The notes under the pieces are model-generated. The model searched no databases. It was given only the letters and a program-made list of their open reading frames with translations, and was not told the origin of the DNA. A stretch of 64,000 nucleotides of DNA. It comes from Amoebophrya sp. A120. Lineage: Eukaryota > Protista > Dinoflagellata. Each line of letters begins with the position of its first letter. The stretch's first letter is position 1. Made by a program: the position numbers and the translations under genes. Positions 1 to 64,000 of this stretch are shown here, piece by piece. The stretch lies in NCBI GenBank assembly GCA_905178155.1, contig CAJINV010000012.1, forward strand, positions 429,271 to 493,270. The letters run 5' to 3'.

Positions 1-1591
1 AACTGCTCCCAACTCTGCATTGGAGTACAACTTGCTCCCGGGAAGATCATCGATCCCAGCGCCCTGCTGCTCCTGACCCGTGGTCGTTGTGTCCAAAAAG
101 TCCTGGCTCGTCGCCCCCTGCAACATATTAGTACTGCTCTGTTGCGGGTGCATCAATCCCTGGTAGTCGTAGTTGTACAAACGCTCCTCATAATTGGAGA
201 CGAAGCTCGGCGCAGGAGGGTGGTGGGCGTCGATCGTGTTTTGAAGATGCTGGAGCATGGAGGTCGAAGAGTTGTGTAGTACTGCTCCCGGCGGAGGTGG
301 TGCCACAGGGGAAGCTCCGTATGTCATTTGATGAGATGTCCACCCGCGCTGGCGCTGGTGTGAAAGCTGTTAATATTATTGTTCTCGGGCACGCCGGAAA
401 ATGATGAATAAAATCCTACTTCATCTTCATTTACTGGGGAAGTAGGATCATATTCAGTGTAGCTGTTGTAGTTCCAGGAAGTTTTATTTTGCTGCGCCGC
501 AACATGATTAGGCTGATTGAAAAAAGACGACGCAGATGGAACTGGCGACGAAGCTGCTCCTCCTGCGAAGTAGCCAGTGGTCGACGCAGCCTGTGGTGCG
601 CCATACTCCGTGATCCTCTTCACCACAGTGCCGGAAGATGGATGTAACGGGACATTTTTGCACTGATAGGATGAGAACACGTCGCTGCAACGTTGGTTAT
701 TCCACTCAATGCTGGTGGACCCATCTTCATCCACCCACGGCTGGGATTGCGGTGAACGATCCTTGTCGCGGACAATGCTACTAGTGGCCAACATCTTGCC
801 GGGCCGTGGCTGGTTGAAGTGCAGCCGTGAGGACGAAGAAGTTGTTGGCCCGGGGGCTGTAGTGGTCGCGCCAGAAGTCGAAGCTCCTACCGCACCAGAT
901 TTTGCGGAAAACGCCGCGTGAAGATGTTGATCGCTGCCCAGTAGCTCATTTTCGATGCTAGTAGTGCCAGAACTGGAAGCCGGTCCTGTGGTTGACGCAC
1001 CTGCTGGGGCGGGCGTCACGGAAGTACTTGAGGTTGCAGTAGTTGTGGGCGCTGCTGGGGCGGGGGCTGGAGGAGAAGTAGTGCTGCTACTACTCTTTCC
1101 ACGTCGACCGTGACGGAACCTCGTCTTTCCACGTTTCCACGGGCGCGTCGTCGACCGTGACGGAAGATCCTCTAGTTTTGACCGCATCCTCGGTTTTAAT
1201 AGTATTTTCCGCGTCACCTTTTGCTGCAACGGGTACCAATTGTTGTACTTTTTTCGGGCTGAACTGAGCGTAGGTACCAGTGGCGAACAAGTTTTGCGGG
1301 TAGATGACTTGCTCGATTTGATTTGCGTACGAGGCCAGCTGGTCTCCTTGCTGTGCGTGCCCTATGCATTGCAAAAGTATCGAACTAGCACAGCTTGCAG
1401 ATACAAGTTGAAGTTTTCTCAATTACAAAAGTGGAGTGGTTTGGCAACATGCTGGAAAATGAGATATAAGATAGTAAATCTGTCACGCACGAGCACGACT
1501 ACAATCAATCACAGTACCTACGAGGGCGATAAATTTTGCAATGCGTATGCCCCCCTCCGTCGAACCTGTTCTTGAATCTCTTCGCGATTAT
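1..1591 (-). pseudogene. Low-complexity S/T/P-rich coding region with unresolved frame changes, running off the window start
   Basis: ORF 324..1229 is open up to the introner at 1363. A different frame is open over 1..325. A jumbled duplication lies at 1095-1165. I could not assemble one continuous frame. Confidence 0.4.
1363..1547. mobile_element. Introner, family A
   Basis: TIR TATGCATTGCAAAA / TTTTGCAATGCGTA; exact DR TGCCC at 1358-1362 and 1548-1552. Confidence 0.85.
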
Positions 1592-1939
1592 TATGACCCG
1601 CTCAGGTGTTACAGTCTCAAACGTTACAATAAAATATGGAAATCTGTGATGCAAGAGCGCATGATCTAGCTAAGTCTCATAGGATTGCGCATTACAAGTT
1701 CTGGAGTCCCAATCTGCACTACAATCTGGCGAAATTTGTATTGCAGAAAGTGGAATGCTGTCCGAGTCTGTCATGCTTATCATGCAACGCGAAGAGAAAT
1801 TGTTGAAATACTGCGAATAATACAAACAAGAAAACTAGAAATAGTTTCCGTTACTGTTATTGCTACAAACAGAGCGATACTTCGTTCTTCTGATGCAACT
1901 TGCGTTTTTGGTAACTTGCGGCACCAGCGACTCAATATA
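1592..1939. mobile_element. Degenerate or composite introner, family E-like
   Basis: Left end resembles the elements at 29018 and 61852 (gttacagtctcaaacgttac...ctgtgatgc). DR ATTAT at 1587-1591 and 1940-1944. The right TIR is weak. Confidence 0.45.
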
Positions 1940-2389
1940 ATTATGATCTGCTAACGTCGTGGGCCCATCCTCAGAAAAGGCAATCTCAGTAGCAGCGCGC
2001 GCTTTCTTGGAGACTGCCGCTAGAGCGCGTTCCGCTGCAGTATGGGCAAGTAAGGCGCGACGGGCGGCCTTTGCGGGGGCTTCTCGAAAGTGTTGCTCCG
2101 CCGCACGGGTGAAGGCCTCTCTCTCCCGTTTCCGCGCCTCAGCGCCGCGCACGGGGTCGTCACCAGAGCTGTCCTGTCTCGCAGCAGTCTCGGGAGACAG
2201 AAACGAATGAATGAGGCCCAAGTGGGTATCGTCGAGCGTTTGCAACAGGTCGGTGGAGCCGCGCCGCTGCTCGAGAGAATCCGACGACGTCGCCGCTACG
2301 CCAGCTGCCTTGACGGTGGAAGTGGAACACTGGTAGGAGAGATAAATAACCTGGCTTTGCGCCAGGAGGGAGAAAATCCGAGGATGCAT
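1940..2389 (-). CDS. 5' part of an orphan family-1 gene (LAQSQV..LAY N-terminus)
   Basis: MHPRIFSLLAQSQVIYLSYQ...AEARKRERE...QHF...ALAAVS aligns with the ORFs starting at 27006 and 22763. The continuation beyond the degenerate introner is unresolved. Confidence 0.6.
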
Positions 2390-2786
2390 TTTTCTCGAAA
2401 GATGGATTTTTTGGAAATAAGCTCCTCTCGAGTAGTTCCATGAAGCGGACGTGCTGTTGATCTTGATGGATACACTAATATTAAAAATTTCGTACTATAG
2501 TTAGAACAAAATATAAATGATACGTTGTTGAGAAGCAGAAGTACAACTTGGATGCAGAAAAAACACTACACAAAAAACACAAGAATTCTCAGGTGGACCA
2601 ATGTGTCTGTGATCTAAGAACAATGATAGGAAGACCACTGATGCTGGCGTTCTATGTGCATGCAACTGGAAGAAAACATAATACAGGAGAAGGTGATTAT
2701 TTTGCAAAAAGATCCGCGCCGGGCCTAGTAATCGAATTATATTGATTTTTTCAACGAGCAAGATCACAATTATATATCTTTACAAG

Positions 2787-3621
2787 ATGGGGGTCGGCCG
2801 TTTGGCCGACCCTATCTTGATGCACAGTGGGCAGCTAGAAAAAACGGCCCCTGTTCTTGAATCTCCGTTTTTTCTTGCTGCTCACCTGTTCTTGAATCTC
2901 TTCGCGATTATTTTCTCCGACCACTACGGCTGGGAAATTTTGCGCGAGAAGCTGGCGGACGATTTCGATCGGGACCCCACAGCGATAGAGAGCTTTACGG
3001 ACATCAAACCGGCGGGGGAGGGAAATGGTGGGGGTAGCGGTAGCAGGGATGCCCTCACGCAAGACGATGTTGCGAAATGGCTAGGAGGGGCGGAGAGTCA
3101 GAGTACTTGGGACAATCTTTCGCAATCGAAGCAAGACGAGTACCAGACCAGGGCGGGCTATCCCATGTAAAAAGGTCCCCACCACCCCACAGTCAAGATG
3201 GGAAATCTTCTAGACAACTTCACACGCAGCTTTGGCTGCTGGGCATGACAGATGTGGCCTCGTAGTGTAATCCTGTTTAGCTAATTCAGCAGCGTCACAG
3301 AGCTAGCGCAGCGCGCCGATGGGAGTTTGACAAATTCCGCAGCACGACGAGACGGCGACAGTGCTTCTCATGGGGCTCCGCGTGCGAAATATTTTCACGA
3401 AGCAGAGAGATGATTTGCATTACATTTACAACGAAAGGGTGGGGATTTTTTTACACAGGATACGGACGGGCTGTTCGAGTGGATGGATGCTGACCCACGC
3501 GACGGGACAATTTCGATCAAAGAGTGGAACGCAGCTATCAGCCCCGGAACACAGCCAGCCGACACCGTTGACGGCGAACTGCTGGACTACGAGGACCTGC
3601 CCAGCAAGATGCGAAGCGAAC
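2787..3621 (+). CDS. EF-hand-like protein, exons 2787-3158 and 3463-3621; 3' end unresolved
   Basis: Removing 3159-3462 plus one DR gives ...YQTRADGLFEWMDADPRDGTISIKEWN, an EF-hand-like loop. The frame then enters another element end at 3622. Confidence 0.55.
3159..3462. mobile_element. Introner, family F
   Basis: TATCCCATGTAAAAAGGTCCCC...GGGGATTTTTTTACACAGGATA; DR CGGGC/CGGAC; interior similar to the elements at 10752 and 59620. Confidence 0.85.
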
Positions 3622-3810
3622 TATCAAGAAGAAAAATTCCCCCTCCCCATATCAAAGCGGAAATCTCGGATGCAATCAGCTTTGTCATGCTCGAAGGGAA
3701 GAGATGCGGACTGTAGTGCTGGGTGGCGTGGGCAAGCCTTGCAGCTTCAGCATGTCACTGTCAGGAGGCAGCTGGAAGTGGGAAACGGTGTGACAAATTG
3801 CGTGCAAACG
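3622..3810. mobile_element. Truncated family-D introner (left end only)
   Basis: TATCAAGAAGAAAAATTCCCCCTCCCCATATC matches the left ends at 32452 and 56399. No right TIR found; the end coordinate is approximate. Confidence 0.5.
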
Positions 3811-5279
3811 AGGCGGCCACGACTGCGGATCGTGTTGTACCTCGTCTCCTACAGTCAATCACATTAGTACATCGTATATTAATTCCGTCGAACCTGTTCT
3901 TGAATCTCTTCTCGATTATTTTTTCCGACCTCCGGGCGGAACGCCTTTCTTTCGCGAGGATCTGCGCTGCAGTTTTCGGCTTCGTCATGGTGATGGATCC
4001 TTGATGTTCTGAACGCGGCGACGGGCACAGAAGCCCTCCGTCGGCAATAAAACTAAATAAAAACTTTAGCCAAGGTCGCTGCTCTACTACTGCACAATAA
4101 CAGGGTTTGCGTTTGTCTCGTCGATGTTCGTACAAGATTTTATCTAACTATCGTCCATCCCACCCACGTGGTTATCTGCAACGAATACGAACGCCAAAGA
4201 CCTCAAACGCAACACCACGAACTAGCTGAGGCTGGCTTCTCTTTGCGTAAGTAGTTCATTAATATTGCCCTTTTCGAGTTCGTCAACTTTTGCACTCTCG
4301 TACCCGGCGATTGTGATGTCTAGACGAGTTTTTAATGTAGTATACAAACTACAAAGACAAGAAAGCGCCCCGCATACCTTGGTCGAAATAAGCGAGTTGT
4401 GAACTATTTGACTGCGAAAAGCAACCCCTTTTTTCTGCTTTACTTGATTTTGTCTCCGACGAACAGGAACTTTATTTCAACCTGTTGTTCAACGTGCGAG
4501 GAGGAGGACAACGAGAAGAGGATAAGTAACCACGGTGGACTACATACTAATCCCCAATGAGACGAGAAGCTCGTCGACGATGAAGAACAGCCTGAGTATC
4601 TATGGTTCCCATGTACAACGTGTCGTGGCATCCTCGACAACCGTTGCCGCACCACACGGAAGATCCTACCGCTTGCTTGTGCTTCATCTCCATCTTTTCC
4701 TTACAAAACAACACGGCGATGATGTCTGCGAAGATGTCTGTTCCTTCTTCTCTGCTATAAATAATTGTACACTGAAAACCAAAACAAATAAACCCGTGGT
4801 ACGTAGTTAAGGTCCGTCTGCGAGGAGCTGAGGCAATAAAGCGCGAACCCATCGTGCGTGATCCCCTTACGCACTACTTACGCTGCTGAATAAATCGTGA
4901 AAAACAATACTTAGCAAGAACTACACTAAGAAACGATTTCCGCGCTTTCACTTTTTTTTTCTTGACGCTTTTTGCATCTTTACCTTTCCTAAAATCGCAT
5001 GATTTGTACTCCTGAATACTGAGTGAATTGTACACATATTACGCTCTCATCTTTTCAAAAAGTTGTAACAACGGCCGGGCTTTCTCGTACAGCACGCGGC
5101 CGCCGCTAGCAGGCAATTAGGTATATTCGTACTACGTCTTTCGTTACGTGGTCTTCTGAGGAACAGCTACCTCCGGGTAAATTAAAGTGAAAACCAAAAG
5201 TCCCCCTGCCCCTCCGCCGCAGGCTTCAAAATCTGTAAATGTGAGCTCTCTTTCTAAGTCTAAAGCGTTTCAACATTGC

Positions 5280-5422
5280 GATTAATTTCATTTTACACGA
5301 CGAGAGATTAAGTAAATACTTAGTTGGTGTTGACAGGACGAGAAGTTTTAGTGTTTACATTGCGATACTTAGTTGGTGTTTACATTTTACACGACGAGAG
5401 GTTTTAGTTGGTGTTGACAGGA
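5280..5422. repeat. Patchwork of short interleaved direct repeats
   Basis: cattttacacgacgagag occurs twice, ttagttggtgtt three times and acattgcgat twice. Confidence 0.8.
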
Positions 5423-6398
5423 ATGATCACTACAAAGAGGTGGAACTTGAGACAACTGCAATGGATCTTTTAGGGCCTTGAACTTTTGACGCCATGCCCG
5501 GGCATGGAAAGAAAGAAAGAAAATCCTTATTCAAATATATCATAACTTGACGTAATTGATGTCATCATCCCGTTTGTAGCGTTTGCTTACTGCAAGAATT
5601 GCGATTCTCAAGGCCAACATCTTCATTGCAACTGAGGTCATGTAATTTCTGTACTCCGAGGAATAAAGCGAAAAAGAAAAACTCTTCAAAACTACTGTCG
5701 CAGTAAATCACTGAGCATCGACATCCTCAACCAGTTCGATGTACACGATAGGAGGAAGTAGAGTTGTTCTCAACATTAGTGATCCAGCAATACTAGAAGC
5801 CCTTCTATTGTTCACGACCCAGTTTATTTTAAGTCTTTCTCTTTCGATAATCATCTCACCCGAAGGACAAATCGATTGGTGAGCAGAGGAGCTCCTCTGT
5901 GGCGCTCCACTGCATAATCACGCCTCTGGTCGCCCTTCATCTTGTTATAGTAAATCTAAATACTACATTAATAACGGGTTTCGTCTCCTCTGCTCGCGCG
6001 GGCCGTCATGATCCGCTTCGCGCGGGCCGTCCGGGAGATCATGATCCGCTTCGCGCGGGACGTGCGGGAGCTCCTCAAGCCTCTGCCGGAGCTTTTCCGT
6101 ACACGCCACATCCATTTTGTCTCGATCCAGCAGAGCACGTACACCGAACAAAACAGCTGAACCGCAGCACGTAGAGTTCCACAAGAACTTAACCGCCCCA
6201 GGAGCCGTGCCGGCGCAGAGTGGTCCGATGTAAGGAGCACAGGCAGCTGTTAAAGCGAAGAGGAAGGGTAGGCCCACACGCAGGTGCGACTTTTTCAGCT
6301 CGTCCAGGAATTCTGCGGACGGCAGGTTCCTTCGCTCCAGTTCGGCAAGGTCAGCTCTTGCGTCTTGAATCTTAGCCGCGTCGAGTACGATAGTCACG

Positions 6399-6753
6399 CA
6401 TGAAAAGGAAACATCCCCCCTTGTCCCATTGTGAAGAAAGGGGAGATTCTGATACTGGACTTGGTTCGTACACAAATCAGTGATTTGTCTTGCAGAAAGT
6501 GCTTGGCGGCATTACCTTCTGTGCCTGTTTTTAGTTTGGGTACTATGCAGAAGGCTAGCAATTAGGCGAATGGCCAACAGATTTCTTGCAGTGGTCCAAA
6601 GCGGCGCATGACAGACTGGCTGTGGAAAGCGCGGCCACATGGGAGCTCCCATTTGTACCCACTAGGAGAGACAAAGGCCATCTGTGGCCACAAATCAGCA
6701 TGACAAATTTTCATTTTGGTCATATGGGGAAGTGGGGGGGATCCATTTTGATA
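6399..6753. mobile_element. Introner, family D-like
   Basis: C-tract/G-tract TIRs; DR TCACG/CCACG. Removal joins VKRGV|TIVLDAAK, matching paralog VRHGVFIILDAEK. Confidence 0.8.
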
Positions 6754-7097
6754 CCACGCCACGTTTCACCGCTTCGTCGACGGGAATCTCGGTCTCCACC
6801 GCCGGCGTGCTATCATTGGCGCACCACAAGAACTTCTTCTCTTCTCTATCCTTATGCACGATAAAAAAAATTTCTACACCATCACAATCTTCCATTTGTC
6901 GGGCACGGCAACCTTTTCTTGCGTTGCAGAAATCACTATTTTGATGAGAAAGTGACATGACTGTGATGCATTCTTACTTACGCTTCATGACGGATAAACT
7001 TTTTGCGATAAAAATTCTTGCAAATACAGCCTGCAAGTAAAACCGTGACTGTAATGCTGTTTTTTTGTGTTGGATATTGTTGCTCCGAATGATACGT

Positions 7098-7426
7098 TAT
7101 CAACTGCAAATATGTGGTCTGGGTCTGGAAGGATTTGTCCTGCACTATCTCGTCGCGCACCACATAAATTAATAGTCTAGAATGCACAGAAACATCACAA
7201 ATTCAAAATTTTGCGAGACTTTCTTCATGCCTATTACGCACGGGGTGTCCGCCTTTTGCCTAGTAAGGATTCGGCAACTTTTGGCGTTCATCATCATTGT
7301 CATCATGATTCTCACTGGATCGGCGGTAGAGCTCATTGCCGATCGCGTAACGCATCGTCTATTTGTGATCGAGACTTAGCATGACAAGTTGCAGTATTCC
7401 AGGCCCAGACATATTTGCAATGCATA
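7098..7426. mobile_element. Introner, family C (old, DR decayed)
   Basis: TATCAACTGCAAATATGTGGTCTGGGTCTGGAA...TTCCAGGCCCAGACATATTTGCAATGCATA. Confidence 0.7.
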
Positions 7427-7478
7427 TATTCCGCCGCGTCGAAAAGGTCCTTGACACTGATGGTTGCAAACGAGGGAG

Positions 7479-7874
7479 TATGCATTGCAAATACTCTTGG
7501 TCATCTGGCTTTGTAATGCAAGATCTGAAGCACGCGCACGCCAAGAACAAGATCTTCTGTGATGCATGAATCGAAGAATACGAGTCACCAGGAGTTTTCC
7601 TTGTCGTGCTGAAGTCTCCTGTCTGCCATGCGTTTTCTTTACAATGAATCTGCTGATGATTAGTTCGAGCGGGGCTCGGCGCAACTCCCTCCTCCGACGC
7701 GCGGCAGGAATAGCCTGCCCTAATACCCTAGTGGAATGAATCTGCTACAAGCCACCAGAAAATACTTAAACTTGCGATGTTGTTTTGCCGTACACGCGGC
7801 TACTCTGCGATGCGAGCCTGAGCAACACATGTTGTAGTTTTCAGACCCAGATGGCAACATATATGCAATGCATA
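7479..7874. mobile_element. Introner, family C-like
   Basis: TIR TATGCATTGCA.ATA...CATCTGG at both ends; flanking GGAG repeat. Confidence 0.7.
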
Positions 7875-10457
7875 GGAGATAGGGATTTGCAACCCAGCTG
7901 CGATTGCGGAAGAGGAGACAAACGCTCTTCTTGAAGACCGAGAAGGTTGAGGACCGAGGATCCTCAGTGCTCAACCGAGAACAGAATCAGGAAGAGATGC
8001 GGGCCGCTCAAGCCGCTCCTTCTTAGCGGCAATCACGTCGCTCACACGAACAGAAAACAGCTTTTCTCCGCTCAGCAACAGGACGGAAATTTCCCGCTCG
8101 TCTAGTTGAGCAGTTGCATCTGGCTGAGGAGAAGGAGGATCAGACGGAACGGTCCTCGTTGCATGATCAACTCTACTACTACTGCCCCTCAGCAAGCCAG
8201 TCGCGCTGCGGCTGCGGCTGCGGCTGCGGCTGCCCGTGCGGGTACTACCGCGACGACCGGGGGCGCCGCGGGCCAGCAACTGCAGTTTTACAGCGACGGC
8301 CTGGTGCTGGTGCCCGTACTGTGTTGATACCGACAGGAAACCACACATCGACATCGCAGCAGCGCTCAAGAGGAAATGAAGTACGGCCGGACCAGGGGCG
8401 AAGCGCCGTTTGTTCAAGCTGCTGCGATCGGAAGAGAAAAAGACCATGCTGGGCGTGGTGGTGGTTGTGCTAAGTACAAAAGTATGGCTTCTGGCTCCTT
8501 TCCGATAAGTAGTGCGCTGCTCTGTCGACTAGCACAGGACTGGCGAGAAAGCTGCAATAAATTCCTTATTTTGCTTTTGCTATTGCTACGCGCGAGAAAG
8601 AAGAGATTTGAAATCGGAGCAGGTTTCTTTATTTTTACAACTTACGGCTATAGTATTTCAAAACAAAAGCAAGACATTTCTTCAAACAAACAGCCAAAAA
8701 AGACACTTGTCTGAACCTGCCAGATAGTGTTTTGAGCAAGCAGTTGGCTTTCACCATTTTCACCTCTTTTGTGGATCAGACACAAGAGAACTTCTTTCGG
8801 TCGATCTATTTTCATCACTGCTAATCGTGGACAAGAAGGATCGTCATCAGCACCTTATCCTTCAATAAACACGAGTTCTTGCATCTGGAAAAATCGAAAT
8901 GATCGAACCTCCGTTTGGAAGATCTTGATCTTCTGCTGCCTGGTGTAACTTTTCTGTATTTCCAACAAATCTACATTTGCAGGGATAGGACAAGCAGCCA
9001 TGTGCCAGCTCTCTATGCGCTGTCCGGTGCTGTCCGGTGCGAGATTAGGAACCTCTGGAAAACGAAGATCATGCACAACTTCTGGTGGATCTATGGCCCT
9101 GAGGCGAGTGAAATGTAGTATGGAACAACTAGATGGGTCTAGATCACGTGAAAAACTATACGATCATCGTGTTGGCCCGGAACGCAGTCAGGCAACGATC
9201 TCCTCCACGAATAAGCAATGGAGCCGTACTAGCAGAGGACACACTAATACAGGGTATAGAACTACTTTACAACAACCAACAGTTGCCGCCTCAACGGCGT
9301 CTTTACGTAGTGGCGTTGTTCCTGCAACAGAGAAAAAACAGAGCGGATCCTTGAACAAGAGCATTCGCATTCCTGGAGGCATCTATTGAAAACTCCACGA
9401 ACAAGAATCGCCGCCTGCTGCTGCTTCCCCTTTCGGAATAACATTCCAGACAAGGTGATTTTTTATTTTCACAAGGCCAGAGGCAGAGCGAGACTCAGAT
9501 CTGCGATCTTGTGCAGTTGTGCTCTCATCTTCTTTTCGATTTGTTCACGAATCTGCGCTCTACTACCAGACTAGCAATGCCAAAAGAAAACTTTTTTCAT
9601 CATGCGCCAAAATGTACTTCTTGTTTCACCAAAACCAGTGCCAAAAAGTTTCATCATACACGTTTAGCGTTGCGCTATTTTTACAAAGAAAACCTCTACT
9701 AGGACTTCAACTGAAGATCGTACACAACTTCTTGTAGATCTGTGGCCCTGAGGCAAGTAGATCGATGTAGATCATGTGAAAAATACTGTTGTATGCGATC
9801 ATCGCATCAGGCAGCAATCTTCTCCACAGAATAATAAAGTTGTAGTTGTCTTCAGTTCCATTTTACACTCCGGGAGGTTCAGATAATTCAAAACTCGCAT
9901 AGCTTTTTTCTCCAACGCTTTCAAAGCTGATTTTCTGTACATGTACTGCAGCCGGCATACAAGAAATAGATCAGGCACTATGTTCTTGCCCTTCTTGCCG
10001 ACCTCGTATAGTACCAAAAATATTTTTTGCAGTAGACTTCTAGATCGTACAAACATAATAGATCATCTCACCACATCCACACTATGCGTGTAAGAAGTAC
10101 TTCCACGAAGTAGCCTAAAGCCTTTTGCTCCATACGTCGAAGCCTTCAATTTTACACTGTTCAATCCGACTGGAAATCAAAACTGTGGCAAAACGCCACG
10201 CCATTGGTTTTCAACCATGAAAGAGCGCATTTGTCTACTTCGTGCTTCACAGGAAAGAACGGGGATAATGCATTACGTTTAATACGCCTTCGTCTTTTCA
10301 AAGAATAACAACAGCACCAGCGATTCCTCGTAGAGCCCATGCCTACTGCGAGTGCCACAATAAGTATATTTTTTGAATTTGTTTCGGCGGCTACTAGCTC
10401 AGCACCTGTAAGCACGAACGGGTAAGAGCTCCTAAGTACCCAAAGACGAGCCCGAAA

Positions 10458-11800
10458 TTAGCCTGCTGCCGGATCCTGCTCCCCGCGCGGCGGGCCCACC
10501 TCCGGCAACCCGTGAAGCATCGACCGAAGGTCTGCCACTCGGACGCGCATTTCAAGCTCATTGCTCTTCCCAAGTTCGACGACGGCGCAGGCCACCAAGT
10601 ACAAACCCTGCATCAATAGAACAATGGGCCGCGGCACGTCGTGGTCAGTGGGAACAATGGCGAAGGCACAGCCTAGTCCGCAGGAAAACAGTACATGTGC
10701 GACCGCACGACCAGCACGCTTCATGTACCTATCTCGGCGGCCTTTCTTACCTATCCTCTTAACAAACGTCCCCACCACATAGTCAATGATTGGTAAATCG
10801 GCAACACAAATCGCCAAATTTTGGGATTTTATGCATGACAAGTTTCGATCAGCAGTGTAGTGCTAGTTAACAACACAAAGACGCCTGCTAAATTATATCC
10901 TCTTAACAGCGTGACAAATCCGCGGCCGAGAACACGACTACAAATTTTTCTGTCTCTGATGCGGATCATCTGCATAATTGCAGAGGATTCTGTAGATGCA
11001 AATCTGCATGGTAGCTCTGGGAAGATGGGAACGCTAACGGTTTTACCCAGGATATCAGCACGGGTTTCTTCATCTGCGGCCAGGATACCCAGTCCATCTT
11101 CAAGGTGTCGCAGCTCACCTCTCAACTCTCCGAGTTTCTCCGCGTCCAGTATGATAAACACGCCGTGTCTCACCGCTTCGTCGACTGAGATTTTGGCTGT
11201 GCCGTTACGACACTCCTGTGCACCAAAGACGCGGTCGCCCAAGACAATTTTCACTGGGAGCAAGGCCGCTGCCCAAGACCCCTCTGCTTCTGGGAGCAAG
11301 GCCGCTGCCTTGAGCAAATCTTGGACAGTAATCGCTCGAACTGTTTCTACCGGTTGTACTAAGGAGCAAATCTTGGACAGTAATCGCTCGAAAGTAAAAC
11401 CGGCTGAGGTAGAAGACCCAGAGGTTGTTGATCCGGCAGTGGAGGCATCAAGAGTTGTGTGCTCGTTGGCAACAGTGCAAGAAGGAATACCCGCCACCGG
11501 GACGGAAAGCAGTGTTTTTCCAGACACCGCAGACTTGATTTCGATTTCTCGGCTGTCACTCTTACGACTGCGGGTGCGTTGTATTTCTTCCCTCTTAATA
11601 TTTCCTTGTTCGGAGACATCAACAGAGGACTGGAGCTGCAGATGCACAGCGAAGACCGCCCCATTTGACGATAGCGACATCAAGGACATGCACAAGAACG
11701 CCGCAGCGCTCAAGAGCAAACGAGGTGCAGACGGAGCAACGGCAAAGCGCCGTGCGTTCAAGCTGCTAGTACTGGTGCCGGCAGAAAAGAACGAGACCAT
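10458..11800 (-). CDS. Family-2 orphan protein, 344 aa, N-terminal hydrophobic segment and two C-terminal TM segments; one introner intron
   Basis: ORFs 10829..11800 and 10458..10841 join in frame (EETRAE|KGRRDRYMK) after removing 10752-11054 plus 5 nt; the spliced length of 1035 nt is a multiple of 3. Confidence 0.75.
10752..11054. mobile_element. Introner, family F
   Basis: TATCCTCTTAACAAACGTCCCCACC...TTTTACCCAGGATA; decayed DR TTACC/TCAGC; 303 bp versus 304 bp for the copy at 3159. Confidence 0.8.
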
Positions 11801-12945
11801 GCTGGGCGTCGTGGTAAGAAACAGTGTTTAGAAGTTTTTCGAAAAATTAGGTTGCTCTACTGTCGATCAGCAAAAGCGAAAGACGAAATTTCTTCTGTTT
11901 TTTCTACGAGCGAGAATAAAAAGAAAAAGAATTGATGATGATGGAGCACGTTTTTTTACGCCCTGATAGTATTTCAAAACAAAAACAAAGGCGTTTGTGG
12001 CGTCGGGAGCCAGAGGACATCTTTTGGTCGATCTATTTTCACTGCCAATGGACAAGGATCTTCATGATCCTTCCATACCTGATCCTTCAGTATGCATGTT
12101 GAATCCAAATTTCATCTGGAATAGAAATGATCGGACCGACGATGTGCTGATCCCCCAGCTTATTATTTGATGATCCACCGCGTTTATAATACGATCTTGG
12201 ATCAGTGCGGAGGTTCATCTAGCACTTCTTACTTTATTGACTTGATCCGTGGCATCATGTGATCCCTGTGTGTAGTAGTTGCTGTCGTGTTCTTCACTCG
12301 CATAATGCTGACCAAAAAGTAGGACAAAGAAGTTCTGCTACTGTCATCTCCAAACAAATTTATTTTGGACGGCGGTCAGAAGCAGAACGACAGGCCAATT
12401 TATATATTGATTGTGGCTCTCATCTCTCCAGTGTCCGCTGCGAGATCAACAAGACGATCTGGGAAACGAAGATCGTGCAATTTTTCGTGTAGATCTTCTG
12501 TGGTCCTTGTGACGAGTGAAATTAAACTAGGATGTAAGACTTAGATTTTGATGATGATCATGACTTCGAGCTGGGCTCGGCGATCAGATAATCACGTGAA
12601 AAATATTAACAGATTATCGCGTAGATCGCAGTCAGACGCAAAAAGCGTCTCCACGACCTCCAACGGAGCCGTAGCAGAGGTGGCATAGAGCAGTACGAAT
12701 CAACGACCGAGAGTAGCCGCCTCAGCGGGAGTACGTATTGAGGTAGGTCACGATGGCGTAGTTGTAACGGAAAAAAAAAGAACAGCGCGGGTTCTTGAAC
12801 ACCATTCCTGCCGCTGGATCCTTGAACAACAAAAACTCCACGGAGCGCCGCCTCTCCCTTCCGGAAAACATTCCAGACTATGTTGACAAAGTGAGTTCGT
12901 TTTAAGCGTACTTTTGCTTTCATCTCCGTGTTCTTTTCAATTTTA

Positions 12946-13033
12946 CCAAAACAAGTCATCAAAACAAGTCCCCAAAACAAATCACCAAAACAAGTCACCA
13001 AAGCAAGTCACCAAAACAAGTCAAGTCACCAAA
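12946..13033. repeat. 13-bp tandem repeat (CAAAACAAGTCAC), about 6 units
   Basis: Directly visible tandem array. Confidence 0.85.
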
Positions 13034-13855
13034 TTTCATCAACTCTCTGCCAAAACAAGTGCCAAGAAATACTTGCACTTTCATCTTCGTACACGTCCTT
13101 GTTTGAAATCTTACCATATACTTTCACCATACACAAATACTGCCTTGCTTATACCAAAAAAAATGAAGCTTCAAGATTGTAACTTCCTTAAAGCTACGCG
13201 TCGATCTCATTGCAGCACTAGGATCCCACTGGTCCAAGAAAAGAAAATTTATCTCCAACATCAAAAAAGACTCTCCTAGAAGCCGCTGCGCATCTAAAGA
13301 TCGTCGGTCTTAATATACATAAAGCCTAAAGAAGCGCCCGCTAGGCGGGAAACTCGCAACGAGTTTGCTGGGCCGGTCGCACAACGAACTCTGAGCCGTG
13401 TGCGTGTCAACATGAGAAAATAAAAATTTTGAAAAAATAAAAGCACTGCGGTCCTTCCTTCGCGTTTCTGTGCGTGTTCTGCTTATGGCCCTACAGTCGA
13501 TGTTGTATTGCGACGTTCCATATATAAAGCTGTAACTGTAGTTGTGGGTCATACCATCCACAGCAGCTGCGCCACAAGCAGCTCTGGATCTTCTACTTGA
13601 TTTTTGTTTTTGTTTTTGACTACACCAGCTAAAGAATGACAATACAAATTTACAACAGTTCTACGCTTCAGTTCTGCGCTTTAGTTAGCCAAAGTCGGTT
13701 TAGGAAGACTTGTCCGATCTATAAGTCGATAAAATCGTGGCTGTGCGTGTGTTATTATCCTTGTTCTTTTTTCCCTTTACAACAACTTTACATAAATAAA
13801 CACTACAACTTTACTTACAGAATTTTTACCCACCCAACATCATAGGAGGTTGCAC

Positions 13856-15275
13856 TCACTCACCTGTCCATTGGCACAGCTGGATTCCGCACTTGAAATC
13901 GCTTATCCAGTCCTCGTTCGGCTGCTCCTGCATCCGTTCAGCGGGCCAACTCGGATCAGGTGTCAAGGTGGCATAGCATTTTAGAATCGTCATTTCCGTC
14001 GGGGATTCCAATATTGCGAAATCGTGCCTGTCCATTGTGTACCACACCTTGGTGTTGCTAGTGTTGGACCTTTTCTCCCAACGGTTATCGTAGTCAAAAA
14101 CAGGATGCGGGCGTCCGGGCGTGTACTTGAAGTCACTTCCGGCATCAAAAGAGATATCCGTGGTGTAGTGTTCCGTGCGCAGCACGTCGCCGAAAACCGC
14201 TCCACCACTGCTTTCGACTACCTCCTTCCGCGTCAGGCGCAATCGGTCTTCGTGGGGCTTCGGCGCAGAGAGGTAGAAGGGCGTGGCCTGGAAAACTTTC
14301 GGGTAAAACGCAGCCAAGGCGGCCGACGAAAGGCTCGCGGCCCCCGGCGTGCTGCTCCTTTTGCTTCTACTTTCCGCTGGACTTCTTCTTCCCATCTGCT
14401 GGCTACTTCGCAACAACAGCTGCGCTTCGCTTTCCGCACTGAGCTGCAGGGCCCGGCCCGAGGAGAAGCCCTCGGGCTGCTCAGTCGAAACGTATCGGAA
14501 ACTGCGAGAACGGTCCGGAGACCGCGCTGCAAGAGGGGGTGCAGGGTCCGGCTGCGAAAAAGAGGAGACGGAAAAGCTTCGACTCTTATCCTCGTTCTCG
14601 CTGCTGACTCGGAGGTGATTGATGCTCCCCTGTTCATTCTCGTTGGAAGAGGAATTACAACCAGCACAACCACTAGCACTATTTGATGTAGGCAAAAAAT
14701 CCGCCTGCTTTCCTTTCTCCTTTTCCACCAGTCTCTTCAGTGCTGCTTCCACGGATTTTTGCGAAAGGAACTCATCCGAACTGCGGTGATTGATGCCAAA
14801 GACGTTCATTCCCTCCTCATCTGGTAGGAAGCTTTGGTTCGCAGTACAGCTGAATTCCCCCGGACGGAGGAGAGCGTCAGCAAGCACCTTCTTCGCCGCA
14901 TCACTCAACTTGGACGCTGCCGTCCGTGGGGTAGAAGAAGTACTGCCTGAGGACAAGGGGGTGGAGGCTGCACCTTGGGGATCATTTGGCTCCTCACCCT
15001 GAAAAAGCTGCTGCGGCTGCGCCTCGTCCTCCACAACGTCTGGCAGCATCAAAGAGGATTTTTTCCCAGCAGCCACCATGGCTTGCTCGTTCGCTTCCAC
15101 GGCTTCGCGCCCCAAGCGGCTCACTGCCGCCAACGCCCCGGAGCCCTTACTGCGTCCTGCCCCGAGGGAAGATCGTCTCTGCCTCATTTCCCGCCGGAGA
15201 ACGATTTCCATGGCCGTCTGCGGTGTGGGAACGCGGAACTGCGGAACACTCTTCGCAATGCGGAACACTCTTCGC
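13856..15275 (-). pseudogene. Family-1 gene lacking its 5' end (fused to the LTR remnant)
   Basis: Shares LRPGxFxCxxNQ, LQLSAESE, YPxxF, KPxEDRL and YTTDxS motifs with 25648..27006. The N-terminus of ORF 13856..15499 is antisense LTR/leader sequence. Confidence 0.75.
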
Positions 15276-15438
15276 AATTTTTCCCCACAGGCTGTGACGA
15301 TAGTCGCCATAGATTGATTGCGACTAAGAAACACTGAATCCCACCTGGATTCTGCTTGACATGCAAGATGGCCAGTGTTCACACCGCCCGCGTTTCTTCG
15401 TCGTTGATTGTCTTCACACCGTGAAAATTCGGTTGACA
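15276..15438 (+). repeat. 5' LTR remnant (last 163 bp)
   Basis: Matches 22195-22357 with 3 mismatches by eye and ends TTGACA. Confidence 0.9.
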
Positions 15439-16301
15439 TTCTAACGGCACAGCCTTGAGCGCTGACACCAAGACACGACCAGTGCCAACACGACAACAAC
15501 TACCAAGCCTGGTCCCCCCGCAACACGACAACACCTACCAAGCCAGGACCAGAACCAAACCACCAACCACACCAAGACCCGCAGGAAGGTACTAAAAGCA
15601 CGAAGAAAAATAAAGAAAATTTTGAATTTTTGGTAGTGTTTTTGAATAGAATTTTTGTTTGAATTTGAACTAAAAATTTAGGCAAAATAACCCCCAGCCA
15701 CCGAGTTCAAATCAACCAACAGTGGTGATTTGCTGCCGTGATATCAATTGCTGATACACGGTCAGAGGCTGTTTGAAAGTAAAAGAGAATTTGTAATCAT
15801 ACACCTACACAGGTGCAAGAGAGACAAAGCGACCAAAGGTGCGCGCTACGAAGCCCGTAACCTTTGCCGAAGCATCGAGCGAGGAACAAGACAGGTGCTA
15901 AAAGTGTACTTATTTTCGGTCTGTTTTCTAAAATCATTGGAAATTTTGAATGCGAGCACACATGGCAAGAGCACAAAAATCGCATGTTAATCCTCCCCAA
16001 CAAAAACTATTACAGTTTTGGGCGGCGGATTTAACGCACCGAGCAGCAGGCCGGTACAAGAGCAAGGACCCGACAGCAGGCCACGAAAAAGGTACTGAAT
16101 TACATCGGTTTTTGAAAATAGAAGTCTAAACGTAATTCTGATTTTGTCTGTAATTGCATCGTGAATTCAACAAGATGATCGCATTTGAAATGCTGAATAC
16201 CATCTGAATTCGATTGCAAATTTCTTGTACAGGTAGCCGCCTACGCGTGTACCGAGTACAACAGACGACACAACCGCGACGCGCGTGCTCATCGTGAAAA
16301 G

Positions 16302-17450
16302 ATGGGGGCGCCGGGTGATGACCATCGTCCGAGCACTTCCGGCACCGTCGGAATGCTGTACGACGCGGAACACGAGGGAGAAACTGGAAAGGACTTCCAG
16401 ACGTTCAAGGGTAGCGTGATCGCTCAGGCGTTCTCGTTGAACATCGGTCCCCAGTTCAAAGAGGACTTAGAAGGAAAAGTCTGCATGGACAAGTGGGATG
16501 AGGTCGATCAGTTAGCCTGCGACCAGTGGGTTGCTGACGGCAAACACGAAAACGACTTCTGGCCCACCTACACAACCGAAGTGCGCTCAGCTTACGCGAA
16601 GTTGTATGGTACAGTATTCAAATCCTTAACCGGAAAGGCCCGAGCCAAAGCTCAGGACATTCAGGAAGAGCCCGGGGCTGACGCGTGTGTAGTCTGGTTG
16701 ATGCTTCAGATCAAGGAAAAGGCTAACCCGCAGACCGCCGGTGCCCGCCGCATGTTGATCAAGGAATATTTCAACAGCAAGCAGGGTGAAGATGAAACCG
16801 TGGAAGAACATATTGACAAACTGAAGAACTTCTGGAATTTCAAACTGGGCGCTAAAGTTACGGCCGAAGAGTTACGCTATCACTGTATCTTCGGGAACAT
16901 GCGCGAGGAATTCGATGAGTGCAACAAGCGTGCCTTGGCTAATGGATTCAGTTTCGAAGAAACCAAGAATCATATGGTCGAGGAAGAACGCGCTCTGTCT
17001 AGCAACGGAGAGACCACGAAGCACAAAGCTAATCTGGTCCGCAACAAGAATTCTCGCAACCAGCATGGCCCGCGCCCGGATCACGTTCAGAAGAACCGTG
17101 AGAAGCAGATGTTCTCCAATATGTTGAAGAAAGAGATGCCGAGTCTGATCCAGCAAGCCGCTGCGAATCTGATCGCGCAAAATCCGAACTTGACCCAGAA
17201 TCACACTGCTGGTAGCAATGACGACAGTCATGCGGCCAATTACGCAGGAGATTCCAAGTGGTGTTCGAATTGCAATTCGGAATCCCACAACACCAAGGAT
17301 TGCTGGTACAAAAACGGCAATAAGGTCAATAACAAGTCTTCCAATAAGAATTCCGGTAAGGGTAACAACACGAATACTGTTCGCAAGGGCAACGACAAGC
17401 CGAAGGGTGGAGGTAAGAAAGGAAAAGGAAAGAAGGGTAGGAAATACTGA
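16302..17450 (+). CDS. gag: Copia Gag with CCHC zinc knuckle
   Basis: KQGEDETVEEHI copia-gag motif, CSNCNSESHNTKDC (CX2CX4HX4C) and a basic C-terminus. Confidence 0.9.
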   Translation: MGAPGDDHRPSTSGTVGMLYDAEHEGETGKDFQTFKGSVIAQAFSLNIGPQFKEDLEGKVCMDKWDEVDQLACDQWVADGKHENDFWPTYTTEVRSAYAKLYGTVFKSLTGKARAKAQDIQEEPGADACVVWLMLQIKEKANPQTAGARRMLIKEYFNSKQGEDETVEEHIDKLKNFWNFKLGAKVTAEELRYHCIFGNMREEFDECNKRALANGFSFEETKNHMVEEERALSSNGETTKHKANLVRNKNSRNQHGPRPDHVQKNREKQMFSNMLKKEMPSLIQQAAANLIAQNPNLTQNHTAGSNDDSHAANYAGDSKWCSNCNSESHNTKDCWYKNGNKVNNKSSNKNSGKGNNTNTVRKGNDKPKGGGKKGKGKKGRKY

Positions 17451-20400
17451 GTCTTAGATGGTGTTTCGAAGAAAAGTAGCTTGTTACACAAACTACAAAA
17501 AGTAAGAAAACTATTCTTACGGCTGACGAAAACTCGATGTTATAATACAAATTATTCGCGATGTTTTTCAACTAAATTTTTAACAAAAATACCCCCCCAA
17601 AAGAACCCCCCACAAAAAGAACAACCACCTGGTGATGAACCACCAGTGACTACAAGTCATTTTGAAGAAGATGAATGTGTGTTCGACAGCAAGCTTGACA
17701 TCTTCAATCCAGATTCTTCATCATTAATCGATATGGATGATTTATTCTCGAATCTCGATAAGAATGAAGATGAAATTTGTACCAATGATGCAGCTGGTCC
17801 AACGAGACAGCTGAAAGGAAAACGAAAAAGAGCAGAGCTGGAGCTTGCTGAGCAATTTGCAACCCCAGAGATGGCAAATATGACACAACAAGTCCAGGCT
17901 CTTGAGTCGACCGATCGCGAAATCCGTAAGATTTTATTTCCTCGATCTCATGTTTCGGATGCGTCCAAAGCCGAACGAGTTGAAAAATGCAATCTGTCAC
18001 AAGATGCAGTATTTTCAATCGTAGCAAAAGAAAGCGAGCAAAATCATTCGCCCGAGTACACAGCAAGAAAGCTAGCACACCTCTACAGCGTTCGCGAATC
18101 AGCATTGAGGAAGGTGCGCGAGGCGAACGATGCTCATCGGAATAAAAAGGACGAGCAGCACCGAAATCATGAAACAGCTTTTAATTGTGTCGATGATGCA
18201 ATTTGCGACAGTGGCGCAACAAGTCACATGTCGGGCCGACCAGAGATTTTCGAATCTTGGGACGACAGTAATCCAGTGCGAATAACTGTAGCAGACGGAA
18301 AAGAGTTGGATGGCCCTGGATATTTTGGCACATTGAAACCAAACGCACTTGGTTGCAAGCGTGCAATATTCCATCCATTCCTTCCACAGACCCTCCTCAG
18401 TGTCGAGCAACTGAAGAAAGAAGGCTATAGAGTTGTTTTCGACGAAGGGGGCAACTACTTGCAAAGTAGGAAGACAGGAAAGAGAATTTTTCTTCACAAA
18501 GGGATCGGAACCAAGCTGCCGGCCGTGGCACTTGGGTTCAACGAAGATCCAGGTGAAAAGGGTTTGTTGTGCGAAGAGATCGAGACAGAGTCCACTATGA
18601 TGACAAAGGCTGAGAAAATGCTTCTTGATCATCAGCGTGCTGGACATCGTAGTCTACCAGGAATAGTAGTCCGATGTCCTGCCTGCGATCTCGCGAAAAG
18701 CAAAGGCGCGCAACATGCAAAAGCGAAGAAAGAATGCTACAAAGTTGAAAAATTCAATGACCAAGTTGATTTTGACTTCACTGGACCGTGGGAACCTGAC
18801 TACTGGTCGCAAAGATGGGTGCTAAATGCCATCGATCAAGCAACCAGCTGGCCTCGTTCTTTCATCTGCAAGAGCAAAGCAGAAGCAGGCGCAAAGCTGC
18901 AGGTCTGGATAAATGAAGAGGGACCACCGAAAAGAGTGAGATCCGACAATGCCAAAGAGTTCAAGGAACCAGGTAGCACTTGGAAAAAGACAGCACAGAA
19001 ACAGTCCCCGCCGATTCATACTGACTACTCAGCTCCATACGAACCACAAGAAAATGGAAAAGTTGAAAGATACAATCAAACTCACCAGAACGGAGTGAGG
19101 GCAATGATGGTCGGAGTCGATAAGCGTATGTGGAGTTATGCAGCACGCACTTTCTCCCACATATTCGCCCGAACCCCTACAGCCAAAGGAGGCGAGTCGC
19201 CATTTGAAAAACGCTTCAAAAGAAAACCTTCCATCAAGTATTTCCGACGTTTCGGATGCTTGGTATACGCGAAGGATCACTCACAGAAGTCGAAGCTTGA
19301 AGACCGGTTTACCCGTGGAATCTTTCTAGGCTACGCCCAAGAAAATTCTACATACCTGGTAGGCATGTGGTCCGCAGATGGTCGATGTAAGAAAAGCTCC
19401 AAAATCCGCTTCGGAGTCCACGAGGTGAAGTGTTGTAAGTTTGATGAATCAGTGCTGGTCAGCAAGATAGATGATCTGAAGCCGGACGCTGACAAGTTGT
19501 TAATTGATTTTCCGAATCCGGCGCGTCTGGGTGATAGTTCGCAGCTCGTAGAGCCGAATGTGCCCGCTGTAGATCATGATCAAAGCAGTCGTGGTCAGGA
19601 CGCTCCGAGGACCGATCGTTCGAAAGATGAAGAAGATGCGGACAAACGCAGTTCGAAGGAAAAAGAAACCGTCGAAAACGACGAGGGCAAGAGTTTCGAA
19701 GGGGGTGAGCAACCTGAGGAAGGGGGCGAGGAAAATCAAAACCCTAATCAGGATTGGCTCGATTTGTTTTCAGAGGAGGCGCCTGAAAAATCCCCGAAGC
19801 AGAAAAAGAAAGCTGAGAATGGAAATCGAAAAAGAAAGTCTAATACAGTTGATGCTGATGAAAAAGAGAACGAGACACAAGAAGCGCCTAGGATCCTCGT
19901 TGAAGGACCTACACGAAAGAAACTTCGCAAGAAGGGCCGAGGGCATGACAAGAAAAAGCGCAAAGAACGCAACGACAAAGGCCAAAGTCGTGGCCCTCGA
20001 GCAAAGAAAAGGCAGAAAGTCAATCTTGTGTCGTCATCTGACCTTTTGAAAGATCTACCGATGGAATTTGAAAAAGAAGCAGAAGCTATATTCCAGATTC
20101 GTCATGAATTAGAGGAGGACGAAACTCCTTACCTCTTTGGCTTGCAGCACACTTGGGCCAAGTGTCTGGAAAGTCCTGACGCAATCAAATGGATCGAGTC
20201 AGATACGAAAGAACGCCTAGCGCTAGAAGAAGCAAATACGTGGAGGCATGCAACCGCAGAAGACATCAAAGAGATGGGTGATAAGTTAGAGATTATCCCG
20301 ACGGTATGCATCTACACGAAGAAGAGAGACGGACGCTACAAGTGTCGTCTCGTAGCACTAGGAAACAGGCAAAAGCTATCTCTTCAAGGAGAAATATACA

Positions 20401-21812
20401 GCCCAACTGTGAGCCATGCCGCTAACAGGTATTTACTTGTTGAAGCAGCAGCACGCGGATGGAAAGTTAGACAGTTCGATATTTCAAATGCGTTTGTGCG
20501 TGCAGCTCTAGGTGACGAGATCGTGTTATGTCGCCTGCCCAAGCACAACAGCTGGAGCAAGAACAAAGAAAAAGGCGATGTTGTCAGGCTGTTAAAGTCG
20601 TTATACGGTCTGAAGATCAGCCCACGCCGCTGGTATGACGAATATTCCGGCAGACTCAAGAAGTTAGGCTGGGTTGTATCCGAACACGAACCAGGTTTGT
20701 TCAAGAAGTTTGCAAAAGACAAACAGGGAAAAGAGCAAGAGCTCTGGCTAGCAGTTTACGTAGATGACAACATTATCTCAGGCGAAGATGATGACCTTGT
20801 CGCTGCAGAAATGAATGCAATTTTAGCAGAGTTCCCAGGAAAAGAAATTCTCGCAGAATATGACAAGGAAGGCAATGAGATCCGCGACCTTCTCGGCGCA
20901 AAGTTGACCTTCAACGCGAAAAAGAGAGTCATGAAAATCACTTGCGAAGACGCAATTGATAAGCTGCTTGAGAAATTTCACATGAAGGACTGCCGCGCAG
21001 TAGTTTCCCCATGTTTACCAAATTCCCACGCAGACTTGGACTCGCCGTCGAATTCCACATTTCCGATAAGATCGCTAGTAGGCGGAATGTTGTATATCAG
21101 TTGCGTTGCCCGGCCTGATATCGCATTCGCAGTACAAAGAGTAGCGACGCAGGTAGCTAGTCCAACCGACCAAACGGTAAAAGATGCTAAGCGTATTCTG
21201 GCGTATTTGAAAGGAACCAAATCGCAAGGATTGGAATACAGCAAGCAGCAAGAGAAAAAGTTCAAAGAAATCTACACAAAAGCCGCAGAGCTAGAAAACA
21301 AGGAATACAGAGACACTATTGCTTTCTGCGATGCAGATTTTGCAGGATGTTCTGTAAGTTTTCGATCCACGTCAGGAACAATCCTATATCGACGCGGAGT
21401 TCCCATCTGTTGGAAGTCGAAACGTCAATCGATTCGAGCTACGTCAACAATGGAAGCCGAGTATTGCGCGATGTATGACTGTGTAAGGATGACTATGGAC
21501 CAAGGATATTTGAACTGGTTTTCAGAACAAGAGTCAGGATCTCTACCGTTGATCTTCAACGACAACAAGTCCGCGCTTGCGTTGAGTCAGACAACCGTAG
21601 CCACGAAAAGATCCAAGCACATGAGTCTTCGACTACACCTAGTACGAGACTACGTAAAAGACTTGTGCTATGTAAACACGGATATCAATCTAGCGGATGG
21701 ATTGACAAAACCACTTCCAGGAGAGAAGTATATCCAAATCTTCAAAGCTCCCGCACGAAAAGCTAATGAAGTATTTGCGAAAGCCCACTTTGTTGACTTC
21801 AATAATCTCTAG
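17451..21812 (+). CDS. pol: Copia Pol (protease, integrase, reverse transcriptase, RNase H)
   Basis: CDSGATSHM; H..GH...C..C with DFTG/SDNAKEF/ENGKVER; YKCRLVA, FDISNAF, LYGLK, YVDD; DADFAG, STMEAEY, DNKSAL, ADGLTK. Open in the gag frame directly after the TGA. Confidence 0.95.
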   Translation, partial: VLDGVSKKSSLLHKLQKVRKLFLRLTKTRCYNTNYSRCFSTKFLTKIPPQKNPPQKEQPPGDEPPVTTSHFEEDECVFDSKLDIFNPDSSSLIDMDDLFSNLDKNEDEICTNDAAGPTRQLKGKRKRAELELAEQFATPEMANMTQQVQALESTDREIRKILFPRSHVSDASKAERVEKCNLSQDAVFSIVAKESEQNHSPEYTARKLAHLYSVRESALRKVREANDAHRNKKDEQHRNHETAFNCVDDAICDSGATSHMSGRPEIFESWDDSNPVRITVADGKELDGPGYFGTLKPNALGCKRAIFHPFLPQTLLSVEQLKKEGYRVVFDEGGNYLQSRKTGKRIFLHKGIGTKLPAVALGFNEDPGEKGLLCEEIETESTMMTKAEKMLLDHQRAGHRSLPGIVVRCPACDLAKSKGAQHAKAKKECYKVEKFNDQVDFDFTGPWEPDYWSQRWVLNAIDQATSWPRSFICKSKAEAGAKLQVWINEEGPPKRVRSDNAKEFKEPGSTWKKTAQKQSPPIHTDYSAPYEPQENGKVERYNQTHQNGVRAMMVGVDKRMWSYAARTFSHIFARTPTAKGGESPFEKRFKRKPSIKYFRRFGCLVYAKDHSQKSKLEDRFTRGIFLGYAQENSTYLVGMWSADGRCKKSSKIRFGVHEVKCCKFDESVLVSKIDDLKPDADKLLIDFPNPARLGDSSQLVEPNVPAVDHDQSSRGQDAPRTDRSKDEEDADKRSSKEKETVENDEGKSFEGGEQPEEGGEENQNPNQDWLDLFSEEAPEKSPKQKKKAENGNRKRKSNTVDADEKENETQEAPRILVEGPTRKKLRKKGRGHDKKKRKERNDKGQSRGPRAKKRQKVNLVSSSDLLKDLPMEFEKEAEAIFQIRHELEEDETPYLFGLQHTWAKCLESPDAIKWIESDTKERLALEEANTWRHATAEDIKEMGDKLEIIPTVCIYTKKRDGRYKCRLVALGNRQKLSLQGEIYSPTVSHAANRYLLVEAAARGWKVRQFDISNAFVRAALGDEIVLCRLPKHNSWSKNKEKGDVVRLLKSLYGLKISPRRWYDEYSGRLKKLGWVVSEHEPGLFKKFAKDKQGKEQELWLAVYVDDNIISGEDDDLVAAEMNAILAEFPGKEILAEYDKEGNEIRDLLGAKLTFNAKKRVMKITCEDAIDKLLEKFHMKDCRAVVSPCLPNSHADLDSPSNSTFPIRSLVGGMLYISCVARPDIAFAVQRVATQVASPTDQTVKDAKRILAYLKGTKSQGLEYSKQQEKKFKEIYTKAAELENKEYRDTIAFCDADFAGCSVSFRSTSGTILYRRGVPICWKSKRQSIRATSTMEAEYCAMYDCVRMTMDQGYLNWFSEQESGSLPLIFNDNKSALALSQTTVATKRSKHMSLRLHLVRDYVKDLCYVNTDINLADGLTKPLPGEKYIQIFKAPARKANEVFAKAHFVDFNNL

Positions 21813-21891
21813 GATTGATTGATGCGAATTTCACACAAAGTCATCTCATCTGATTCATTTCGATGATTTAATGTTCATTCGGAAGGGGGAA

Positions 21892-22357
21892 TGTTAGGCA
21901 AGATATGAAATCCACCAGGATCATAAGCCAAGCAAATTCCCTACGACCTAAATTGAATGTTCATTGAAGTCAGGCTCTAAATTTGTCGTTCAAATTTGGA
22001 TCCAAAGTGAAATCAGCATGTTCATACAAATGAACCAAAAATGAAGTTCATTCAAATCCCACACTGTAAGCTAGTGATGATCAACGATGGTTGATCGGAT
22101 TTCTCATAAAATTAGGGTGATTAGAATAAATTTGAACTTTCATGTTTACCCCCTTGACTGAGACGTCAAAATTTGTGTGTTGTTCGGAACGCTAAATTTT
22201 TCCCCACAGGCTGTGACGATAGTCACCATAGATTGATTGCGACTAAGAAACACTGAATCCCACCGGGATTCTGCTTGACATGCAAGATGGCCAGTGTTCA
22301 CACCGCCCGCGTTTCTTCGTCGTTGATTGTCTTCACACCGTAAAAATTCGGTTGACA
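21892..22357 (+). repeat. 3' LTR, 466 bp
   Basis: Starts TGTTAG right after the polypurine tract and ends TTGACA. Confidence 0.9.
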
Positions 22358-22763
22358 CTTTTGTAGAAACGGCTACCATCGCCCGGGCCGGCTCTGCATC
22401 CTTCTTTGCGTCCAGAAGGAGACGCGCGACTTTTTCAGAGACACTACCAAAGTGCTGCTCCGCACGACGGGCGAAGGCTTTACGGGCTTGAGGTCCATCG
22501 CTGTTGGGAGACAGAAACGAATGGATGTGACGCCAGGCATGGTGCATTTCCTCTTCCTTGTTCTTTTCAAGATCTGGACTTACTGGGGCACGGGAGGTAG
22601 AGGTGGTGGCTCCAGGATTTTGACCTCCTCCTGCTCCAACTACCAGCTCACTCGAGCTTGCAGACGAGGACGCCAGGACTCCCTCCGCGAGATAGGCTGC
22701 CTGGTAGGCGAGGAGCCAAGCGTGGCCCTGCAGCTGCGCCAGAGGGTGGAGAAGTCGAAACAT
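22358..22763 (-). pseudogene. Family-1 gene 5' fragment interrupted by the copia element
   Basis: MFRLLHPLAQLQGHAWLLAYQ...HIHSFLSP...AFARRAEQHF...AMVAVSTK, then runs into the LTR. Confidence 0.8.
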
Positions 22764-25647
22764 TTTGTCGACAGATGAAAGCTGTAGTGTAAACACGAAC
22801 TTTTTCTTCTACTGGATTGTAGAAGTCAGTGGTAGCAGGTACGAATTCGAATAAGTTCTTTTTGCAGAGCTACTTTGCTCCGTCGTTGAAGACAAAACGC
22901 GAAGAGATATTGTTGAAATACTGCGAATAATAACAACAAGAAAACTAGAAATAGTTTCCGTTACTGTTATTGCTACAAACAGAGCGATTCTGATGCAATT
23001 ACAACTACCTGGAGAAATAAAGATGAGTGATTACTCACTGATGGCATATGAGACCGAGACGCGTAGATCATGATTTTAGGCGTAGTACACGAGAACCACG
23101 GTCGTGGAGTGAAGGGAGAGCGAGAGCGTCGCCCTTGTGTTGAACTAACATTTTCATCAACACAAAAAAAAAATCAGATCATTGAGCTATTTAACCGAAG
23201 ATGTGGAGTAGCTACAAGCTGATTTTTTGTGAACAAGGAGCAATACTGATGATCGCCTCCTGGATCTTTATATAGCATTTCTTGATCTGTGGCCTCATGT
23301 GATCTTATCGTCTGTGGATCGTCGTGCGCGCACTTGTTGCTGTGGTCACTCATTTTTGTTCGCATTTTGTTGCAACTGTCTTGCTGGATCTTCAGTTCCG
23401 GGGGTATGAAACGTAGAAGCAGTTTGCCGTTGCTAGCATAAGAACGCTATGATTATAGAAAATTAAAGCACTCCACGAACATACGCGTCTGTGACACTGC
23501 CCAGTTGGTTCGATGCACCAAAGGCAGTCCGGAAGATTTGTCAGGGCGCACAACATTCGAATAACACATGTGAATAGCTCCTCTCTTTCGACACGGCCTC
23601 TCGGTGTAGCTACAGTGTAGCGCAACTTCTTTCTGAAAATAAGCATGTTGTACTTCTTGATAAATTCTGGTGGCAGGTGCAGCGTAGAAGTACCAAGCTT
23701 AACGCGTAGGCGTATGCTTCTCTTCTCCTTCTTATATCTAAATGTTGCGCTCCTGCATGCGCGGATGCAACTTTTTCTTATACGACGGCCTCCTGCGACT
23801 ATATTTTGATTTCGTTTCTGTCATGGTCATTTTGATGTTGTCAATAAATGGAAATACTTTTCAAATCCTTGCTGCTGTTGAGTACCGAAAAACCTCGAAC
23901 ATCTTCCAGTCGAAACTGAATCTATTACAAATTAATTTCATGTTCATATTCATTCATTATGCACTTGCACTTCTGAATATGCTGCACGAGCAGGAGCTAA
24001 CATGTCCTGCTCGTGCTGAGGATACAACATTCTCTATCCTATCAAAGCCAAAAAGTCGAAACGTTCTAGAAATAAAGGCTACATGCCCGAGAAAGCGCTT
24101 CTGTTTCTATCAAAGCCAAAAGGTCAAAACGCACAGATACGAGAGACCACTGCCGACGCTTCCAACGTACGTCGCGCACGCAGGCACAATCATAGAAGCG
24201 AAGGCAATAAAGTCGATCTTCAACTCAATATCATCTGTTGTGGTAGAGATGTGTTGTCCCTACTTTTTACACTATAATTGTGAATGTTGTAATCACATGC
24301 GTAGGTGCTGCAGTATGCCTATGTATTATGCGTGCAGCGGATATTAAACCTTTCATCCCAATCAAAGCCAAAAAGTTAGAACCAACAGAAAGTCAAAGTA
24401 TCCATATATTTATACTATCATCGAAGCCCTACTGGGGTGTGTTCCCGAGGTGCGTGGTCTTGTATCAGACCGCCCTCACGGTCACGATGTCGGCGTCGAC
24501 CACGAGGCCGGGATGTTTCTGAAGCATCATGAGGAGCGTGATTAGCGGCTCCGGATCCATATTTTTCCATAGATCGCGAAGTTTTTTTTAGCAGGCCTGT
24601 TTTTGTCGCTGCTGCCTATCCGATTAACTGAAAGGGAAAACTCAAAAAGGCGCTCGCGTTTTTCGATTCGGCAGCGTTGGCGTGGGTTAGTGCTTCGTAT
24701 GATGGCTGCAACGATTTATCATTTTGCTATATGTTCTTTATATATCGATCGTAGTCTTCCTTTTGCTTTTTCAACATCGACAGTTTTTCGCTACAATGTC
24801 GAAGACGAAAACTCCGTACGATCAGCATTGCAGTTATATTTTCTGCGCCACTTTTTCGTCTCTAGCCCCCCCGCAAAGCACCATTTTTTTCGAACCAAGA
24901 CAAGGACGTGTTCTTAACAATTTTGTTTTATGATTTGATGAGGCGAACCTCCACCACCACATCATGCACATTCGCCGGACCTGACAATACAATCAAAGTC
25001 GATGATTCTAAGAATCGGTTTTCAAAAAATCCACCTACTTCCGGAAAACATCTATCATACACGTTGGCGGACTGCCAGCAAATTTATATCAACATATGTG
25101 CAACGTACTGCTGGCAAAGATCTATCATACACTTCTGCCGGCAAAACTCTAATCAAAAATGCATCACACTACACGACGTAAACATCTAATAGATGTTTAC
25201 GCCGAAGTCCGATCATAGACTATGATCGGAATTCGGCATAAAGCAAACACGCTTCGACTTTTGACAAGCCGAGTGCGTAGTTATCAGACACGCCAGCATA
25301 GAATTAGAAAATCCTCGATCAATGAAGCTACACATGATCGACCCGTCAGGCATCTTCCTCGGCAGATACCCATTGGCAGATCTGCGCCCGGCAGCTCAAG
25401 TCTCTTTCATAATCAGCGGTCGGGGTTGGGAACAAAGGGGATGGAGCGAGGCCCGCCGGAGACGTAAGCGTCACGGTGCAAAGTAACAGCGTAAGCAGTG
25501 TCGACGCCTCCAAAACGGCGAAGCGCTGGAGGGTATGCATTTTTCGCAAAAGGATGTCACGCGACGTCGTGTAAGTTGAGATTGCATTACTCGCGCCTAT
25601 TAAGTAGAAACTTGAGTTGAAATGATATTGAGCAATGCAAATACACT

Positions 25648-27006
25648 TCAGGTGAGGCCAGATGATGTAGTGCTCGTGGCGCCATGCAAAGTATAATTGC
25701 AATTCGTACTTACTACGACCAGTCTACGATTTTTATCCTGCAATGCATAGCGCCTGCTGTATCTCACTGCCCCACCGAGGAGTCGCTCGGATTCCCAACG
25801 CATATCATTAGACTCAGGATCGCCAACGTGCTCGTGGGTCAGCCCACTTATGAAATTTTTTCCGTCCTCCACGGAAAAATCGGTCGTATATAACTCTTGC
25901 CGGCTAGTACGTGAGCCGCTGCCGTTCCCGTAACCAGGAAAACGCGACCTCGTGTATACCAGGCACAGGCGGTCCTCGTTCGGTTTTGCCCGCGGGGGCT
26001 CTTCGATGTCAACCTCGTCAGCGAGGTTTTTAAACATTCGCGGATAGTAAGCTTGCGGGGCGTTCGTCGTCCGGGAACTCGCGTTGCGCAACCGTTCTTC
26101 GCTTTCCGCGCTCAGTTGCAATTTCGAAACAAAAAGCGAGGTGTGAAAGGAGGGAGCAAAAGTAGCCGCGCGGTTCTTCCCCTCTGGTCGAGCAGCGGGA
26201 GCACTGGTACTACTATGTTCTTCTTGACGTCGCTCTTGTCGTCCCTCTTGCCCTTCCACCTGGCCCCTCGAAAGCCGCTGTCTGCCTTCCCTAAAAAACT
26301 GAAATTCTCGCATCAGCTTCTGCAATAGGCCTTTGATATAATTCTGCGAGAGCGGCAGCTCCTGGAAAAACTCGTGATTGTAAAAATAGGACTTTCCGTT
26401 CTCCACCTTCTGGTTCGTAGAGCACGCAAACTTCCCCGGACGCAGAATGGTATCGCTGGGATTCGCGTTGAAAGATTCCAAAAACGCACTCGCGTCCACG
26501 TCCTCCTCCCCAGAACTATGCGACGCTGCCGCGAGTAAACAGTCCTTGCGAAGGAACTGTTGGTCCACAGCCGTCTTGGTAGTAGCCTCCGAAAGGACTT
26601 CTAGAGAAAAATCAGAAACATTGTCTGCGGAGGCGAGCCCATAGAGATCATCTCCCTGCAGCTTTTTAGAAGCAACTACATCAGCAACGCTTCTCGCTTT
26701 CCGGGAGACGGCCGCCGGCGCTCGGCGTCCGCGCTCCGCCTCTACTGAACGGCCGAGGAGGGTAGAGCGAACGGCTTCGGTCGCGGCTTTTCGAAAGTGT
26801 GGTTCCACCGCACGATTGAATAAAGCCTGTACAGCTTCTCTCTCCCTTTTCCGCGCCTCAGCTCCACTGGTGTCCACGCGGTTGGAAGTTGACGCAGAAG
26901 CAGACGACGACGATGCTGCTCCGGCTGCCTCAACGGCGAAGAGGTGGTAGGCGAGAAAGTAAACCTGGCTTTGCGCCAGGAGATAAAAAAGCCGAGAAGT
27001 GGACAT
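25648..27006 (-). CDS. Intact, intronless family-1 orphan protein (452 aa) with a signal-peptide-like N-terminus
   Basis: MSTSRLFYLLAQSQVYFLAYHLFAVEAAG; motifs shared with three other local copies. Confidence 0.75.
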   Translation of the reverse strand: MSTSRLFYLLAQSQVYFLAYHLFAVEAAGAASSSSASASTSNRVDTSGAEARKREREAVQALFNRAVEPHFRKAATEAVRSTLLGRSVEAERGRRAPAAVSRKARSVADVVASKKLQGDDLYGLASADNVSDFSLEVLSEATTKTAVDQQFLRKDCLLAAASHSSGEEDVDASAFLESFNANPSDTILRPGKFACSTNQKVENGKSYFYNHEFFQELPLSQNYIKGLLQKLMREFQFFREGRQRLSRGQVEGQEGRQERRQEEHSSTSAPAARPEGKNRAATFAPSFHTSLFVSKLQLSAESEERLRNASSRTTNAPQAYYPRMFKNLADEVDIEEPPRAKPNEDRLCLVYTRSRFPGYGNGSGSRTSRQELYTTDFSVEDGKNFISGLTHEHVGDPESNDMRWESERLLGGAVRYSRRYALQDKNRRLVVVSTNCNYTLHGATSTTSSGLT

Positions 27007-28494
27007 TTTTGTTCTTGCCGAATGTTGAGCTGGTGTGGAGAAGATTTTTGCGTCAACTTCCGGATACCTACTTAAACAATGATGATGGATCTTTTTACGA
27101 CCACCAGTTCGAAGATTTGCAAAAATTAAAAGTATACAAAAAATATGCAATGATGTTTGTTGAGAAGAAATACAACTTGGATGTTACAGAGATCCAATAA
27201 AGAAAACAGAGTTCTTAGCGCAATACTGGATTGCGATACCGCTGACGTCGTAGGTAGAACGAAAAACTAATAGTACAGGACAAGAAGTAGATTTTGCAAA
27301 AAGACCAGCAACAAGCCTCCCAATGCCAATTCCGATCGATGGTATAATTGGTACTAACATCTTCAAGAGCCTATCAATATATTTTCAACTGGATCATGAT
27401 ACGATCTTCATGGGCGATTGTATACTTACACAACTAACAACCGCTCTGGGGAGCGCTTGGGGAGCGGTTTACCGCAGATCACACTCGTTTTGTATCAATC
27501 CGCCCTCACGTCGTCGCCATTGACTTTGAGGATAGGATAATTTTTCGTGCAACTACTTGCTTCTTGCAACGAGATCGAGATCAGAACTGCAATGCCAATG
27601 ATCGCCATGATCCTCGGATATAATTTCACTGATTATGACGACCTCTATCAGATAGTGCCACGTCGAAGTAAATTTTCGGATTATGTCAAGTGTGCTGATC
27701 GTGATCGTGACGACCTAACCCCGCGACGATGGCGACATTGCGGCAGACTGATCGTGTCTGTGCTGCAGTTTGCAATTGCTTTCCTGCAGCGGTGGAAAAA
27801 AACGGAATTTCTACTTTTTAGGGTATAATTTGAAAACAACATCATCGGTACTCTGATGTTCCTTATCAATACTGTTTTTCCACATCTTCCTGCTGTGTGG
27901 TAGTCTCAACAGGCCGTGGGACTTAGTCTACTGATCCACATTACGTAAATATAGTCGAAAGGTCCTTCGTACAGTAAAATTTGGGTGAGTTGTAGTTTCA
28001 TCTTGTTCAACGACGTTCAATACTAGTGGAAAACTATCCTACAGAGCTGCTAAGAAAATGTACCAAAACAATCATCGCACTGCAAATCTATATCCATAGT
28101 ACGTTGTCTACTGATAAAGGGTATCTTGAGGGGGGGAAAGTGAGCGTTTTTTTTAGGGTACTTCTACTTCTTGCCATTTTATTTCTTCATCTTCAAAATG
28201 TAGCCATTTGCTCCATAAAGGTGAAAGATCAAAATCAGGTTTCCGAAACCTTTTGAACCTGTTGCTACTCGGCCAGCAAGCACACGGTTTTTTTTCGTAG
28301 AAAATTTGTATCGTCTTCGTCATTAGATTTCTCTCTGGTACAACCCGAAACAACACCCCATCTTAAGGTAAACATCAACAAAATCCTGCTTCTTGTTCGG
28401 CTTGTATCTCCTCCAAACTATCTAGTCGCGTCGATCCGACCCCCGCGCATTGTCGCTCTATTTCGACGCGTCGCCCTCGGCTTGATTGTCTCAA

Positions 28495-31400
28495 TCATCT
28501 TTTGTTGTAATCAAAATCATCGCTAGATGTTGATCTAGAATAAGTATGATCCCCAGGAGGGTGCTGCGGCAGCGGCTTCAACAACATCCTTGTTCCCCCG
28601 CTGTGATTCATCTTTAAAAACTCCTGATGCCCCTATTGCAATGAAAAATGCCCCCACCCCCGAACTTGAAAGCATTTGTATTGCAAACCTTTCCAAATGA
28701 AACATTCGCCCTCTTGCATGTATCAGCATCACAGATTTCCGATCGTGAATAGCAAAAATTTGTATTGCAAAAGATCCCAGCAAGAGCGGTGCTTGTTATG
28801 CAAGCGATGCGAAACAGCACTAGAATCTGCATCAGAAAGATTCGTATTCCTTTCATGCATGACAAAAAGGTTTCATTTGGAAACTTCGCATCACAAATTT
28901 TTGCAACTTTGGGGGTGGGGGGCACTTTTCACTGTAATAGCCCCCGCTGCCCCGCTTCCTCCAGTTTCATTCTTCTCAACCGGTTCCCCCCGTGCTTCGT
29001 AACCAGTTTCTCCAACTTATGGGACTCTCAAACGTTATATTCTCAACTGCTACATGAATTTGTAATGCAGGAATAGCACAGGTCAAAGGGAGAACCTTGC
29101 GCGTCTTGCATTACAGATTTGGCGCAGATTCTAGTACTATTTAGCCCTCCGAGAATTTGTCATGCGAAGCAGCTTCATTGTCTGGTGGCTCATGGTCATT
29201 TTGCATGACAAATCCATGTAACAGTTGAGAATGTAACATTTGAGAACGCCATACAACTGCAGGCTTGCGCACCACTCGGGTTGCAACTTCGGCAAAACTT
29301 CGCGGCGGAAAGAACTTGGAAGATCAACACAGCCACTACTGCTAGTACCTTCCTTCTCGTCCCTCGGCAGTCCTCCCTGTGGTCCCGCCAGGCTCTCGTC
29401 TTTCCCCAAATAATCTCCCAGCCGGCGGCACGCCGGAAGCACGTCGTGCAACAAAGTCGCGTATCAAATGCAAACGTGTCAGGGTCTGGAGGGATTCGAA
29501 TTTGTGAAGCGACGTCTACATCATGATAAAAATCTGTCATGCATGGCTAGCAAAAAGCAAAAGCCCAATTTCTTGTTTCCGAGACGAGAGAGGATTTGGA
29601 TTTGTCATGCGGACTAGGCATTGGGATAGGTGCTCAAAATCTGTGATGCTAAAGCTTGCATGCCAAACGATCTTGGTCAGGCAAAAACTGCATGACAGAT
29701 CTCGCATTCTTCCAGAGGACCCAGACATATTCGCAATCCATATCGCGTTTAAGTGCAGCTTCGCAAACCACTGCTTCTTCAACTTCATATCCAAGAAAAA
29801 ATCTGTGTTAGTGTAAGTCTTTAGGGAATAAAACAGCATCACAAGTTTGTCTGCCATGACAGGACAAACTTGTTATGCGCAGATACAAAAACAAAGGGAT
29901 AGGGAAAACACATATTAAGCGAGCCGGTCATGCATGTCGAGCATCACAAGTGTAACAACTGTTTGGCATTTTCTGCATCACAGATTTACACTTAAACAGT
30001 TTTTTTCTTGCATACTTCATCAGTTCCCACGAGTCTACTTGATGATGTTCTGCAGCACCTCCAGTCGTCGAAAAGTGCTTCGAGTTCGATCGTTCTTTCG
30101 TCGTTTTCTTCATCTGTGGACCAGTACTGCTTTTGGTTGTTGTGGTTGTAAAGAGCTTCCCTGCCGACTCCACTTGACAACACAAATGCTCGACACGAGT
30201 GGCGAGAGAAGAAGCAGGTGTTGAACTGACTCTACTAGTACTACTTCTGTCAACATCTTCCCCGAGGAAGGCCGACGTCGTGTGAAGAGTAGAATTCGCC
30301 TGCAATCTTTCGCAAATCCTCCACCCCAATTTCTTCTCTTTCGCGACACACAATTTTAAAAAATCCCCGTCCATCAAGGACATGCGCAGTTGCGGATCAC
30401 TGATTTTGTTGATTTCGCTCCGGATGAAGCCTCCTAGTCCATATTGTAAGTCCATGGTTGATGATGATGTTGATGTTCCGCGACAGATATCATTGTTTTC
30501 CAGCATGAATGCTTTCACTTTGTCGAACAAAAACTCCTTGTCATTTTGGTTCAGGTTGTAGTGGTGTTCAAGTAATTTTTGCTGGCTGTACTGCTGGTAG
30601 GAACTATTGCTTTTCTTCTTGCAGTCGTTTTGCATTTGCTTTAGCACCGCATCAGCAACCTCCACTTCGAGGACTTCGTCAGCGAAGCTTCCGCCCCCGA
30701 AAATCGCAGTGGTGGCCAAGTGGAGCTTGGCCAGGTCTTGCTTGTCGAACATTTCGACGTGATCGCGCTGGTGTTGTTGCGAGCGAAACGTACAACTCGT
30801 AGATGCTGGCTGCGGCTCCTGCACTGATAGATTACTACTGGGAGAAGTTGTACTAGCACCGGAGTAGAGTGCCGCAGCTTGTTCCGTAGGACTCGACGGA
30901 GATGAGCCGGGCGACGACGGTGTGAAGATAGCAGAGGACGACGCAGCACGGTCAACCTCACGTTTTGGCGCCAGGAGAGCGGGTGGAGATATCGGTTGTA
31001 TAATCGCCCCGACAGAAAGAAATTCTTGTTTTTCAACATGATCTACTTCGTCAGCATCGACGTCGTTGAAGGGAAAGGATTCAAACAGTTCCTCGGTTCC
31101 GAAAATTTTTTCCACATCTTCCTCCTGCCCCAGCCGAAACTGCTGGCGCGGCGTCGCAAAAAGCGAAGCATCGTCGTGATTCTCTTGCACAGGTTGATGT
31201 TGCTCCTTCTTGACGGCGGGCGTCGCGGGGGTGGGTCGTGCGAGTGCGAGACAACAAGGTCCAGCAGCAGTGCGTGCATGGCTGTCAACGACCTGGTGAC
31301 TCAGTCCTTGGACGACCTTGATGTCGTGGCAATTCTTCTTGTGCTCCCTGGTTTTATCTTCATCTGGAGAACATGGCGCCACAGTAGAGCTCGATGTTTT

Positions 31401-34400
31401 CGGACACGAAGACGAGTTGTTCCGGTTTATTCTCTGCGCTGAAGCCGCTGCCGAACCCGAATCACGTGCAGGAGCAAGAACTTTTTCTGCAGAGGACTTC
31501 TGTGCTGGAGTCGAGGGAACGTCCGAGCTATTGGTGGTAGTATTGCTCGAAGAGGACGAAGCTGCACCAATTTTGCTTATTTCTTCATCAGGATACAGGT
31601 GTAGGTCTGCAACTGCGTCAGGATCTCCACGCACTTCTCCCGTCGGGACTGTGTAGTAGTTCTGTTTACTATCTCCATCGCGACCACTGCTTCCCTCGTT
31701 CTTCTCCTTGTTCCCAACCAGCTTCTCAGCAGTAGTTTCATTCCCATTCTTCAATACTTCCCCTTCTCGTTCCCCTTCCGGCACTACAATATTTAACCGT
31801 ATCAACACGTCTCCCTCCCAATTCGCCGACTTTTTCACGTCAAACCGGTTGTCTCTGGACAAAACAAACACCAGGTACCGGAGAGCCAGGTCGTGGACGG
31901 ATTGCCGGTGCTCGGACTCCTCGATAAAATGCATGATTTTCGCACTGAACGTCTGTAAAACCTTCGAAGTGGAGTAGTAATCCTGCTGGTTTTTGTAGTT
32001 TGTCCCGCGAACTACAAATGAAGACGACCCCGGTGCGGGAAGCAGCTGCATCTCTTCATTCTGCTTTGCCGACTCTTATCACCAGAAAAAGTGTTCACGT
32101 TTATGGTTTTCACAGATTGCAGCAATGCATCACAAATTTAGCCTAGTGTGCATGCTATGCATCACAAATTTGGGCACGCTTTGTGATGCATTGCCGCATC
32201 ACAGATAGTTCCGTAAACGTCAACACTTTTTCCTGTGATAACTCTCCGATCGCATCGATTAACCCCGGAATCCGGCCGTAGTGATACCGCGGGTTTTTGT
32301 TGCTGAACCGGAGCTTTTTATCTACTTTGGAAGCGGAAGTAGAAGCAGTGTCATTCTGGTTTTTATTTTCCTCGACAGTTTTGTTGATTTTCGCCATTAA
32401 ATAATCGTAGCAGACTTCCGCGATCGGATCCGCGCGGTTCGCCTTGCTGTGTATCAAAGTGAAAAAAGCCCCCGCCCCATATCAAAACGATGCATGCAGT
32501 AGAGGACTGCAGGCCCATACTATGCCAATGCAATGTAGAGAGGTTGCGGCCTAGACACTTAGCATGGGGAACGCCTACGCCGTAGGACCAACAGCATTGC
32601 AAACCGCCTGAATGATGGGGCGGAGCCCATGCCGTTGCTTTCAGACTTGGTTTGTGGTCACAAATCAGCATCACAAATTTTCTGAGACGCTCCTTTCCGA
32701 TATCGGGAGGGGGGATTTTTCCTTCCGATACTTTGATCATGGTCTCCAAGCAGCAGACCGGACTTCATCAGAACTTGCTGGTGAACGAGCTCCGCGTGTT
32801 GATACTATCAAGTGCAAAAGTGTCTGGATCTGGAAGAGTGCATGTTTGTCATGCTTGTCTGGCACTCTTGGAAATTCCCTACTACCGCTCGGGGGAGCTG
32901 GAACTTTCGCGAGACCAAACGAAATGGCAAGCGAGGTCCGCGCGCCCCCCCCTGGAGGTGAGATACGAGGGTGGCCCTGTGTTGTGATCTGCAATCTGCA
33001 TTAGACCACACAGGAAATGAGGAAGTTGGAGAAGGATCAAAAAAATGATCTGGAGCGACACTATGGAACGCTCCAACAACCTCAGCCAACCACTGCCCTC
33101 GCATTCACAAGAGACCTGCCGAAACAGACTCAACTCCGGGTAGCCTTCCCGAAGCCGACCTCTAAGTTCGGCCTGGTCAGCAACGAGGCAATGTCCTCAG
33201 GGGCCGTTAGGAACCTCCCGAAACAATCGTCAACGAGCTTCAGCGCCAGGAAGCCGCTGACGAAAGAAACGCACAGACTGTTCCCAGTGGCAAGAACAGA
33301 AAGGCAGGGACATAGGTGAACCGACAGTGACACCAACTCGACCAAGGTAACCCAGAGTTCCGGACCCGGGGAAAACTGGGGACCACGCAGCAGAAGCGCA
33401 GCACAAAGACGCCTGAAGTGTTCCCAACCGCCAGTCAAGCAGCAGCCAAAAGTCAACGGAGGCAGCAGCAGAAGCCACTCAGGTACTCCACCGAAGACAA
33501 GAGGAGCCGCAAGACCCAGAGCAAGCTCCGACGGCCACAACAGACGCTTCTACTTTCGCAACGCCACTGGGGACGAAGACAGAGGGCAAGGCAAGAGCCT
33601 CGCGCAACGGGAATTTCCCACCAAGCCATGTCAACGACCTCACATGAGAAGGCGCACCAGAACGGCCACGAGAGGGGTAGACATAGGACATCCAGCATCC
33701 AGACACGTCGCCAACACCGAAGGCGGTGAGCAACGCCCATCATCTCGCTTGCGGGATCCGTCGCCACGCGTTCATGTTGGTCGGCACTGGCTTCCACTCG
33801 TATCTCGTCCTCGTGGGGAACCCAGACATGGCTACTACCTCGAACGAGGGAGCTGGAAATGCCGCGCGCGCTCGCATACGCATCTGGGGCGGGGAACTCA
33901 AGATACGTCCAGCAGCCCGCCGACTCCACTACCGTAAGCCATTTAGGAGTACCCGCGCCGCCTCGCGAAGCTCCTATGGTCCCGCCCTGGCCTGCGTTGC
34001 TGGGCCAGTCCTGTGCGCAAATGCCCAGAATCCAAACACGCTCTATCAGGGGTGCCGCTAGAGTCACAGCAGGGACGTTACGCGCACAGACTATCAGGTC
34101 TGCCCTGGATTCTGGGGGTGGGAGAGATGTGGTGACAGCGCAGGCGAGTCTTGGTCGAGCGACAACATCATCTTCCAGGGTCCACAGGAAGAGCGGGCAC
34201 CTGTGATTCAATTGAGGCAACGGCGGGGACGGACATGTTCCGCCCCCGTGCACACAACAACAGAGTAGCAGACCGGCCAAATGATTGAAAGAGAGAAGGA
34301 GACACAACGAAGCTACATCACATGCAAGGACTTAACGGGAGGATGAAACCAAAAAGCACATCAATAAAAATAGCTCTATACTACTTTGCTCCCCCCAGAA

Positions 34401-36441
34401 GATCGCCATCACATGGCCGCGGCTCCAGCGCACGCTCGCGTCCCGTGATGCGCCACCCGGCATCTGCTGATGCGCGGACCCTGCGCGGAAGATGTCTTCC
34501 CGAAAGCGTCCGACTCCACCCACGCTGGGGATTGTGCGGGGCCGCGTGTGGTGACCAGCCTTCTCATCGAAGACAGTGACGAAGCGCCCTTTTCCGCTCG
34601 TGTTGTGCTTTATACCGAGGTCCATGCTAATATGCTTGTCATGGCGCCTGCCCAATCCACCGGCAGTCATTGTCGGCGTGGCGGTCCTTTACCGTGCTTC
34701 TGGGCGTGGGCAAGACGGTAAGTCGATGGCTGTCGTCGGAGGAGAGGCCATGTACGTTTTCAGTGTGCGCACGGACGCTCGGGGCGCCGATGCTCTAGCT
34801 AGTACTACTGTAAAGGGGCACAGAGGACCCGCCACGTACGGGCGTTTATCTACTTTCCTTTCGAAACTCCACTGCAGGGAGTCGGGGGAGGTACCGACGT
34901 GGCGTCAGTGGTAGTAAAACAATTTAGGAGATGAGCAACAGAATGGTCCTACTCTACGGCATAGCTCCCCCTGTTCTACATTGATGGATCTCAGGCAACA
35001 AGACAAAGTCTTGAGCCAAAATGGCTACGGCATGACTCTTGAATCTGTCATGCAGGTTACCCAAGCGCTGAGCTTTTTTGTCATGCAGAAACGCAGTTTG
35101 TCATGCAGAATAGGCAACACCTAGAAGCTCAGAAACTTGTCATGCTGGGCCAGCACTTGTGGCCTCATCATGATGCGCCACCCAGCATCACAAGTTTCCA
35201 GACCCAGACATTTTTGCATTTGATAGATACACTCCTCTCACCAAAGAGCTCGGACAAGCCCCCGTGGCGCCAGAAATATTTTTAACATGATGTTGGTCAA
35301 CTTCTACACCAGTGCCACTGCACTCACCCTTCGCCAACTTGCGGTAGAAGTCCCTTTGTGCCTTGCTGTAATCATCCTCGGGAAACTCGCCTTTCGCGAG
35401 GTTGCGGTAAAAGTCTTTGTCCTGCGCTGCTTTCAATTGCTCGTTTGTTGTTATTTTTCCAGGAAGCTGCAAAGGCAAACCCAAACCCACCCCGCCGAGC
35501 AAGGCGGCTTGCGCCGCGAAGTGGCCGCTACCGCCGGGGGCCGTGGCCAGCATCTGCTGTGCAGCAGCTAGGTAGCTGTAGTAGGCGGAAGCGGCTGGCG
35601 CCGCTCCAAGCTGCCCGAGATGCTGGTGGTGCAACTGCAGCAAGGGATCTTGAGGGAAAAGCAAGGGGTTGATATTGTGCAACGGCGGAAACGCGCCGGC
35701 GCTAAGCGGAAGAACACCCGGAGGACCACCGGGAGTCTGCTGGATCGCAGGTGTAGCAGTGGTTGTGGTACTTTTTGCCGCAGAAGACGCACCAGCTCCT
35801 GGGGTCGTCGATGTACTAGTAGCCTGTTGCTTGATCCCAGCCAGCGAAGAACCGCTTGGAGAAGTCGTGCTGGAAGGCGTCTTCAACACTGCATCAGCCG
35901 CAGAGGCAGTGGGCGACGGCTGTGCACAAGAACCACGACCTCCCTGAGGTAGAGGTTTATCCCCATGATGACTGCTCTTTCGCAGGCTATCCGGCGAGGG
36001 AGAGCTCGGGGAAAAGCCGGCGACTGTAGAGCTGTTGTCGTCCTCTTCGGTAGGACTACTCAGCAACTCGTGCAGCAGCTGCTCGCGTCTGGTTGTGGTT
36101 CTTGTAGTTCCCGCAGAAGTTGGATTTGTCGTGTTGGAAGCAATCGCATGGCTGCTCAGGTCAAACTTTTTGGAATTTGACAGGTGCGAGGCGTTGTTGT
36201 AGTTTTGGTCCGAGTTGCTCTGACAATTCCAACCTCTACTTTTCTTGTACTCCCAATCCTGCTGGTGTTTGTACTCCCAATCTGGCTTGAAATTCTGCAG
36301 ATACCGGTTTTTCTTCGGGCCGGTTTTGGAAGACCAAGAGCCTTTATTTGCGGAGTAGCGGCTGCCGTATTTGCTATATCGTTCTTCGCGGCCCGTGCCT
36401 GACGTCTCCGAAGTACTAGAGGTCGGGTACGAGTGCTTCAT
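28495..36441 (-). CDS. Large orphan protein (1332 aa, 8 exons) with low-complexity N-terminus and a family-3 module
   Basis: Seven introners each removed with one DR give a continuous 3999-nt frame: GVY|QHAE, HDQ|SKANRADP, IGE|SAKQ, ELMK|LKKQW, LNA|TLLHDVLPACRRL, SLQL|EKL, QRG|HQEF. Confidence 0.85.
28634..28939. mobile_element. Introner, family D
   Basis: TATTGCAATGAAAAATGCCCCCACCCCC...GGGGGTGGGGGCACTTTTCACTGTAATA; exact DR GCCCC. Confidence 0.9.
29018..29253. mobile_element. Introner, family E
   Basis: TATGGGACTCTCAAACGTTA...TAACATTTGAGAACGCCATA; exact DR CAACT. Confidence 0.9.
29462..29742. mobile_element. Introner, family C
   Basis: TATCAAATGCAAACGTGTCAGGGTCTGGA...CCCAGACATATTCGCAATCCATA; exact DR TCGCG. 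Confidence 0.9.
29788..30014. mobile_element. Introner, family H
   Basis: TIR of about 33 bp, TAT(C/G)CAAGAAAAAA.CTGT.T.AGTGTAA.TCT; exact DR CTTCA. Confidence 0.9.
32077..32240. mobile_element. Introner, family G
   Basis: 30-bp TIR TATCAC..GAAAAAGTGTT.ACGTTTA.GG; exact DR ACTCT. Confidence 0.9.
32452..32730. mobile_element. Introner, family D
   Basis: TATCAAAGTGAAAAAAGCCCCCGCCCCATATC...GATATCGGGAGGGGGGATTTTTCCTTCCGATA; DR CTGTG/CTTTG. Confidence 0.85.
32871..35031 (-). mobile_element. Retroposed copy of a spliced-leader-bearing RNA
   Basis: The 5' boundary is exactly the dinoflagellate SL; imperfect target duplication GGCA(TGA)CTCTTG on both sides; no introners inside and no recognisable ORF. 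Confidence 0.75.
35010..35031 (-). other. Dinoflagellate spliced leader (DinoSL) sequence, perfect 22-mer
   Basis: The minus strand reads GCCGTAGCCATTTTGGCTCAAG, which is DCCGTAGCCATTTTGGCTCAAG. It is followed by AC rather than the GT of an SL RNA gene. Confidence 0.95.
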
Positions 36442-37528
36442 CTTCGATTAAGCTGTATTGTGCTTGTGGATGGACAGAGAGTTCTTGTATCTTCTACAGT
36501 CGTAATCGTAAATCCTCTTCTCTACGAAAAGCAAGATGTTGATTGCCTCTCCGGAATCAATGAAAGGTGAATACGAACTGGTCTTAGTGGTGCAAATAAT
36601 TTCATCATACTTTTCATTTTCAAGTGAAGACATCCTCATGGAAGATGCTGGCGTCTCAACTTCTCGACGACAGTGACGGACGCTGCTCTTCATCATGTCG
36701 CTCGCTTCAAAATTTTAATGAAATGGCAAATAATTCAAACCAAACTTAGCAAACACTTTATTTGCGATAAGTCTCTCTGTCTCTCTCTCTTTTGCTTTTC
36801 ACGACCCATGCTCTTATTGTCAACCAGAAAAGCACCAGGGACCCAGGCTGCAGATATTACTGCTCAGCTCCAAAATTATACCGGCTCAAGCAACACCACC
36901 TCCAGCAACAGCAGGGCAAGAATCTGCACTCCACCACCTGCGGTTAAGAGCGGAGTCGGTCTCCTTTTTTTTTGGGAAAAGAAAAGCTCGCTAACAAAGT
37001 TCAAGCTCATCGAGAGTTCTTCTACTTCACAACTTCAAGTTCTGCGTAGTGGTAAATACCAGGTCACGTTTTTAGTGTAGTAAAATCTTATCAGATGATT
37101 TTGCAAAAGCTCAATACCAGCCAAGTTCAAGTTCTGCGCAAGAAATTTATCAAAACGAGCTTTCAACAAATCGTAAAATCGAAATCGGAGGGGTGTTTTT
37201 ATCTCCGCAAAAACAAGGTCGCGCTGCACTAGCTCTGCAAAAGAAGTACGTCAGTGTACATAGTTCTCAAGAAGTGGTTGCTCAAGATGAAAGGCAATAG
37301 AGTAATCCAAAGAAACGACTTGCTCTCGTCCGCCTAGTGAATACGTTTACAGATAGCAGTGTAATTTCAATTCACTAGGGTGAGTTAGTAGTAGTTGCTT
37401 GGCACTTCTAAATAATCGCTTTCATCTGAAATCAAACTCTCTCTCTTTATATAATTTCGTTTGCCTTCTTGGTGGTACGACCTTTTGCAGATAGTTCAAC
37501 TGAATCTACTAGTTGCTCCAACACGACC

Positions 37529-39504
37529 TCACGCTCCCACCGCCGGGGGTCGTTTTTTCCCGAACAAGATCGCCACAACGGTCGTCAACACCAAGCCCAA
37601 CATCGAAGTCCCGATCACACTCCAACTGGTCACGCACGCGATGTAGACCGTCCAGAACAGCAATGGCGCGGTTTTGAACGCGGTGGTTTTACTGGCCATC
37701 ATCATCCCCCAGGACAGCCACGCCGCGGACATGGTGTTTGCCATCGTTTCCACTAAAAACGCCTGCCGGAACCCGAACTTCTCCGCCACCCGGGACACCA
37801 AAATGGACGTCGGGAACCCCAACGCGATGGCGCCGGCCAGCCAGAGTTTCAGCGGTTGGTCAATGTTATGCAATGCAAAAGTATCGTACTAGTATAAATT
37901 GCATTACAAATTCCCCCAGCATTACAAATTGAATTTGTAATGGTGATTTACTTTGACAAGTGGATTTGTAATGCATAAATGCAATTACTACGAGTACGAT
38001 ACTTTTGCACAGGATAAATGGGCAGGTACATGGACTTCAGCAGCACCGCACCGAGTTATGACAGTGCACAACTTCCCACCCCCCTCATTTGTCATGCAAA
38101 ATGCGAAATCCAGGCTGTGCCTCTTGGGAGTGTTTGCATGACAAACTCCGGAAGCCCAAACAGTACTGCGCTCCTGTGCAAGTTTGTCATGCAAAACTGC
38201 CACTCTTGCTGACGCTTGGATTGCCGTTCGTGCTATAAAAATAAGGAGGAGGGGAAGTTGTGCACTATCATATGAGTAAAATATCCACCGCGCCCATGCC
38301 TTTCAGAATGCCCGTCACGAGCCAGCGCTGGTGATCCGGGGGGTCGTCAGAGGAAAAGGCGTCGTCGTCATCATTTTTGGAATGTAGTTATGCATCGCAA
38401 AGTGAGTATCGTACTTAGTATCTCTATTTGTATTGACAAATAATATTCCAAGAGGGAAAGATAAAACTTGTCATGCTGGGGCAGGTAAAAAAGCGGATCT
38501 GTCATGCGGCCAAGCTGGCAACTAGTACGAAAATACCACTTTTGCATTTGATAATAGTGGGTGGTTGTGCGATGCCCCGCCGGTGGCGCCGTCTTCTCTG
38601 TAGTTGTCGCTAGCGCTGTTTTATCAAATGTAAAAATGTCTGGGTCTGGAAGAATGCAAGTTTGTCATGCTTTTCTGGCATGAGTCTTAAATCTGTCATG
38701 CACATTACCAAAGAGCCCCACTTTTCTGTCATGCAGAAACGTAGTTTGTCACGCAGAATAGGCAACACCTAGAAGCTCAGAAACTTGTCATGCTGAGCCG
38801 GCAATTGTGGCCTCCTCATGATATGCCACACAGCATCACAAGTTTCCAGACCCAGACATTTTTACATTTGATATGTTTCGCCCGCTCATGCCGCAGGCAC
38901 TGTTGATCATATTTCCACTATGAACTGCAAAAGTATCGTATTCGTATAAATGCATCACAAATCTCCTCAGCATGAGAAATAAAATTTGTCATGCGGATTT
39001 GCCTTAAGACAAAGATTTGTAATGCAAGACTTGCATTTGTACGAATACGATACTTTTGCACAGCATATCCACGTTTCTTTAGCATTTTGTTCCCGGGGAG
39101 AAAGCACAGGAAGTACTGCGCTGTGGAAAGCATCTTCTCGTCGTCGGGACTGGTGTTACTAGCATGACCCCCATGCTGATCCTTGCCGTTGTGCTTCTGG
39201 AGAATACTCGTATTATCGTCCCCCAATAACGGGCCGATGACCGGCAACGTCGCTAAGTCCACCCCGCTGCGGTTTAAGATCAGTGTGTATGCACTGCAGA
39301 AGTATCGTACTAGTAGTAATTGCAATACAAATTCGCTCAGCATTACAAACGGAGTTTGTCATGCTGATTTGCCTTGGGAAGGAGATTTGTAATGCATGAC
39401 TGCGATTACTACAAGTACGATACTTTTGCACAGGATAGTGTGCCCGCACCGGCGATGAAGATCGGTTTCACGGCGTGGAGAGCGGAAACTTCGAGCATCA
39501 CCAT
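37529..39504 (-). CDS. Multi-pass membrane protein (287 aa, 7 exons, about 4 C-terminal TM helices)
   Basis: Six introners removed give an 864-nt frame: MVMLEVSAL...GAGT|LILN...KKRG|NMIN...GRN|SASD...HPL|HSK...DILL|GAVLLKSMYLPI|DQPLKLWLAG... Confidence 0.9.
37867..38016. mobile_element. Introner, family A
   Basis: TATGCAATGCAAAAGTATCGTACT...AGTACGATACTTTTGCACAGGATA; DR AATGT/AATGG. Confidence 0.9.
38057..38272. mobile_element. Introner, family B
   Basis: TATGACAGTGCACAACTTCCC...GGGAAGTTGTGCACTATCATA; DR CGAGT/TGAGT. Confidence 0.9.
38389..38553. mobile_element. Introner, family A-like
   Basis: TATGCATCGCAAAAGTG...CACTTTTGCATTTGATA; DR GTAGT/ATAGT. Confidence 0.85.
38622..38873. mobile_element. 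Introner, family C (young)
   Basis: Perfect 30-bp TIR TATCAAATGTAAAAATGTCTGGGTCTGGAA; exact DR TGTTT. Confidence 0.95.
38919..39067. mobile_element. Introner, family A
   Basis: TATGAACTGCAAAAGTATCGTATTCGTA...TACGAATACGATACTTTTGCACAGCATA; exact DR TCCAC. Confidence 0.95.
39288..39437. mobile_element. Introner, family A
   Basis: Family-A TIRs; exact DR GTGTG. Confidence 0.9.
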
Positions 39505-39817
39505 GTTGTTTCCTTGTTTTTGTCGTTTCTCGTCTAGAAGTTGTTCATATGCGTAGTTGCTGTCTTCACCGGGCCGTAGGCAGAGGAGGAGAAAATCTTG
39601 TTCCGCAAGCGAGAGGATGAGAAAAAATCGGAGGGCATGGGAGTTGTCGTTGTCATTGAAGTTGTACTTGCGCTATTCGGTCGTGTCAACATGGCGATTT
39701 CAAAGATCATTACCGCACAACTAGTACTAGATGATGACCCGTGCTCTTCACATAATAGTTCTGTGGTACAACAACGTCTATCGGTATCGCTACATTTTTT
39801 GGGAAGAGAAAATAAAT

Positions 39818-40023
39818 TATGGAGAGAAAAAAGTTTGTCACAGTCACTAACTTGCAGGTTTTGCATTACAAATTTTCTCAGCATCACAAACTTTCCTTGT
39901 ATTGCAGAAACACTAGGGAAATCCCTAATAAAGTTTGGCTGTGATGCATTTTTCCGCATGATAAACAATTTTGTATTGCAAGAATGCGCATGAGTGATCG
40001 TGACGAACTTTTTTTCTTTGATA
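39818..40023. mobile_element. Introner-type element, family J, outside coding sequence
   Basis: TIR TAT..A.A.AAAAAAGTT.GTCAC..TCACT; DR TAAAT/TAAAG; internal GCATTACAA and GCATCACAA motifs. Confidence 0.85.
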
Positions 40024-40027
40024 TAAA

Positions 40028-41142
40028 GTCAAGTAGTGATATTCTGGTACCGCTGCACGAGATAACTGAAGAAAAATTGTACCATAGAGATGGAACTGCT
40101 GCAACAAGTACAAGTAGCAGCGGCCTGAAGTCTGCATCGAGGGCGCAACGCCGTGACTTGCTACCCTCCGTCCACCCTTTTTACCCCTCGCGCGCACGAA
40201 GGGTGAAAAGGGGTAATCGTAATGAGGATGGAGTCGCGGCACTGTGCCTTGAGCCAAAGTCGTCCAGTGGTAGAGTGCGGCTCACTAAACCGCGGAGCCA
40301 CGACTTCGTTCTGGGCTCAACATACAACGCATCCGACCTGCTGACACCCATGGGCCTGCTGCATGATATTGACGCGGACCTGTGACTGTGGCAAAGACGC
40401 GAAGTCTGCGTCGCGACATTTTTGGCTCAATGCGCAGCGCCGTGACTTCCCACCCCCGGTCCCGTTTCACCCTTCGCGCGAAGAGCGAAAAGGGAATGGG
40501 GGCGCCAGGAGGTCGGGGCGTTGTACCTTGTTGAGCCAAAGTCGTTCAGTGCTAGGGGTCAGGTCACTGCACCTGAGAGCCACAGGTCTCAATATGCGGC
40601 GCGTCGTCCGAGCTCAGGCGGATCCAAGTGGCAACGCCACGAAGTCTGCACCGAGACACTTCATTTGGCCCAAGGTGCAACGCGGTGCATTGCTCCCCCC
40701 AGCCCCTTTTCTCCGTTTGCGCGCAAGCAAAGTCGGGGAAACGGACGGGGGCGGGGGAGTCGCAGCCGCGTGCGTGGGGGTTGGGTTGGGGTGGGATGGG
40801 TGGGCAGGGTGTTTCGAGTGGTTGCCAGCGGTGTCTCGCTACAGTAGCTACTGCATAAATCAAATCCGCCCCCGCAACGCTAGCTACTTTGCAGGAGCCT
40901 GAGGCCCACCCAGGCTTTCGATTATGGGCACTGCGGGTGGAGCCGGAGCGGCTCTGCTCCGCGCACCAAATAAAACTAACATCTGGCGCAGCCCGCGCCC
41001 GGATAGCAGCCGCGGGACATGATCTACCCCCGGTCACGGTCCGGCCGGCCGGCCGGCCGGGTGGACGTGACCTCCCCGGTCACGTCGAGTTTCTCTGTTA
41101 GTCTGTTCCTGGTCAAGTAGTGATATTCTGGTACCGCTGCAC
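40028..41142. repeat. GC-rich block of three foldback units bounded by 31-bp exact direct repeats
   Basis: GTCAAGTAGTGATATTCTGGTACCGCTGCAC at 40028-40058 and 41112-41142; units start GAAGTCTGC at about 40127, 40401 and 40641. Confidence 0.8.
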
Positions 41143-42029
41143 CAGACAATTGAGGATTGGTTTTTGTGCTGAAAACCTGTCTTCTACAAAACAACAACAC
41201 GCCTATGCCAATAAAGCCATCCTGGAGCTGTTATACTAGAAAATGACAATCAAGATTCCTACACGGGAGTGGTCGTACGGATCTTCGTCTGGAGTACTAC
41301 TATATATGTAGAGTTTCTAAGGATGATCCTCCATCTCCATCTACAGAGACAACGCATCTTCATCTGCTAGTTCGTTGCTTCGATATTCATGCAAAGTGCG
41401 GTTTTTGGACCTTTCTCACCTCGTGTTTGGTAGTCTCCGCCGAGGCCAGTGCTCTCTTCACGACACACATCTACGCTTGCTCGCCGCGTAGTTGTAGTAA
41501 CAGTTTTGGTATAGTGCTGTCATGGCCTCCTTTGCTTTTGAAGATGCTTCACTCATCATTAAGCGTCCAGCGCACGGAAAGAGCAATAGGTGGGGTAGCT
41601 CCCTCGTACCTACTAAGCCTTACTCGAGATCTTCTGGCAAAAACTAAGCGAGTGCGACCGCGACGTCGAGCGATACGACGGAACAAAACTAAGCTTATCG
41701 AGTGCTTCGAGATCGATGAGGGCACCAATGGCTGTGTCGCTATCTCACACAGAGGACACGACGAAAATTATCTGTAGAGCTAATTTCATCGACGCCAGTG
41801 TGTCGATGTGGAAAACAAGGACAAATTCTTGCATTTTTTTTTGCCGGAGGGGATATAAATGATTCGGTTTTTATGGTAAGTGGTAGAAGCACTGCAATGG
41901 CGTTGCGCTCCTTCCATCACTACCTTTCTACGTAGTACTGTTGTATTTTTTTTATCCTCGCAGAAGTCCTACTTCTCTCGCCACTTCAACTTTCCAAAAA
42001 ACTGCCGAGCGTTTGTACCTGTCGACCCC

Positions 42030-45000
42030 TCACTCATACATCCTCACCGCCCGCATGTCCTTCAAAAACTGCCTCAGATTTTCTATCCTTTCCCTGCACC
42101 TCGTGTCGTTCCGCTGCTCAAGCTCTCGCAGCTCCTCCGCATATTGCTTCTCGAGGTCTGCCAAGCTGACCTCAGGTTGTTTTACCGGGCCTTTTGCTTT
42201 CGTTCTTGTTCTTTTCGCGGTTTTTGAACTTGTTCTAGTACCCGCTGCTGGTGCAGCCTTTTGGGACGAAGAGGAAGCGGATAGTGCGGAGGAAGAAGAC
42301 AACATTGCAGCACCTCGCCCCCTCGCAGGCACCAGTTTCTTATCTTCAGAAGCCTGACTCGTCTCTTGCTTCGCGTTTGCCTTTTTGGTTTCACGACTTT
42401 TACTGCTTTCTACTAACGCCAAATAGATCTCCAGTTCCGACACGCTGAAGGGCCGCAGCCGGGTTTTCTGGATTCCTGCCGACGAAATGTAGTCCAAAAC
42501 ATAGCCAGTGACAGTTTCCTGCTCCTCGCAGTGGTCCCCCGTGTTTGACGTTCCATCGTCCTTCTTTTGCGTTCTAATCTTCCCCTCAGAAATCAACTGC
42601 TGGATCTGCGCGCGGGTTTTCGAGGGATCGAAATGCTTCGGGTTGAGAAGCTTCAGCTGCAAGAACTTGGTCGCGCTGGTGGACAAACCGGGAGCATCAG
42701 TTTCGCTCGGCTGTAGTGAGATTTTGCCGTCCACACCCATCTTCTTGCTGTTTCGCGCAATCTGCTCCACTTCCGAGGATTTATTGTCGGTGGCTTTTGA
42801 AGATTTTGCTGTGAGAAAGGATGTATCCTCTTCATCTTTGCTGGTCGACCAGCGCCCAGTTGTTGCTTTAGTGGTTCTTGTTTCGGAGCTCTTGCTATTA
42901 CCCTGATGTTGCGCCGTGGCTGCTGATTTCATCTTCCGTTCGTTGGACAAATCGTCCGGGTCGACGTCCTTCCGTGCTGAAGATTTTAGTTCCGGCTTCA
43001 ACACCTGCGATGCTTGTTTCTGGTCTAGTTTCAATCGCCTCCGCCTCTTCGCCTCCTGTAACGCGACTAACTCGTCTTTGTATAACAATGCACAACTCCC
43101 GCTCCCTCTCATTTTGTATAGCATGAACGGCAATACAAGCATCAGCAAGAGCGCCGGTTTAGCATGACAAATTTGCATATGAAATACTAGACTACTACGC
43201 CGGCGTCCAGGACGCCGGCGATAGGTCGTCTAGTAAGTCTAAAATTGAAAAACTATCATGAAACGCTACCGGAACAAATTTGGCGACAGAGTCGCGCTTG
43301 TGGGAATCTGCTAGCGGAGACGCGGCCACTAGTAGGAACCCTCTAGGCGGTTTTAGCATGACAAAACGGGCCCGCGCTTGCTAGTGACGCCGTTCCCTAG
43401 TAGCGGCCCGCATTAGAAGCGGACGCGCCCGCCTTCGTTCCCTGCGCTTCTGCCCCGTCCCAGCCCGGCCGCTGGCCTTGGCCTGCTTCCCGTTTCTTGG
43501 GCTGTCTGACTTCTACAAAGAACCACCCGCAGCGCTTTCTAAGCAAGGCCGTCCAGCGAAGCTCTCGAAGCGAGGCCTCTAGAAGGCAAAGAATTTCCTA
43601 GAGCCACTCCCGCTACTCCTCCTGTAGCCTCCCCCAGATATCCACCCAGATATCCCCCCAGACATCTCCCCAGACATCTCCCCAGACATCTCCCCAGACA
43701 TCTCCCCAGATATATCCCCAGATATATCCCCAGATATATCCCCAGATATATCCCCAGATATATCCCCAGATATATCCCCAGATATGTCCCCAGATATGTC
43801 CCCAGATATGTCCCCAGATATATCCCCAGATATATCCCCAGATATATATAGGGCTATTTAGGCTACCATAACTTGTCATGCAAACAGTGCCACGAGGCAA
43901 AGAGTGGAATGGGTATTTTGCATGACAAATGAGGAAGAGGCGGAGTTGTGCACTGTCGTACTTTGTTGAAAGGCTTCAAAAACTGTTTTCCGTCAACTTC
44001 CATCGTGTAGCCCGGAAAATGATAGTGGAGAACTCGTCTTTATTATCCCCCTCTTTTGCAATGAAAAATCAAAATTATGGTCGTCGTGCTGCCTAATTCA
44101 CGACGATCTGATTGATCTTCGCGCTTGCGTGAAGATTTACACTACCAATACACCCAGACCGCGGAAGATTCGCTGGCAAGAGCACCAGTGCTGTCGTCCA
44201 GGCACTGATTTGCTAGTTGTAGACAAGTGCTGCATGATAGTACATTTTTGTTTTTCAGGTTGTAGCTGTGTGCCTTTCAAAAAAGAAGGACTGGGACGAG
44301 TTGTCCAGTATCATAACAAGAGTTGTCGACGCGAGTGACTTTATCATTCTGTAGCAAGTCCAGTAATTCGGCTACTGTTTTGGACGGGAAATTTCTACAG
44401 TCAATTCTTGTGTGCTCCTTATCGTCGTCCCGCTGATCTTCTACTAACTCACTACCGCCTGCTTCTTCCGCTGAAGAAATTTTATGTGTTCCACGCTCGG
44501 GCTTCTTGCTTCGTTCTACGTCATTAACGTCTTCTTCACGTAGTTCCTCGACTGCGACTGCCGTGGGTGGAGCAGATCTTGCTTTCGTTGGTGCAGTATC
44601 AAATGCAAATATATCTGGGTCTGGGAGACTGCGAGGTTTGTCATGCATATTTGGCACGAACCATGATTGTCTGTGATGTATGCCGTAGCATCACAGATTT
44701 TTAGAACCCTTTCTGATGCCTGTTCCGCATGAGAACAAATGCCCTCTCCACTTAGCACCAACTGCGCTCCTCTTGCTTCTCATGCAATACAGATTTTTTC
44801 GGAGTCCAAACGTAGCATCACAGATTCCATTCTTTCCTGACCCAGACATATTTGCAATGAATATGCAGCTTCATTTCGCTGGTGCTTCCCGTTTTTTCCC
44901 TGCCGCGTCTTGGCCGTCTTCTTGTTCTTCTGCGCCGCACATGGTACTGATCCCCGGTGCAGCTGCTCTCCTGTGCCTTGCTGCAGCTCATGCTTTTCCT

Positions 45001-45184
45001 TAACACTGTTCACCGCTGTGTTCTTCACATTTCCCTTTCCCCCGCCGTCTTCAGGAGAGTGGCTCCTGTCAACATCGACCGGAGGAGCGTGCTCGTCGTG
45101 TTTCTGTGGTTGCTTTGATGTTCGTTCAGTGACAGTCGCGGAGCTAGTGGTTGTAGATCGGGCTCGAAGAGAAATTTGTCCCAT
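42030..45184 (-). CDS. Hydrophilic K/S/E-rich orphan protein with C-terminal coiled coil; two introners resolved, one junction (about 44040-44340) unresolved
   Basis: Junctions NEAA|PTKA (44597-44863) and KPFNK|DELVAL (43081-43960) restore the frame. Confidence 0.65.
43081..43960. mobile_element. Family-B introner expanded to 880 bp
   Basis: TATAACAATGCACAACTCC...GGAGTTGTGCACTGTCGTA; exact DR CTTTG; both arms match 47073-47288. Confidence 0.9.
43632..43848. repeat. 12-bp minisatellite (CCCCAGATATAT and variants), 18 units
   Basis: Directly visible; variant units occur in blocks. Confidence 0.95.
44597..44863. mobile_element. Introner, family C
   Basis: TATCAAATGCAAATATATCTGGGTC...GACCCAGACATATTTGCAATGAATA; exact DR TGCAG. 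Confidence 0.9.
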
Positions 45185-45666
45185 TTTCCGGTCGCGGTCC
45201 GGCTGGGGTTTTTTTTGCGGAATGTGAAAATGTAAGCCAACCCGAAAGTGTTGAAGCACTTTACAATGTATTAACAGACGAGTTTTGCAGAAAATCGCCC
45301 GAAAGATTGATTCGCGAGGGAAGATCGAAATGCTCTATACAAATATCGGACACACTACGAGGACCACAACTTCGTAAAAGACTACAAGAAGAAGTCAAGG
45401 CCTGTTGAAAGAAAGTGGAGATAAAGTTGATCATAAGTAGTTCCCTCGCGGCGTCAAGACTAACTGTGCAGATCGCAGAGCAAGTTATTGCAGGTGTTCA
45501 AGAGCGAAGATTGATTTTGATACTCTAAAAGTACCACGGTCTACCAAAATTTACACTAACACCCTGAATGCATCTTTTTCTATCGAGCTTCATTCTTCCT
45601 TATGTCTGGAGTGATAGATCTTCCACTAGCGAGTGTCTTCCAATTTCAGGGTGTAGCTTACATTCC

Positions 45667-48600
45667 TTATTTTTCGACAAAGAAAAGCTCGTCGGTATCG
45701 TCAGTAAAGTGGGCACCCCGGAGGTCCACTGCTTTAGCTTTTGCTGGTGGTGGTGGTTGAATTATCGGTGTAGAGCTTTTTGCTTCATCCAGGTCGTGAC
45801 CCTGCAAAGTACTAGACTCCTCTAGCTGCTCCCTCCCGGACCCACATGCTTTTCCACCCGCTTCGCTCTGCTCCGATGCTGGCGAGAGCGAGGACGACTC
45901 GACAACCGAAGGATCATCTACTTTCGACGTACTATCCCAACCGCTACCGCTCCACTCTGCTTTTCGCAAATAAACCATTTCGTACTGCAAACTTTCTTCC
46001 CACTCATCCGCATGCAGCTGCAATATTTTGTGCCAGGCGGAGGGAGTAATTTCTTCGTCCTGACTCGGCACCATTCGGCTCAACCTCCGGCAGGCGGGCA
46101 GGAGGCTGTGCAAGATTTGCAGCGCGTTCTGTTCCTGCTGTTTTAGTTCCGCGGCGGAGTAATCATAGCTTGTGGGAGAAGTTTTCATCATCTGGTTCTC
46201 GTAATAGGTGTCATAACTGAAACTGCTGGTCGTGTTTTTATCGCTAAGAAATCCCCGTGAATTCAGCCATCCCCGGCGAACACTGCCCAGTACTTTCCTC
46301 AAGGATGGGTTCTCGTGAAGGAATTCCACGAGACCGAGAATCTTGTTGCTCATCCTGTCGCAAGACGAGTTCGTCTTCGGGTCTGTGGCTCCTTCGTCGC
46401 CAGCAGCAGGTGCAGGCGCACGCCCCGGACTCATCAGATCGGAGCTCATCACAAACAGCCGCTGCCGCTGCGTGTGCTCCTCTTTGTGCTTGAAGCAAGC
46501 CGTGCTGATCTCGTGCCGCAGGAAAAGGAGCAGTGCGAAGGTTTGGTCCGTGATATCAAATGCAAAAATGTCTGGGTCTGGAAAGTTGTGATGCAGGTCA
46601 CTGAATAATAAGGACACTGTAATGCGCCGCCAAGCATGACAAGTTTCTCCACGCTTCTGTGTTGCGTATTCCGCATGAGAAACTGCGCGTTTGCATGACA
46701 GGCTAGAGGAGCTCGTCTTGGTTGCCACGCAATACAGGTCCCAGAGTCATGCCAGACTAGCATCACAAATCTCGCAATCTCCCAGTCCCAGACCCAGACA
46801 TTTTTACAATCCATACGTGAGCCTTTTCTGCAAGTTGTTCGCTCGGAGAAATTGCTTCAATAGTTTCTGTATGCATTGCAAACGTATCTCATTCGTAGTA
46901 ACTGCAGGCATGCTCCTACTATTTTGTTTATCTAAATTAGCATTACAAATTCCACTTTTCTACTTCTTGGGAAAATTTGTCATGCGATTTCCACTAGTAC
47001 GATACTTTTGCAATGCATATTCTGCAGCCTCGTGTCTTCGATGTCTTCCGCTTTCCGCTCAATGTACTCCTCTATGACAGTGCACAACTCCCCCTCTCCC
47101 TCATTTGCATAGCATTAACGGCAATACAATCATCAGCAAGATTGCCAGTCTTGCATGACAAATTTGCACTGGATTGTAGTGCTATTTGGGCTACCAGAAT
47201 TTTTCATGCAAACAGTGCCAAGAGGCAAAGGGTGGATTGAGTATTTTGCATGACAGATGAGGGGGAAGGGGAGTTGTGCAATGTCATATCTTCAATCTCC
47301 AAGTCGGTCCAATCCTCCAGGTAATCCTCGGGCACGTGCACCAGGGATTTCTTATCCGGAAGCAGAGTGCACGCTGCTTGTTGAAGCTTTTCCAGATCTT
47401 GGGGTGTCAGACACCAGGACGGGGTGGCATTTTGAAGCACCATGGGGGCGGTGGTCTCGACATTATCTTGGGACGCGAAGAGATCTTCCGGATTTTGATC
47501 GGCAGAAGCTGAAGTGGCGAAGCAATGCTGTTGGCTGTGAGGCGAAGACGAATTGGCTTGCAGGTCAAGGTGGACTTCGTGGTCAATCACAAGGGAAGCA
47601 GTTCTTGCGCCGGAAAAAGGAGGAGGGGACCCTGCTGCGACTACGCCCTCAATTTTTGCAGGACCAGAAACGGCTCTTCCGCTTGTGTTACTACAAGCTG
47701 CACTGCTGGCGCTAGTACACAGAGCCAGGCTCGCGAGGGCTGAAAAGACGGATGATGCTATGTTGGCTTCCACCGAAGGGACGGCGGTGGTTTTTTCCGC
47801 GCCAAACACCCCTGATGGTTCACTTGGCCCAACTTCTCCGATTGATTGCGTTACTGGGAATGCTGGACGACCCGCCGCACCAGAAGAGGTAGAGCAAGAG
47901 CTTTCAGGAAAACAGGCAGATGAGGACACAGGGAACTGAGCCGAGTTTTCGGCTGGTGTTTGCTCGACGTTGCTGCCAACTGCGTTCTCCGCCAAACGAT
48001 GCCCTGCATTCGACGCGGCCTGCTGCTGCTGCTCCGCAAAATTCCGCAAGAACGTCTCCGAAAATTTCACGCCGAACGAATGCGCCGCACGAGTTGTTCC
48101 ACCGTTCGGGAGATCAACCAATAAAAATCGTTTGTTCTCAGACAGAACGCTTTTGATGAACTTCCGTGCCATGCTTTGCGCCCTCTTGTCCGCCCGCAAG
48201 GAATCTTCCGTAAGAGTTTCGAAGCAATTCACTTTTCTGCGTCTCGCAGATTCTTTCAGTGCATCGAAGAGTGATGCTGTAGCATTATCATCCGTACTAC
48301 AAGAACTTGTTAGCGCTATTTTCAAGTTGTCACACAGCGGCTCGTTGTGTGCGCTGACTTCAACGCAGCACTCCAGAGCGTCCTCCCCACACTCGAGCAG
48401 CTCGCGGAAAAAGAGACACGCGATCGGGTCGCTTGGTTCGAAGTTCAACGAGTCTGTATTTTCCTCGCTGGCATTACTGATGTCGCCCCCTTGTGGCCCA
48501 CGCTCGCCGGACGATACTACAGCATGACCTGCGACTCCGTCTATTTTCGCGACAACTTCCAGTGGGAGCGCAAAAGATGAAGATGATCCGCCGGCTTGTT

Positions 48601-50677
48601 TGTCCCTTTCCTCGCCGATCAAGTGCCACTGGTTGAGGCCGGAATGCGGATCTTGACCATCATGTTGCCCGCCGTCGGTCCTGCAGCTGCTCGTGCTGCT
48701 GGTGGCCACCTGCTGCACAAACTGTCCCCCACTGATCCTGTTGATACAGCTTTCCGCGGCAGTAATACTCGTCGTCCCACAGGTTGTAGAAGTACTTGCA
48801 GATGAATTTATGCCGGTTTGCATTTTATTTTCGCATTCGTTCTGCTGCGGACAAAACGAAGCGCGTGCAGTCTTGAACGAATCCAAGGAATAGTTGTGGA
48901 ATGAAGTGTGCTCATGCTCCACAAACCGCTGGAGCCCCTCGTGCTGAAAATCTGTCTGCGGTGCAGCGACTGTGACGGACACGCCTGCTGTGGTGCTCAT
49001 GTGAAACTCTTCAGCCACGACATGGTCGTTGTATCGGCTTCTTTCTTGACCTCCTAGGACCACGGGAGCAAGGGGACGACGACCCACAGCAGGTGTAGAG
49101 AACATCTCGACTGGAGTAGCAGTCGCCTCACTGGGGAAGAGCAGTGGTGGTGTGGAGTTGAAGCGAGCATGAGACTCCCTCCCGGGGTAAAACTCGGGTG
49201 CCTCAGGACTGAGCAGGGGAGTACTAGACGAAAAGGACTTCTTTTTCTCCTCGTCGGCGCTGTTTGTAGTTGCAGCACAGGGTAAAAACGCACAAGCTGC
49301 ATGCTGTTGTGGCAAAGCCGCGCTCGGAAAAGTTCTCACGGATGATGATGATGCTGTGCGCGCTGGTGTTGATGACCCACCTTCCTGGCTATTCACGACA
49401 GCGACCACTGCGACGGAACTACGGAATTCAGGATCAGGAATTAGAATTGGTCTTTGTATCAACAGATTACTAGCATTGTCCTCATCTTCATCTTCACCCT
49501 CGCTGTCGTCATCATCTTCCGAATCCGAGGAACCGCTCCCGCTGGACAAATAGCTCATCAACTCTTCCGGCGCCACCTGTGCCATTTCCCTATCCACGCC
49601 CGAAAACAACCAACCCGGCCCATGCCCCCCGTAAAAGGCAGCTGTCTCGCACAGGAAAACCCGGAAGTGGTTGCGCTGTTTCTGGTGCATTGTGGGTTTG
49701 ACCACAAACCTGCCGTCGGCTTCGAGAATGTTCATGATTTTCTGGCGTGTGCCTCTGGTGTAGGCAGGGTGGCCGCTGAGCGGCTGTGGGTTTCTGTTGC
49801 TAGCATCATCTTGCAAGAACGGCGGCGCCATGCTAAAAGCCGTTCCCGACCAACCGTTCTCCTCCTTCACTAGCAGATGCTTCATCTGCGGGAAGTCAAT
49901 CAGCAAATCTTTGCTGTGCACCCACTGCTGCGTGCTTTTTTCCGCGGCCCTTGAGCTGGAGCTGCCCCGTCGAGAAGATGTTCTTTCTATTGAGGAAGTG
50001 CGAGAAATGGCCTGGGTAAGTAGGTGCTGCTGTCGCGGAGAAGAAGAAGCGCTCAGCCCCAAAATCGTTTTTCTCGCTTCCAGTTCGTCGTGAATCAACC
50101 TGGCGATCGGGTGCTCGGAGACAGCTGCATCGTGGGTTGTGGTAGTATCTTGTGCGCCGGGAACATACTGCGGGCGGAAAAACTCCTCCTGCGCAGCGAA
50201 AGTCGTGGCCACCTCTGTATTGAATGGCGACGCGCTGCTGTCGTTGCGCAGTGGAGTTGGCACAGATTCTAACGTTCTTGCAGTACCTGAACACTGCATG
50301 TTCCCGACAACCTGCGAGAGGAAAATATCAAGATCGGGGTGATTTGTACTTTCAGGCGCTCCTGCGTGGTTGTAGTGGTCCGCGTGAAGATAGGATGCAG
50401 AATTATCGGACAGGGAGCTATGCTGTACCTCCGGCACTACTTCCGGAGGGCTAAGATTCCTAGGATGTTCTGGAACTACACCAGCCGGCGGCACAACAAC
50501 ATGCAGCGGACAGGCTCGATTTTGATGATTCCATTGCTCAATAAGGTCCAGCGCCACGTGATCCATCTCAAGGATGCTTTGTGCCTCACACGGTCCTCCG
50601 GTGGGATGGCTCTGCTTGCGGCATTTTGCAGATATAACTCCTACACCTACGTCACGCACATCTTCAGCAGACGACAT
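45667..50677 (-). CDS. Large orphan protein (1455 aa, 4 exons) with a C-terminal family-3 module
   Basis: Three introners removed give 4368 nt: EIEE|YIERKAEDIEDTRLQ|KLLKQFLRANNLQKRLT|DQTFALLLFLRHEI...LLPACRRL...EWEESL. Confidence 0.85.
46554..46815. mobile_element. Introner, family C (inverted relative to 38622)
   Basis: Family-C TIRs; exact DR CGTGA. Confidence 0.9.
46870..47019. mobile_element. Introner, family A
   Basis: TATGCATTGCAAACGTATC...GATACTTTTGCAATGCATA; exact DR TTCTG. Confidence 0.9.
47073..47288. mobile_element. Introner, family B (inverted relative to 38057)
   Basis: TATGACAGTGCACAACTCCCC...GGGGAGTTGTGCAATGTCATA; DR TCCTC/TCTTC; 216 bp like the copy at 38057. Confidence 0.9.
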
Positions 50678-51298
50678 GGTGCTTGTTCCTCAGCGACATT
50701 ATAGAAGATGAAGACATAATATAGTAGAATGTCTAATATGTCAATTAATTCAGCTATGTCAATGCTCTTGCAAATGGAACGTCTAACACTTCGACGTCAA
50801 TCTCAATAGTGATAGTACTAGTGCTGCTACACTATTACGTGGTCCTTCATATTAAGTGCATACCACTGACGTCACCACTCATCTTCAACCTATCTTCAAG
50901 AAGGATCGCTGAGAAGTGAAAACTTATACCGTGCATCTTTCAACAATAAGATGAATCCCTCTCAAATAAATGAACTGTTGAGACATGAGAAACCAGATCC
51001 AACACATTGACCTTTCGCTTTCCTCCGCAGTAAAGAACAATGGAATATCTTCTCACTCACGACCTATCTGGAACGCACTACATCCGCTTCCTGCACTTCC
51101 GAAGCGACTGTCAAGTCCTCTCCAGAACCAGAGCCCCAGGCACCGGTCTGTCGGTGGAAAAATGTTCCAAAAACGTACTCGAATCCATTTCTTTGGCAAA
51201 GATTCATTTTTTATTTTTCGACTTTATTAGGATTCTTGTTCTAGTACATTCTTCGTGTTCTTTTTTTGTTCGCCGTATTGCGGATTCGAAGCTGCCAA

Positions 51299-52424
51299 TC
51301 ACCTCCAACCACAACAGCTAAAGAACGGAAAAAAAGAGCCGTCGTCGGCGGCTTTGTTCAACCGGGCTACCGGATCTGTGTCGTCTTCTTTAACCTCCAC
51401 CTCCGGACGATCAGCAGCAAGACCGGCATCGTAAGTTGCCAAGTCCTGCATCCGCGCTTTCCAGGGCTGATATTTGTGCTCTAACTTCTGGTTGATTTGC
51501 TCCCTCTGGGTAAACGACGCCACTGCATCATGATCACCCTTCAGCATCCGCTTGCCGCAGTACTGGCCGTGTTCCGCGAAGTCGAGCTTCCCGTCGTTGT
51601 TCAAGTCCGCCTCCGCTGGACACACGGTATTCTCCTCCCCCTCCAGCACACCGCTGTGGTCCGTGTCCAGCGAGTCGAATTTGATGGTGATCAGCACGTC
51701 GCTCGTCGTGACTCTGTGCTCAGATGCGAGGTCTTCGACCATGGTGTAGTAGTGATTTTGCGCCGCGGCCGCGATGTTCCTGGCCTCTTTCAATTGCTGC
51801 AAGCGGCCCTTGCTGCTGAACAGGGTCTGCAGTTGGGGAACGGGGGAAATTTGTGAAAACGACGCGGGTTGCAGGTTCGAAGCTGCGAGAGGTGTGGTTT
51901 GGCCTGTGGTTGTGTAGCCGAGATACTTGTGGCGAATAGCGAACAATAGTATTCTGATGCGGCAGCAGCTGAAGAAAGTTTCTGCCTTCGTTATTTCCTT
52001 ATCTTCTTCCGTACCTCCTGTGTAGGTCGGGATCATTAAAATTAATAGCATACGAATACCTTTGCTCACACTGGCGGTCTTCGGAGCCATACGCTGCGGC
52101 TTCGACGTAGGCGTTGTAGAGCGGGAATCTGTGTTAGAATTGGATTGCTGGTAGTTTGATGGTTTTGGTACGAATCAATAATTTGTTCAGACAAAATTCT
52201 CCATCTCCTTCGCTCAAGCCGTTTTTATGGCTCTGCATCATTCTCCTTTTAGCTTTTGCATGAGTCCGTTGTTAAAAAAGCAATATATTACCTTTCGCCG
52301 TTCCGCCAGCCGCATTGGTTTCGGGGCTGAAAGCCTCTGCATTATGGTCCACGATCGACTGCACGACATCCGCTGCAGCCAAAGGGAGTGATAGCAAGAG
52401 GGTAAAAAGCGTAGCAGCTCGCAT
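51299..52424 (-). CDS. Secreted EF-hand protein with canonical GT-AG introns (52129-52291; probably also 51904-52059)
   Basis: Signal peptide MRAATLFTLLLSLPLAAA; intron AG|GTAATA...TTCTAACACAG| joins in frame to ORF 51299..52090; EF loops DTDHSGVLEGEE and DLNNDGKLDFAE. Confidence 0.8.
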
Positions 52425-53561
52425 GATAACTTGCTGATGAGAGGAAGAACTTCTATATCAATCTTCTACAAAAACGCGAGAACATCAATACCTAGATAAA
52501 CTTTGCCCTTGAACTTTATTCACGACAGGAGAGGAGCCGCGACGCCGTTAGAGTTGGGAGGTGAACTTAAAGGCGTCAAGGTTTGGAAAGTGTTGCGAAA
52601 CGTAATTCTTGGGGGTGGGGGATTCGGTCTGAAGAGAGAGAACGACGACTCGTCGGACACCCAGAGGACCGATACTACACGAGAATCGACCCTGGCTGGA
52701 CCAAGGCCCTGAAGATGATCACAAAATCAATAAAACACCTTCTACAACTGGGTATAATGCCAGGCACGAGCGACAGCGCAAACTTTGGTGAAATAATTGA
52801 CGACAAGAATAGTCGAGCCTTTCGAAACGGACCACCTCATGCCTTGTACACGAACAAAACTCCACTCGCTAGGCGACAATAAAGACGTTTACGCGATTCT
52901 TTCAAGCAAAATTGCACTCTTTCAAGCATCAAAACCGCTCCGATCTCGAGTGGTTGAAACGAATACCACCAAAAATCACAGCGGTGCACACCAACAGAGA
53001 CGCTTACGCACGTTGGTGGTTTTCGTTTTCGAGCTGAAAGTGTTCTCCTTTTCAATGTAGAATCACTCTCAAGAAGATGAGCTGTTGAGAGTTCTCAGGC
53101 AATAGATCACAAAGCACCAGGTCCAACACATTGACCGTCCGAAGGGGAGCACAACAAGAACAAACTGCTCGTCTCGTCAACCTAACATCTTCCTCGCCAC
53201 CAGCACCGCCTTCAGGAGGGTGCATCACAATAACTACGTGTAAGCCTCCTAGACGTGAGTTCTTGCATCTTGGCCAAATAGAACTTTATCTTTTTTACAA
53301 CGTTACGACAGGAACGCAACACACTTCTTGAAATTGTCCTCTCAACAGAAGTTGTGTCGCTTTCTAGTGCAGTAGTTCTTGGAAGTCTTTATCTTTTCGT
53401 CAATCTTTGCGATTGTTTTGTGCAATATCTTGGAAACTATGTCGTGATTGGAAGACGATGACGTTGAACTTGAAGTGTTTTCTTCTCCAGGAGGATGGAG
53501 GATTATTTTTAGCTTTGGATACAACTTATAATCTCAGATGCTACTGCATCAGAAACGTCTA

Positions 53562-56500
53562 TCAGTCCGTCTCGTCAACATCATCTCCATCCAAATCCGC
53601 CAGAAGCTGCGCGAATCGCTGCGCCTTTTCCATGTCCTGCTCGACAAAAGCGTCCGCAATCTTGATTTTGTACTTCTTCCGCTGCTTGCTTTTCCAATCC
53701 GAAAGTTGTATTGGTTCCGAAGAAGTACTAGCGCTCGGCCGTGCTACTTCTGGTTGTTGTAGTTGTTTCTGTTCAGGCAGAAGATTTTCTCCTTCGTGGT
53801 TGCAGTAGTTCTGATGGCTCATCCCATTGTAGCGGTAGCTCTGCAAATCTTGTTCATCCTCTTTCGGCGAATAATGATTTTTGCCGAACGCTAAGGTTTT
53901 ATTCGCTGTTCCAGATGCAGGAGCAGTGTTTTTGTTCCTTGAATCGCTTCTCAAAGCCGCAGTCGTGTCTTTTGTTGTTCTTGACGGCGCCCGCGGCGCC
54001 CATGTTGTGCTAGAAGGCGCCATCTGGAGGTTCCCGCGGCCACTGTCACACCAGCTGGTGTCTCCAGAGGAAAAAAACCAGCTCTGTGTTGGACCTGGTG
54101 TTGTGTAGTAGCGGTGGTCAGCAGTAGTTGTAGCTGCAGCTTCCGGCGCTCCTGCTGTGCGTGCTGTAGCTGTGCCTGCTGCGCTTCTCCATGATGTTGC
54201 ACCACAGTAGGAACTGTCAGAGGACTCGTCTCCTTGACACGGCTGCTGCACGACCCCCACCTCCTCCTGCCCCAGCGCTTCACCAAGCAGCTGTTGCAGT
54301 TCCAAGCTAGCCGCCCACTGCTCCGCGGAACCCGTAGCAGCCCACTGCTCGTCCAAGTGGAGTTCGTGGAGGAGCGTCGTCTGGATCTTTGCGACACTAC
54401 ACTGCGACTGACTAGCAACATCAGCTGAAAAACTTAAACTAAAACTGCTATCGCAATTATGCAGTGCTCTTGCGGTGGGGAGAAGGCGCAGAAAGTTTTC
54501 GTGCACTGCGGTACTCGTTGCCGCATCGTAGTATCCGTGTTTTTTCAACCACTTGCTCGCTTCGCGCCGAAGGCTGTTCGCGATAAACCAGGTGTCCCAC
54601 TGGTAAGCGTTTGCTTCGGGCCGTCGCTCCAGGCCGTCGTGTGTCAAATTCCAAGCTTGCACTTTGTTTACTAGAATTTCCTTCGCCGCAATGCTGTAGA
54701 AGTTCGAGGCTGGGCCCATCAAGTCCAGTGTCATCAGGATCATTTTCAGCTTCCAGTCAGGAACCTCGTTGATTTGCTTTCTGAGTTGCAGGGCTTGCAA
54801 AAACGTAGAGTCAATGTCGTTCACGTTCTTCGGCACTGCTGTTGCAGATATTGTACTAGCTGATGGTGTTGCAGATGTATTTGCTGATGTGGTGCTGCTC
54901 ATGTTGCTCCATGGGTGGTCACACGGGGAGCCATAATGTTGATCACCAACAACATAATTTCCCTGCGATGAAGATGGTGCAACGTCCGCCGCCAGTGCTG
55001 CGGAAAGCAGCTGCTCCAGTTCCAGACTCGAAGCCCACTGCTCAGCTGCGTTTTCCTCTTGGAGCTGCGTCCGCTGCTGTGTTGAGTTGTTGTTCCAGCT
55101 CGATTTTTCCGCCTGGTTGTTGTGCCGACCAGTAGTAAAGCTAGTACTTGAAGATGAATCGAGTCTTCGCGCAGCGGGTAGAAGATGGAGAAATTCCGCG
55201 TGTGCCGCACCTCCGTTCGACGCCGGATCAACTCCGTGTGGTATGAATTGCAAAATATCGTCCTCGTAGTATTGCAATACAAATTCGCTCAGCATGATGA
55301 GAACTTAAATTTGACATGCTGATTTATCTTGAAGAAGGTATTTGTCTTGCATGATTGCGATTACTACCGGTGCGAAGACGTTTTTGCACAGGATATGTGT
55401 TTTCATCCACTTATTCGCCTCCAGCCGGTACCGCCCGGGGACGTACCAGGCGTCTATCCTCTGCAAAAGTATCGTACTCGTAGTAATCGCAAACATGCAT
55501 TACAAATCGTGCTCTTAAGGTAAATCCGCATTACAAATTTTATTTCTCATACTGAGAAAATTTGTAACGCATGACGTCGCCTCGGTAGTGTCTTGGCCTC
55601 GGTACGCCACTACAAGTTGGCGCACCGAGGCTAGAAGAAGTTTCTTCAGGGCGCACATACGAAATGGCGCACCGAGGCCAAAAATGCAAGTTTTTCGGAA
55701 TTGCCGCCTCGGTGCACCGAGGCTGACGGCCTCGGTGCGCCAACTTGTAGTCACGAACGAAGCAGCAGACGGGCGGAACACAGGGGGGGGTGGGGGGGCC
55801 CGTCGGCTACGTCGCGAGACCACGCGCGCGTGCCTTGTTGGCGGGTAGAAAAACAAAGCCCGGACCTTGGCCCGCGTTCGAGGGCAAAGTAAAAAACGCA
55901 GCAGGCGAAGGCGCCCGCGTCACCAGGGACAGGCGTGCGAAACTAGTCTGGGGCCACCGACTTGCGCGGCGCGTCGCGCAAGCATGCGATGGGCAAAGGC
56001 GCGCGCGGGCGTACATCATGCGGGCGCGAGGAATGACAGAAGCAAGTACACAGCGAAGGCGCATAATGTTTCAAAGGCGGGCGCTTCCCAGCGAAGTTTT
56101 TGCGCGCCGCCTCGGTGCGCCAAAATGTATTGTGAAGGCGCGCCGCTACCATACGAATTTTGTAGGTGGGAAAAAAGACATACTTTGGCGGGCTCGGTGC
56201 TGCCATACGTTACAAACCGCACCGGGCTCGGTGCTGCTTTTTGGCGGGTTTTCTCGATGCAAAAAGCGCGAAAATTGTAACGCCCCACATACGATTTGGC
56301 ATACCGAGTCGTATGTGCGTACCTAGGCCACGTCATGCATTTATACGAGTACGATACTTTTGCAGTTCATAGCGTCCCACTGGTAACCGTTTCCGCTCTA
56401 CCGTGAGGAAAAATCTCCCCTCCCCATATCGAAAAGGAAATTTGTTATGCTGATTCGTGATCAAAAATCAGCTTTGTCTTGCGCACAAGGCAAACGGCAC

Positions 56501-58594
56501 CCATGTGGCGCACTGTACAGCGACTCTGTCATGCGCTTCCGTTTATGTCAGACTTGTTTCTCATGCTCAGCTGCTAGCCGGATGCGTAGTAGTAGTACCC
56601 CAATGGGCTTACTAGCCGGATGCGTAGTACCCCAATGGGCTTAGAACAATATGCCATGTCCTTCTCTTGCCGCAATACAGAGCTCATTTGTGTACACAAA
56701 TCCAGCAACACAAATTGTCTTGTGAATATGGGGTGGGGGCTTTTTTCACTGTGATACACTCTCACCTCCCCGCATCGAGTCAGGATTTACGAGCTTCCAC
56801 CTCCGCACCGTGTCCACGAGAATCCCCTTTGCCGCGATGTTGTAGTGGTGGGAATTTAGGCCTATCAAATCTTGCGACATCAACACGAGGCGCAATTTCG
56901 GATCCGCAACTTCGTTGATTTGGTTCCTAATTTGCCGTGCGGCGGTGGACGAGAGGGTAGAGTCAAGGTCTTTCGACGTTTCATCATTTGGGTCGTGATT
57001 TTTGAGACTGCAGCTCCCGGAAGATGGAAAGGAGCCGACGGAGGAAGATTTACTCTGCGAGTGTTGTGAGTGCACTTGGGGTTGTACTACACGTACAGAT
57101 GAAGAAGAGCCAGACGTGGGAGGACAAAAATGATCCACTTGTATTTCATCTTGTGTGCCCGCCTGCTCGGAGGTTGTTGTAAAACTTCTGTCTGCAGCCT
57201 CGCCTGCTGAAATAAAAGCAGCTTGTCGTGATCTTAGTCCGTCGGATTGGTGTTCCTGCAGCACCAAAAGTGGATCACGCGCAACTGACTTCTTCCGTCT
57301 CTGTTGCAGATCCCAGCTCTCCTCCCATTCCTCCCGATACAGATTGTGCACACCAGACTGCCACACTGCCGGGACCCGTTGCGCTTTATGCATTCTGCAA
57401 AAGTTTCGTACCTCTAGTAGAAAACGCATGACAAAGAATTTTATTTCTGAAAGACGATATTAATTGGATTTCTCATGCGGCTCCTTCAGACAAAGAAGCA
57501 CATCTCGTCCTGTGATGCTGCATGACTATACATTTTTCATTTTCACACGAGAAGTACGAAACTTTTTCACAGGATCATACGCTTGCTCCGGAAACAACTC
57601 GACCAGCCGTCTGCAAGCGGGCAGGATGTTGTAAAAATCTTTGAGCTATGCTGTGCAAAAGTATCGTACTCGTATAAATGCAGGTCTTGCATTACAAATT
57701 TCTCTATCAAGGCAAATCAGCATTGCAAATTTTATTTCTCATGCTGAGAAAATTTGTAATGCATTTATACGAGTACGATACTTTTGCAGTTCATATGAGC
57801 GCTTCCTCCTCCTCCTCTTTTTGTGCTTTTGCTCCTTGCTCCTCTAAAACTTCGCGCAGCCAAGGAGCAATTTGTATTGCATCAGATCTAGTTCTTCCCG
57901 CACGAGGGTCCGGGTCGTGCACGTGCTGTTGCGAAGGCAAAAAGCCGAGGTTGCGGAGCCACGGAATCAGCTGCTGGCGATAGTGCGCAATCCACGCTTG
58001 TTGCTGCGAGTCCAGGCTGTCCGCGTTCATGAGCAGTGCCCGCAGTTTCGCATCCGCGATGGCGTTGATCGTCCTTTGGATGAACAAAGCAAGGGCGAAA
58101 GATGGACTCTCCGAGTCCAATCCACCCACCCGCATCATGGCATCCACTTGTCGGAGAAGCGCGGTTTCTTGCAGTGTCTTTTCATTTTGCTTTTCAATGT
58201 ATGCTTTTCCTACTCTTGTTCTTCTTGATTTTGACTTCAGTACCAATTTTCCCCGCGCATTGTAGTACCGCAATCTTCTTTCTTCGATCAGCTTTTTGCT
58301 TGCTTTTTCCAGTCGCGTCAAATCGTCATCTTGTTGCCCTTGTCCGCGGCCTTCAGCCAGATGTTGAGATGAAGTGGCGGGAACCAGTGCTACAGGAGCA
58401 GGTCCTGTGTTAATATCATCAGCGGGAGAAGAAGTAGTTTGAAACGCACTGGTACAACCGCAGTCAGCATCTGCTGCGCTGTCGTTTGCTGAAGATGCCG
58501 CTGCCGGCGAAAGCTGCCAGTGCTGGGGATTATGCGAAGTTGCATTTTCCCTTTTGTGCTGATGTTCTACTGGAGTTCGGAACATGCTCTTCAT
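53562..58594 (-). CDS. Family-3 orphan protein (1078 aa, 6 exons, three module copies)
   Basis: Five introners removed give 3237 nt: EAL|KDFYNILPACRRL..EQA|QRVP...GES|GNGYQWD|AWYV...WMKT|HGVD. Confidence 0.9.
55242..55395. mobile_element. Introner, family A
   Basis: TATGAATTGCAAAA...TTTTGCACAGGATA; DR TGTGG/TGTGT. Confidence 0.85.
55455..56371. mobile_element. Family-A introner with a nested MITE
   Basis: TATCCTCTGCAAAAGTATCGTACTCG...CGAGTACGATACTTTTGCAGTTCATA; exact DR GCGTC. Confidence 0.9.
55573..56334. mobile_element. 762-bp GC-rich MITE unrelated to the introners
   Basis: TIR GACGT(C/G)GCCT(C/A)GGTA; flanks ACGCAT/ATGCAT; many GCCTCGGTG / CACCGAGGC subterminal repeats. Confidence 0.85.
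56399..56756. mobile_element. Introner, family D, with an internal duplication of about 32 bp (56574-56643)
   Basis: TACCGTGAGGAAAAATCTCCCCTCCCCATAT...ATATGGGGTGGGGGCTTTTTTCACTGTGATA; DR CGCTC/CACTC. Confidence 0.85.
57387..57579. mobile_element. Introner, family A-like
   Basis: TATGCATTCTGCAAAAGTTTCGTAC...GTACGAAACTTTTTCACAGGATCATA; exact DR CGCTT. Confidence 0.9.
57647..57795. mobile_element. Introner, family A (inverted near-copy of 38919-39067)
   Basis: 149 bp; exact DR TGAGC. Confidence 0.95.
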
Positions 58595-58625
58595 TTTCAA
58601 TTTTCTGAACAAAACAAGTATCGCT

Positions 58626-58777
58626 ACCGCTTTCGTGGTGAAAGAACACGGAGCGGTTCGACCCTACAGGCAATTGATTACCGCTTTCGTGAAAGAACAC
58701 GGAGCGGTTCGACCCTACAGGCAATTGATTACCGCCTTCGTGAAAGAACACGGAGCGGGTCGATCCTAACGTCAATT
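58626..58777. repeat. 51-bp tandem repeat, 3 units, just upstream of the gene start
   Basis: TACCGCTTTCGTGAAAGAACACGGAGCGGTTCGACCCTACAGGCAATTGAT units; a single homologous copy lies at about 63075-63122. Confidence 0.9.
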
Positions 58778-59373
58778 GATAAAAATGTGGCAGAGTCGTA
58801 GGAAATTCCAATTGGAACAGCAGTCATGAAGTTCTTAACTGAAGGACGGAGAACGAAAATCAAGGCACGGAATAAAAATTACGTCTCCTCTCGACTTCAC
58901 CAAGTAGCGTGATTCTTATCGACATTAACGATCCAAAACACCGAGCGAAAGCGACATGGAGTGTTGAACAGGTTTATTTGACTACAAAGCACCCTGCTAC
59001 GACCTGATGCTTTCAGTTTCACTCCTTGCGCGACTTCTGTTTCGACACAGACGTGTCGCATATATAATCGTAATGAAATACGTACGAGTTTTGCTTTCAC
59101 AACGTCACGCCAGGACGTCCGCAGCCGATTTCTTGATGAAATTGTACATCGTTCCAAGTCTCTGTCTCGTGGTCGTTACTTTCTGTTTCTTTGAAAGTTC
59201 TGTCAGCAATGTTTGCGGTTGCGCTTCCTAACGAAGAGTAGTTTCTTGGAAATTTTAACAGGGTTATTGGAAGGACACGACGGTGAAGTGTTCGTGTTCC
59301 GAGGGAAGATGGAGGATTCTCTACAACTAGAATTGGATTCATAGACTCAGACGCTCGTCCAAAAATTCTTTTA

Positions 59374-62300
59374 TCAGTCCGCCTCGTCAACATCTTCATC
59401 CAAGTCCTTGAGAAGCTGCGCGAATCGCCGCGCTTTAGCCATATCCTGAGCGACAAACGCGTCCGCACGCTTGATTTTGTACTTCTCGCGCTGCTTGTTT
59501 TTCCAATCCGAAACCCCCTCGTGGTCTTCTTGGGGGGTCATTTGTTCTTGTCTCTCCGAAGTACAGAAGCTTGACCCCATGGTGTCTGCTTGTTTCTGTT
59601 GCTCTCCAGAGAGAAGTTCTATTCTGAGTAAAAACGTCCCCACCCCAGAGTCAAGATGGTAAATCTGCTAGACAAATCAACCAGCTTTGGCTGTTTCGCA
59701 TGACAAGTTTGTCCTTGTAGTGCGATCCTGTTTAGGTAGTTCAGCAGCATCACAGATCTAGCATATCATGCTGATTATAGCATCACAAATCGCAAAACAC
59801 GACTAGAAAATGCCTCTCATGGGGCTCAGCATGAGAAACTTTTTTGGCATGCAGATTCACATGACAACTCTGGTGTGGGGACATTTTTACTCAGGATAAG
59901 TTCTCTTCCAACTTCGCGGTTGCGATCTTGCTGGGTCATGATCCTCCCAGTGGTCTCATCGTGGCTCCGCAACTGCTGCTGATGCAGCTCTGTCGGCAAA
60001 CTATAGAGTGAAGAGCTACTATAACTATTCCCGCCGACGACATCCTGCGCCAGCACTTGGGCGAGCAGCTCCTCCAGTTCCAGGCTACAAGCCCACTGTT
60101 CCGCATGCTGGTCAATTAGGAGCTGCATTCTTTGCTGTGTTGCGGAAGTAGTAGAGAAGCCCCCCAAACCAGAACCCGCCTCGTCATTCTCATTCTCCGT
60201 GGATGATGTTGATGCAGTACTACTAGTCCAATGATCCGCGGCCGCTCGCGCGACGGGTAGAAGTTGAAGGAATTTTTCGTGTTCACTAGGACTCAAATCT
60301 GCGTCGTACCCGTGCGTTTTCATCCACTTACCCGCTTCGTGCCGAAGCCTCGCTGCGATGAAATAACAGTCCCAGTTGTAAGCGCTTGCCGTTCTACTTC
60401 GCTGGCAGAACTCAGGTACCAGTTGCCAATTCAGCGCTTTTTCTACCAGAATGCCCTTCGCCGCGATGTTGTAAAAGTTGGATTTTGGTCCGATCAAATC
60501 TTGCGTCATCAACACGAGGCGCAATTTCGGGTCCGTAACTTCGTTGATTTTTTTTCTGATTTTCAGTGCCGCGGACCACATCAAAGTTGTCGAGATAAAC
60601 TTGTCCACCTCTGCATCTACTTGTTGTTCTAACGTTGCATCGTAGTAATCTGGGTCGTCGTTCTTCCCGGAAGACGGAGGAGCATAGTACGGTCCCGTTT
60701 CTTGATGCGGAATTCTTGTCACTTCCTCGTTGCGCCGTTGTTCTTCGGCTAAAGATAAGGAAGACGAAGAGTCTTCATCAGAAGACGTGGGACCGTAAAA
60801 CTCTGCTATTTTATTTGCTCCTGCCTGTGCTGTTGTTGTTCCGCTTCCGTCCGTCTCTAGTGTTGCAAATGGTTCCCGTTCCGGTTGTTCTCCCCGTTGA
60901 TGATGCACTAGATGTTGCTGCATCAAAAGTGATGTATCAACTTCACCCGCATTTCTAAGATGCTTCCTCCTTTTCTCTTGCAGATCCCAGCTCTCCTGCC
61001 ACTCCTTCGGATACAGATTCACACCAGGCAGCCACGCATTTGGGATGCTTTTCGCTTCGGGATGAAACAAGTGGAACAGCCGTCTGCAAGCCGTATGGGG
61101 GTGTCAGGATCGGAATCGACAAAATCGAAAAACTTGTAATGCATGAAATGTAGGGCGCGCAAGGTCTGTGCTGGGGCGTAGGCAAATGAGACCGATTCCA
61201 AGACTGCTTCGGGGAAGACGATGCGCTGCCAGGGTAGCAGTACAGAAGCCGTCTTCTTTGCCCAAACAGCATGACAGAGTGGATTTTGGCGCTCCCGAAG
61301 TTTGTCATGCACCACTTGAAAACTGTGGCTCCAACTGGTATCGATTTTATGCATCACAAATCATTTCGATTTTGTTGATTTCGATCTGACAGTTCCATAA
61401 GCCGGGAGGATGTCGTAAAAATCCGCCACCGCTTCCTCCACCTCCTGCGAAGACTGCTGCTTATGGAAGCGTCAGGTTTGAAATCGACAAAGTTGAAAAG
61501 AAATGATTTGTCATGTATAAAATGGATACCAGTTGGAAGACCAATTTCTAAGCCGTGCATGACAAATATGGGTAGAGCCGAAATCCAGTTTGTAGTGCTG
61601 TTTGGGTAAGGAAGACGCCTTTTGTCATGCTACTTTCGCAGCTCTATTTCTACCCCGCAACAGGCTTACAATCTGCCTCACTTGCCTACTCTGCAAGCCA
61701 GGCACTTTGTGGGCTGCATTTTTTGCGTGACAAACTATTTCAACTCTGACGATTTCAATCCTGAGCCTGACACTCCCATACTGCTCCTCTTGCTGGTACA
61801 GAAAGCCTCGGTTGCGTAACCAAGGATGCAGCTGGCTGCGGTAGTGCGCAATATGGCGTTCTCAACTGTTACGCTCTCAACTGTTACATAAATTTGTAAT
61901 GCAAGAATAGCAAAAGTCAAAGGGGGGACGCTGCACATTTAGCATTACAAATTTCGCACAGATTTAGGCACTGTTCAGCCCTTCGCAAATTTGTCATGCG
62001 AAGCAGCTTGATCGTCTGGATCGGATGACGATAGTGCTTTTGCATGACAAATTCATGTAACAGCTGAGAATGTAACGTTTGAGAACCCCATACGCAAGGA
62101 AAGATCCGTGTGGGTTCGTGTCCACAAAAAACGACAGATGGAGGGAGAGAGCAATCTTGCTTGTTTTGTTCTCCGGTTGCTGAAGACTCCTACTTGTTGC
62201 TGTGCTACTAGAGAAACCAGAGGCGGCGGCACGTGTTTGCTTCAGCCTGTCGGAGGCCAAACTGTCGGCGTTCATGATATCCACTGCAAAAGTATCGTAC

Positions 62301-63032
62301 TCGCACTACCCTGTTTTTTTTCTAGGCAAACCCACATTACAAATCAAGTTTGTCATGCTAAGTCAATTTGCAAAATAAATGCAATTTAAACTAAGAACGT
62401 TACTTTTGCAATGCATACATGACTAGCGTTCGCAATGTCGGATCCGCGATGGCGTTGATTTCCCGTCGGACAAACATATCCTGTGAAAAAGTATCGCATT
62501 CGTAGTAATTATCGCGGTCATGCATTACAAATCTCCTTCCCAAGGCAAATCAGCAAGAGAAATTCCATTTGTAGTAATGCTGAGCGAATTTGTATTGCAA
62601 TTACTACGTAGTACGATACTTTTGCAGTGCATAAAGCAAAGCAAGGGCAAAGCAGGAACTCTCCAATCCACCAAACCGCATCATGGTATCTACTTTATTC
62701 CGGAGAAGAGTTGTATTTGGAGACGCCGAATAGAAGTTGGTCCCGCTTGTTTTTTCCGAATGCGATGACTTGTGCGGGTTTAACAGCCCCGCATCCGTTC
62801 CTCTTCTCTCTTCGATCAGCTTTCTGCTTACTTTTTTCAGTCGAGCTAAGTCAGCAAGAACAACTTCAGCCGGCTCTACATTGTCAGCGGGAGTTTGAAA
62901 CGCACCACTGCAGCTAGCATCTGCTGCCTTGTCGTCGTTGGCGGACGATGCGGGCGAAAGCCACTGGGAATGCGAAGCCGAACCCGGCGTGTTTTGCTGT
63001 TGCACCGGACTTCGGAAGTAGATGCTGTCCAT
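59374..63032 (-). CDS. Family-3 orphan protein (728 aa, 7 exons), tandem paralog of 53562..58594
   Basis: Six introners removed give 2187 nt: LALL|VRREINAIADPTLRTLVM|NADSL...FLA|HYRSQLHPWL...EEQ|QSS..DFYDILPA|CRRL...GRE|LLSG; near-identical C-terminus SDWK.KQR.KYKIK.ADAFV.QDM.KA.RFAQLL.DLD. Confidence 0.9.
59620..59898. mobile_element. Introner, family F
   Basis: TATTCTGAGTAAAAACGTCCCCAC...GTGGGGACATTTTTACTCAGGATA; exact DR AGTTC. Confidence 0.95.
61094..61399. mobile_element. Introner, family I
   Basis: TATGGGGGTGTCAGGATCGGAATCGAC...GTTGATTTCGATCTGACAGTTCCATA; exact DR AGCCG. Confidence 0.9.
61462..61780. mobile_element. Introner, family I
   Basis: TATGGAAGCGTCAGG...CCTGACACTCCCATA; exact DR CTGCT. 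Confidence 0.9.
61852..62092. mobile_element. Introner, family E
   Basis: TATGGCGTTCTCAACTGTTAC...GTAACGTTTGAGAACCCCATA; exact DR CGCAA; interior similar to 29018-29253. Confidence 0.95.
62278..62417. mobile_element. Introner, family A
   Basis: TATCCACTGCAAAAGTA...TACTTTTGCAATGCATA; exact DR CATGA. Confidence 0.9.
62477..62633. mobile_element. Introner, family A
   Basis: TATCCTGTGAAAAAGTATCG...CGATACTTTTGCAGTGCATA; DR AAACA/AAGCA. Confidence 0.9.
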
Positions 63033-64000
63033 TTTCAATTTTTCGTGATAAAATAAGTGTCACTATTGATACATAGCGCTTTCGTGAAAGTCCACAAAGC
63101 GATTCGATCCTAAAGTGAATTGTTTTTTGTGAGATGTAAATTATTTTGAGCAGGCTGCACCTGACTCCAAGCATGACGAAAAACGAATCGAGGCCCGGAA
63201 AAACTACGTCTCTCTCGGTGTGACCAAGTGATGTGGTTCAATTCGTGCTTTACTCGACGACAAAGGAATGCGTGCGATCCTCAAACTAAGGTACTAACTT
63301 ACTATCATCACGAACTTCATATACTTGCCTCACTCTCGGATTCTGAAAGACTAGGACAAACACGACCCACAAACCGAATAAACGTTTATTTGTGAAGATG
63401 AAACATTGCATGATGAAATTGATGGAACCCTAAGAGCGCGAGCGACATGGAAAGAACAGGCTTTGACAAGATCTTCTTCCTTAGGGCTTGTGCTTTCACC
63501 TCATGGGGTCCTGTTCGGGAGGCAAGTACAACTTGTATTGATCGAGACGTGCTGTCGCATGGTAAAAGTACGGGGCTATCCTTATCTTTCCGCCGGTTCA
63601 TTTTTTCAACAGTAAAAAACATGAAATCATGAGGCGTTCATTTGGGATATTTTTTTTGTTTTTTTGATGCTTTTTCTGTAGGGCGCCATAGTGTGACGCT
63701 AGTGTCGTCGTGGTAAATATGAAATTCGATAATAGTTGGGGTCGTCGTGTAAAACGGTGCCCGTAAGGCAAAACAGCCTTACGAATGATCAATTAAAAGA
63801 TTGAATTCCAGTACTTATAGTAGAAACAAGCGCTCTCTCGCTGGCGACCCCAAGCAGCGAGAGCCTGCGCTTCAGATTTTCGTTAGTGACGGTTGTAACA
63901 GCTGCGATGAATCATTGTATTTGTAGATGTTTCTTCTACACTTCTTGTCGCTGCTATACGGTGCTGATGAAAAATGATATATTTCAGCAACCGCCTTTTG

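Follow-up and report, generated by a model that had tools for sequence, protein, structure and literature searches.

The window analysed here, 64,000 nt of DNA from Amoebophrya sp. A120, raises the question of how a segment of 2,167 nt that begins with a dinoflagellate spliced leader (DinoSL) came to lie inside an introner, and of whether it is a single stray copy of a transcript or one member of a mobile family. The features of the locus on which the following analysis is based are:

32801 to 35225, minus strand: host intron, consisting of the introner and the insert, 2,425 nt; in X4 record 9, an RNA-type contig, 32800 and 35226 are direct neighbours
32806 to 32864, minus strand: arm of the host family-C introner on the 3' side, with its TIR (32806-32835), as aligned to an intact copy
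35032 to 35225, minus strand: arm of the host family-C introner on the 5' side, with its TIR (35196-35225), as aligned to an intact copy
32848 to 32864, minus strand: right-hand portion of the palindromic target split by the insert, TGC-N7-GCATGAC; the left-hand portion, GTCA, is at 35033-35036
32865 to 35031, minus strand: the insert (element A), a copy of an apparent SL-headed, non-coding retroposon, 2,167 nt in length; its initial 1-3 nt could equally belong to the target duplication
35010 to 35031, minus strand: DNA-encoded DinoSL at the 5' end of element A, followed by AC; single match, 0 expected
34592 to 35031, minus strand: 5' module, i.e. the SL and about 270-440 nt, with 81-88% identity to L013, L018 and L019 and to at least 10 further sites
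32950 to 33355, minus strand: module common to a further repeat family (L017, L020), about 75% identity, at least 12 copies
32865 to 32897, minus strand: 3' tail of about 30-33 nt without poly(A), in which a C-run precedes CCCGAG..GGGAAT and ..CAAGAG forms the end
32861 to 32864, minus strand: 3'-side copy of the target-site duplication, TGCC, which is present only once at this place in the intact introner
35029 to 35032, minus strand: 5'-side copy of the target-site duplication, overlapping SL bases 1-3

The insert splits a family-C introner, the two arms of which show 88% and 89% identity to the intact copy at 38622-38873. As proposed in a preliminary description of this DNA, the 30-nt TIRs of the host (32806-32835 and 35196-35225) and its GATAC direct repeats (32801-32805 and 35226-35230) are intact. 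The same description suggested that splicing of the 2,425-nt intron be checked, and its exact removal is seen in an RNA-type contig, from the coordinates of which the host exon junction is taken; the introner still splices after nearly ten-fold growth, from 258 to 2,425 nt. The intron boundary is ambiguous over 5 nt in the GATAC repeat, with no position giving GT..AG, the ends being GT..TA or TA..AG depending on where the boundary is placed. With a 30-nt TIR, a 5-nt direct repeat, exact removal and non-canonical ends, the host element is an introner of the type described for Amoebophrya (Farhat et al. 2021, PMC7789003), whereas the insert itself is not an introner. Because its target lies inside an introner, and introners are spliced via their terminal repeats, the insert is lost in its entirety from the host mRNA together with the intron.

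An assembly artefact was considered, given that repeats collapse in short-read contigs and that no X1 contig bridges the junctions; however, the RNA contig skips exactly the 2,425 nt that were assembled, and the same structure is present on five other contigs. A segment belonging to an SL RNA gene array was rejected, the SL of the insert being followed by AC, with a single SL in the window, only one SL+GT in the entire genome (on contig C11) and no Rfam match. An origin of the insert as an artefact or as part of such an array is thus scarcely credible.

With respect to the boundaries, contigs of empty introners place the left edge of element A at 32864/32865, TGACT directly following 32864 in contigs of other introner copies. 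The insert consequently occupies 32865-35031, and the start at 32871 that had been assigned to it is incorrect. Nor do GGCACTCTTG (32861-32870) and GGCATGACTCTTG (35029-35041), which had been taken for an imperfect target duplication, represent one, because the CTCTTG at 32865-32870 is the 3' end of element A itself (CAAGAG), which is kept in sister copies with different flanks and is absent from the intact introner. The true duplication is of 4 nt: GGCA, which reads TGCC in the direction of the element, at 32861-32864 and again at 35029-35032. The window contains one DinoSL, a perfect match of 21/22 nt on the minus strand (35031-35010), and, as had been observed from the letters, it is followed by AC and not GT. 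The match to the 'perfect 22-nt' SL of the preliminary description therefore stands, but not the assignment of all its bases to the leader, since three of the four duplication bases coincide with the first bases of the SL, such that nucleotides 1-3 are shared between SL and duplication.

The early view that the insert has neither poly(A) nor a recognisable protein is borne out by reading of its 3' end, which has no A-run and terminates in ..CAAGAG, and by Pfam searches of eight ORFs on both strands, which gave no domain above the cut-off; element A has no conserved ORF, and no RT or EN ORF of its own. The recommended scan of its ends for ribozymes, carried out as an Rfam search, came to nothing: no family matched at E <= 1 over 32500-35400, which implies that the insert region contains no ribozyme. 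Folding of the last 146 nt of element A was not better than that of shuffled sequences (z = -1.1). No element A transcript was seen in the RNA-type X4 contigs, which have zero depth on the insert. Depth in the DNA run is mostly 3-12x that of the unique flanks, and the sequences that share the 5' module are other SL-headed families.

A BLASTN-type search of the genome (115.5 Mb) with the insert, as had been recommended, returned multiple SL-headed copies with target duplications, together with 5' truncations, and no SL-less copy. The SL-headed copies number six and are 80-99.5% alike. Element A has four near-full-length sisters, on other contigs, which are 94.6-99.5% identical to it, the nearest being at 99.5%. 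SL heads are present in L002, L003, L004 and L006, with the junction SL|ACTTTG identical in the first three; L006 is a diverged subfamily, the SL start of which is on a different leader, and the fourth near-full-length sister, L005, has kept a partial SL. The 5'-truncated copies begin at element positions 1311, 1348 and 1606, always at the host junction, and have intact 3' ends. The window copy has a single SL and L018 has two complete ones, whilst in L015 an SL precedes an SL relict that is cut at its internal AG, a tandem arrangement implying that a DNA copy was transcribed, trans-spliced again and retroposed again. Judged from these relationships, the SL-headed and truncated copies form a retroposon family that is non-coding, small and of recent activity. 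Of the two options in the preliminary description, i.e. a trans-spliced non-coding RNA or a non-autonomous retroelement, the multiple SL-headed copies, the truncations and the 99.5% sister favour the latter.

The SL at the 5' end and the lack of an intron inside the insert could also be explained by the chance landing here of a single processed retrocopy, made from some ordinary transcript of the cell, and SL-tagged retrocopies are common in dinoflagellates (PMC5585692, PMC12014239). Such an event does not explain at least 19 insertions with a common tail at one target, for which no parent locus, coding capacity or poly(A) is apparent (no SL-less parent locus is present among the genome matches to element A), and it is exceedingly improbable; a single processed pseudogene was rejected because the copies of tail and target contradict it.

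Genome-wide there are 19 occurrences of the 3' tail motif, compared with 0 in the reversed control, and all 19 adjoin the TGC of a target that matches TGC-N7-GCATGAC perfectly (14/19) or with one mismatch (5/19), the 3' junction being exact to the nucleotide in each of them. The complete palindrome, GTCATGC-N7-GCATGAC, has 5,064 occurrences in the genome (about 0.1% of the genome) versus 1 in the control. About 15 of the 19 copies are closely followed by an introner TIR, invariably on one and the same side. The target duplications are 3-15 nt long (3-4, 7-8 or 12-15), each matching the sequence of its own locus, and those of all loci start at the same nucleotide, the GTCA^TGC nick; the duplication is of 13 nt in about half of the copies, and at four 5' junctions there is filler or re-copied target. 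In metagenomes, all 34 matches to the tail motif are chance matches in bacterial-looking contexts, 0 of them with the target. The insert thus did not land here by chance; the family has a defined 3' tail and is specific for one palindromic site in introners. The site specificity of insertion had been missed in the preliminary description.

That many introners carry the insert at an equivalent position might suggest spread at the DNA level, by composite introner transposition or by gene conversion between introners. However, the inserts are 94.6-99.5% identical, compared with 79-88% for their flanks over at most about 180 nt, and other flanks are unalignable or come from other introner families; the far greater divergence of the flanks indicates that the insertions are independent. 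The duplications, in addition, are locus-specific and of differing length, and the 5' truncations start at the host junction. Spread by DNA copying is accordingly very unlikely, and the composite-introner form of DNA transposition and gene conversion were rejected because of the diverged flanks and the locus-specific duplications.

It is also conceivable that an unrelated, dimeric nuclease, perhaps the enzyme that acts on the internal octamers of introners, cuts the palindrome and that cDNAs made elsewhere are ligated into the breaks, with no dedicated RT/EN targeting the site. The target is a symmetric palindrome, symmetric nicks in which would give the 13-nt duplication of around half the copies, and the filler and re-copied target at the four 5' junctions look like repair. 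Plain capture, however, would be expected to take any cDNA in either orientation, whereas the RNAs represented at the site are exclusively tail-bearing, in constant orientation and with a 3' junction that is exact in 19/19 cases, so we regard break capture as quite unlikely.

The copies, tail, target, duplications and diverged flanks together point to site-specific target-primed reverse transcription (TPRT) of a trans-spliced RNA. Element A is very probably a non-autonomous, non-coding retroposon, with insertion of its trans-spliced RNA by tail-primed TPRT at the introner palindrome. The proposal, made from the sequence of this one locus, of a recent full-length retroposition of a trans-spliced RNA or non-autonomous element, tolerated through splicing of the introner, is therefore supported. 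We infer an RNA intermediate that is capped by SL trans-splicing and carries the specific tail of about 30 nt in place of poly(A). An RT/endonuclease supplied in trans would nick the bottom strand at GTCA^TGC; cDNA synthesis would be primed on the tail, the RNA being copied up to the SL or with an early stop, and a top-strand cut at a distance of 3-15 nt downstream, in many cases at the symmetric position GCA^TGAC, would generate the duplication. Transcription probably occurs by read-through in the host gene, in the sense orientation, with the AG of the relict SL serving as acceptor; the sense orientation of the elements relative to host genes is assessed from flanking ORFs only.

Template jumps of the RT would account for the filler that re-copies the target and for chimeras of A with a second module, X (L059, L062, L066 and L070, with a diverged form in L071). 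The upstream module of each chimera extends to the C-run immediately preceding the tail, which is common to the A and X modules, and the start of the downstream module is variable. Chimeras of U6, Alu or mRNA with L1 are template-switch products of L1-mediated retroposition. They likewise have a constant upstream 3' end, a variable 5' truncation downstream and a single duplication, but the modules of the element A chimeras are A and X RNAs ending at the C-run before a common tail, rather than snRNA or poly(A) RNA.

Comparison with other systems is informative. Tx1L in Tx1D of Xenopus is a site-specific LINE inside a DNA transposon, an arrangement termed 'composite transposable elements'. As with element A, a retroelement occupies a single defined sequence of a DNA element with TIRs, in one orientation; in contrast to the autonomous Tx1L, which has APE and RT, element A encodes nothing, carries an SL and has a spliced intron as its host. 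Element A resembles site-specific LINEs in that 19/19 copies lie at ^TGC-N7-GCATGAC in one orientation, but has no RT and endonuclease coding; it shares with TPRT retroposons the variable duplications, the 5' truncations with intact 3' ends and the lack of an RT/EN ORF. CRE, SLACS and NeSL target SL RNA genes. The comparison with them in the preliminary description is only a loose one, holding for the likeness to SL-linked retroelements but not for the target, since element A carries the SL and targets introners. The site-specific non-LTR elements R2, NeSL, CRE and SLACS and their non-autonomous SIDE derivatives (for R2: PMC3636483, PMC5035012) are, like element A, sequence-specific and do not need poly(A). 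A precise first nick, a variable second one and an RT that jumps from template to template end to end are likewise features of these elements and of the mechanism proposed for the element A family.

The DinoSL-tagged retrocopies (Slamovits & Keeling 2008; PMC5585692; PMC6050394; PMC12014239) likewise have a DNA-encoded 5' SL, not followed by GT (SL|AC in element A), and are intron-less; tandem SL relicts reflecting repeated rounds of transcription, trans-splicing and retroposition are present in them as in the element A relatives L015 and L018. Element A is not a gene copy: no intron-containing parent is seen among its genome matches, it has no poly(A) remnant, and its family differs from these retrocopies in being multi-copy and non-coding, with its own tail, no poly(A), a target, duplications and truncations. 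The mechanism of retroposition in dinoflagellates has been stated to be unknown, with the proposal that retrotransposons 'may' mediate it (PMC12014239). The element A family provides a clean set of recent integrations, with SL heads, truncations, duplications from one nick, template jumps, a tail and a target, and such readable hallmarks mean that the enzyme and its recognition rules can be searched for directly. The family also documents the complete canonical 21-22-nt DinoSL in the genome, only 13 nt of which had been seen on transcripts in this genome (PMC7789003). Amoebophrya introners are, moreover, a safe haven for another mobile element, and their conserved pair of internal octamers would be a site that is cut by some nuclease.

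A more specific, though unlikely, reading is that the insertions are footprints of a dimeric nuclease that recognises the internal octamers common to all introner families of Amoebophrya and makes symmetric GCA^TGAC nicks 13 nt apart. If so, either the same RT/EN machinery would also mobilise introners, for which no transposase was found in A120 (PMC7789003), or the retroposons would use the introner enzyme; SL trans-splicing would then be the general means by which retroelements without promoters make their 5' ends in this genome. In five other cases an SL is situated 2-9 kb upstream of an RT domain, compared with 0.23 expected by chance, which lends support to these ideas. As for the RT/endonuclease of the preferred TPRT model, no RT-encoding element with the element A tail or target and no RLE partner was found, the 12 RVT_1 loci that were examined being without the tail, the X module, the target or an SL. 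Possible drivers in the genome comprise an APE-type LINE and RVT_1 hits numbering over 100. The sole lead is an X-like 3' module located 1.9 kb downstream of an RVT_1 hit at C1:8.59 Mb, and further candidate RVT_1 loci are at C5:5.70 Mb, C6:2.85 Mb, C21:0.64 Mb, C1:4.72 Mb and C2:0.54 Mb.

The insert that splits the family-C introner, a mobile intron with terminal inverted repeats (TIRs) and a short direct repeat (here GATAC), is headed by a spliced leader (SL). The perfect 21-nt core of the dinoflagellate SL (DinoSL) has a single match in the window, at 35030-35010 on the minus strand, with 0 expected by chance; the preceding G at 35031 completes the 22-nt DinoSL and AC follows, versus GT in the SL RNA gene, as the preliminary description stated. 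The flanking introner arms (left, 32796-32870; right, 35032-35245) are 88% and 89% identical, respectively, to an uninterrupted copy at 38622-38873, where they join at a single position, and the 30-nt host TIRs (32806-32835 and 35196-35225) and the GATAC repeats are intact, which bears out the claim that an introner with preserved termini had been split. The absence of poly(A) and of a recognizable protein also held, with no A-run at the insert's end and no Pfam domain in any of its ORFs on either strand. A scan for ribozymes and RNA families against Rfam gave no match at E <= 1, and no second match to the insert was found elsewhere within the window.

The borders of the insert differ from those first described. 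The uninterrupted introner reads ..GACTCATGCCAGAAAAGCATGAC.. at the junction, and the split host, on the element strand, reads ..GAGTCAT, then GCCGTAGCC ... TTTCCAAGAG, then TGCCAGACAAGCATGAC.., a comparison that assigns CAAGAG to the insert; CAAGAG also terminates sister copies having different flanks, and in contigs of other introners TGACT stands directly after 32864. The left edge is at 32865, not 32871, and the target duplication is TGCC, three of whose four bases coincide with SL bases 1-3. The imperfect 10/13-nt duplication proposed earlier arose because the element end, CAAGAG, by chance resembles the host sequence CAAGAGTCA. The features are:

32865-35031, minus strand: SL-headed insert, 2,167 nt (element A)
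35031-35010, minus strand: complete 22-nt DinoSL
32447-32730: neighbouring 284-nt intron of the same host gene

A search of the genome (115.5 Mb, 401 contigs, the largest 16.50 Mb) recovered multiple SL-headed copies with target duplications, as well as 5'-truncated ones; no parent locus of element A was found in it.

Copies of element A, with identity to the window copy
L002/L074, C1:13.56 Mb: 99.5%, near full-length
L003, C24: 97.4%, near full-length
L004, C1:12.46 Mb: 95.1%, near full-length
L005, C1:6.00 Mb: 97.2%, partial SL, element positions 24-158 deleted internally
L006, C1:6.08 Mb: 80-94%, diverged SL-headed subfamily with another leader after the SL
L008, L007, L011: copies starting at element positions 1311, 1348 and 1606

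At L002, L003 and L004 unrelated flank gives way directly to CCGTAGCCATTTTGGCTCAAG followed by ACTTTG, and L005 starts at its partial SL. The depth of the DNA-type run X1, ~145-530 on the insert (one bin ~48) versus 45 on unique flanks, agrees with several genome copies. The longest ATG-initiated ORF on the sense strand of element A is 113 aa, and no ORF is conserved between copies. The inserts of the five near-full-length copies are 94.6-99.5% identical over 2 kb, whereas their flanks either reach 79-88% identity over ~180 nt or less, or are unalignable. Spread of the insert within a transposing composite introner, or by gene conversion between introners, is therefore excluded by the divergence of the flanks together with the locus-specific duplications.

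All copies share a tail of ~30 nt, comprising a C-run, CCCGAG, a variable but related 14-nt stretch that ends in GGGRRT, and ~10 nt that end in AAGAG, AAGG or AAAG; the genome contains this motif 19 times, a reversed control 0 times. Directly 3' of the tail lies TGC-N7-GCATGAC in 19/19 copies (14 perfect, five with one mismatch), and at readable 5' junctions the flank ends in (G)TCA, followed by a duplication opening with the same TGC. The complete palindrome, GTCATGC-N7-GCATGAC, is present 5,064 times in the genome versus once in the control, and its half-site octamer GCATGACA 50 times in the window versus 2.5 expected, a 20-fold enrichment. About 15 of the 19 insertions are at the palindrome copy closest to one TIR, which is always downstream of the element. 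A nested insert at 55573-56334 has borders at the same octamer half-sites (..CGCATGAC before GTCGCC.., and ..CCAC before GTCATGC..).

Target duplications by length
3-4 nt: window copy, L008, L011, L059, L064
7-8 nt: L004, L071
4-7 nt (ambiguous): L066
12-15 nt: L002, L003, L005, L006, L007, L062, L073

At each locus both duplication copies agree with the sequence of the locus itself. If the two strands were nicked symmetrically at GCA^TGAC, a duplication of 13 nt would result, in keeping with the largest class. Filler of 4-25 nt is present at the 5' junction in L002, L003, L006 and L071, in the first three of which it partly re-copies the target.

These results support and extend the proposed retroposition, and the finding is real. 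In the best-supported mechanism, an enzyme supplied in trans reverse-transcribes a trans-spliced, tail-bearing RNA by site-specific target priming. The data show the family with its tail and target, the independence of the insertions, the chimeras and the removal of the enlarged intron; from these we infer the RNA intermediate, the order of the nicks, the enzyme and the source of transcription. Transcription could plausibly come from read-through of the host gene, and the trans-splice acceptor would be the AG ending the relict SL, or an internal AG as in L015. At the latter locus an SL that lacks its 5' end precedes an SL relict cut at its internal AG, an arrangement that Slamovits and Keeling reportedly regard as the signature of transcription, renewed trans-splicing and renewed retroposition of a DNA copy; judged by that signature, L015 would be a DNA copy that was transcribed, again trans-spliced and again retroposed.

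In 9/19 copies the tail follows a second non-coding module, X, rather than A; the repeated part of X is 676 nt (L074:5468-6143). The same tail variants are found on both modules, from which it follows that A and X exchange tails. In L059, L062, L066, L070 and L071, X has variable truncation points (1253-1795) and a short piece of A lies upstream, ending at 2135-2140, i.e. in the C-run just 5' of the tail; in the diverged L071 similarity stops at 2116. L059 is composed of A(..2139), X(1801-1853), X(1496-1853) and the tail, and L002 of SL-A(2-2139), 1,177 nt of single-copy sequence, X and the tail, all within one 12-nt duplication. A constant upstream 3' end, a variable downstream start and a single duplication form the pattern that template jumping by a reverse transcriptase would leave. 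L1 chimeric retrocopies and R2 end-to-end jumps have the same pattern. The 1,177-nt segment between A and X (L074:4291-5467; C1:13566290-13567466) has no second copy in the genome and may have been captured from another RNA. Element A itself is a mosaic: its SL and the next 270-440 nt are 81-88% identical to other SL-headed families, and positions 1677-2082 are ~75% identical to another repeat family. The latter repeat, at L017:109-1902 and at least 11 more places, extends into a 513-aa low-complexity ORF with the same start ATG as a 98-aa ORF at window 33104-32808.

The host gene tolerates the insertion at the level of splicing. An RNA-type contig of run X4 (record 9, 3,699 nt) joins 32800 to 35226, skipping 2,425 nt, with a boundary ambiguous by 5 nt owing to the GATAC repeat, and also lacks the neighbouring 284-nt intron; the predicted splicing of a 2425-nt intron is thus confirmed as exact removal, which still occurs with the intron enlarged nearly ten-fold (258 to 2,425 nt). 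No boundary placement is GT..AG, only GT..TA or TA..AG, which places the intron among the non-canonical introner introns described by Farhat et al. (PMC7789003). Element A is in the sense orientation relative to the host gene, and flanking ORFs, with ~10 sense versus 1-2 antisense sister copies, weakly suggest the same for most of these. No transcript of element A was seen, X4 depth on the insert being 0. Two RNA-seq runs from 2026 that bear the same species label (X14, X15) gave no read on 3.5 kb including expressed exons, and may represent another strain or contain little parasite RNA.

Among known systems, the family comes closest to DinoSL retrocopies, to site-specific non-LTR elements (Tx1L in Tx1D; R2/NeSL/CRE) and the non-autonomous derivatives of these, and to template-switch chimeras. 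What is new is the combination: a non-coding mosaic body carries an SL at its head and a specific tail lacking poly(A), and has as its target a palindrome within spliced introners.

The reverse transcriptase domain RVT_1 has more than 100 matches in the genome, among them an APE + RT LINE (L022). Among 12 such loci examined, 0/12 carry the tail, module X or the target, and no partner for element A was found. By coordinates alone, an RVT_1 match at C1:8.59 Mb has an X-like 3' module 1.9 kb downstream (estimated chance probability ~0.02), and of the 51 perfect SLs five are located 2-9.4 kb upstream of RVT_1 matches on the same strand, versus ~0.23 expected. The coordinates of these five, which precede matches with long open frames, suggest that RT-encoding elements may be SL-headed too:

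C1:4723978
C2:546545
C5:5697871
C6:2848237
C21:643684

Only one of the 51 perfect 21-nt DinoSL copies genome-wide is followed by GT (C11:2800775-2800797, minus strand), and is presumably the single SL RNA gene reported for the published genome (PMC7789003); the remaining 50 are DNA-encoded relicts. Another family of SL-headed retrocopies, 1.27 kb long, is represented by L018:1-3263 (C14:386441-389703) and L019:1-3263 (C2:8654772-8658034); the two copies share 99.5% identity from the SL through a short A-rich end (..AAATGAAAA) and are inserted at a site other than the introner target. L018 carries two complete tandem SLs, and 81% identity to element A extends over its first ~270 nt beyond the SL.

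What the first reader, a model, noticed from the sequence alone, without database searches (positions are those of the whole stretch)
53562..63032. Adjacent paralogs share none of their 11 intron positions
Seen: paralog 1 is interrupted at EAL|K, EQA|Q, ES|G, WD|A and KT|H; paralog 2 at LL|V, VM|N, LA|H, EQ|Q, PA|C and RE|L. The aligned positions are uninterrupted in the other gene, for example WDCYF...WMKTHGY in paralog 2 and INAIADAKLRALLMNADSL in paralog 1. Each gene supplies the empty site for the other, which is direct evidence of massive intron gain after duplication and validates the +5 rule.
Basis: seen in the sequence. Interest (0 to 1): 0.8.

Follow-up and report, generated by a model that had tools for sequence, protein, structure and literature searches.

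The report
Twin genes, separately gained transposon introns
Two neighbouring duplicate genes of the marine parasite Amoebophrya A120 carry 11 small transposon-like introns at non-matching positions, most likely gained separately long after the duplication; this is the expected footprint of an already published intron invasion, although the cut likely falls inside the duplicated target rather than at the element's edge.

Summary
Observation confirmed. Two minus-strand paralogs carry 5 and 6 TAT...TA inverted-repeat elements with 5-bp target duplications (TSDs); no position is shared. Removing element+5 gives 1078- and 728-aa proteins identical to the public Amoebophrya A120 models, and RNA-like contigs match these lengths to the base. 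The elements are the published A120 introners, at ordinary density (2.0 per kb against 1.42 genome-wide).

Non-sharing alone does not separate gain from loss and is the null expectation (0.016-0.06 shared sites expected). Gain is shown otherwise: intronic TSD letters follow the host gene, not the paralog, 13 to 1, and an older internal repeat in paralog 1 is a second empty site. TSDs differ by about 5% against dS 0.46-0.83, so gains are likely late and clustered; dS gives no constant rate.

The +5 length holds. Its placement does not: seven mismatched TSDs fit one cut, 1 base before and 4 after the element. One decayed intron does not fit. Unreviewed notes of this scan report the same register on other A120 DNA. 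No outgroup gene was found. Known system; low to moderate interest.

The parts
53562..58594 (-). Paralog P1, 6 exons, 3237-nt CDS, 1078 aa; = CAD7964564.1 / GSA120T00006862001.1 (Amoebophrya sp. A120); no Pfam family
   Evidence: RNA-like contigs X3 rec 9 and X6 rec 14
59374..63032 (-). Paralog P2, 7 exons, 2187-nt CDS, 728 aa; = CAD7964566.1 / GSA120T00006863001.1; no Pfam family
   Evidence: RNA-like contig X3 rec 12
57647..57795 (-). I1, 149-nt TIR element, TSD GCTCA/GCTCA (EAL|K); about-150-nt family, 90% to the element at 38919-39067
57387..57579 (-). I2, 193-nt element, TSD AAGCG/AAGCG (EQA|Q)
   Evidence: spanned whole by DNA-like contig X1 rec 3
56399..56756 (-). I3, 358-nt element, TSD GAGTG/GAGCG (ES|G); transcript keeps the upstream letter at TSD position 4
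55455..56371 (-). I4, 917 nt: a 149-nt family element with a nested insert of about 768 nt (55568-56335); TSD GACGC/GACGC (WD|A)
55242..55395 (-). I5, 154-nt element, TSD ACACA/CCACA (KT|H)
62477..62633 (-). J1, 157-nt element, TSD TGCTT/TGTTT (LL|V); transcript keeps the upstream letter at position 3
62278..62417 (-). J2, 140-nt element, TSD TCATG/TCATG (VM|N)
   Evidence: spanned whole by X1 rec 7
61852..62092 (-). J3, 241-nt element, TSD TTGCG/TTGCG (LA|H)
61462..61780 (-). J4, 319-nt element, TSD AGCAG/AGCAG (EQ|Q); 72% to J5 in opposite orientation
61094..61399 (-). J5, 306-nt element, TSD CGGCT/CGGCT (PA|C)
59620..59898 (-). J6, 279-nt element, TSD GAACT/GAACT (RE|L); 284-nt skip in X3 rec 12 and X6 rec 16
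54963..56955 (-). P1 repeat copy A (aa about 430-612), closest to the single block of P2; carries I3-I5
54264..54815 (-). P1 repeat copy B (aa about 662-845), older and intron-free: second empty site for I3-I5
58638..58790 (.). Three 51-nt units upstream of P1, homologous to 63084-63134 upstream of P2: shared non-coding flank, fits a DNA-level tandem duplication

Best explanation
P1 and P2 are diverged neighbouring paralogs of Amoebophrya sp. A120 whose 11 introns are A120-type introner elements at unshared positions, most likely inserted one by one long after a tandem DNA duplication and removed from the RNA as element plus five bases, likely by a cut 1 base before and 4 bases after the element. 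Shown: elements, TSDs, unshared positions, identity with the public gene models, removal length in RNA-like contigs. Inferred: (1) a transposase acting in trans makes a 5-bp staggered cut with no base preference and inserts a non-autonomous TAT...ATA element; (2) new copies tend to land 35-100 nt from older ones; (3) the transcript keeps TSD letters 1-4 of the upstream copy and letter 5 of the downstream copy, so the intron reads N-U-A-U...A-U-A-N-N-N-N; (4) the most likely cutter is a relaxed major spliceosome that takes U+2/A+3 from the element in the register of a GU donor, with the terminal hairpin bringing the ends together. Step 4 is untested.
For: Spliced proteins identical to CAD7964564.1 and CAD7964566.1. 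Contig offsets equal the predicted ones for I1+I2, I3+I4+I5, J1-J5 and J6; 11 of 12 census elements in 37000-48000 show a joint of exactly element+5. Perfect 5-bp TSD at 166 of 220 elements picked without a TSD condition, perfect 4-mer 1, perfect 6-mer 0. Polarity: 13 own, 1 paralog, 1 neither of 15 differing letters, p=0.0009; copy B is the outgroup by dS (1.3-1.4 against 0.83) and triplet sites (14:7:6, p=0.036) and is empty. One element family sits in both genes at different sites (I1, I4, I5, J1, J2). Two decayed introns with little or no TSD are still removed, so TSD identity is not kept up by splicing. Register: kept at least 1 (37867, I5), at least 3 (47073, J1), at least 4 (I3), at most 4 (38057, 38389); all nine predominant A120 non-canonical sites in Table S4 of PMC7789003 begin N-T. 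No GT or AG bias at 96 oriented targets.
Against: No ortholog or outgroup gene was found, so presence/absence across strains is untested. The runs are only guessed to be RNA, are contigs, and come from 2 samples of 1 study. In one search the junctions are confirmed in groups, by length, not one by one (except J6). Letters within a TSD are not independent: by site 7 favour own, 1 is mixed, 3 are uninformative; without I3, J4 and J6 it is 8 to 1 (p about 0.02); P2 alone is 5 to 1. The lower bound of 4 rests on one site in one sample, the bracket pools different families, and no DNA run was laid on 37000-48000. The decayed intron 44016-44315 has only 1-2 bases after its inferred end, not 4. MFE folds pair the very ends (+2 or +3 with -5 or -6) in 6 of 10 introns folded. 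No transposase and no spliceosome test.
Confidence: 0.82

Rival explanations
1. The pre-duplication gene had all 11 introns and each copy lost a complementary subset (precise excision or recombination with cDNA).
For: Two-gene presence/absence cannot exclude it; no outgroup gene found; at J1 one intronic letter matches the paralog.
Against: Intronic TSD letters follow the host 13 to 1; TSDs differ by 3 of 55 against dS 0.46-0.83; copy B is also empty at I3-I5; 11 complementary losses would be needed.
Confidence: 0.04
2. One gene is an intron-stripped retrocopy, so the other gene's introns are older than the duplication.
For: A retrocopy also yields no shared positions; the test for P2 alone is weak (5 to 1).
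Against: Tandem position and homologous upstream non-coding DNA; P1 sites give 8 own and 0 paralog although P1 copy A has more lineage-specific changes than P2 (73 against 48); both genes hold the same element family.
Confidence: 0.05
3. The elements are cut out of DNA (IES-like) in some stage or cells, and the contigs that lack them are DNA.
For: The tool only guesses X3-X6 to be RNA; 440 joints were not shown; the one run on record as RNA laid 0 reads.
Against: X3 and X6 drop to depth 0.74 and 0 between the genes where X1 has 55.7; their contigs end near the gene ends; X1 contigs span I2 and J2 intact; the cut is asymmetric along the coding strand; A120 introns were validated by RNA-seq in PMC7789003.
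Confidence: 0.04
4. Gain is right, but removal is by a hairpin-guided, spliceosome-independent nuclease and ligase (as proposed for euglenid nonconventional introns), or the cut position varies by family.
For: No base bias at either junction; U1 snRNA not found in A120; one decayed intron off register; the paper calls the sites variable.
Against: Seven mismatch sites from several families share one solution that puts U at +2 and A at +3; nearly all spliceosomal proteins are present; end pairing is not predicted in 4 of 10 folds.
Confidence: 0.3

Closest known systems
Introner elements (IEs) of Amoebophrya sp. A120 (Farhat et al. 2021, PMC7789003; sections 10, 11, 12, 16, 32 and supplement text read, figures not seen)
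   Same: Same organism and annotated genes; non-GT-AG introns with terminal inverted repeats, short direct repeats and the TAT + 7 + AAA motif; strain-specific positions already read as post-speciation gains.
   Different: The paper compares A25/A120 orthologs, not paralogs; gives repeats of 3-5 nt and leaves the border unknown. Here the TSD is 5 bp and the cut is bracketed to 1 before and 4 after. [quoted passage not shown]
A120 introners in Gozashti et al. 2025 (PMC12130899; passages read)
   Same: States that diverse TIR transposons cause massive intron gain in A120, up to tens of introns per gene.
   Different: Passages seen give no cut register and no paralog test.
MITE-type introners of Micromonas pusilla and Aureococcus anophagefferens (as described in PMC11282704, PMC9860276 and PMC7789003; passages)
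   Same: TIR + TSD elements; one junction is taken from the TSD.
   Different: Those use canonical or near-canonical splice sites; here neither junction dinucleotide is fixed.
Non-canonical introns of Fritillaria borealis and euglenid nonconventional introns (PMC11282704 section 6)
   Same: Transposon-derived, TIR and TSD at the ends, species-specific positions, asymmetric pairing of the ends in euglenids (+4..6 with -8..-6).
   Different: AG-AC/AG-AT ends in Fritillaria; pyrimidine|purine junctions and circular products in euglenids; here predicted pairing +2 with -5.
IS3EU/GingerRoot DNA transposons (PMC10045372; passages)
   Same: TA..TA termini.
   Different: Usually 6-bp TSDs; here 5 bp (0 of 220 perfect 6-mers); no transposase to compare.

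Membership tests
Amoebophrya A120 introner elements | Host is Amoebophrya A120 and the site is an annotated intron | tested here: met
   Spliced proteins identical to CAD7964564.1 and CAD7964566.1
Amoebophrya A120 introner elements | Non-GT-AG ends | tested here: met
   0 of 11 are GT-AG in the 1-before/4-after register; 5 of 11 begin GT
Amoebophrya A120 introner elements | Inverted repeat of 8-20 nt between the two ends | tested here: met
   10-22 of 24 ungapped matches at 11 of 11
Amoebophrya A120 introner elements | Direct repeat of 3-5 nt over the borders | tested here: met
   5 bp; 8 of 11 perfect, 3 of 11 with one mismatch
Amoebophrya A120 introner elements | IR motif TAT + 7 nt + at least 3 A | tested here: met
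   Strict at 7 of 11 5' ends, 9 of 11 with 0-3 nt slack; J4 and J5 lack the A run
Amoebophrya A120 introner elements | Repeated family | tested here: met
   10 of 11 have hits over 97 nt or more in the window or the metagenome loci; I2 only 49 nt; X1 laid 15,798 contigs, concentrated on element bins
Amoebophrya A120 introner elements | Removed from RNA | tested here: met
   Length accounting exact in contigs of guessed-RNA runs X3 and X6, one sample; not raw stranded reads
MITE (non-autonomous TIR transposon) | TIR, TSD, short, multi-copy | tested here: met
MITE (non-autonomous TIR transposon) | Cognate autonomous transposase | not testable with these tools
   No whole genome held; no DNA-transposase family among the 12 window ORFs and exons scanned
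IS3EU/GingerRoot | TA..TA termini | tested here: met
   11 of 11 (TA ends were a search condition, supported by TSDs and RNA lengths)
IS3EU/GingerRoot | 6-bp TSD | tested here: not met
   0 of 220 perfect 6-mers, 166 perfect 5-mers
Canonical U2 spliceosomal intron | GT...AG ends | tested here: not met
   G at intron +1 in 31 of 96 and AG at the 3' end in 7 of 96 oriented targets, near background
Canonical U2 spliceosomal intron | Lariat intermediate, spliceosome dependence | not testable with these tools
   Needs raw reads or bench work

The most novel reading that the evidence does not exclude
A120 introners are removed by a fixed ruler: cut 1 base before the element's TAT and 4 bases after its ATA, whatever those bases are. 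Any insertion with a 5-bp duplication, in either orientation, is then a perfect intron at birth. The apparent chaos of A120 splice sites would reduce to one code (N-U-A-U ... A-U-A-N4) for a spliceosome without U1, and mismatched TSDs in paralog pairs would become a genome-wide clock and polarity test for intron gain.
Probability: 0.6. Interest if true: 0.55.

Novelty: already known. Interest (0 to 1): 0.3.

Why it matters
The headline (paralogs share no intron position) is what a published, strain-specific introner invasion predicts for any gene pair older than the burst, and both gene models are already public. The useful additions are methodological and mechanistic: a TSD-letter test that polarises gain against loss without an outgroup, evidence that the gains are late and clustered rather than clock-like, and a candidate fixed cut position for a splicing reaction whose borders the describing paper left unknown. 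The last makes the open question of how A120 splices without U1 directly testable.

Tried and rejected
No whole genome is held for this window, and the metagenome loci have no searchable record. Outgroup search: 66 pattern matches in metagenome contigs, none confirmed; 0 hits for the P1 last exon at 306-975 aa; only the two genes themselves; the one further hit among 1.84 billion representatives (P0003, E 4e-4) is a tandem-repeat protein and was rejected as repeat-driven. No Pfam family in 5 P1/P2 exons; the Atlas gave no answer. Open frames as proof of +5: rejected, +2 and +8 are also open. Full-length MAFFT alignment misplaces J6 because of the P1 repeat; segment alignments were used. Codon effects of 20 single TSD mismatches in oriented metagenome elements (11 synonymous, 9 not, no stop) did not decide the register. 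Selection for GT or AG in the target: not seen. Joint 38016-46554 joins two related elements and was dropped; joint 39816-41112 was left out of the register count because a 31-nt repeat makes its upstream side ambiguous. Roy et al. 2023 (Curr Biol) is not held; its preprint does not mention Amoebophrya in the main text and its supplements are closed. Searches listed no paper whose title, abstract start or read passages state a fixed A120 cut position or a paralog test; figures 3 and S19-S23 of PMC7789003 and the datasets of PMC12130899 were not seen and may show the register.
Full report
1. Observation. Each is an element of 140-917 nt that starts TAT and ends ATA (I3: GTA), with terminal inverted repeats and a 5-bp duplication (8 of 11 perfect, 3 of 11 with one mismatch). 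Removing element+5 gives CDSs of 3237 and 2187 nt with a single terminal stop (1078 and 728 aa). Removing element+2 or +8 also leaves open frames, so frames alone do not fix the length. The proteins are paralogs (E 2e-102). In segment-wise codon alignments 0 of 11 positions coincide; the nearest pair is 26 nt apart. J4, I3 and J6 align poorly, but their counterparts lie inside long single exons of the other gene.

2. What it is. The two spliced proteins are letter for letter the public Amoebophrya sp. A120 proteins CAD7964564.1 and CAD7964566.1, so the gene models are already annotated. The element ends match the motif published for A120 introner elements, TAT + 7 + AAA (strict at 7 of 11 5' ends, 9 of 11 with slack). 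A window census lists 35 candidates, of which I kept 30 and added I5 (31 in all); removing them with five bases opens long frames in other genes. A scan of metagenome contigs returned 142 loci with the same families (the 80 listed are all JACKZZ01 contigs). Of 220 distinct elements chosen there without a TSD condition, 166 have a perfect and 39 a 4/5 5-bp TSD; perfect 4-mers number 1 and 6-mers 0. In 96 of 270 elements that could be oriented by an open frame, the target shows no base bias.

3. Removal from RNA. Of 11 runs listed, four are guessed to be RNA. X3 record 9, X6 record 14 and X3 record 12 have piece offsets identical to my exon model: 62 nt between the pieces around I1+I2, 76 nt around I3-I5, 358 nt around J1-J5, and a 284-nt skip at J6. 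This confirms groups of junctions by length; X3 and X6 are one sample. X1 contigs span I2 and J2 intact, and cover the intergenic stretch where X3 and X6 fall to 0.74 and 0. X9 laid 0 reads. On 37000-48000, 15 of 17 joints were shown; 11 are at census elements (11 of 12 in that stretch) and each skips exactly element+5.

4. Where the cut falls. Mismatched TSDs show which copy the transcript keeps. The upstream letter is kept at position 1 (37867; I5), position 3 (47073; J1) and position 4 (I3). The downstream letter is kept at position 5 (38057 and 38389, 4 of 4 runs, 2 samples, 1 study). One solution fits all seven: four letters from upstream, one from downstream, so the intron is 1 + element + 4 and begins N-T-A-T. 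All nine predominant A120 non-canonical sites in Table S4 of PMC7789003 begin N-T, which fits, though aligner choice may shape that table. Against: the lower bound rests on I3 in one sample; families are pooled; no DNA run was laid there (no other letters were reported); and of two decayed introns one (45219-45670) has an unambiguous 5' cut one base before a TAA end, while the other (44016-44315) has only 1-2 bases after its inferred 3' end. So '+5' is right as a length and likely wrong as 'element plus the downstream copy'. At J1 the paralog has TTC (Phe), like the discarded copy, while the transcript has CTT (Leu): the empty site cannot settle the register.

5. Gain or loss, and when. Three other lines do. 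(a) Where the host exon and the paralog differ inside the TSD (15 letters), the intronic copy follows the host 13 times, the paralog once, neither once (p=0.0009; 8 to 1 without the three weakly aligned sites; P1 8 to 0, P2 5 to 1). An intron older than the duplication should follow the paralog about half the time. Decayed introns without a TSD are still removed, so co-evolution of the copies is not required. (b) P1 holds an older second copy of the core block (dS 1.3-1.4 to the others against 0.83; triplet sites 14:7:6, p=0.036), empty at I3-I5. (c) The elements belong to multi-copy families, one of them present in both genes at different sites. dS between the genes is 0.83 (0.68-1.02) on all 622 aligned codons, 0.61 on 355 and 0.46 on 210 better-aligned ones (NG86 with JC correction), whereas TSD copies differ by 3 of 55 (95% interval 1-15%). 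The insertions are therefore likely confined to the later part of the time since duplication. They are also clustered: 6 of 9 internal exons are 66 nt or shorter (p=1e-4). A single gain rate from dS would mislead. Density, 2.0 per kb, is close to the genome mean of 1.42.

6. Mechanism. Shown: anatomy, removal length, unshared positions. Inferred: mobilisation in trans by an unknown transposase with a 5-bp staggered cut; a fixed 1-before/4-after cut (about 0.65); a relaxed major spliceosome reading U+2/A+3 with help from the hairpin (about 0.5; U1 snRNA was not found and nearly all spliceosomal proteins were). Rivals: reciprocal loss, retrocopy origin, DNA-level excision, and a spliceosome-independent or family-variable cut.

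7. Against what is known. PMC7789003 (abstract, passages, sections 10, 11, 12, 16, 32, supplement text; figures not seen) describes these elements, reports that 98.6% of position-conserved A25/A120 introns are canonical, infers gain after speciation, and leaves the borders unknown. PMC12130899 (passages) reports massive introner gain in A120 with tens of introns per gene. PMC11282704 (passages, section 6), PMC9860276, PMC11453091, PMC10045372 and bioRxiv 10.1101/2020.10.14.339549 (passages) give context; PMC13326754 had no hit for my terms. The TA..TA ends resemble IS3EU/GingerRoot, but the 6-bp TSD test fails. I reached the register reading; unreviewed notes of this scan report the same register on other A120 pieces. 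They are not independent evidence.

8. Verdict. Real, correctly described, and an expected result of a known system. Interest 0.3. The most novel open reading is the fixed cut code (probability 0.6, interest 0.55). No outgroup gene was found, so the strain test stays open, and protein function is unassigned.

Noticed in passing
window 28498-32804 (-) and 42033-50689 (-): Two distant members of the same protein family (P3, 928-aa frame after removing 6 elements; P4, extended to about 2030 aa by RNA joints across 7 introns), sharing the LPACRRL and EIN..DP.LR motifs.
   Followed up: partly
window 29462-29742 against 57647-57795: A P3 element sits at the same aligned nucleotide as I1 of P1 (20 nt before the Pro codon of LPACRRL) but is of another family with another TSD: possible parallel insertion; my rough chance estimate is about 0.05, and its removal was not checked in RNA.
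   Followed up: partly
loci L001-L142 and window genes: Spacing between neighbouring elements peaks at 34-99 nt (69 of 143 gaps in 25-99 nt, 11 in 100-174 nt, only 3 under 34 nt); 14 of 25 internal exons in the window are 75 nt or shorter. Short loci favour short gaps. Fits insertion beside an element-sized nucleosome, local hopping, or a minimum exon size.
   Followed up: partly
window 55568-56335: An insert of about 768 nt with its own inverted ends (GACGT...ACGTC) nested at the ATGCAT site of the 149-nt element that forms I4; the 917-nt composite is still removed exactly.
   Followed up: partly
window 39817-41111: RNA-like contigs skip 1295 nt: a census element plus about 1.08 kb bounded by a 31-nt direct repeat, without GT-AG.
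   Followed up: no
window 44016-44315 and 45219-45670: Two decayed elements with little or no TSD left are still removed in RNA-like contigs; the second hides an in-frame TAA.
   Followed up: partly
window 16197-21809 (+): Copia-type gag and pol frames (Retrotran_gag_2, rve_3, RVT_2), free of TAT...ATA elements.
   Followed up: no
window 62093-62272: P2 has about 46 extra residues against P1 between J2 and J3; the 180-nt exon is fully kept in the RNA-like contig by length.
   Followed up: partly
loci L001-L080 (JACKZZ01 contigs): A metagenome assembly holds the same element families at up to 95% identity to I1, so a relative of A120 with this system exists outside the reference strain's assembly; no gene shared with the window was found.
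   Followed up: partly
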